Origin: Sphaeroforma arctica JP610 | Taxonomy: Eukaryota | DNA: 36,683 nt | Assembly (NCBI RefSeq): GCF_001186125.1 | Contig: NW_014040371.1 | Span: forward strand, 64,708-101,390 | Direction of reading: 5' to 3' | In this document: positions 1 to 36,683 of the stretch, piece by piece | How positions within the stretch are numbered: the stretch's first letter is position 1 | Layout: each line of letters begins with the position of its first letter | Notes under the pieces: model-generated | The model's input: only the letters and a program-made list of their open reading frames with translations | What the model was told of the DNA's origin: nothing | Databases searched by the model: none | Program-made: the position numbers and the translations under genes

Positions 1-57
1 TATTCCTCCACAACTGATTCCTTCTCACATAATGTATGTTTGTTGCATGTCTGGCAG

Positions 58-3000
58 CTGCATATTGCAAAGCTCACAACACAGCCTTCATCGAGTGCGG
101 CTGTGATATTTGCGTACCCGCACATTTCAACACTACGTTGAGACTGTCACATCCGGATTACGACTCAAGTGCGTTTATCGGGTTGCAAACGGGCAGTCGG
201 AACATGGTTGTAGCCTCATTCAGGTGCGTGTGTCGTTCTTAGTATTATGATACTTACTATTAAAAACGTGATTCTCGACAATTTCGTCATTTTCATCCAA
301 GAATGAATCCGATTATATCTTGCATCATGTTCATCTAAGGATGGTAAGATGGCCCTCACGTTCTTTGCATCTCAACAATTCCACCCATCTTCTGACGGTT
401 TCGTTGTGTCATTGATGGCTGTAGCAGCAAAGCAGCGTATTTATTAAAATACACTGCCCTAATATTTCTAGAATTAATCTCTAGCAACTATTGGGCACGT
501 AATATCTCTCGCATACAGATATCTACTATCTCAGTCTCTCTCACACACACACACACACTCTCTCTCTCTCTCTCTCTCTCTCTCGCTCACTCTCATTGTA
601 AATAAGTTAGTAAAAAGTATGTTCCGCGCTGCGCTGATATCCATATCCGCCACATACCCACAGCTCCAGGTATAGGGGCACCTGAAGGTCTTGCTTGACC
701 CCAGACCCCAGTAAATCCTAAGACAAGCACCACAGGTCTTTGATGTATATGCCTCATTGCACATTGGTAGTATTATGATACTGTACTACATCTGTACCGT
801 GCATATGCCTGTACTTGTGCTGGTCGAGCGTAGTAATATAGCTAGAGTGGTATGCCTTTTGTAGGGTAGCGAATCAGTTGCTCTGTACCAACCTTAACCC
901 AGCACCTCCAACGGAGTCACGATACGCTTGCGTGCAAGGAGATAACAGCCACAGTGGATCCCAAACACACATGTGTACACAGCTGGGCTAAAGACTCCTA
1001 TCTCTAAATAAATAATTATGTTTCACTCTAATGCCTGCCCCATACAGGGGCACCCAGACCATGACCAACTGGATAAACAACCTCAAGGCTGTATATGTGA
1101 GCGCCCGAAAAAGTGGTTTTGGCGATGAATTCAAGGGTTGCAAACTGCACCTGGGATTCTGGGCCACCTTCAATTCGATTGGTCGCGAGTGTGTGGATGA
1201 GATAGCGCGCCTGCATGAAGTGCACCCGGACTACGAAGTGTTTGTCTGCGGCCATAGTCTAGGTGAGGCTATACATAACACGGACAGTACATACTTGGCT
1301 TGTATTTGTAGTCTGGTATCAAGTTGTTAGTAATGCAGCCTGTACCCCCCCTGGCTATCTGAACAACACTGCATCTGTCTGGGGCCTGGTGTAGGTGAGC
1401 CTGACCATACTACTGTACGTTCGGTGTACATGTGGCTGTAGCTAAACTACGTACCTCTTCACTGTGGTTGTAGTCTTGGCGCGTCTATTACTAGCCAAAA
1501 CAAACGTTCCCTATATCCGTATCCGTATTGCGCAGCGTCTGCGTGTGAGCGTAGTTCAGGTGAAACTGTATACGGAGCAATACATGTGTTGCCTGTATAG
1601 ATGTATTTTATGACTTGCCTCTGGGCATGGCGTATCTACGGCTACATAACATACACTGATGACATATATCTGCCTGGCAGAGTGTTCACCTGTACGCATA
1701 GACACCTTAAGATTTGTCCTACGGACTACGTGAGTGTCTTCGAGATGGTACACACGTGTTCGCTGGGCTTGTTCATAGCTGCTGTGTGTACATACTGCAT
1801 ACTATTAGACGGTCTCAGGCCACCTTTCATCCGATTGGTTTCAGAGGGTGTTGATGATACAGCTGGCGCGCACAGTTTGATGTTGAAGTGCACAGTCTGA
1901 GTGAGCCAGCAAACGACAACGGGCCTGTGTATTGGGAAGAGTGTCTTGTGACTTGCGCCATAGACATGATGTTTCTTTTAGTGAAATCGAGTTGAATTCA
2001 CTTGAAGTTATGAAACACATCGTAACAGAGTATATGAGAAATTGCACTCGCCTATACCCACTCGCGCATATTCATGGTCACTCATAGCGTAGCAAAAAAT
2101 ATGGGAAGGTCAATACTGCGTTACTACTTATCTATCCACCATAGTAGGCTCCTGGAATGTAGTGCATCTGTAGAATTCGTGCAGGGCCCAGTACATACCT
2201 CCATGTACTGGAGTCACACGGATATGATTTTTTTGCATCTGAAAACAAAGTATTTTGGGGATATACTTTATACTGATTAAGTGTTTTCGTGATTGGATGT
2301 GATATTCGCGTACCATTTCTAATGCAAACTGTTACGTTTCTCTGCCAATAGGCGATAGATTGGTGTAGTGTAGGCCTGTCTAGGTAACCGAGTTATTCAG
2401 TAGGGAGGTTTAAGGGATGGCACAAAATAGTACACATTGCATGGAATGACACAGTAACCAATCGCCTTTTAACCCATTTTTTTAAATTCTTTTACAATAA
2501 CAAAGTTTCGGACGTTTCGATCCTCCATCGCTTCCAATACAATCAAGCGCTGTTCAAGACTGTCTAGGGTTTCGGGCAAACCCTAAACCCTTCGAGCACC
2601 GTCTGTGTCTGCTGTTTTGCTCACATAGTCTTCTCCTTCAAATATAGGCGGTGCCATGGCTACCTACTGCACTCTGCAAGTGGCTCTGCGTGGTGTTCCT
2701 GTCCAGGGCTATACATTTGGTCAACCACGCACGGGTAATGCGAAGTGGGCGGTATGTTTATTAAGTGTATATGTACTGGGTTACACACACTATATGTGTA
2801 TATGTACTGAGTTGCATACGCTACACCGTATGGTATGGCAAGTATAGAGGTAGTATGCGTCAGTAATAAAAGTCGGAATGTCTATCAGTATATGTACTCA
2901 GTTACATACGCTACAACGTATGGTATGGTAAGTAGCTGGAGATGAAGGGAGGAAGTATGCGTCAGTATTAGAAGTCAACGAGTGGGACGATTTTGATTGG

Positions 3001-6000
3001 TCACAAGTCTGTGGTGTTCCCGACTACACGCTGCTAAAGTCTAAACATACAAACTAGCGTAGTGTCTACTCAGCAATCCCTCGATTCAGGGCCTCTACCC
3101 GGTATCCATCAAATGCACCTCCATTCCATTTCAGACACTGCTCACATCTCAACAGAAAGTAGGTACCTTTCCCCTCCCATGTACTAACTATCACACGACT
3201 CATATCCACACTGCCATCCCCTCCTCTTCAGAGACTCTTTAATAAGCGAGTGACGCGGTTCTACCGGATCGTCAACAACTACGATGTGGTCCCACATCTG
3301 CCTGGCACTGCGATGGGGTTTGCGCACGTGGGCGCTGAGCTGTGGTTTTCTTCGGGAGTTGCCGGTTCAAAGCTAAAGAAAAACCCGTTGCACGTGCATG
3401 GCCCAGTGGCTGATAAGTTCAGTCTGCAACAGCTCAGAGATACTTGTTCGGCTCGCGCGCCCTTCTGGAAGCTTATAGTCATCGATCATTTGTAGGTGTT
3501 ATGTGTATGTATGCATGTTTTTATGTTTATTTTCTATGTATGTATGTACGCCTTTATGTAGTATACTATGTATTAATGTGGGTGTTATGTGTATGTATGC
3601 ATATTTTTATATATGTTTTCTATGTATGTATGTACCCCTACATGTGGTATACTATGTATTACTGTATACTCACATTTATCACATACACACAACATATTTC
3701 TATCTTGTCGATTATAGAGCGTGAGTGGGTTACCAATGCTGAGTAGAGTGATTTCATTGATTACAGAATATAGGCTGCGTGATGTGATTGGTTATCAATG
3801 TTGAGTTGTGCTTTGATTTGTTATCGAATGTAAATAACGTGATTCTATTGGTTATCAAATAGTGAGCAGCGTAATTCCATTAGATACCGATGGAGAGTAG
3901 CGTAGCTACTAGCTGGACCACCATAGTCCACCATACAAACCACCTAGCTACCCTACCCCACCTACTCACTCATCCACCCACCACCGATGACTCCAGAGTG
4001 TACTACGAGAGGGTCCAGGGCAAATCCCGTGTCGAGGGTGAGCCGATCCCCGACGAGCCTGTGAAGGAGGATGGGAGGCTTGTACTGGTATCAGACACTC
4101 TGGTTAGCTCTATTATGAACCCAGCATTCAATGTGCTCTTGCTGGTGTATACGTCGCACGACCAGGCCCACTCACACACCCACACCGCAACACCGGACGA
4201 CGGCGCTACGGAGGGACCAAAGCCGAATAGGTGGACAAGTAAGTGATGTGATATCCCTCTGTTAGTACTGTGGGTATGGTGATGTTGTGAGTGGGAACTC
4301 CTTGCTGTGTGTTAGTGGGCTATAGGCGACTATGTACTCAGCATTTAGCCGGATAGGCGGTCAAACATGTGATGTGATGTCTTCCTGTTAGTACTGTAGG
4401 TATGGTAATGTTGTGAGTGAGGAATCCTTGCTATGTGTTAGTGGGCTATAGGCGACCTTGTACTCAGCATGTGATGTACTGTTGTTTGATTGGATATCTC
4501 ACGCTCTGTAACGTCACGTGTTGTTGTGCGTACGGAGTGTTCTGTGTAGTGTTTGGCCCACACGAACTGCTATGGCAATCTGCTAGTTCCGTTGCAGTCA
4601 ATGCTACTATAACAAATAAGCCATCATTGTGTGGGTGAAGTCCACCCAGTACTGTGCGAATCGCTATGGCAATCTACCCTTATTGCAGTCAATGCTACTG
4701 TAGCAAATAAGCCATCATTGTGTGTGTGAAGCCTACCCAGTACTGTGCGAATTGCTATGACAATCTGCCCTTGTTGCAGTCAATGCTACTATAGCTAATA
4801 AGCCATCATTGTGTGGGTGAAGTCCACCCAGTACTGTGCGAATCGCTATGGCAATCTGCCCTTATTGCAGTCAATGCTACTGTAGCAAATAAGCCATCAT
4901 TGTGTGTGTGAAGCCCACCCAGTACTGTGCGAATCGCTATGGCAATCTGCCCTTATTGCAGTCAATGCTACTATAGCAAATAAGCCATCATTGTGTGTGT
5001 GAAGCCCACCCAGTACCGTGCGAATCGCTATGGCAATCTGCCCTTATTGCAGTCAATGCTACTATAGCAAATATGCCATCACTGTATGTCTGAAGCCCAC
5101 CCAGTACTGTGCCACGTGCTCACCTGTCGTTGTGTCATATGCTGACACATTATCTGCTGCTATGCCTATGTGTTTCAGCTGTTCCGTCGAGTGATATACA
5201 TCAGGTCACTGGCTTATCCTGTCGCGTGCTTCGATGTTTGGTCTGCTAGTCCGTTAGGCACTGTCGTATCTGGTACTCTTTAACGGAAAGGCTATCTGTG
5301 CACGTGTTTTTAGTACACGAAATGCCTCACAGATCTAGCCTTTTCCTTGTGAGTATCAGATTGAATTTGGTTTGAGTCAAGCATTGTGACACTTACGCTG
5401 CATCGGAATACCACATTGTTCTCATGTTAAACTAAATATATTTTAAACTAAATATATTTTAAACTAAATATATGTAAAACTAAATATATGTTAAACTGAA
5501 CATATCCTCGTATACTTCCATTTCGCGAGTACCGTCCCTCTCACTTACATCACTGAGTCACCACTAACACACCTCCTCCGCTCATAACGCTGTGTTTAGA
5601 AACCCTACCCTTCCCCATAGTGGCATGCACAGTCAGTCCACTTAGTCGTTGATCAGCTGCTACCTACTCCCTCTGCATAGGTCTCACATACGCGCTGCGT
5701 AGTCTAGTGGCAACCAGCGACCACGACAAGAGGAATAGGTCCGCCCGAAGCCTTATCAAACAGTGTACCAGGCACTTTCAGCATGACGATAGCTTCCGCG
5801 TGGCCCAGATTGACGCCAGTAAAAACCAGGTTTTTGCCGTGGATTGCCAGGGCATCTATCCCGCGCTGTGGTTTATTCCCGGGGGTGGCAGTCCGTCTGA
5901 GACAACCCCGAAGCGTATCTCGGCCGATAATCAGGTACCCAGGGTTGACTCGGAAATCATTAGTTTCGATGAGTTATTGGTGTGTATCGCCAAACATCGC

Positions 6001-6213
6001 CAAGACGTGTCAAAAGCGAGTGAGATGGATATGAAGGACTTTACGGCCCAGAGAGTGGTGGAAGATAAGAGCATGGTACCGCCAGATGACACCGACACGA
6101 CTGACATGAGTGACACTAGTGACACTATTGGCACTAGTGACACTGGTGACACCATTGTCACGGAGACTCGGACGCAGGCAGGAGTGGCGACCGAAGTGGA
6201 GGGGCTAAGATGA
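58..6213 (+). CDS. Class-3 lipase (Lipase_3) fused to a C-terminal PDI-a'-like thioredoxin-fold domain lacking CxxC; 5' exon(s) outside the window
   Basis: Manually spliced exons 58-223, 1048-1262, 2648-2751, 3232-3491, 3997-4238, 5681-6213, all with phase-consistent GT..AG junctions. Reconstructed motifs: AYC, SFR|GT, HLGF, nucleophile GHSLG|GAMA, YTFGQPRTGN, YRIVNNYDVVPHLP (Asp), F.HVGAE.W, DHL|VYY (His). TACTAAC branch point at 3182-3188. Confidence 0.88.
255..530 (-). ncRNA. Candidate Fanzor omegaRNA scaffold
   Basis: Lies directly 3' of the Fanzor ORF end. Contains several adjacent hairpins, some completed by G-U pairs only on the minus strand (e.g. 432-457 GCAGUGUAUUU-UAAU-AAAUACGCUGC). 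Confidence 0.45.
534..593. repeat. (CA)n(CT)n microsatellite
   Basis: Dinucleotide runs visible directly. Confidence 0.9.
594..767 (-). pseudogene. TnpB/Fanzor C-terminal fragment (zinc ribbon + RuvC-III), Fanzor2/IS607-like
   Basis: Translation NEAYTSKTCGAC...LGSSKTFRCPYTWSCGYVADMDISAARNIL fits the TnpB/Fanzor consensus E.YTS..C..C...F.C...CG...DRD.NAA.NI. Confidence 0.85.
4222..4477. repeat. 126-bp tandem duplication spanning a lipase exon end and splice donor
   Basis: gccgaataggtggacaagtaagtgatgtg... at 4222 recurs as gccggataggcggtcaaacatgtgatgtg... at 4348, with the following ~100 bp also similar. Confidence 0.8.
4564..5112. repeat. Intronic minisatellite, 91-bp unit, ~6 copies
   Basis: GCAGTCAATGCTAC starts at 4594, 4685, 4776, 4867, 4958 and 5049 (period 91). 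Confidence 0.95.
5427..5503. repeat. AT-rich short tandem repeat (~16-17 bp, ttaaactaaatatat)
   Basis: About 4-5 visible copies. Confidence 0.8.
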
Positions 6214-7934
6214 TGGTGGGACCAGTCGTTCACTGTGTGAGAGATGTGACCACCAAGCAAGATGTAGACGTGCATGAGAGGTGCGCTGTGGTGAACGTAG
6301 TAGTAGATAGTAAGATGGATATAACAAATATAGATGTGATGGATAAATGCACTGTACTACATATAATTTTGATCGATAAGATCCCAGAGTCGTGCCGAAA
6401 GAAGCCTCTATGCTTAGTTGTGCATAAGAAATATACAGAACACACTTGTGGGGCATAGCTGGGCTCAGGTCAAATGTAACTAGATCCCGTCGTATCGGTT
6501 TCTGTACCATGATACCATTGTGGGTTACGCCGTGGGGCGGCAAATGGGTATTCTGCAGTATGGACATCATTATTGTTTAGCTTTTAAGGTTTAGGGTTTA
6601 GACCGCAAGTTTCGCCAGGAAGACGAGGTGACCAACATACTTCGTATACACAACGAGCCACTTACGAGATCAACGGTTGCTTCAGCATATCTTTGCCATC
6701 GTTTTACCATAGGCCTAAAACAGACTCGGTGTGATACGTGTGGTTATAGTGTTGGCCGGTATCCATAGTCTACCCTGTGCAATACATCGACAAATGCGGT
6801 ATCCAAATCATAACCCAGAAGCATGATTGCATTTTCAAACAAGGTAAAAACACGGAATTCATTTTTGTAGAGTATCAAATAGGGGGCCATACAGGACGCT
6901 TCGATTCGTATCCGTATGTCTTGTTTTCGTAACCCATTGCACACTTCTCCCGTGTTAGACCTGGATGACTCCAGACAACATCTCCAGACAGCAGCTACAA
7001 CAGAGTGCAGGAGAGCATGCATATACACATAGAACCAACGTGTACGTCCCGGTGCAATATAATATGCGATGCTTGTTGTGTATGTTTTATAATACTGGTG
7101 AGAATGCGACCTGGGATGATTGGTCGCTACTCATGTAATTCATGATGTATACCATCGACTGAGCGATTCTATACAATCGACTCCCTCTATAGGGAGGTTC
7201 GGGACGTTTTGTTTGATTGTCCTACACCCACTCTTGTAACTTCTTTTCGTCGTACCGCCCCCTATGTAACACTCCCATCCGCAATACATCCATGCGTATC
7301 TCGAAACCACAGGCTAAACCCCTAATATACAGTCGCTCGCCACTAACTTCGCTATATCTCAGCTATAGACACAACAGCCAATACCGCACAGGTGCTCTGT
7401 GGCGCTGGCTATGTACTCTACTACAGTTAAGCAAGCTAATCTGACGCAATCACAGCGTACCTGTTGCATCGACGACCTACAGCACCTACAGTATACAGGT
7501 AATAATATGTGCAGTACGCGGGATATACATATGCCAGCATATAAAGTGCCACACAGGCTACACGTGAGCTCAATGAGATATCTCGACTGATACACACCCA
7601 GAAACAGCTATACCACCCGCTGTTGGGAAACCAGTCATCCTGTCCCAACGGCCAACCGAATGCTTGGTATGTTTCCAAAGTGTACTCGGTTGATGGCGTG
7701 AATAAGCTGACCACGGATCTATAACATTACTGGCCAAACGGATACACTAGAGAGCGAACACACGTTCCTTAATACATGCGTCAATTGCAATAGTAAACTT
7801 AAGCGTTGTTTAGAATTATTGGAGAGATTATAACACACAAATCCGCATGTATGGCAGAGAGTAAGGCATAGAGACAACGAGAGCGGCGTTGACAATTGTT
7901 CTTATTTATTTATTTTGGAAGGTGGACTCGCTTC

Positions 7935-9525
7935 TTACATTCTCTGGTAGCCTCCGCCTTGCGTAATGACGTACAATGCGTGTACGATTCCCTGTTGCAC
8001 AAAGAAGAATTGATGAATTAGTACTTTCAAGACAAATGAAGCAACCAAGTTGTATGACGAGTATATATGCATATGATAGAGTGAAGACATGACGATAATA
8101 ATAATATTTGCAGTTGTGATATGCGGTAAATAGCTAGCAGAACGTGATTTAACAGACCATGGGATGAAAAAGAAACGCGTCAATAACACAAACTAAAAGA
8201 ACTATCACATATATATATATACATATATATATTACATATGGATGTATGTGGATAAGTAAAACGCTGTACACGAAGCGGACTGGCATTAACAACTCGAAAT
8301 ATACGCACGAGGTAGGAGTCCTCGATCTGTAACAGGACTTTTGTATATTCGCAGTAATATATATATATGACATGCAATTTAAACAATATGAACAATAATA
8401 TATAAATATATTTATGAATATTTATATATATATATATATATATATTCCTATATATTTAATTCTATAACATATAATATATATATATATATATTCCTATACA
8501 TTTAATTCTATAACANNNNNNNNNNNNNNNNNNNNNNNNNNNNNNNNNNNNNNNNNNNNNNNNNNNNNNNNNNNNNNNNNNNNNNNNNNNNNNNNNNNNN
8601 NNNNNNNNNNNNNNNNNNNNNNNNNNNNNNNNNNNNNCTATTATAAGCTATCGCAGGTCAGACTAGGCAACTGTCTGATAAACGTAGCCAATCTATGTAT
8701 CATCATGCATATTGCAGAGGATAGTCTGCCTCTAAGAAGGCACGTGCGAATGACAAAATTGTAAACATGAGCACAAACACCGAAAACTTAAGAGCGAGCA
8801 CATTTATACAGTTACCGCGACCAGCAGCGAGTGGCTCAAATTCCTGAATACTATATTCAACCACGTGCACGTTACTATATATGGGACTCGAAAACGTCAG
8901 CTTGACTAAGTATCGGATCACGAATAATATACGAAGATAAGAATACATAGGAAGTATGCAATCCGGATAAACTGTACTTACAGGAAGCCAGGCCAGGAGA
9001 CAGAACAGACAGTTTAGCGCAAAGGTTCCATTGCAGCCTTCATGCATGAGCTGTAAGCCAATAGAGAAAGATCGCGTGTTAGTAGGAGCAAGTCCGAATT
9101 GTGGCATATACTCAAACGACGCACAATTTACGAAGTGGCCTAACAGGTTATTGAAGAAGTCGACACAATTGATTAACAAGGTTAGTGCACCCGGCTTCTG
9201 CTGACAACGAACCCCAAGCGCAGTTCTGAATTGCGCCTGGAAATATTTACAACGTCAACCAGCACGACGGGGGTAATTCCAAATCTAGGTGGCGATGTGA
9301 GAGACCTATAACACTTGAGCCGCACGTTTCGAATGTAAAGATTCTACATAGAGCTACAGCCACAGAAAACTTGTGCATGCACAATCGCACTGCTGTTAAT
9401 ATAACCAGGATATATATTGAGAGGTACTATTCAAATTAGATGCAAGCGGCAGGGACACGACTTACAACTGCTACAGGAGGCAGGAAGATCGCGAGGACGA
9501 TGAGAAGAATTTGATTCAAATCCAT
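7935..9525 (-). CDS. PMP3: Pmp3/RCI2 (UPF0057) plasma-membrane proteolipid, 61 aa
   Basis: Exons 9525-9466, 9050-8982, 7991-7935 (GTAAGT donors, CAG acceptors, all phase 0) give MDLNQILLIVLAIFLPPVAVLMHEGCNGTFALNCLFCLLAWLPGIVHALYVITQGGGYQRM, with the hallmark AIFLPP.AV and W.PG..HA.Y motifs. Confidence 0.92.
8516..8637. other. Assembly gap (N run) next to an (AT)n tract
   Basis: N run. Confidence 0.99.
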
Positions 9526-10567
9526 ATTGTTTGTTTGTTTGTTTGTTTGTGTATGTTGACTGAAGCTTTTGTAAGCTGGAGCAAGAGGCTTAAATGTGAA
9601 TCGCCTTCCGAAAGTAACACCAGAGAATCCTATGAAAGGTGTGGCAAACAAATACTTTTGGATCTGCGTGTAAAGTAAATAGAAAATTAATATAGTAACA
9701 CAGCAGGAAATATATTTTAAAGTTGGGTTCTGTTTGGCCGATTTGTATTGGGCTAGCTGGGTTGTTTATTTTTATCTAATCAACGTAGTCACGGTGACTC
9801 ACTTCATTACGATCAACATTAAACAACATGTCACAAGCACATCACACGGTGAAAGATTGACGACTATACGTACATGGTAAGCCTGTCTGTATTTATCCGA
9901 GGTTTTAGAAGTGTGGGAGGTATACTTGCGTACCGTTCACGGCATGGAATAGTATGGGGGTACAGGGACGGGATAAGAGCGCCAATAACCTACTGGATGC
10001 CCTTCTGCCGTCGACAAATTGCTAGGATTACTATCATCACGATGGACTCGTTGGTCTCATTAGACAACCGTCCCTATAAAGATTCCTTCAAATGTACATT
10101 TGGATAAACTATACTCATTTCATCGAAACCTCGATGTCCTATTGTGATATTCCGATAAGAACCGAGACATGGAGCACGGCTGCTTACTGGGGTAGACCGG
10201 ATGTCGATGACATTGGTATAGATCATAAACAAATTGCACATGAGATAATACCTCGCCTAAACGTGGGCAATAGGAAAGTAGCCTTAAATGATCAGCGCAG
10301 ACATGCGAAAAAAAATAGGTCTGTGGTTTACTCTAGCGTTAGAACAGTGCCCAATAAATTTACAACCAACAGTGCTAATTTTGCGAGCGTGCTTGTATCA
10401 GCTTATTGCCATGGTTCCCAGGCATACTCAACTTAATTCATGACAATTTATGATCGAATAGTCGTTTGAGCGATATTAAACCAAACGTCACGGACTTAAG
10501 TGCACACAAAAGTGGAGATGGGCACGACAGTGGCGATACGTGCGAGAAAGGGGTGTTCTGGTGCAAC

Positions 10568-11160
10568 TCAAACACACACACACTCTAACTCACACGTCAC
10601 TCACGCAAACACCCAACAACTCACACTCACAAACTCACAAACTCTCGCACACGCGCTCTCACACACATTCCTCACACACACACACACTCTCTCTCTCTCC
10701 TCACACACACACTCTCTCTCTCTCTCTCCTCACACACGAACTCTCATAGCACACATCCCTGCACCCACTCACACACACATTCACACACATCCACACACAC
10801 ACATCCACTCATACCAACACACACACTCTCTCTCTCTCCTCACACACGAACTCTCATAGCACACATCCATGCACCCACTCACACACACATTCACACACAT
10901 CCACACACACATCCACTCATACCAACACACTCGCAAACGTTCACTCAACACATACACACACATACATACTATTGCTCATGCACACACGCTCAATCATACA
11001 CGCCCACTCGTGTATACGCAATCGTATACACTCACTCATTCACAAACACTCATACATACACACGCGTCCAACCACACTAACACACGCTCACCAATACAAA
11101 CGCCTACACACGTGTGTACACATACACACACAAACACACACACAACACACACACGAACCA
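10568..11160. repeat. CA/CT-rich low-complexity satellite with an internal ~120-bp duplication
   Basis: Long (CA)n/(CT)n mosaic; ctcctcacacacgaactctcatagcacacatcc occurs twice. Confidence 0.9.
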
Positions 11161-11750
11161 CATTAATCACTGGTTTTCAAAGACTTGACAGACTTTTAAA
11201 TAAGGCTAAACGTATCTTTACGCGGGAATAATTGTATACTATTAAACTTTCATCCCAATGCAGAGTGTCTGAGAGCCGGGCGTCTTCCTATTCGATACTA
11301 CGGGGGCGTCTCCGTATGCTCTAATAAATGGGCCACAGCCCTGGCGGTTGTGCTTTGTTTATTTTTGCTTTACAGTAGAAAACGCCATCTGAAGAGTCGC
11401 GCCGCAGCAGAGGTGCACGCCATGACCTTCAGCGTAGTAGCGCTAACAGGTTATTTCACGTACTTGACATATACATGAATGGGGCCACGGGCCACCGCCA
11501 TCAGTTTCGAGTTTGCTGATGCTACAAATACCCATGTTGGTTCTATACATATGCTTAGTACTGACCAATCTATGCTTGTATGTCTGTCTGTAGCTACTAT
11601 ATTGTTTAGTTTCCGGAGCCAAATACAAATAGCAGACCATGAAGGTGACGACATATTACTAGTAGTAAATGATATTCTTCTAATTTATTGTTTAAACATA
11701 GAACTTATAACTATTGAAGAGCGATGCCTTGTTTGCAGGTCCTCCAAAAT

Positions 11751-13625
11751 TTAGACAACACTTAAAAGGTCCTCCTTGCTTGCGTTCGCATGACCGATTT
11801 TCTCAGTTGGTTTCATGTCTGTTCGATTGTCCACTTCTTCATCATCTGATTCAATTTCTAGCTGATCATGCTTGCCGTTGCCTAATCTGTCCAACATTTT
11901 CTCATTGAGGGTCTTCTTGGGTGCCTCAGTAGCTTCCTTGACTGCTCTCCTCGCGTCCTTAGCAGCCGTTCTGGCCTCCATCTTAGAATGATACCTCTGC
12001 AACCATGCAGGCTCTGTGTGCATCCACTCTGGCATCCAATCGAAAGACAATAGCCAGCTTGGCAGCCATTCGGGTTTGTGCTTGCGCAGTTGAAAAACAA
12101 ACACAAAGAACACGATTATCAGGCAAATGGGCACTAATACGCCAACCATTACCTGCCAACCGGCTAATGATAGCCCAAGCAACCCCAATGGAATGAGGAA
12201 GAAGGCAACAATGATATAGAAAACGGCAAACCATCTGTGGTGGGCAGTGATATTTCCCATACCGCGAGCCATCGCCAAGGGGATGCTCCGCATAAAAGGA
12301 ATGGGATACCAAATGGCAATACCGAAAAGGTTGAAGTAGACGTGTGTAAAAGCCAGGACGAGTCCTGCTGAGACATCTGGGGACGACAGAGCTGACAACA
12401 TCCCAGTGATTGTCGTACCAATATTGGCTCCAAGTGTGACGGGGAACATTTTCTCCAGCTTCAAAGCACCTAGACCCACCAGGGGTGTGAGTGTTGAAGT
12501 GGTAATAGACGAAGACTGGACAAGCACCGTGAGAACAGCTCCCACGAGGATAAGTACGTAGCCTGACAACACGTCCCATCTACCGGGGAATGAGAGATTG
12601 ATAGCCTTAAACAGCACTTTAGATAGAGGACCGTTGAAGATGGATTGTAGAACCTTTACGAGTACATACAGACAAACCATCATTTGGATCAGGGCCCAAA
12701 AAAGCAGTGTGGCACCAACCGCCACATCTGACCAGCTATTCTCTTGAGGGCAATACACAAACCATGTGGAATCGTCCGGGCAGTACTTCCAGGACACCAT
12801 AGATTGACCTGATAGTGCGTCTACTTCCTCTTCAGTTGGTGCTGCGGCGATACTCTCGATAAGATTCTTGTTCACCCGGATAATTCGGTTGGTGACCGGT
12901 TTGGTGATCGTTTTAAGGAAATTCAGATCATCAGCTCCTTCGATAGTTCCCATAGATTCAACAGTGGATACTGAAATTTTCTCAAGCACTTGTGTGGCCG
13001 CCTCCAGGGGCAGCATGATCAATACTGACAAGAAATTAAACATATCATGGACAGTTGCACCAGCAAAAGCGCGTCTAAATTGATTCACCTCCCCAATCTG
13101 ACCCATAGAGACGATTGTGTTTGTAACAGATGTGCCGATGTTACATCCCATGATCATGTAAACAGCCTGGTCAACTTGCAAAAGACCAGATGCTGTCATA
13201 GAAATGATGATACTGGTCGAAGTACTGGAACTCTGCACGAGCACGGTGGTCAAGATACCGACTACAAGGCCGGCAATGGGATTATTGAATACGTCTGATT
13301 GGCGGAAAACCATACCAGCTTGTGTACCGCCCAGGACTTGGAAGGCTGATCCAAGTAGATCCAGAGAGATGATAAATACATACAGCGCGGTTAACACGAC
13401 AACTAGTTTCAAGAACATGTAAATTGACGTCCAAAGTTTTTGTTTGCCATTCATGTCTCCCAATTTCATGCCCGAATCAACGAAAACATGATTCCACACA
13501 TCCTCAGATACAACTACATTTCCTTTCGACGAGTCAGAATCCTCCTGCCCGACATGAACGGAATCGCCGGAGGCGATGCCAATGCTCACCTCTCCATCCT
13601 TCTTCTCATTTTGGTATTCGTTCAT
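11751..13625 (-). CDS. Sodium-dependent phosphate cotransporter, SLC34/NptA family, 624 aa, intronless
   Basis: Uninterrupted ORF with two QSSS repeats (LVQSSSTSTS, LVQSSSITTS), G.NIGTSVTNTIV, AFAGATVHDMFN, LGANIGTT and multiple hydrophobic segments. Confidence 0.95.
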   Translation of the reverse strand: MNEYQNEKKDGEVSIGIASGDSVHVGQEDSDSSKGNVVVSEDVWNHVFVDSGMKLGDMNGKQKLWTSIYMFLKLVVVLTALYVFIISLDLLGSAFQVLGGTQAGMVFRQSDVFNNPIAGLVVGILTTVLVQSSSTSTSIIISMTASGLLQVDQAVYMIMGCNIGTSVTNTIVSMGQIGEVNQFRRAFAGATVHDMFNFLSVLIMLPLEAATQVLEKISVSTVESMGTIEGADDLNFLKTITKPVTNRIIRVNKNLIESIAAAPTEEEVDALSGQSMVSWKYCPDDSTWFVYCPQENSWSDVAVGATLLFWALIQMMVCLYVLVKVLQSIFNGPLSKVLFKAINLSFPGRWDVLSGYVLILVGAVLTVLVQSSSITTSTLTPLVGLGALKLEKMFPVTLGANIGTTITGMLSALSSPDVSAGLVLAFTHVYFNLFGIAIWYPIPFMRSIPLAMARGMGNITAHHRWFAVFYIIVAFFLIPLGLLGLSLAGWQVMVGVLVPICLIIVFFVFVFQLRKHKPEWLPSWLLSFDWMPEWMHTEPAWLQRYHSKMEARTAAKDARRAVKEATEAPKKTLNEKMLDRLGNGKHDQLEIESDDEEVDNRTDMKPTEKIGHANASKEDLLSVV

Positions 13626-15515
13626 TTTGAAAGAGTTGGTGTTCTAATCTAAAAAATAGTTGAGAACTTGAGATGTATCTGTGATGAATATGACATTTAG
13701 TTGTATCATCGAAACGATTTTATACGTACATAAATCTTGAAAATTTGAGAAATCTTTTCTTGCTGACTGCTGTCCACACTCTCCATTCCACGTTGTCGTT
13801 TAGCCTCCTAAATGTAATTATTTTAGGATGCTATGCTCCACATTCCACACTCTACACTCTACACACCACACAGAAATACAAGAAAAGTCAAAAGCATACA
13901 CCTATTCGCATGTTATTTAACTGTGCACTGTACAGTGTACAGTGTACACAGTACAGTGTGAATGTATGTATAGAGTAAAAACTACAGAGTACAGAGTGAT
14001 ACAGACACTTCAAAACTTTTTTTTATAAAACAATAAACCTGAACCCTTGTAGGCTCATACATGCAACTCACGACTGACAAAATGTAAATAGAGGACTCAA
14101 CTCAACTCCGTGTCACTCCCACACGAGTAAAACAGATCATTTCAAATATTTATAATTTATTTCTGTGCATCAGTTTTCGTTTCCATAGAGCGTGTGGCCG
14201 TAATCAATTTCCATTGGTGTAGAAGAAATACCTCTCCACAACTCACAACTCACAGTCTTCACACAGACAGACTGATAGACTGTCAATTATAAAAGCTTTG
14301 AATAAGTGCTTTATTGTGGTGCCTGCTCAAGGCATTTAGACCAAGAAATATTTCATCCCGAACAATCGACATAATACTTGGTGGCCTGTTATGTACGCTT
14401 ATAGTATACCATTCACTTAACTGAAATGATTGGTGGGTGTTAGTCCAGCGTTATATCTAATTATACAGTTTTACCGTATATGCAAGATTTCTTTGTTAAA
14501 TGCATCCAACTATTCAAGTGCATAAAGAACTTCGTTTCAATTGTAATTTTCACTTGTACAGTAGTTGTTCTGAAGTCTGATTAAATAAAAACACTGTAAT
14601 AATAGAATAGTACTTCAACAATAAAATGATGAAAAACAACATTTGCCTTGTACTTTTTGACTTAACATATACCTATCTTTTGGTTGCTTCCTCGTAGATC
14701 ATTGATTGCTGTCTGCCTGACTTGAAAAAACTTTTCGATAGATGCCTTTTCATGAGTTTTCGCCCTTTGAATCGACTCTTGAATTCTTTTTTTTCGTCAT
14801 GAGTTTTCGACCTTTGAATTGACTTGTGAATACTAACATGAGTTTTTCGGTCTTTGAAATTAATTCTCGACCCTTGAACGTTGGGAATACTTGCCAATGC
14901 GAATACTTCCGGGTTTTAGATTATGAATGATCGAATATTTTCGCCTGCAAATACAATACTGTCTGAAAAGGTCTTTGTGAATTCTCGTGAGTTGGATCGC
15001 ATTTTGAATAGTCTGAGACTTAGAATATCAAGTCTTTTTCGACTTGGAATATCTCAAATTTGTTCAAGCGATTAGTATATGGTTTTCATAATGTGTTAAC
15101 GTCTTTAAGACTTTAAGATAGGAGGTATATGATTTTTACACTGTATACTTATTTCTGTACTCTCCGATTCTTGTATTATTTTCATATTACTTACCTTTTA
15201 CACTTGTGCTTATATTATTTTCTTATTGCTTGTCTTTTACACTTGTGTTTGTATTTATATAGCGCTTTTCTATTGTCAATAGACACACAGACTTCACTTT
15301 TATAATGGGCATCCCCAAAAAAAGTGGAATGACCATAGTATTTGTAATAGGAGCAATCTGTGCTATATCATCGGAGCATAATCGTAACTGTTTCATTCAT
15401 ATCGAATATATTAAATGCTCTTTAATGTACGGCTTGATATATTTACACTTGTGTTTACTATACAGTGGTTGCCGGTTGTATATGTCTCCAATAGGCCAGA
15501 CATCTTGCTCATTAT

Positions 15516-16771
15516 TTAGTCTCGAGCGTATACAAACTTTTTCTGGTCTAAGGGTTTTGTAAGCATATCGCTTAAAATGTGTGTTGTTGGTGTGTATAGA
15601 AGTCGGATTTCGCCTGTGACTATTTGTATGTGGCGTGTGCGCACTGAGGACTTTGAATTCTCACTTATCTTGATCGATGACTTGTTGTCTTGTTCGATGA
15701 TCGTAGGCTGTGCTTTCGGTAGACCAATTCCTTCAAGCAAGTGCCGTGTCCATACTGCGTCTCGTGTTGTATCTGAGCATGCGACATATTCTGCTTCGGC
15801 TGTCGAAAGTGTTGTTGTCTTCTGTAAGTTCGTCCCCCATAAAAGGGGTCCACCTGCTATCATACCAATCTTTCCTGTAGTAGATTTTGTGTTTTCTGAG
15901 TTTGAACAGTAGTCACTGTCAGCTGAAAAAAATAGGTGTGAAGGGTATATCCTTACTGTGCGTGATGCCCAAATCCCGTGTTCTTGACAAGTATCGTAAA
16001 ACTCGCTTGGCGGCTTGTAAGTGGCGTTCCATCGGTGCGACTAAATGACGTCCCAGTAGGTTCACAGAAAAGGATATGTCCGGTCTTGTGCCATCCGCCA
16101 AGTATCGTAAGCATCCTACAATATATTGAGAAGCTTTGATGTCAGTAGGTGTATCTTTGTCCGTAGCAATGTAACCGGTTTCAATGCAAGGGACCCGAGA
16201 TGTAATGCATTCTAGTAAGTCAAATTCTTCAAGTAGATCCATTGTGTATTGGCCCTGGTGTATGCTGACTTTGCCCGGTGTGTCTAGATTGATTTTGAGT
16301 TTGAGAAACCAGCTAGGCTCGCCCATATCTGTAGTGTTCCATTGTGTCTTCATTGCCTGAGTTCTTGCATCCGGATCTGCTATCGATTGACACATCACAA
16401 TTTTGTCGCCCACATGTACAAATAGTAAACATAGTAAATATAGTTGTCCGGCTGAAGTTCGTTTGACAAATAAAGTTTTGTCCTCATATAGTGGAATGTA
16501 ACCTTGCTTGATACAAAGCACCTTGATTTGTTGATACCAGAGCTCGCCGGATTGAGGTAAACCAAATAGAGCCTTTGATACTTTGCACACGACGGTCTTG
16601 TCTCCTTTTAGTGATCGTGTCAGTAATGCCTGTTGAGTAGGAGAAAAATGTTGATTTAGTAGATGATATCCTCTGGGTACACGCATATATATTGGCTCCT
16701 CGGGGTCGCTATTCAGGTAAGCATTCGGTGTGTCGTAATGGCGGACGGTCATGTTCGTGTGGGTTAGCAGT
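15516..16771 (-). pseudogene. Copia RT (C-terminal part) and RNase H
   Basis: ORFs 15919-16791 and 15516-15863 carry RVT_2 and Ty1 RNase H motifs; there is a frameshift near 15915. Confidence 0.9.
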
Positions 16772-17535
16772 TGTAATAGACGGGCCTCCACCTCTATGTA
16801 ATAAACGTACTCTTAAGCAGAATGTAAACTATAAACGTACTCTTAATAGTACGAGGAACTTAAGTTTCCTAAATGGTTTTTATCGGGTGTATTATTTAAT
16901 AACTTTTCCATTTTACATATCATATATTTGGACAAGGCCATTAAAAAGGCCCAAGTAAAATACCAAACATAAGATTTCGTCTAGTTCTATTAATAGAACT
17001 ATATTTACTTTACAAATTTATTTATATCTGAATACTTCGGTAGCCAGATGGCTCAACCGAAGATAGGTTTCTAGGGACTATTAACGTTACCTAGTTTATC
17101 CTCCGTTCAGTCAACCAGATGTGCCAGTCTGATGAAGGCTAAGTCGATAATTCTTGATAAGTGGCAAGTTATTGGTCAATGCAATAACTAAGGACATCAA
17201 GAGTTTTTTTTCTTTTTTTTCTTTTCTTTTTTTTTTAAGATATGATTCTATGAGTCTATCAGATTCGCCCCAATGAAACATACCATAGTTTCTAATAGAG
17301 CGATAACGAAACACTAAATAAAATCCCTTCGGCGGAAACAGTACTGAGAGGATTATATATAGGCAATGTCTCAGCCTCAAAATCCCTCAGAGTATTGCTG
17401 TTTTCACGAGGCATACCTAACTTCACTAAAAGACTCATTTCGTTTATTTACTTTGAATTTCACAATACTTGGACTTTACCTACGCGTTTAATTACTCTAA
17501 GGCGTTAATATCGCCTTGATAGACCGAATCTTACA
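16772..17535 (+). mobile_element. Solo LTR (764 bp) of the methyltransferase-carrying gypsy family
   Basis: TGTAA...TTACA termini; 4-bp TSD CAGT at 16768-16771 and 17536-17539; homologous to the LTR at 24055-24822. Its removal restores the copia RT reading frame (RICMAL|LTHTNM). Confidence 0.93.
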
Positions 17536-20500
17536 CAGTGCCATACATATTCTAAATGTATCTTTGTTGACCACTGGGGCATGGCTTCGAGTATAGTCAA
17601 TTCCTTCAACGGCGGACCAGGCATCGATGGACAATCAGCTCTTCAGTCTGACTACAATGCCTTTGTCGTTCTTTTTCTCAACAAAGACCCATTTCGGACT
17701 GAAAATTGTCTTGTAAGGTGGCTTGCTGTCAACCAGGGTGAGTGTTGGCTTGGTGATGACAAGTGCGGTCAACTCTTGATTGATACTGGATAGCCATGAA
17801 TCTTAATTCGAAAATTTTGCAATATCTGAATGTGTAACGCGATTCTTTGGTGTGCTGGCGAGGTGTTTTTCTGAAAATATAAACAGATACTCATGTTCTG
17901 TCATCAATCGTACGCTGAGTAATGGAATCGTGAATGTCTCATCCAGTAGGGCTATTCCAAGATCGAAGAATTCGGCAGAGCAAGTTGGTGTAATACAGGT
18001 CTCATCAGCATTTTTCACTGTATAAGTATTGTTGGCGGTTGTCGGTAAATTTAGTGCGACTGTCTTTTAAGAATATGGCAATATATGCTTGGTCGCACAT
18101 GAATCGACGGCGAGTCAATATCCTTCTGGACCTCTCATTTGAGGCAGTCTTGGGTTGAATTCTGTGTCTACCTGGTTGGCATGAGCATTCACCATAAAAG
18201 CATTTACTGGTTGTTGGGACCTTGTATGTGTACTGCTTGGTTTTTGTGTATGCGCGTATTCCGACCGTATCCAATTGACATATTGTTGTTGTTGTACTGC
18301 GGCATCTTTCTGGTCAAATTTAGCTTGCAGTCTTATTAGCAAACTGTCTGCAAAATTAGGATTAGCAATTGCAGAATTAGCGTGTTGTTGTCGGTTTCTT
18401 AATCCATAATTTTTGTATCCTCCTCGTCCTCGATTTCCAAATCGTCTGTTGAATCCTCCGCGTTAGTTTTGGTCGGGTGTCCAGTATGGCTGAGTCCTCT
18501 AGCTGTTACTATTAGAACCGCAGCCTTGTCCTAAATTTGGAAATTGCCTCGTCCGAAAAATCTTCCTCGACTGTGGTAGCCTCTTCGGCCTGTTAATCTC
18601 CCTCGGCCTCTCGGATTGAATTTTTGTCTGAATTATGGCAATCAACAATTTTGTGCGATGTGTCCATAAATTTTGCATTTGTGACATTTTCTGTTAGTAG
18701 TGGCAGTAAAGACAGCGCCCGAAGTCGATGTTGCATTGGTGTTCAGAACACGGGCTTCAATTTCCAATGCAGTCTGTTGTGCATATGCTAAGGCAGCTCC
18801 GTAGCTTAGTACCATAGCACTGTCGGTAAGCAGGTGAGTTACTATAGAGATTTAATTTGTATGTAGAGCACCGGTTAAAAATATGATCTTCTCGGTGTCG
18901 TTAAGTACGAAATTCATATTGAAGGCCTCAACAAATTTCGTGTTGAGTCTTAGAATAAACTTATCCATGTTCTCGTTGTCCTGTTGTCGTATTTACCCGA
19001 GTTCTTGTCTCATCCGTATCTTGTCTCCTTCTCCGACGTGACCATAATTATGGTATAGCTTTGTAAATATTATTTTTTCGGAGTCATAGTTGCACCGAGA
19101 GTAGCCATTATGTCTGGCGATACAGAATTGATTATGTAGTATTGACCCTCTCCAATTTCTTCATCTTTCTAGGCTCGTTCATAATTGGTGTTGGTGGCGG
19201 GCTTCATTGCGTGGTGTATTATATCACATATATCTTCGGCTCGTAAAATGACAGTGAGTAAAATGACAGTGAATATACATACTTATATATATATATAGTT
19301 GTATACGTATATTATGTTAATTGTATTGATGATTAACTCATAGTATTTTTATTAATAGTTTTATTGATTAACGCATAGTATTTTAATTAATAGTATTGAT
19401 TATGATGATTATATTGATTGTGAGGCCCAGGATAGTAAGGACGTGGCCCAATATGGTGCGGTCTCTGCGCCTGGCTTGCGAGTTGATATCACTCATACCA
19501 GGTATGTGTGCGGGTGTTGAATGTATCTGTGCCGTTGAGTGTTGAAAGGGATTTTGTGGTGCTAACAATTGTGTAAGTGATGGGAGTGCCTGAGCCTTAG
19601 TATTCCTTCTTTTTGCTTTCTGTTTCGCTTTAGGTGTCGTTCTCTTGTTGCGTGCTTTTGACGTTTTGCTTGCTGGGGTTGCTGGGGTTGCTGATAACGT
19701 CTCCACATCTCCCTCAGGCTCAGGGACTGTTTTGGTCGGCTTAGGCTCGCTGCAAACTACTGTTTTGGTCGGCTCAGACTCGCTGGACACTACTGTTTTG
19801 GTCGGCTCAGGCTCTGTTTTGGGGCGGCTCAGGCTCTGCTCTTTTGTCAGCCGGTACTGTTTCTACCGGCTCAGACACAGGCTCAACAATTGCTGATTCT
19901 GTAACTGGTATGTCAACATCTGCTTGTGGCTCTATTTCCTTCTCGTTGTCTGTTATCTTTCCGTCGTTGTTGGACTCGTATTGTATATTGCTGTCCGAAT
20001 CCGATGTATCTTTGGTTTTCACAGGCTCCTCCACATCCGTATCATCACTTTGACAGCTATCAAAGTCTGTTGGTGCACAATTTATCAGTATCACTTTGTC
20101 CGTGGGGAACATCTTCACTGCTATAGGATCTTTATAGGCATGTCCGATACGCTTCCATAGGCTGTCATCTATTTTTACCATCTCGTACGTATTATCTCTG
20201 TACCTCTTGTTCTCATCACACGGAATTAGTCTAGCGTGATACTCTTTCCTGGCACGCCAGCCAATCTCATCTATAATAGCATACTATATGGTTTCACCCG
20301 ACGTGATTTGCATACTATATGGATAATTTTATTTTTTTCAAAAATGGCAAGTATGTATGATACAATGTATGAACATATGGAATGGCTCCCATAGTCGCTG
20401 TAGTGGTTCAGGAAAGATTGATGGGAAGAAGTGGTCAGTAAATTCCCGTTTGAAGCTTGGGCCAAGTGAGTCGACAATGGAAGATATGTGCCGAGTCAAT

Positions 20501-21389
20501 TCGGGCCGTTGTTGACAAAATACTGTTACTATCGAATGTTCCATATATTCGCTTGCTGACCTGCTATGTAGAGTACCCACCTCTGTGGTACGGATCAGGT
20601 CTGCGCCGTGTAGTGGCGCGGAATGGGTTAGTGCAGAGTATGAAATACCGAGAAGGACCAGGTTATCCGTCATAATCCGGTCGAGAAGCGAGGATGGGGG
20701 TAAGCCAATGCCGCACCAGACCACGGATGAATTCGATACTATAGCGACATATTAAGTATAAATACTTCTTCTCCATAAACGTTTGGTTCTTGATGGTGAT
20801 TCTTCGCATTTTGCGCTCTCGTTCTTGAACCCAGGGGAGGACTTCTTGTATAGGTTGAAGAGATATTCCAGATGTATTGATTTTGTCCAACCAAGCATTG
20901 TACATGTCAGTATTAATATCATTCCAATCAATAGTGACAGTAGTATTTGAATGCCACGTACCACACTCTTTAGGCATTCCTTCCGTGGCCATTAAGTAGC
21001 TCTTTAGATATGCCATTTGAGATCCAGTAGTTGTGACCATAAGATTTTATTTCTTACTCGGCTCTTCTACTTCGACCTCCGCATCGTAATCTAATTACAA
21101 ATCCAACTCACCAATACCATCTACTTTCTCGGCGTCTACAATATCTTGTTCGCATTGACGAGAATACTTGCTAGCCGCGGTGGGTGAATAGTAATGCTTC
21201 CGTATGTTACCAAGCCGGGTTCTTGTCTTTGTCACTTTATTTTTATAAAACTTAATCTCCCTTTCAGCCATACCGGAACAGGCTGTTTGCGAAATAATGA
21301 ATATTGTAATAGCCCGGCCTCCACATTAGACTCTATGTTATAAACGTACTCTTAAGCAGTACGTAAATTATAAATGTACTCTTAATAGC

Positions 21390-21701
21390 AAACCTAGATA
21401 TATACAATTCTTTAGTCTAGCAATGAATGCTTCACAGTTGAATTACCCAAGGGTTAAACAAGAGCTATTAGCCATAGTGGCAGCTCTAACACACTTCCGT
21501 GATTTCTTATACGGAACAGCATTTACGCTGATGTGTGATCAGAAATCACTTCAATATATGAAAGAGATGAAACCCGATTCACAAATACTGAGTCGCTGGC
21601 ATGATACAATATCAAAGTTTCATTTTGATGTAAAACATCTGCCAGGAATACATATCGATTTACCGGATATGCTATCACGCTTCGTAATTACTAGCCACTG
21701 A
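21390..21701 (+). pseudogene. Ty3/gypsy RNase H
   Basis: QFFS..MNASQLNY...ELLAIVAALTHFRDFLYG..F.LMCDQKSL...RW..ISKFHFDVKHLPG...DMLSR. Confidence 0.92.
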
Positions 21702-22191
21702 CTGGAAATGGAATCCTAGGTGGTTTGAACTGGCTCAAAAAATATTTGGGCCACATACCATAGATATGTTTGCTGCACATCATAATGCACAACTATCGAA
21801 CTACAGGACTTTAAATCATCCTGTGGGAGACACCTTTCAAATAGACCTCTCCAAACATAATGCGTGGGCTAATCCACCATGGCAGTTAATTGCCCAGCTA
21901 TTAAATTATGTTCATATACATAAAGCTACCATCACGTTGTGCTGCCCATTACGGAGTAAAGATCCATGGCTCAGTAAATTAATAGGCATGATACAATGCG
22001 AGCCAATATATTTAGATTGGGAAGTAGATACTTTCCTATATCAGGATAGCCGAGCCGTTCAGAAGACGCCCTGGAGACATACTATAATATGTCGTATAGG
22101 TCCCATTGGAACAACCAAATGGACCCCTTCTGAGACCTTCCTTAACAAGGTCAAAGAATTTCCACTCTCTACCCAATTGAACGTTAAGTAG
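21691..22191 (+). CDS. DNA N6-adenine methyltransferase domain (Dam/DIRS-MT-like) within gypsy pol
   Basis: TDWKWNPRWFELAQKIFGPHTIDMFAAHHNAQL (SAM-binding D.FA motif), DTFQIDLS..NAWANPPWQLI (catalytic NPPW), ..TLCCP...PW. Separated from RNase H by a 1-nt frameshift. Confidence 0.88.
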   Translation, partial: LATDWKWNPRWFELAQKIFGPHTIDMFAAHHNAQLSNYRTLNHPVGDTFQIDLSKHNAWANPPWQLIAQLLNYVHIHKATITLCCPLRSKDPWLSKLIGMIQCEPIYLDWEVDTFLYQDSRAVQKTPWRHTIICRIGPIGTTKWTPSETFLNKVKEFPLSTQLNVK

Positions 22192-22343
22192 TTCAAAGGC
22201 AACACAGCACTTGAAGTCTGTGGACAAGAAATACAATCTACTAATGACACTACTGTTAAGAAGCGTCAGTCTCTAGCTAGGACTCTGTTTAATAACATAA
22301 AGTCCAAGCCCGAGGTCTTTCATCCCTATTTCTAAAAGAGTTA

Positions 22344-23333
22344 ATGAAAGACAATCCTGAAGCGTATACACATATAATGCGACTATTTAATAAGTCAGGT
22401 GTATCTAACGCACATGAGCGCACTAATGACACTCATGCAAAAGCAAAACAGGCGTCTGGAAACACTACAGACTTAGAAATCACGCAAGTGGACTCTCAAT
22501 ACCCTACCTTTATTCTGGAGGAGCAGAATGATAAAAACATTCTTGCTTGGCTGACGCAAAATCATAAGCTGAAGCACCAGAACGTAGTAGACGCACTTAA
22601 AGAAGCTAAGCGAAATGAGATCGCGCATCCTAAGCTGGCAACTTTAGTTGACAGAGTATATCAGTCATGTACAGACTGTGATCTCAATCAGATCAAGCGC
22701 TATGAGTGCGCACCGCTTAAGAGCGTGACTGAAGATGTTCCATGGCGCAGGGTCATAATTGATCTGGTTGACCTGCCCACGTCCGAGCACACAGGCGACA
22801 GTTACGTATGCCACTTCTTTAATGTGGCGTCACGGTTTAACTTGCTATATCCATTAAAGGATAAGAATACGCAGACCGTGGCAGAATTATGTTTCCAAGT
22901 CCTTGTTGACCACGGGTGGCCGGGTATTATGTGCACTGATAACGGTAGTGATTTCTGCGATGACGTTATGGAATCGCTAGTACTTGTATCAGGCATATGC
23001 CATAAGATAGGTATGCCATATAAGCCGCAAACGCAAGGCGCGAATGAAACGCGCCATAGAAGATATAAGTTCTTCTTGCTTACTGCATTAACGGATGATG
23101 CAGATGATTGGCCGTACCACCTTAAGTGGGTACAAACACAGATGAACGAGTGTGCTGATCCGGTTACAGGAACTACACCCGCTCACTATTTTCGTGGCAG
23201 ATATAGTGCGTTACAAATCCCCTTTAACAAGGACGAATCTGATCACCATGAGTTACCATGGTTAGAGAAGGTACAACGTATTTATATCGTTGTATATCCT
23301 TGCTTGCGAGAAATACGCAATATAGCCTTATAA
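22344..23333 (+). CDS. Retroviral-type DDE integrase (rve) with HHCC zinc finger
   Basis: HKLKH...CTDC; PWRRVIIDLVDLP (D), TDNGSDF (D), PYKPQTQGANE (E). Confidence 0.92.
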   Translation: MKDNPEAYTHIMRLFNKSGVSNAHERTNDTHAKAKQASGNTTDLEITQVDSQYPTFILEEQNDKNILAWLTQNHKLKHQNVVDALKEAKRNEIAHPKLATLVDRVYQSCTDCDLNQIKRYECAPLKSVTEDVPWRRVIIDLVDLPTSEHTGDSYVCHFFNVASRFNLLYPLKDKNTQTVAELCFQVLVDHGWPGIMCTDNGSDFCDDVMESLVLVSGICHKIGMPYKPQTQGANETRHRRYKFFLLTALTDDADDWPYHLKWVQTQMNECADPVTGTTPAHYFRGRYSALQIPFNKDESDHHELPWLEKVQRIYIVVYPCLREIRNIAL

Positions 23334-23740
23334 AAAAGGCAAAAGCGTTGGAACACTACCAAGAAGATAGCAGAGTATCAGGTCGGTGACAGAGTTAACA
23401 TCTAATTGGATAGGTCCATATATAATCTCTGTAGCAGACACTAAAAGTGGAACGTACGAGGTAAATAACCCCGATGGTTCTAGTGCGCGTAATATAGGCA
23501 CAAGTCGTATTCCGACTACAGAGATAATACTCACATGAAGACATGACTCTAATGCCCCTCTTGATCATTCTGAATTTAAAGACATCATATGGAGAACGGA
23601 TAAGGGAGGCTATACATACTATCGTACACGCTTTATAGACGGTACAATAGCTGAGTTGACTTCAGATGCTTTCGATAATCAAGACTATTTAAAAGCCTTT
23701 AATCGAAAATGGCGTAAACGCCTGCATGAGTCACAAGCTG
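23334..23740 (+). pseudogene. Integrase C-terminal GPY/F module and a degenerate chromodomain-like segment
   Basis: WIGPYIISV...GTYEV (~23408-23463), then EFKDIIWRTDKGGYTYYRTRFIDG...FDNQDYLKAF. Confidence 0.55.
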
Positions 23741-24054
23741 AAAAAGATAGCATGTTTCCATCGTCTGAAGGAACGCAAGTTAAAACTTATCCGCCTACAG
23801 TATTTATCCCGAGCCATCCTTCATATATGCTTAAGACACTGAAGCGTAAGGAACGTCCAGTCGACCACCACGTACCTACTGGACCTAAGCCCAAAACTCA
23901 CAGGGTAACCGAGAACATTTAACTTCTCCGCCTGAGAAACATTAACTATATGTTATACTACTTAACGTTTTCGACCCGTTTTTCCCTTTTTGACCAATAA
24001 TCAGCTTGAGTGAGCAACTTGCTTCTCTTGGGTCTCAAAGCTGGGTGGGGGCTG

Positions 24055-24822
24055 TGTAATAAGCCGGGCCTCCACATTAGACTCTATGTATAAACGTACT
24101 CTTAAGCAGTTCGAGGAACTTAAGTTTCCTAAACGTACTCTTAATAGTATGAGGAACTTAAGTTTCCTAAATGGTTTTTAATGGTTTTATTAATTAATAC
24201 CTTTTCCATTTTACATATCATATATTTGGACGAGGCCATTAAAAGGCCCCAGTAAAATACCAAACATAAGAGTTGGTTTAGTTCTATTAATATAACTATA
24301 TTTACTTTCCATCTTTATTTAGATCTGAATACTTCGGTAGCGAGATGGCTCAACCGAATATAGGTTTCTAGGGACTATTAACGTTACCTAGTTGATCCTC
24401 CGATCCGCCAGCCAGATGTGCCAGTCTGATGAAGGCTAAGTCGTTAATTCTTGATAAGTGGCAAGTTATTGGTTAAGACAAGAACTAAGGACATCAAATG
24501 TATTTTTTTCTTTTCTTCTAAAGAGAGGATTTTATGAGTCTCTCAGATTCGCCCCAATGAAACATACCATAGTTTCTAATAGAGCGATAACGAAACACTA
24601 AATAAAATCCCTTCGGCGGAAACAGTACTGAGAGGATTATATATAGGCAATGTCTCAGCCTCACAATCCCGCAGAGTATTGCTGTTTTCACGAGGCATAC
24701 CTAACTTTACTAAACGTCTCATTTCGTTTATTTATATCGTTATTTACACGATATACAGAATTTACCTACGCGTTTATTTATTCTAAGGCATTAGTATCGC
24801 CTTTATTAGACCGAATCTTACA
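24055..24822 (+). repeat. 3' LTR of the gypsy element (followed by a second copy of its terminal ~130 bp, 24823-24954)
   Basis: TGTAAT...GAATCTTACA, preceded by the PPT; colinear with the solo LTR at 16772-17535. Confidence 0.9.
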
Positions 24823-26919
24823 ACGAGGCATACCTAACTTTACTAAAAGTCTTATTTCGTTTATTTACTTTGATATTTTCACGATACTTAGAATGTACCT
24901 ACGCGTTTAATTACTCTAAGGCGTTAATATAGCCTTGATAGACCGAATTTTACAGTATAGCGTACTTCAATGCAGTTGGGCAATTAATGCCCCATACCTG
25001 CCACCAGTCAAGTACAATACTACCTTCGCTCACTTCTTTCCAACACTCACTACCTACACCATAGTCCCCACGCCTGTAGAAGTAGTTTGATAGCTCCTGT
25101 ATAATCTTGACAAATAAAGCTTCCTGATACCCCTCCTTGGGAGCCACATTTAGTACACGCCTCAATATCGTATGCACCGCGTTGCGCACATAATAATGTC
25201 CTATCGTTGTCTCATCAATAAATGCCGGATCAAGAGCACCCGCTGCAATATAAAATGTATCATCTCGTACAAATTTCCAATTACCGCGCTTGCCACTGTT
25301 AAGCGTGGCCAATATTAATTCGGCGACATCATTGGCTTCCCCCGTTCCTCTAGTAAGTGCTGTCCATATACTCTCCGCTTTTCGCATAGCCGCAGATATC
25401 TTTGATGCTGTGGGTTTATTAGAATCTGCCAATCTGAGTAGTACAAGGATTGGGGACATGATGTTAAGTATGGTTTGTATCTTGTCCCACCAGGGTGTCG
25501 AACTAACCCACGATCTGACATCCTGGTATCGTCGAATCATTGCTTGTAATTTCTTATCTGAGCACTTATCTTTTATGTACGCCACATATTTCCGTGCGTA
25601 GCTAAATTATCCTGAAAGTTATGTATATCAGCTTGCAGAGGCGTACTTTGACGGTCTGCGGATGTGAATTCATCTATCTAAGCCATTAATATGGGACATG
25701 ACCAGAATAGTTTTGTTACAATGTCGCATTCATCCAGTACTTCTGCTATTATAGGCACAGCACAGACCTTCTCCATGACCAAATGCATAACATGCATTGA
25801 GTCATGGCTGCATGATATCCATGGTCTCGCTTTCTCGACAATAGGTCAGGCTGAGGTCATATTACCAGTAGTATCTGTCACTATAAGAAACACATACTGT
25901 CTTTCAAACGGCAATGTGTCTAAAATATCTACCAACATATCCGCATGGCATTTAGCAGTTTTTGTTATACCATCAAAAGTGTACTTTTTGGAATTAAACA
26001 TACCCACATGATGGGGTCGTACCTATCAGCCAACTTAGTAACCACATTCATGAGTTGTTCTTGGTGCACTGTGGCACCATCTATCGAAATTGTAGCACTC
26101 GTTACTGGCATTAGCTTAACAAACAACGTTGTGATTTCTTCTTTAGCTTTTTTCGTCTCTAGAGGTACATATATTTCGGAATACTTGTGTCTATTGATTA
26201 TTGGGTGATTTGGTGCAGCGCGTACTGCACTCAGTACTTCCTTGAAGTATTGGCTGTCTAGTACCCTGTTTGCAAGCCCGTGTCGTACAAAGAATTTTGT
26301 CAGTGCCGAATCTAGTTTATCCCCAGACTTGATGTCTCCAGGAAGATAGGACGCCTTGAACTTCTTATGCATTCCTTTCATTGGGAACATAGGTACATCT
26401 TCTAAAATACATTGTTTTTTGACAGGGGGTGTACAATTAGTATCATCCCCGTCACAACACTAAGCATTCAGATCAATAGTCACGGTTGATCGTTTGTTTG
26501 CATACGATTTCTTTGCTAACGTTGAGACATGAGGCGCGGTATTCATCACTATTGCTCTATATTCAATGCAGACTGCAGCGCTCTGTTTTGAGCAAGACAT
26601 AACGAGCCTTCGTCTGCATTCTGCACTCGATTCTTTTAACATCGTTGACTCGCATGCATTGCATTGCAACAGCGTCACGTTCATCCCTCCTTCCTTCACT
26701 ATTTTAAATTTAAAGTACACGAATGAAGGACATGATTTCCTGCCAAGATTACCGTACACTCTGGGAGCCGTAATGACTATCATGTGGCTTTTATTGTGCA
26801 CTGTTACTTGCTATTCTGATATATCTAGTTTGTAGACAGCTCTATGTAAAGTTTATTAGTTTTCATTGTCTAATTTTCAAATTTCAATTTTACGTTCACA
26901 AAGTCACGAACAATCGGCT

Positions 26920-27240
26920 CTGTTCACTGTTCAGTTCTCACTGTTCAGTGTTCACTTTCAGTGTTCACTTTCAGTGTTCACTTTCAGTGTTCAGTGTTCA
27001 GTGTTCAGTGTTCAGTGTTCAGTGTTCACTGTTCACTGTTCAGTGTTCACTGTTCACTGTTCACTGTTCCGTGTTCAGTGTTCAGTGTTCAGTGTTCAGA
27101 GTTCACTGTTCACTGGTTCAGGGTTCTCTGTTCACTGTTGACTGTTCACTGTTCACTATGTCCAGAGTTCAGTGTTCACTGTTCAGAGTTCACTGTTCAG
27201 TGTTCAGTGTTCACTGTTCAGACTTCAGTATTCACTGTTC
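26920..27240. repeat. Heptamer satellite (TGTTCAG/TGTTCAC)n upstream of the hAT transposase
   Basis: Dozens of visible TGTTCAS units. Confidence 0.9.
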
Positions 27241-28229
27241 TTAACCTACAGTGAATCTATATTGCTGAATGATAAAGATTTATATATCATGGGTGTGTGT
27301 TTAAAGTTTTATCGAGCGTATGATATGATTGGTTTAGAAAACTTTTGTTTGTCATAGTTTCCGACCGCCTATTTCCGACCGTCGTCCGACATGTCGGAAA
27401 TAAAACCATGTTTAGAACAATGCCGACGAGGCGGAAACAATTCCGACCATCGTCTTTTTCCAAGTCAGGTGCTTTTATAACTATATTTTTTTTGTAAAAA
27501 ACGACCATGCACATCTCCTGAAATCAGCACATGGCCATTGGCCACATGCAATTATGTGGTATGCCATAAGCCCACAAGTCCAAACGGCAAACAGTGCGAC
27601 GCCGACACGGCTGGCACTTAACTGTAAAATCTAAATATTTACACTCAATATTTAAAATTTTACATACATGTCATTTTTATTGTGTTATTTAGAGATCATC
27701 AGATGAAGTCATAAAGAATATGATGAAATGGTATTCGATGCCAATAAATATAAATATAATAATTTTGCGCTCAAAATGATGTCCTATCGTTGAGAAAGTT
27801 GGCATATATTTAGAGGTATATATGAGTTACAGACTTGCTATCTTACAGCTGTCCTTTTTTATTATTTTAAATTCAACGGATTCATTTAACTTTACATTTG
27901 AACATAGCCTTCTAAATTAGACATATATATAGTAGTACATACATAGTCGAATTTTATTATTATTCTTGTATTTGTTTTTATATAAAAACAAATAGTCCCG
28001 ACTCCCCGGTCATCCGGAAAGTCAGCCAAAATTAATAGCCCCAAAAAATACCGAACTTTCAAAAATAAATAAATTGGGCGTAGCCCTATTTTCTTATCTA
28101 ACATTACGCGTGTTTTTGAAATTCTTTTATATAACCTCGCTTTTTGTGAGACACATAGTAGTTGTAAGTAGCTATCACGATAGGTGTCGAGGGTCTACGC
28201 CAAGAAGTGTTGGTGGACGGGGTATCGGT

Positions 28230-28450
28230 GACTAAACTTTGTCAAAAGGGCGAACATATATCAAAAATACGACCACATACTGAGGAAAAACACTGTATTA
28301 CAGATGATTCTTTCCTTATACGTGTTGCATTAGCTAGAACGTGCAAAAATTATAGGAGTGCGGCAGAGATTGCAAATAGTATTCACGTTCACAATTCTGG
28401 TGGTATAACGGATTGACAGAGGCGATTGTCAATGTGTTTACGTCATATAG
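28230..28450 (+). pseudogene. Possible Tc1/mariner transposase N-terminal (HTH) remnant
   Basis: RP...T.D..LIR.A....RSAAEIAN.I resembles the Tc1 DNA-binding region; no catalytic motifs seen. Confidence 0.25.
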
Positions 28451-29416
28451 CCAACAGTGTACGAACAATCTTGGATGCACACCAATATTCGTGTTTGATG
28501 GGCAGATAATTAAAAGGCTCTGAAGAGGTTGTTGTGAGAGGCCCATTGATACATCATACCTTCAATGCTGCTGGCGTCATGTATCCAGCCGCTATGATCA
28601 ATGCCTTACAGATGGAACACGCGCGGCTCACGGATGTGTTCACTAAGGTAAGTGGCTGCCATTTTGCTTTTCATTTGAGGACTGATACATAATTCTATGT
28701 TGTAATTTTTACTCAAATCCTTCTATACTGAAAACCTTGATGAACTTGTCATGCTGTGGATCGCTAACCCGCACCTGGATGATATGGATACGGCGCACGA
28801 TGAATACCTATCGTCGTCGGCTATAGTGCAAGTTATGAGTGGAAAAGCCTGTCAGAGTGGAAGACCAAATGACGGTGTAAAATAATGCACAAGCGAATTG
28901 GGTTGAGAAAAAATCTCGATATCACCCCCCCCCCCCGGTATTAACATCAAGTCCGTTTCCGTACTATCGACATAAGCAAGTCCGGAAAGTCACAGGCAGC
29001 CTCAAAAGCCCAATGTAGTTATTTACAGCACTTAAATAGAAATAAATTGTATGCGATGTCTAAATTCGCTCCAATTTCAATTTAAATTCATCTACTTGTA
29101 CTCACAACCAGATAGCGGACTGTATTGAGTAGTGTCTGTAGAGGTAAAATTACATGTGGTGTTGTTGTTGATTTTCGAAACGTAAAATATAAGTCGCGAC
29201 CAGGGCGATTTAAAATAGACCCCCCCCCCCTCCTCCTATCCCTTTCTCAAAACACTTTGAATACATAATGCTTTACTTGATTCGGATCGTCTGTTCGCGC
29301 TGTGTAATATCACATTTTGCCCGTCAACAGGTCTCGTTGACAGGTTGACGTCTTTAGGCTATGAGCTGACATGTGACATCCATTTATTTTGCGTTGACAC
29401 CAAACGATTTTGCGCA

Positions 29417-31286
29417 CTATAATCCGAACATGCTAAAGGGTGAAGCGTACGCCATGGGCTTGACATTGGGGTGCGGCTGGTAGGAGGACAAAGGAAAACA
29501 ATGGGTCATGGGGTGTGTGAGGACAATTAGTTCAAGAGTATGGGGCTAAAAATAGGCAAATACTCGCGTGCAATTGCGATGAGGACAAACTTGTTATGCG
29601 AATCAATAGTAACCTGTGAACACATGCGTCATTGTGCTGGCCTGTAGCAATGAGAAAATCATTTCGAGAGTATATGATCCTGCTGTAACCTCTTGGAGCG
29701 CTTGATGTTGACTACTGTTTCAGAATTCTCAGTATATGCGCGTGTCAATATATGCTCATGCACAATAAATCTTGCTTACTATACCAAAACCAAGCGAGCT
29801 TACACACAATGTTTCGGTTCAATGACTCTTGTCGCGACTACCTACAACGCCCCGATAAAAGGAAAGACATTCTTCTACCCAACTATACCATGGTGCCCGG
29901 CCAATCACATTTAAATATGTACCATTCATCTTGTGTTTGATACGCAACACACGTATTATTATAATTGCGCCTACGCCAGTCTGTATAGTGATTCTGAGTG
30001 TAGCACATACCACAGACCCGAACGTTGTGAACTTGGGCGTGAAGTCATCGCCCCTGACCGTGATGAAAGCTCCTTTGTTGCCCATCTGATCACTGTAGGT
30101 ATCAACCAATGGTAGAGTTAATTCTAATTCAAAGTCAGTATATGAGATAGCTCACATGGCAAAGTCCGTATATGAGATAGCTTACATGTCACTGATACGC
30201 TAATCGACATGGAGAGGCCGTTACCGCAAAAGAAACTTACGAGGATGGATATGCACTAGATAACACATGCGTTCTGAGACCCGCTACCTATATGGAACAT
30301 AGGCAGCGGTTGCGTAGTTGCCTAGTAACCGTTGCCAGGCAACGTGTGAGGCAGAGCATGCGTCGTGTACGATACGACAAGTCTAAAACACGAGAGCTTC
30401 TCATTGAGATTGGGCACGTGCAACCGTAATAGATAAAGAGTATACTGGCAACTTGGGGGGAGACATCCCTGATCTGACTGTTGATGACGTACTGCGCGAT
30501 GCGTGCTGCTGGGCAGGATCCACGCAGCGCATGGGCCACTGAGTCACAGTCTATCAAATACTGAGTAATGTATCAGAATACATGCGCGCGTGAGTGTGAG
30601 TGTGTGTGTGTGCGTGCATGTGCGTGAATGTGTTCGTATGTGTTTGTATATATGCCCATAGCGAGAATAGGTGTCAAGACATACCAGTAGTTGGGTGCTG
30701 AGAAGACGGTGATGCACTTGCCGTCATGGTGGATTTCATATCCGTTGTCCTTCACCTCGTGACTACGTACCACATAATCTGTGACCCAAAGACAGAGTGA
30801 GTTCAATAAAATATTGTTATAACAAGTGTTGAGATAATTGCATTGGGAGAGCTCTGTATATATATATACGTAAGCGTTAATTAACAAGTGCATACATATT
30901 CCAAGGCCACACAGAACTAGACAGTGTATGGTTGAATAACATATAACGTATACATCGCAGTTCACCAGTGAGTTTCCCATACCTAGACCGTTTAGTTTGC
31001 AGAATGCATCTGTGACATCAGGTCCGAAGTGCAGACCCACACCACGCTTGGACGGCGCACGACCAGGCAAGATCTGAGGGTCAGCCCACAGCATCTCACA
31101 CATGAGTCCTGAAAAAAGAAATAGGTACATGCCACGCAAATGTGTGAATACTTTGAATATATATATACATATATATAAAACAATGATGGGAGAATGAGGC
31201 AATCGACGTATAGATAGCCTAGACTACTACGCACAGAGATACTAATAAAATATCCATCATATATATATATTTATACATACATACGT

Positions 31287-31328
<42 letters not shown>

Positions 31329-34300
31329 CAAAAGCTTGGGATAACAAACACAATACTTGATTGGTCAGGCACCTCAATCCCAGGGGGTAAATACTTGCGC
31401 AAAATCTATACTGGCGATATGAAGTACACAAAGCTAGAAGGAACCTGAATCCCCGCTTATCGGGCTATTGCATTGCGCACACACATGTCAGCGAACACAT
31501 GATCGCTGAGTTGGCATAAAAGGACACATGCCGACTACAGAGAGGGTTGTGCATGACATAGACAGTTGTGTCAGTCTGACGGCTTTGCGGAAGAGCTATT
31601 GCTCACTAAGGTGTGGGTACATACGGATACAGCAACATGCACCACACCAGACAAGCAAGCACAGACCACTTGCTGTGAACCACCAGACAAGAACGCACAG
31701 ACCACTTGCTGTGAACCACCAGACAAGCACGCACAGACCACTTGCTGTGAACCACCAGCCAAGCACGCACAGACCACTTGCTGTGAACCACCAGACAAGC
31801 ACGAACAGACCACTTGCTGTGAAGCATCAGACAAACACGCACAGACCACTTGCTGTGAACCACCAGACAAACACGCACAGACCACTTGCTGTGAGCCACC
31901 AGACAAGCACGCACAGGCCACTTGCTGTGAAGGCTCGGTCACTACGCTAGCCCCACCTGCAGCACAATGGCATGTCACGTGATAGACGCTCAGGCAATGC
32001 GTGTACGTATACGCGTTGGGTACATGTGCAAGTATGTTCTAACTGGTACATACAGAGCCCCTACGTACCTGAATCTGGGGGCTCGCGGAAGCGATCAACC
32101 TTCCTCAAATCATTCAAGGTGACCCCGTCCTCACTGAACAGGCCTCCGTGCACGCACAGCACCTTGCCGGCGATGCAATGGGCCAGAGGCACCGTCCTGA
32201 ACACTTCGTGGAACAGCTCTACCATGATATCCGATCCCTTGGCCTTGACCTCGCCATCGAATCCGTACATCTTGTTCATGTTGGTGCTCTCGTGGTTGCC
32301 TCGGGCCATGTAGAAGTGCTCGGGGTATAGCAGCTGTGCCAAGGAATGGGGTGTGGGGAGGTGTGTGTGTGTGGGGTGTATATAAGAGGGTGTTATCAGG
32401 AGAATCCTTTGTGCTCGGGGTGTAGCAGCTGTGCCGAGGAATAGGGTGTGGGGAGGAGTGTCTGGGGGGTGGTGTATATAAGAGGTGCTATCACGAGAAT
32501 CCTTTGTGCTCGGGGTATAGCAGCTATTGAGTGTGAGTTGAAAGTGGTGTGTGAGCATATGCAGACGAGCGTGCTATTATAAACTGTGGGTCTAGGCTAA
32601 AGGAGTGATACAAAAAGACGGGTAAAGGGCAATAGCTTTGATCGCATGCGTCAGAGGGAGCGTCAGACAACCCTGGTGCCCTGAGTATATGAACTAAACA
32701 GGCATAGGAAGCGAGAAGAAGTGCGTGTGTACACAGGGGAAAATCTACCGTGCAACGTGACACGGGCGACTATATCGGATAGGAAGTGGACTATCCGGTG
32801 TACGACCACTCACTTGGCAGCCCTCGAAACTAGAAGGTTCGCAAACACGTTAAACACATGGGAGTTCGCGCAACACTTTTGTGCAGAGACAGCAACCCTG
32901 CGAGCCTGGACAGCGCAGAATCGGTCACGACTTTCGATCCCGTTCTCAACAGCAAGGTGCGGCATGGGCACACCTACACTACACACCTTGTAACTGAACA
33001 GCACCAGGATCACTTCTACACACCTTGTAACTGAACAGCACCAGGATCACTTCTACACACCTTGTAACTGAACAGCACCAGGATCACTTCTACACACCTT
33101 GTATCTGAACAGCACCAGGATCACTTCTACACACCTTGTATCTGAACAGCACCAGGATCACTTCTACACACCTTGTAACTGAACAGCACCAGATCATTCN
33201 CAGCTAGTACNACNNCACGAGTACNCTACTACTACNCTACGTAGTACAGAACCTAGTACGTACGTAACGTACGTACGTACCGTAACGTACCGNNNNNNNN
33301 NNNNNNNNNNNNCCAACCTACGTTAACGTGGTAACCAAGGACGACCAGGAGTACCTACTTCTACACACCTACTAGTCTGAACAGCACCAGGATCACTTCT
33401 ACACACCTTGTAACTGAACAGCACCAGGATCACTTCTACACACCTTGTAACTGAACAGCACCAGGATCACTTCTCCACACCTTGTAACTGAACAGCACCA
33501 GGATCACTTCTACACACCTTGTAACTGAACAGCACCAGGATCACTTCCAGCGAGAACGAGCCTCTGTCTACAAAGTCGCCGTTAAACAGGTAGGGATTGG
33601 TCTCGGATGGGGTGCCATTGAGCTCAAAGATATTTAATAAATCGTAGTACTGTCCGTGTATATCTCCGCAGATGGTGAACTTGCCGTCTTTGGGCACCTT
33701 GACGTCCACGAGTGTACTTTGCGCCTTGAAATAGGTCATGACCTGCAACATTCCAAAATAAAAATTAGGAACGTCCCAAAACAGAAAATTGGGAGTCGTA
33801 AATAATAAAGGTCTGGCGCAATTGGTGGGATTTAGTGTATACAAGTGACTTGTACCGGCTTGAAAAACACGGATAATGACATAAAGAAGCGAAGTCCGAT
33901 GGATGGACAAAAAGCACAGAACACGCGCCTGTACATACTTACAGTAACATACATACACACACGAATCAGTCACGTCTTATGACACGGATAAAGAACACAG
34001 AACACGCACCTGTACGTACTCACAGTAACACACATACACGCGCAAATCAGTCACGTCCTGTGATACGGACAGGCAATAGCCACACACCTGCAGAAGGATC
34101 TGATACACAAACTTGCGGTGCAGTCGCCTCTCGGACTTAAAGTGCGTCTTGAGCTCCTCTACAAACTCCTTTGTGATTTTGCCATCGACCAGGCGAGGCC
34201 CTTCGTACGAGTCTTCTACGTGCATGCTATCCACATCCAACCCCTCCGCCACACTCTTGGCTCCCTCCCTGTACAGTTTATAAGCGTAAGTGTGTCAGGC

Positions 34301-35728
34301 CTGATACGGACACGCTGTTGACACGCACGATAGCTGGTAGTCAATGGTATGGTAGTTGAAGAGATCAAACATTTATATGCAGCAGTGTATATACATGCCC
34401 TCCTATGTGTATTTTTTGTGCAAGGCATGAGCCGATGTTAGCATAAATTGGGTATCTGCGTCCAGAAACTTGCACGTTGTGATGCCAGTAATCGGTTTTG
34501 ACTGCTGAATTAGGTTAGGTATTTTTTTTTGTTCTGTTTGTACGATTGGCCAGAGTGTGGCAGCTCAGCTTCGAGAGTCCATCAAACCGGTAAACTGTGG
34601 TACACATCTTGCCATGTGCACCTGTCTACATTTAAACAGGCCAATAAGAACCTTGTTTGTCAGTTGCATGCGTACTCGGCTTACCGATCCGATGAGATCG
34701 CCTCCTCGAAGAGCATCTTATTGACCAGCGTTTGACACTGTTTGAACTTCTTCTGTGCGTCTTTGTCGCGTGGCTTGGCCTTTGCCACGCGATGGAAGTC
34801 TCTCAGAGACTCCTTGTAGTGGCCCAGCGCAAAGTTAGCCGAGGCTCGTCGGTAGTAACTGTGAACAAGGAACGTATGGCGTGGGTATAGGTGTGTGGTG
34901 ACATGGTACTACTGTGCAGTGGACAGTATAACAGGGGTAGTGCTGATGGGGTATAGATGTGTGGTGACATGGTACTGATGTGCAGTGGACAGTAGAACAG
35001 GGGTAGTGCTGGTGGGGTATAGATGTGTGGTGACATGGTACTACTGTGCAGTGGACAGTACAACAGGGGTAGTGCTGGTGATGATGCAACGGTGGAGGTG
35101 CATAGTGTAGGTACACCCAGTGTACTTGATTCGTACACCATCTGCATGCTACACAGCCCATCACTTTATGGTATATACTACTTGACAGCCGAATATCTAC
35201 AGTACAGTGGTATTGCAATCGACTACACGCAGCTTTGGATACAGAAAGGCGCCTTTAAACCAGTCACTCACTATTCAGGCATTGATCTCATAGCATTGTG
35301 GAATGATACTGTGGAAAAATTTGATGAAATCAAATCGCCCATCTCAAGATACAACTCACGCACGTCCCTTCCAAGGACATTGAATATACGTTGCTAAACC
35401 CACGCAACGATCAAGGACTGAATCATGCATACATACATACACATATACCTACATACCTACCTACCTACTTACATGCATGCATGCATACAAACATACATTT
35501 ATACATATATACATACACACACAAATACATACATACATACAAACATGCATACATACGCTTTGACAAACTTGGGGTCGATCTCGATACATTTATCAGCATC
35601 TACGAGGGCATATCCGAATGCTTCCGTTTTGATATATGCGAATGAGCGGTTAGACCAATACGAGGCTACAGTGGGGTTGAGGTCAATGGCTGCAGAGTAC
35701 TTCTCGATCGACTCGTGGAAGTGGCCCG
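29417..35728 (-). CDS. PPP5C: Serine/threonine protein phosphatase 5 (TPR + PPP catalytic domain); first exon outside the window or not found
   Basis: Exons 35728-35557, 34858-34685, 34268-34088, 33742-33518, 32333-32069, 31108-30983, 30778-30685, 30092-30011, 29476-29417, phase-consistent GT-AG. TPR motifs ([15 protein letters not shown]), GDIHGQ, GDFVDRG, RGNHE, HGGLF, WADP, RSHE, SAPNYC and the PP5 C-terminus [11 protein letters not shown]. Confidence 0.96.
31643..31931. repeat. Intronic minisatellite, 36-bp unit, ~8 copies
   Basis: Unit accaccagacaagcacgcacagaccacttgctgtga. Confidence 0.95.
32316..32525. repeat. 95-bp tandem repeat duplicating a PP5 splice acceptor and exon start
   Basis: gtgctcggggt(a/g)tagcagct at 32316, 32411 and 32506. 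Confidence 0.85.
32980..33547. repeat. 37-bp tandem repeat made of a PP5 exon 3' end plus splice donor; contains low-quality sequence and a gap
   Basis: Unit cacttctacacaccttgtaactgaacagcaccaggat (minus strand: [10 protein letters not shown] + GTGTGTA), about 10 readable copies. Confidence 0.92.
34885..35080. repeat. Intronic minisatellite, 66-bp unit, 3 copies
   Basis: tgtgtggtgacatggtact...cagtggacagta recurs every 66 bp. Confidence 0.9.
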
Positions 35729-35764
35729 CTGTGCATTAGTGGGGAACACAAGGTCGTTCGTGTG

Positions 35765-35950
35765 TTAAGTATACAGACAAGGATTGTGGAATATATAGTA
35801 TTTTAATTATATTGACAAGGATTGTGGAGTATATAGTATATTAAGTATATTGACAAGGATTGGGGAATAGATAGTATATTAAGTATATTGACAAGGACTG
35901 TGGAATAGATAGTATATAAAGTACATTGACAAGGATTGCGGAATAGATAG
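35765..35950. repeat. Intronic minisatellite, 38-bp unit, ~5 copies
   Basis: ttaagtatattgacaaggattg.ggaatagatagtata. Confidence 0.85.
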
Positions 35951-36606
35951 CATGTGTATCTGTTGTGAGGTTGTTTGATATAACATGCACCACGGCAACG
36001 GTCAAAGGCATAGCCGGACCAGCGGGCAAAAACTCATTCGGCTCACAGCCACACTATTAAGTATACAGACAAGGATTGCGAAAGATAGAGCGTGTGTATC
36101 TGTTATGCCCTATTCGATATAGTCCAGCGTCGCGTACATGTAGACACGTCTGTTCTGTACACAATGCATGTAGATTGTAGACCATAGGGTGAAGGAGTAT
36201 ACAACGTGTGTCTCAGGTGTGCACGGTTCCATACGCCATGATTTAAAGACAAATATATTGTAGTGTATGGTGCGTACAGACAAGGTTGTGAGAATAAAGC
36301 ATGTACATCTGGTGTGTTATGAAATGTGGATCAGAAACGCGGGTATGCGTACTAGTGTGCAGTATACGACTCCGGTGTGCATGTGGACAGCGGTTAAGTA
36401 GTTCGTATGTAGTGTGTCTGGTGTGTAAAATTCGACAATGAATCTTCACGTGCGTGTAGACAGATGTATATGAAGCAAGCAGGTAAAAGAAAAATATATA
36501 TTCATATCCATACATACATATATATGCAAATACATGAACACATTCACATATATATACATATACATGTACATATATCATTTAAACAGACACCAACACACAA
36601 AATAAC

Positions 36607-36643
<37 letters not shown>

Positions 36644-36644
36644 C

Positions 36645-36677
<33 letters not shown>

Positions 36678-36683
36678 NTGTGT

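Follow-up and report, generated by a model that had tools for sequence, protein, structure and literature searches.

The insert described here comprises the last 510 bp, at the 3′ end, of an IS607-type Fanzor2 element. Our reading, to which we give about an even chance, is that the direct repeat around it is the scar of an aborted homing repair and not a target site duplication (TSD) formed on integration. The insert lies within the window, i.e. the whole stretch of 36,683 nt of DNA that was analysed. On the element strand the locus reads in the order core, 13 bp, 5-6 filler bases, the element's 3′ 510 bp, core, and the same 13 bp (Table 1). The fragment ends at the right end of its family, the repeat follows directly after this end, and the upstream copy of the repeat follows an AG. 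This anatomy is already known from Fanzor1 elements; its occurrence with an IS607-type Fanzor2 is new, as is the proposed cause. No published statement of the aborted homing reading was found in the openly accessible literature searched.

Table 1. Features of the insert and the surrounding lipase gene, in positions of the window.
Feature	Position	Strand	Basis
Lipase exons	57-220, 1045-1263, next ~2649	+	PF01764 match; frame open once spliced
Host intron, class 3 lipase gene	221..1044	+	joint 220-1045 in X17, X20; GT..AG; up to 3-4 nt of ambiguity at the junction
3′ copy of 13-bp duplication; guide position directly past right end	240..252	-	repeat comparison and contigs
Probable terminal core dinucleotide AG of element	253..254	-	two other copies read TAGTA-AAG / TAGTA-GAG (loose ends) before divergence
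Predicted omegaRNA scaffold and right-end region	255..526	-	fold; layout of relatives; 254/255-298/300 and 409-447 common to other genome loci
T-run, then TAGTA	266-255	-	layout as in relatives
Two subterminal 9-nt repeats	380-372, 283-275	-	layout as in relatives
Pseudoknot-loop motif CTACA	424-420	-	layout as in relatives
Hairpin in predicted scaffold	455-434	-	fold/layout
(CT)n/(CA)n microsatellite inside insert, at reading-frame end	527..594	.	sequence
Fanzor2 C-terminal 56 codons: shifted RuvC-II Glu (755-753), C4 zinc finger, RuvC-III Asp (641-639)	594..761	-	profile match, relatives, ApmFz2 alignment
Junction filler, 5-6 bases	762..767	-	relatives match nothing upstream of Cys at 761
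5′ copy of 13-bp flank duplication; guide-matching target, positions about 1-13	768..780	-	identical to 240-252
Probable empty-site core AG (782-781), putative TAM ending CAG, preceded by TAGTA (resembles element right end)	781..788	-	sequence; related IS607 left flanks share terminal dinucleotide with right end

The coding fragment and its host intron

The peptide encoded on the minus strand of the insert matched PF07282 (E 2.4e-10) and had the mimivirus ApmFz2 (9B0L, E 4e-5) as its closest sequence match in the PDB; NCBIfam TnpB models matched it below cut-off. The TnpB/Fanzor identity proposed in an initial annotation of the sequence is borne out by these profile and PDB matches. RuvC-III and the zinc ribbon, which had been recognised there, are indeed kept, with the correction that the start before the zinc ribbon also keeps the shifted catalytic Glu. 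Specifically, this Glu and the second Asp align with the catalytic residues E467 and D501 of ApmFz2, and the arrangement of shifted Glu, zinc finger and Asp also aligns with 11 longer relatives, which share 59-70% identity over the matched part and contain a RuvC-I DPG motif. DPG-like motifs occur in 56 out of 62 relatives of over 300 aa; the insert is missing the part with this motif and the N-terminal extension. Homology to the relatives begins at about position 761, 5-6 bases inside the insert, and leaves 56 codons, in agreement with the 5′ truncation that had been described.

A conserved RD motif carries Met in place of the Arg that 61 of the 62 relatives have kept, and a microsatellite lies at the end of the reading frame; the fragment is thus a little decayed, and the product of the locus is dead as a nuclease gene. 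Since both close relatives that were checked (L032 and L045) encode a serine recombinase TnpA beside the nuclease, the parent appears, from this gene neighbourhood, to be an IS607-type Fanzor2 element. TnpA is absent from the fragment. Pattern scans of viruses gave chance matches, and a Fanzor was encoded only in L216, an already known relative; two further candidates, P0013 and P0014, were rejected as spurious repeat matches. A second short TnpB C-terminal piece was seen in another locus (L126:2374-2520), 1.2 kb downstream of a TnpB gene.

The intron location was also found as initially annotated. Contigs of runs X17 and X20, which we guess to be RNA, splice position 220 to 1045 with GT..AG borders, and the insert is therefore intronic in an expressed class 3 lipase gene. 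This gene is still spliced, and the dead fragment gives no sign of an effect on it. Because the insert sits in a spliced intron and contigs span both insert junctions in four full-depth DNA runs (X1, X7, X12 and X14), we are dealing with a Fanzor of a eukaryotic host and not with contaminating prokaryotic TnpB. No contigs lay on the insert in the runs guessed as RNA (X17, X20 and X22), which is uninformative as to its expression.

Several other features were observed in the window. A remnant of a Copia-type reverse transcriptase (PF07727) is encoded at 15516-16812 on the minus strand. It is followed by a long direct repeat of about 700 bp, the copies being 7.3 kb apart, with a shorter third copy (16801-17535, 21316-21390, 24067-24948). 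Amid these repeats lie genes for an RNase H (21330-21701), a Dam-like methyltransferase (21688-22191) and an integrase (22296-23333), and we take the repeat-flanked block to be an unusual mix of gypsy-like and DIRS-like parts. ORF pieces at 24950-26810 (minus strand) resemble a hAT-type transposase by eye, and the two pieces tested had no Pfam match at 1e-3. An intronless ORF of 630 aa for a Na+/Pi cotransporter (PF02690; 11751-13643, minus strand) is found in otherwise intron-rich surroundings. At 30573-33976 (minus strand) the motifs GDIHGQ, GDFVDRG and RGNHE mark what are presumably serine/threonine phosphatase exons, the introns of which contain tandem arrays of 36-37-bp and 95-bp units.

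The right end of the element and the flank repeat

An exact 15-mer occurs at 240-254 and again at 768-782, enclosing 513 bp as the initial annotation had stated, and is otherwise absent from the window. With one gap the repeat can be extended to 20/21 bases (240-259 versus 768-788). Because 33 of 300 simulated windows contained some exact 15-mer pair 100-3000 bp apart, the repeat by itself is modest evidence; the rough probability that such a pair falls by chance at both ends of the fragment is at most 7e-5.

Other copies in the genome help to place the end of the element. In runs X1, X7, X12 and X14 two other contigs match the window from 254/255 to 298/300 with 85-89% identity and then diverge; one of them also matches 409-447, and one was seen again in run X16. 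Their ends read TAGTA-AAG and TAGTA-GAG on the element strand. The window copy reads TAGTA-AG and appears one base shorter than both in these 45-nt matches. Since these two loci share the right end and diverge at the repeat, the 3′ copy of the repeat is in the position of a guide. We placed the end of the window copy at AG because the pseudoknot strand of relatives lies two bases before their boundary. For 29 relatives the end had been defined by the point at which the flanks diverge; in 17 of them the 5-mer that stops two bases short of this boundary had its complement upstream, compared to 2-8 of 29 in the same test at offsets of at least 5 nt. This end-proximal complement would fit the terminal pseudoknot of the ApmFz2 omegaRNA (PMC11832414). 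The pseudoknot strand is intact in one of the other genome copies and altered in the window copy. A further alignment of right ends (A2) was anchored on the pseudoknot match and is descriptive only.

In related IS607 families, left flank and right end share their last dinucleotide (GAG versus CAG; GAC versus CAC), and the same kind of sharing has been reported as GGG versus CGG (10.1101/2023.08.09.552727, 10.1101/2023.11.20.567912). AG is likewise present on both sides of our locus, in the target and at the right end. The family thus probably ends in a core AG. In that case the first two of the 15 bases would belong to the element in the 3′ copy, where they form its end, and to the target in the 5′ copy, where they are the core. 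Because this AG is probably the core dinucleotide, we count a flank duplication of 13 bp rather than 15 bp. The 15-bp duplication of flanking DNA described initially stands to the extent that flank is indeed duplicated, while two of its 15 bases probably belong to the element: the AG is the apparent terminus in two other copies, and the remaining 13 bp are flank. Resemblance between the 5′ flank and the right end continues past the core (TAGTA; chance about 0.001 at a fixed place), and the left flanks of 18 related IS607 copies showed no such match to their right ends.

The region next to the right end is a predicted omegaRNA scaffold. The predicted fold of 240-530 had a z of -2.98 with none of 200 shuffles equally good, and the layout of the clade is present, with hairpin, loop motif, second hairpin, two subterminal 9-nt repeats, T-run and end. 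An Rfam scan gave a single match at chance level. Right ends of the Fanzor2/IS607 clade (L031-L113 and L110) read T-run, AA, variable, AG, CG, and their upstream complement of 5-7 nt co-varies as a predicted pseudoknot, which is useful for the prediction of omegaRNA boundaries. As a separate observation, the contigs of 2.3-2.7 kb in X1, X7, X12 and X14 that match 254-298 and 409-447 are shorter by 63 nt in the part of the scaffold between 298 and 409. This second copy is without a match of at least 80% to the ORF tail, its letters past 447 could, with changed pairs, fold into the same hairpin, and it is possibly a ghost element or a member of another subfamily.

Comparable loci and known systems

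In its remains the insert resembles the eukaryotic IS607 elements with Fanzor2 (IS607EU; ApmFz2, 9B0L; PMC3627910, PMC11832414, 10.1101/2023.08.09.552727) with respect to Glu/Asp, the C4 zinc finger and the right-end layout with its predicted pseudoknot and probable core dinucleotide. It differs from them, as the relatives have the DPG motif and TnpA, whereas only the last 56 codons are left here, with neither left end nor TnpA. It also has a 13-bp flank duplication, whereas IS607 elements make none; the earlier statement that IS607 elements normally make no TSD is supported. Ghost and non-autonomous Fanzor elements similarly keep the omegaRNA region without a full ORF (PMC10432273), but the ghost Spu-1 elements have both ends, in contrast to our insert, of which the left end is gone while a stub of coding sequence remains.

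One survey for repeats among IS607 relatives examined 80 of 189 loci with both motifs. In a second one, an upstream repeat of the right flank was found at one out of 101 distinct right ends, that of the cyanobacterial-type IS607 copy L062, and at none of 55 further, partly overlapping ends (20 bacterial genomes, up to 1.5 kb upstream). L062 reads GAC, 89 bp of flank, a 5′-truncated element ending in CAC, and the same 89 bp; its element is without ~50 bp of the left end and part of tnpA. Other repeats of at least 13 bp in these 80 loci (L009, L032/33, L046, L065, L069, L081/82) adjoin no right end among the matches listed. In the metagenome assembly of L062 (779-2701), the 89-bp right-flank duplication starts directly after the core and is followed by a 39-bp tandem duplication.

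The closest described parallel are the Chlamydomonas elements CRe-1/2/3, Fanzor1 elements that are 5′-truncated and 3′-intact with repeats of 7-19 bp that begin directly behind the target motif TTTT and, in some cases, with additional 5′ bases (Bao and Jurka, 2013, PMC3627910). In a Fanzor-less sister family such repeats occur in only 1 in 200 copies (PMC3627910). Unlike our single IS607/Fanzor2 copy without an HUH enzyme, the CRe families are Fanzor1 on Helitron2 with hundreds of copies. Their anatomy was explained as one-ended rolling-circle transposition (PMC3627910), and the cause has since been called unknown, with Fanzor and HUH tentatively invoked (Craig, PMC10288648). Because the TSD-flanked CRe-1 loci 1, 4 and 5 retain segments that we read as introns (PMC3627910), a DNA template is favoured for these copies. 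The homing of TnpB in IS605/IS607, which restores the element, resembles our proposal in that excision is followed by guided cutting of the vacated site, which is then repaired from a filled copy (10.1101/2023.11.20.567912, PMC13565253); it takes place in bacteria and restores the element completely, whereas we infer an incomplete product in a eukaryotic nuclear intron. A 2026 review treats restorative homing and does not describe such scars in the parts consulted (PMC13565253).

Possible origins of the flank repeat

In the preferred reading, a full element would have resided at this AG and would have been excised by its serine recombinase from one chromatid, which would have restored core and flank. 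Fanzor2 with an omegaRNA whose guide equals this flank would have cut the empty site ~13 bp beyond the core, and the distal end would have invaded the filled sister or homologue and copied back through the 13 bp and the right end into the ORF. Synthesis may have halted after ~510 bp, with the new end being joined through 5-6 filler bases to the proximal end that still carried its 13 bp.

In favour of such a course, the right end coincides with the repeat, as two other loci match from 254/255 inward while their flanks differ, and the nearest relatives are IS607 elements with TnpA and Fanzor2. IS607 excision in bacteria is scarless, and cutting of the empty site by TnpB leads to restoration by recombination from the filled copy (10.1101/2023.11.20.567912). 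Fanzor2 enzymes cut 9-21 bases past the TAM, with MmeFz2 leaving 3′ overhangs (PMC10432273, PMC10530073). MmeFz2 cuts the target strand after 9-14 and the non-target strand after 17-18 bases (PMC10432273), and a 13-bp remnant would be compatible with such cutting. Contigs over both junctions and the lack of a second coding copy are as expected if the donor was this locus. The like arrangement at L062 and in the Chlamydomonas CRe-1/2/3 elements also speaks for this course.

Other observations stand against homing. We have a single locus, with no empty or full-length allele seen; no joint of an empty site was present in the DNA runs X1, X7, X12, X14 and X16, which were chosen as carrying the locus or by label and say nothing of other strains. 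Other Fanzor2 cut further out, NlovFz2 at 19 and ApmFz2 at 15-21 (PMC10432273, PMC10530073), and the CAG before the 5′ copy is only a putative TAM. The TAGTA match beyond the core is not predicted by homing and also fits a microhomology-primed insertion. The anatomy is moreover rare among relatives, and L062, coming from a metagenome assembly, could be an artefact.

Retrocopies mobilised by LINEs through target-primed reverse transcription (TPRT) show 5′ truncation and a duplication of about 15 bp. It is unlikely, in our estimate, that the transcript or cDNA of a Fanzor at another locus was likewise inserted by TPRT, or by patching of a break, at a staggered 21-bp cut with priming by microhomology between the target (TAGTACAG) and the element end. 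The 5′ truncation and the extension of the duplication to 20/21 bases would fit, comparison with one of the other copies gives 7 identical bases out of 8 between target and right end, and remnants of retroelement reverse transcriptases are present in the window. However, the remnants identified are of the LTR type and not LINEs, and priming would have been required exactly at the last 8 bases of the element. The insert ends at a DNA right end and has neither a poly(A), as had been noted before, nor a donor flank, although omegaRNAs extend ~17-20 nt beyond the element end (10.1101/2023.08.09.552727). No copy at least 80% identical over 602-767 was found among the contigs of the four full-depth DNA runs, where a filter may hide records. 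The stretch of the element present at our locus has no known intron; the analogous CRe-1 copies retain intron-like segments, and the 89-bp repeat of L062 exceeds the length that TPRT would leave. The first explanation offered in the initial annotation, retroposition in trans from an expressed family elsewhere, is therefore not supported in the absence of poly(A), donor flank and parental coding copy, and is less likely than a local aborted repair. Its second suggestion, capture at a staggered break, comes near to the preferred reading, except that the template was probably the same locus and not one elsewhere.

The same allelic template could have been used after a break that was not made by Fanzor but arose by chance or when a fork collapsed. 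Alternatively, element end and flank might have been duplicated in tandem (528 bp) and the upstream element then excised, perhaps with a few right-end bases left in place. Taken together, we hold these histories to be improbable. They would yield the identical sequence, left-over right-end bases would account for the TAGTA before the 5′ copy, and no cut position determines the length of the long repeats (89 bp in L062; 44-443 bp in CRe). Yet the break must then land within the 10-20 bp where Fanzors cut, the Chlamydomonas repeats are common only in families carrying Fanzor, and IS607 excision has been described as scarless.

We see a slim chance that Fanzor2 cut the empty site and that the guide-paired, cut target strand primed reverse transcription of the element RNA through guide and scaffold into the ORF. 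Exactly the observed anatomy would be predicted, without poly(A), and the geometry matches a target-strand cut at 9-14. Against this, the copied stretch of ~445 nt without the microsatellite exceeds the omegaRNA scaffolds of ~150-205 nt (10.1101/2023.08.09.552727, PMC11832414), the CRe-1 analogues retain intron-like segments, and no reverse transcriptase is linked to the element. If true, Fanzor2 would be a natural prime editor, and truncated Fanzor copies whose duplications start at the core would have arisen through retrohoming by a DNA transposon.

It is very improbable that another transposase captured this Fanzor2 fragment and left an ordinary TSD: Fanzor2 capture by transposons with terminal inverted repeats (TIRs) is known, but with TSDs of 4-5 bp (10.1101/2023.08.09.552727), and our insert begins mid-ORF at its 5′ end, has no TIR, and showed no inverted repeat linking its two ends in a comparison within the window.

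The cutting of vacated sites by Fanzor and homing in eukaryotic nuclei have so far been inferred from bacteria, and we found no in vivo demonstration of Fanzor homing in eukaryotic nuclei in the literature searched. With the present locus, the pattern known from Fanzor1 is also seen in an IS607-type Fanzor2, for which no HUH or DDE enzyme can be held responsible. If aborted homing leaves the arrangement of core, short flank, truncated element and same flank as its scar, genomes would record Fanzor activity in readable form: the TAM would be given by the 5′ copy and the cut site bracketed by the length of the repeat, with no experiment needed. Aborted homing would then also explain the variable TSDs of the Chlamydomonas CRe elements reported in 2013.

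What the first reader, a model, noticed from the sequence alone, without database searches (positions are those of the whole stretch)
21305..24954. Ty3/gypsy LTR retrotransposon carrying a DNA N6-adenine methyltransferase between RNase H and a DDE integrase
Seen: a gypsy-type RNase H ending DMLSR runs, after a 1-nt frameshift, into DW...GPHTIDMFA...NAWANPPW, followed by an HHCC/DDE integrase, a GPY module, a PPT and a TG..CA LTR. The family makes 4-bp TSDs. Established: this RH-adjacent Dam-like methyltransferase is characteristic of DIRS elements, which integrate with a tyrosine recombinase and lack DDE integrase and TSDs. Inference: this is a chimeric lineage, an integrase-using LTR element that has a DIRS-type 6mA writer in its pol polyprotein. 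It could methylate its own cDNA or provirus to evade silencing or to mimic active chromatin. The SAM-binding and NPPW motifs are intact although the copy is otherwise decayed. I do not know this as a standard gypsy architecture, but I cannot exclude prior reports.
Basis: partly seen in the sequence, partly recalled or inferred. Interest (0 to 1): 0.88.

Follow-up and report, generated by a model that had tools for sequence, protein, structure and literature searches.

The report
Decayed Dam-carrying gypsy retrotransposon copy
This is a broken copy of a gypsy-type jumping gene whose family really does carry an adenine-methyltransferase-like domain between RNase H and integrase, a kind of element already described in a 2026 preprint; the one addition here is a predicted, worn-down chromodomain that the preprint says this lineage lacks.

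Summary
The architecture is real. 21305-24954 is one dead insertion: an 84-nt 5' LTR stub fused by deletion to RNase H, then Dam-like domain, HHCC, DD(35)E integrase, GPY, PPT-like tract and a 900-bp 3' LTR. Two intact relatives (P0001, P0002) hold RT-RH-Dam-integrase in one ORF, 66% identical in the Dam domain, so it is no one-off DIRS fragment. RH and RT group with integrase-bearing elements, not DIRS-like ones. A host gene clusters with Sphaeroforma arctica proteins. A May 2026 preprint already describes 'DAM-LTRs', names an ichthyosporean lineage in S. arctica, proposes the same self-methylation idea, reports 6mA enrichment, and found no activity in E. coli. The scan has noted this element kind before in other genomes. 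Corrections: the '1-nt frameshift' is a loss of about nine codons; this copy's TSD matches 3 of 4. Additions: the Pol C-terminus is predicted to fold as a chromodomain that lacks most of the aromatic cage, though the preprint says this lineage has none; and the methyltransferase model's closest solved fold is the RNA cap enzyme PCIF1. Catalysis is untested. Already known; interest 0.25.

The parts
21301..21304 (.). left target-site duplication copy (ATAT; 3 of 4 match to the right copy)
   Evidence: frame of flanking gene
21305..21388 (+). first 84 nt of the 5' LTR; joined by an internal deletion to RNase H coding sequence
   Evidence: 77 of 82 aligned bases equal to 3' LTR start; loose ends of other copies at 21385/21390
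21389..21686 (+). C-terminal part of Ty3/gypsy-type RNase H
   Evidence: Pfam RT_RNaseH 3.5e-19; 65-69% identical to P0001/P0002; tree
21691..22113 (+). Dam-like (PF05869)/PCIF1-fold methyltransferase domain, DMFA at 21763, NPPW at 21871; open frame continues to a stop at 22189
22114..22562 (+). poorly conserved linker, with a stop (22189) and a frame change near 22320-22343
   Evidence: 29% identity between P0001 and P0002
22563..22679 (+). HHCC zinc-binding domain of integrase
22746..23330 (+). DD(35)E integrase core and following helices; stop at 23331
   Evidence: Pfam rve 1.1e-6; 48-49% identical to P0001/P0002
23334..23535 (+). GPY/F module, broken by a deletion near 23402 and a stop at 23536
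23569..23745 (+). predicted divergent chromodomain lacking most of the aromatic cage
   Evidence: no Pfam hit
24037..24051 (+). imperfect G-rich polypurine tract, 3 nt before the 3' LTR
24055..24954 (+). 3' LTR, TG..CA, 900 bp, with a 133-bp internal duplication
   Evidence: 691 of 748 aligned bases equal to the solo LTR
24955..24958 (.). right target-site duplication copy (GTAT)
16772..17535 (+). solo LTR of the same family, perfect 4-bp TSD (CAGT), inserted in a Copia-type RT gene
21101..25606 (-). target: hAT-like transposase gene split by the insertion (24956-25606 before, 21304-21101 after)
   Evidence: right flank aligns to P0172 36-240 (E 3e-16 pairwise), left flank weakly to 243-271 (E 0.008); P0172 has Dimer_Tnp_hAT at E 0.002, below cut-off

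Best explanation
This is a dead, internally deleted copy of a multi-copy Ty3/gypsy family whose single Pol ORF carries a Dam-like methyltransferase domain between RNase H and integrase and a predicted divergent chromodomain at its end; in intact copies the domain likely methylates adenines of the element's own reverse-transcription intermediates. Shown: architecture, family-wide presence, conservation, gypsy-type RH/RT, integrase-type ends. Inferred: because the domain follows RNase H after only about nine residues, it would be packaged with RT-RH and act in cis on the RNA:DNA hybrid or nascent cDNA. From the preprint (correlation, not cause): such seeded 6mA would be kept up by host AMT1 after integration and favour transcription. 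Inferred: the chromodomain-like tail would tether the integration complex to chromatin without reading methyl-lysine. This copy can do none of this itself. Odds: about 0.95 for the identity, about 0.5 for the DNA/hybrid self-methylation mechanism.
For: P0001 (1376 aa) and P0002 (1400 aa) are stop-free ORFs in the order RT-RH-Dam-HHCC-rve (protease hit in P0002), 66% identical to the window domain over its length. Between them the domain keeps 67% identity, against RT 62, RH 77, integrase core 57, linker 29, tail 24. Contigs of 4 of 4 runs cover the domain as deeply as RH and integrase and far above the flanks (no copy number). RH tree: window RH lies with 17 of 17 integrase-bearing rows, apart from 40 of 40 integrase-less RT-RH-MT rows, SH-aLRT 100; RT tree agrees at 91. 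Model pLDDT 92.4; top folds are N6-adenine methyltransferases. NPP(W/F) in 17 of 22 DAM-LTR-type rows. [quoted passage not shown] Preprint: more methylated and more expressed DAM-LTR insertions in S. arctica and A. whisleri.
Against: No activity has been shown: eukaryotic DAMs gave no 6mA gain in Dam-deficient E. coli (preprint). P0002, an intact ORF, has CPPW; 5 of 22 DAM-LTR-type rows depart from NPP(W/F). Iyer et al. judged DIRS1 MTase domains likely inactive (PMC4738411 passage). 6mA enrichment could follow from transcription rather than cause it (inference). Pfam Dam score is under the curated cut-off. The chromodomain model rests on 3 sequences (pLDDT 71), best Foldseek E 0.016, best Z 7.6, which the tool calls a middling score; profile-profile comparison with six fetched chromodomains gave probability 0.7%.
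Confidence: 0.5

Rival explanations
1. The domain is an RNA methyltransferase: it puts N6-methyl on the element's own genomic RNA (cap-adjacent or internal A), helping stability, packaging or priming, and the DNA 6mA seen on insertions is host AMT1 following transcription.
For: PCIF1 structures fill ranks 1-6 in Foldseek (E 9e-5 to 7e-4) and rank 1 in VIA (Z 9.8, against 7.7 for T4 Dam; rRNA methyltransferases at 7.9-8.2). Iyer et al. place DIRS1 MTases in the PCIF1 clade. Negative E. coli DNA assay.
Against: A shared fold shows no function; identity to PCIF1 is 13-16% and sequence search gives E 2.1. The model covers only the catalytic domain of PCIF1. Pfam's best family is phage Dam. DAM-LTRs co-occur with AMT1 hosts (9 of 13, preprint).
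Confidence: 0.22
2. The domain is kept as a non-catalytic nucleic-acid- or SAM-binding module, or as a structural spacer for RT-RH, and methylates nothing that matters.
For: CPPW in intact P0002 and 5 of 22 departures from NPP(W/F); PMC4738411 passage; negative assay; earlier scan notes report catalytic loss in other genomes (unchecked).
Against: D-x-F-A and NPP(W/F) are the most conserved columns of a 71-sequence alignment; NPP(W/F) is kept in 17 of 22 rows; a close Dam-less relative (P0006) shows the domain is not needed structurally by gypsy Pol.
Confidence: 0.25
3. A one-off: a DIRS fragment landed in a gypsy copy, or RH-MT and integrase belong to two nested elements.
For: The copy is broken at both sides of the domain.
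Against: Every piece of the window maps in order on P0001 and P0002; RH is gypsy-type; one LTR pair and one target site enclose everything.
Confidence: 0.02

Closest known systems
Ichthyosporean DAM-LTR lineage (Fernandez-Moreno et al., bioRxiv 10.64898/2026.05.21.726589, 22 May 2026; Pirum, Abeoforma, Sphaeroforma arctica)
   Same: Ty3/gypsy Pol with a Dam-like domain, DDE integrase and LTRs; host gene clusters at 90% with S. arctica proteins; the three best Dam hits after P0001 are Abeoforma whisleri proteins (P0009-P0011, 43-45%).
   Different: The preprint's text says the lineage 'lacks chromodomains'; here a divergent chromodomain is predicted, and it is clearer in Abeoforma P0011. Whether this exact family is in their tables could not be seen (supplements closed, figures not held).
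Chromoviruses, incl. chromodomain-bearing DAM-LTRs (P0019, P0027, P0057) and Dam-less P0006
   Same: GPY/F module followed by a chromo-fold segment; RT and RH trees put the family in a 96-supported set with them.
   Different: Cage residues mostly lost and the loop holding the third aromatic is 3 residues shorter; 4-bp TSD here, whereas 5 bp is described as common for chromoviruses (PMC4007536 passage).
DIRS1-type retrotransposons with MT domain
   Same: Homologous MT directly after RNase H, same D-x-F-A and NPP(F/W) motifs.
   Different: RH and RT fall in another clade; DDE integrase, direct LTRs and TSD are present; no tyrosine recombinase hit in any piece of the element that was scanned.
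PCIF1/CAPAM cap-specific adenosine N6-methyltransferase
   Same: Closest solved fold of the MT model.
   Different: Only about 140 residues, 13-16% identity, no WW or helical domain; substrate unknown.

Membership tests
DAM-LTR (preprint) | PF05869 Dam domain in a retrotransposon Pol | tested here: met
   E 1.7e-5 window (just short of the preprint's 1e-5), 7.4e-6 P0001, 7.6e-5 P0002; fold
DAM-LTR (preprint) | Ty3/gypsy-type RT/RH and DDE integrase in the same ORF | tested here: met
   (RT only in relatives; deleted in this copy)
DAM-LTR (preprint) | LTRs and target-site duplication | tested here: met
   TSD 4 of 4 for solo LTR, 3 of 4 for this copy
Ichthyosporean DAM-LTR lineage | Ichthyosporean host and Dam closest to Abeoforma/Pirum/Sphaeroforma elements | tested here: met
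   MT tree set of 17 rows with Abeoforma rows at SH-aLRT 91, also holding unnamed rows
Ichthyosporean DAM-LTR lineage | No chromodomain (as stated in the preprint) | tested here: not met
   True by Pfam but a chromo fold is predicted and matched; read as a limit of the preprint's detection, not as non-membership
DAM-LTR (preprint) | 6mA enrichment and expression of insertions | not testable with these tools
   needs modified-base reads; only contigs were served
Chromovirus | Chromodomain at integrase C-terminus after GPY/F | tested here: met
   predicted only: all 40 listed Foldseek rows are chromo/chromoshadow-containing entries or cpSRP43, best E 0.016; VIA Z 7.6, rmsd 1.9, 59 aligned to SUV39H1
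Chromovirus group I (methyl-lysine reading) | Aromatic cage Y24/W45/Y48 | tested here: not met
   by alignment to fetched canonical chromodomains: S/H/S at the first, F at the second, third deleted; cage definition from PMC3350952 passages
Chromovirus | RT falls within the chromovirus clade | tested here: inconclusive
   groups with chromodomain-bearing rows, but no named reference chromoviruses and only 2-3 Dam-less gypsy rows were in the trees
DIRS order | Tyrosine recombinase instead of DDE integrase; no TSD | tested here: not met
   DDE integrase and TSD present
Active N6-adenine DNA methyltransferase | Methyl transfer to DNA adenine | not testable with these tools
   motifs present; preprint's E. 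coli assay of other representatives negative

The most novel reading that the evidence does not exclude
The ichthyosporean DAM-LTRs are chromoviruses in disguise: they keep a cage-less chromodomain that Pfam misses, may share one Dam capture with chromodomain-bearing DAM-LTRs instead of being an independent lineage, and pair it with a minimal PCIF1-like writer that works on the element's RNA or RNA:DNA hybrid, which would explain why it was silent on E. coli DNA. The chromodomain part alone is about 0.85 likely; the whole reading less.
Probability: 0.25. Interest if true: 0.55.

Novelty: already known. Interest (0 to 1): 0.25.

Why it matters
A retrotransposon that writes the host's 'active chromatin' mark on itself would be a real anti-silencing strategy, but that idea and this lineage are in print since May 2026 and the key step, catalysis, is still open. 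What this window adds is small but usable: an intact-ORF relative with NPPW and one with CPPW as a natural test pair, a fold argument for trying RNA and hybrid substrates, and a correction to the statement that the lineage has no chromodomain, which bears on the count of independent Dam captures.

Tried and rejected
No host genome was held, so copies, TSDs and full-length elements could not be counted; the TSD length rests on two insertions. ESM Atlas gave no answer. No RNA holder is on record among the listed runs; runs guessed to be RNA hold the element but show no transcription. No listed contig spans the whole stretch. Chromo-like segment: no Pfam hit at E 0.5, no PDB sequence hit at E 10, a six-sequence chromodomain HMM did not score the window segment, P0001 or P0002 meaningfully, hhalign probability 0.7%; only the transitive link and the fold support it. 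MT tree (68 rows): DAM-LTR rows need 2 changes, the deep branch has support 79, the set is the top hits to the window domain and has no outgroup, so it decides nothing on the number of captures. Trees were quick LG+G4 without bootstrap; 11 fetched proteins were dropped beforehand (8 cluster mates of kept rows, plus P0021, P0106, P0165), as were rows covering under 60% of a profile; 'DIRS-like' means RT-RH-MT without integrase, not a checked recombinase. The hAT flanks hit no Pfam family or PDB sequence directly. Scan look-up by sequence found nothing. Rejected: one-off DIRS insertion; nested elements; 'not previously described'.
Full report
Observation. Three-frame translation shows RNase H (to DMLSR), a Dam-like frame (21688-22188), an integrase frame (22296-23330), a GPY piece and a C-terminal frame. 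Pfam gives RT_RNaseH E 3.5e-19, Dam E 1.7e-5 and rve E 1.1e-6; the last two are below their curated cut-offs. The HHCC motif spans 39 residues and the catalytic D and E are 35 apart in the window, P0001 and P0002 alike. The 3' LTR runs 24055-24954 and matches a solo LTR at 16772-17535 in 691 of 748 aligned bases. The solo LTR has a perfect CAGT duplication; this element has ATAT/GTAT. In both, the interrupted gene (a Copia RT; a hAT-like transposase) has the duplicated codon in the same frame on both sides, and both flanks of the element map in order on one hAT-like protein, the left one only weakly. So this is one insertion with a probable 4-bp TSD, judged from two cases.

Family or accident. 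A search for longer relatives returned 2 proteins among 79 candidates: P0001 and P0002, stop-free ORFs of 1376 and 1400 aa. Both have RT, RH, Dam, HHCC and rve in that order; P0002 also hits aspartyl protease. Six of seven window pieces map on them in order; the linker piece does not align. The RH/Dam junction in both holds about nine residues that this copy lacks, and other copies leave loose ends there, so the frameshift is a small deletion. In 4 of 4 runs laid, contigs cover the Dam domain as they cover RH and integrase, orders of magnitude above the flanks, and at the stop codons at 22189, 23331 and 23536 nearly all depth reads another letter; these figures are no copy number. Between P0001 and P0002 the domain keeps 67% identity, like RT (62%) and unlike linker (29%) or tail (24%), which points to purifying selection (inference; no DNA for dN/dS).

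Gypsy or DIRS. P0002's best solved relative by sequence is Ty3 Gag-Pol (E 6e-63). Of 730 representatives with E up to 0.001, the best 150 were listed. In an RH tree of 61 rows the window lies with all 17 integrase-bearing rows, apart from all 40 integrase-less RT-RH-MT rows (SH-aLRT 100); the RT tree of 58 rows agrees at 91, with two partial proteins inside the gypsy side. The integrase-less rows are called DIRS-like from architecture only.

The methyltransferase. The model from 71 sequences has pLDDT 92.4. Foldseek ranks PCIF1 structures 1-6 (E 9e-5 to 7e-4); VIA gives PCIF1 Z 9.8 (rmsd 2.9, 132 aligned), DIMT1 8.2, ErmE 8.0, T4 Dam 7.7. D-x-F-A and NPP are the conserved columns. NPP(W/F) stands in 17 of 22 DAM-LTR-type rows; P0002 has CPPW. 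The fold is an N6-adenine methyltransferase; the substrate is not determined.

Host and prior art. The Na/Pi-transporter protein at 11754-13625 clusters at 90% with two Sphaeroforma arctica proteins, and the best Dam hits after P0001 are Abeoforma whisleri proteins. bioRxiv 10.64898/2026.05.21.726589 (whole main text read; figures not held, supplements closed, and these may list this family or show its domains) reports DAM domains in non-DIRS LTR elements, defines an ichthyosporean lineage in Pirum, Abeoforma and S. arctica, finds more methylated and more expressed DAM-LTR insertions in S. arctica and A. whisleri, proposes deposition on RNA-DNA intermediates followed by AMT1 maintenance, and reports no activity in Dam-deficient E. 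coli. Earlier scan notes on other genomes reach the same preprint; I had found it and did not check their sequences.

What is added: a chromodomain. The preprint says this lineage lacks chromodomains. After GPY, the window, P0001 and P0002 share a segment (45% identity between the two intact ones) that aligns colinearly with the Pfam-called chromodomain of P0006, a Dam-less relative. A profile of the segment finds the matching C-termini of P0041 (E 0.002) and Abeoforma P0011 (E 0.003) among 172 sequences, and these in turn score on a chromodomain profile at 2e-5 and 6e-6; the direct comparisons fail. A model from the three family sequences alone has three strands and a helix (pLDDT 71, about 80-85 in residues 11-40). 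The listed Foldseek rows are chromodomain-type entries throughout, best E 0.016; VIA's best is SUV39H1 chromodomain, Z 7.6, rmsd 1.9, 59 aligned, and chromo-type entries lead the list. The scores are middling, but position, alignment and fold agree: about 0.85. The first cage position is S/H/S, the second F, and the third is deleted, recalling group II retrotransposon chromodomains, which lack Y24 and usually Y48 (PMC3350952, passages). A search for Sphaeroforma + retrotransposon + chromodomain gave 3 papers; I read the preprint and passages of PMC4007536, and saw only the listing of PMC11244446; none seen reports this. Other searches; the library lacks most subscription papers.

Mechanism. 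Shown: the domain is part of Pol, directly after RH, conserved, with catalytic motifs. Inferred: it travels in the particle with RT-RH and methylates the hybrid or nascent cDNA in cis; host AMT1 then maintains the mark (preprint model). PCIF1's in vitro order ssRNA > hybrid > ssDNA > dsDNA (PMC9178792, abstract only) would fit both this and an RNA-directed rival, and would explain a blank on E. coli chromosomal DNA. Iyer et al. group DIRS1 MTases with PCIF1 and call them likely inactive (PMC4738411, passages). Odds: DNA/hybrid self-methylation 0.5, non-catalytic 0.25, RNA writer 0.22, artefact 0.02.

Verdict. Observation confirmed with small corrections; interpretation right on architecture, untested on function, and already published. 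Already known; interest 0.25, kept above the floor by the chromodomain correction and the PCIF1-like substrate lead.

Noticed in passing
window 15519-19200 (-): Decayed Copia-type element (RVT_2 E 1.2e-17) holding the solo LTR. By eye gag- and protease-like sequence runs almost straight into RT, as if its integrase were deleted; that reading is recalled resemblance, not tested.
   Followed up: partly
window 21101-26810 (-): Decayed hAT-like transposase that is the target of the DAM-LTR insertion; both family insertions in the window lie inside other transposons.
   Followed up: partly
window 24690-24939: 133-bp tandem duplication in the 3' LTR, absent from the solo LTR.
   Followed up: no
P0035 and P0072: Long ORFs with protease - endonuclease (Exo_endo_phos) - Dam - RT - RH - HHCC/integrase and a long-branch RT; may be the LINE-like Euglena DAM-LTRs of the preprint, not checked.
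   Followed up: no
P0002 residues 692-695: Intact ORF with CPPW in place of NPPW: a natural comparison for catalysis.
   Followed up: partly
window 19383-20751 (-): Unassigned frames with PEPEPT-type repeats between the Copia and hAT remnants; no convincing Pfam hit for the two scanned.
   Followed up: no
window 11751-13643 (-), 30573-34294 (-), 1016-3495 (+): Host genes: Na/Pi cotransporter with a 90%-identical cluster of three; intron-rich PP5-like phosphatase and lipase-like gene, both named from recalled motifs only.
   Followed up: no
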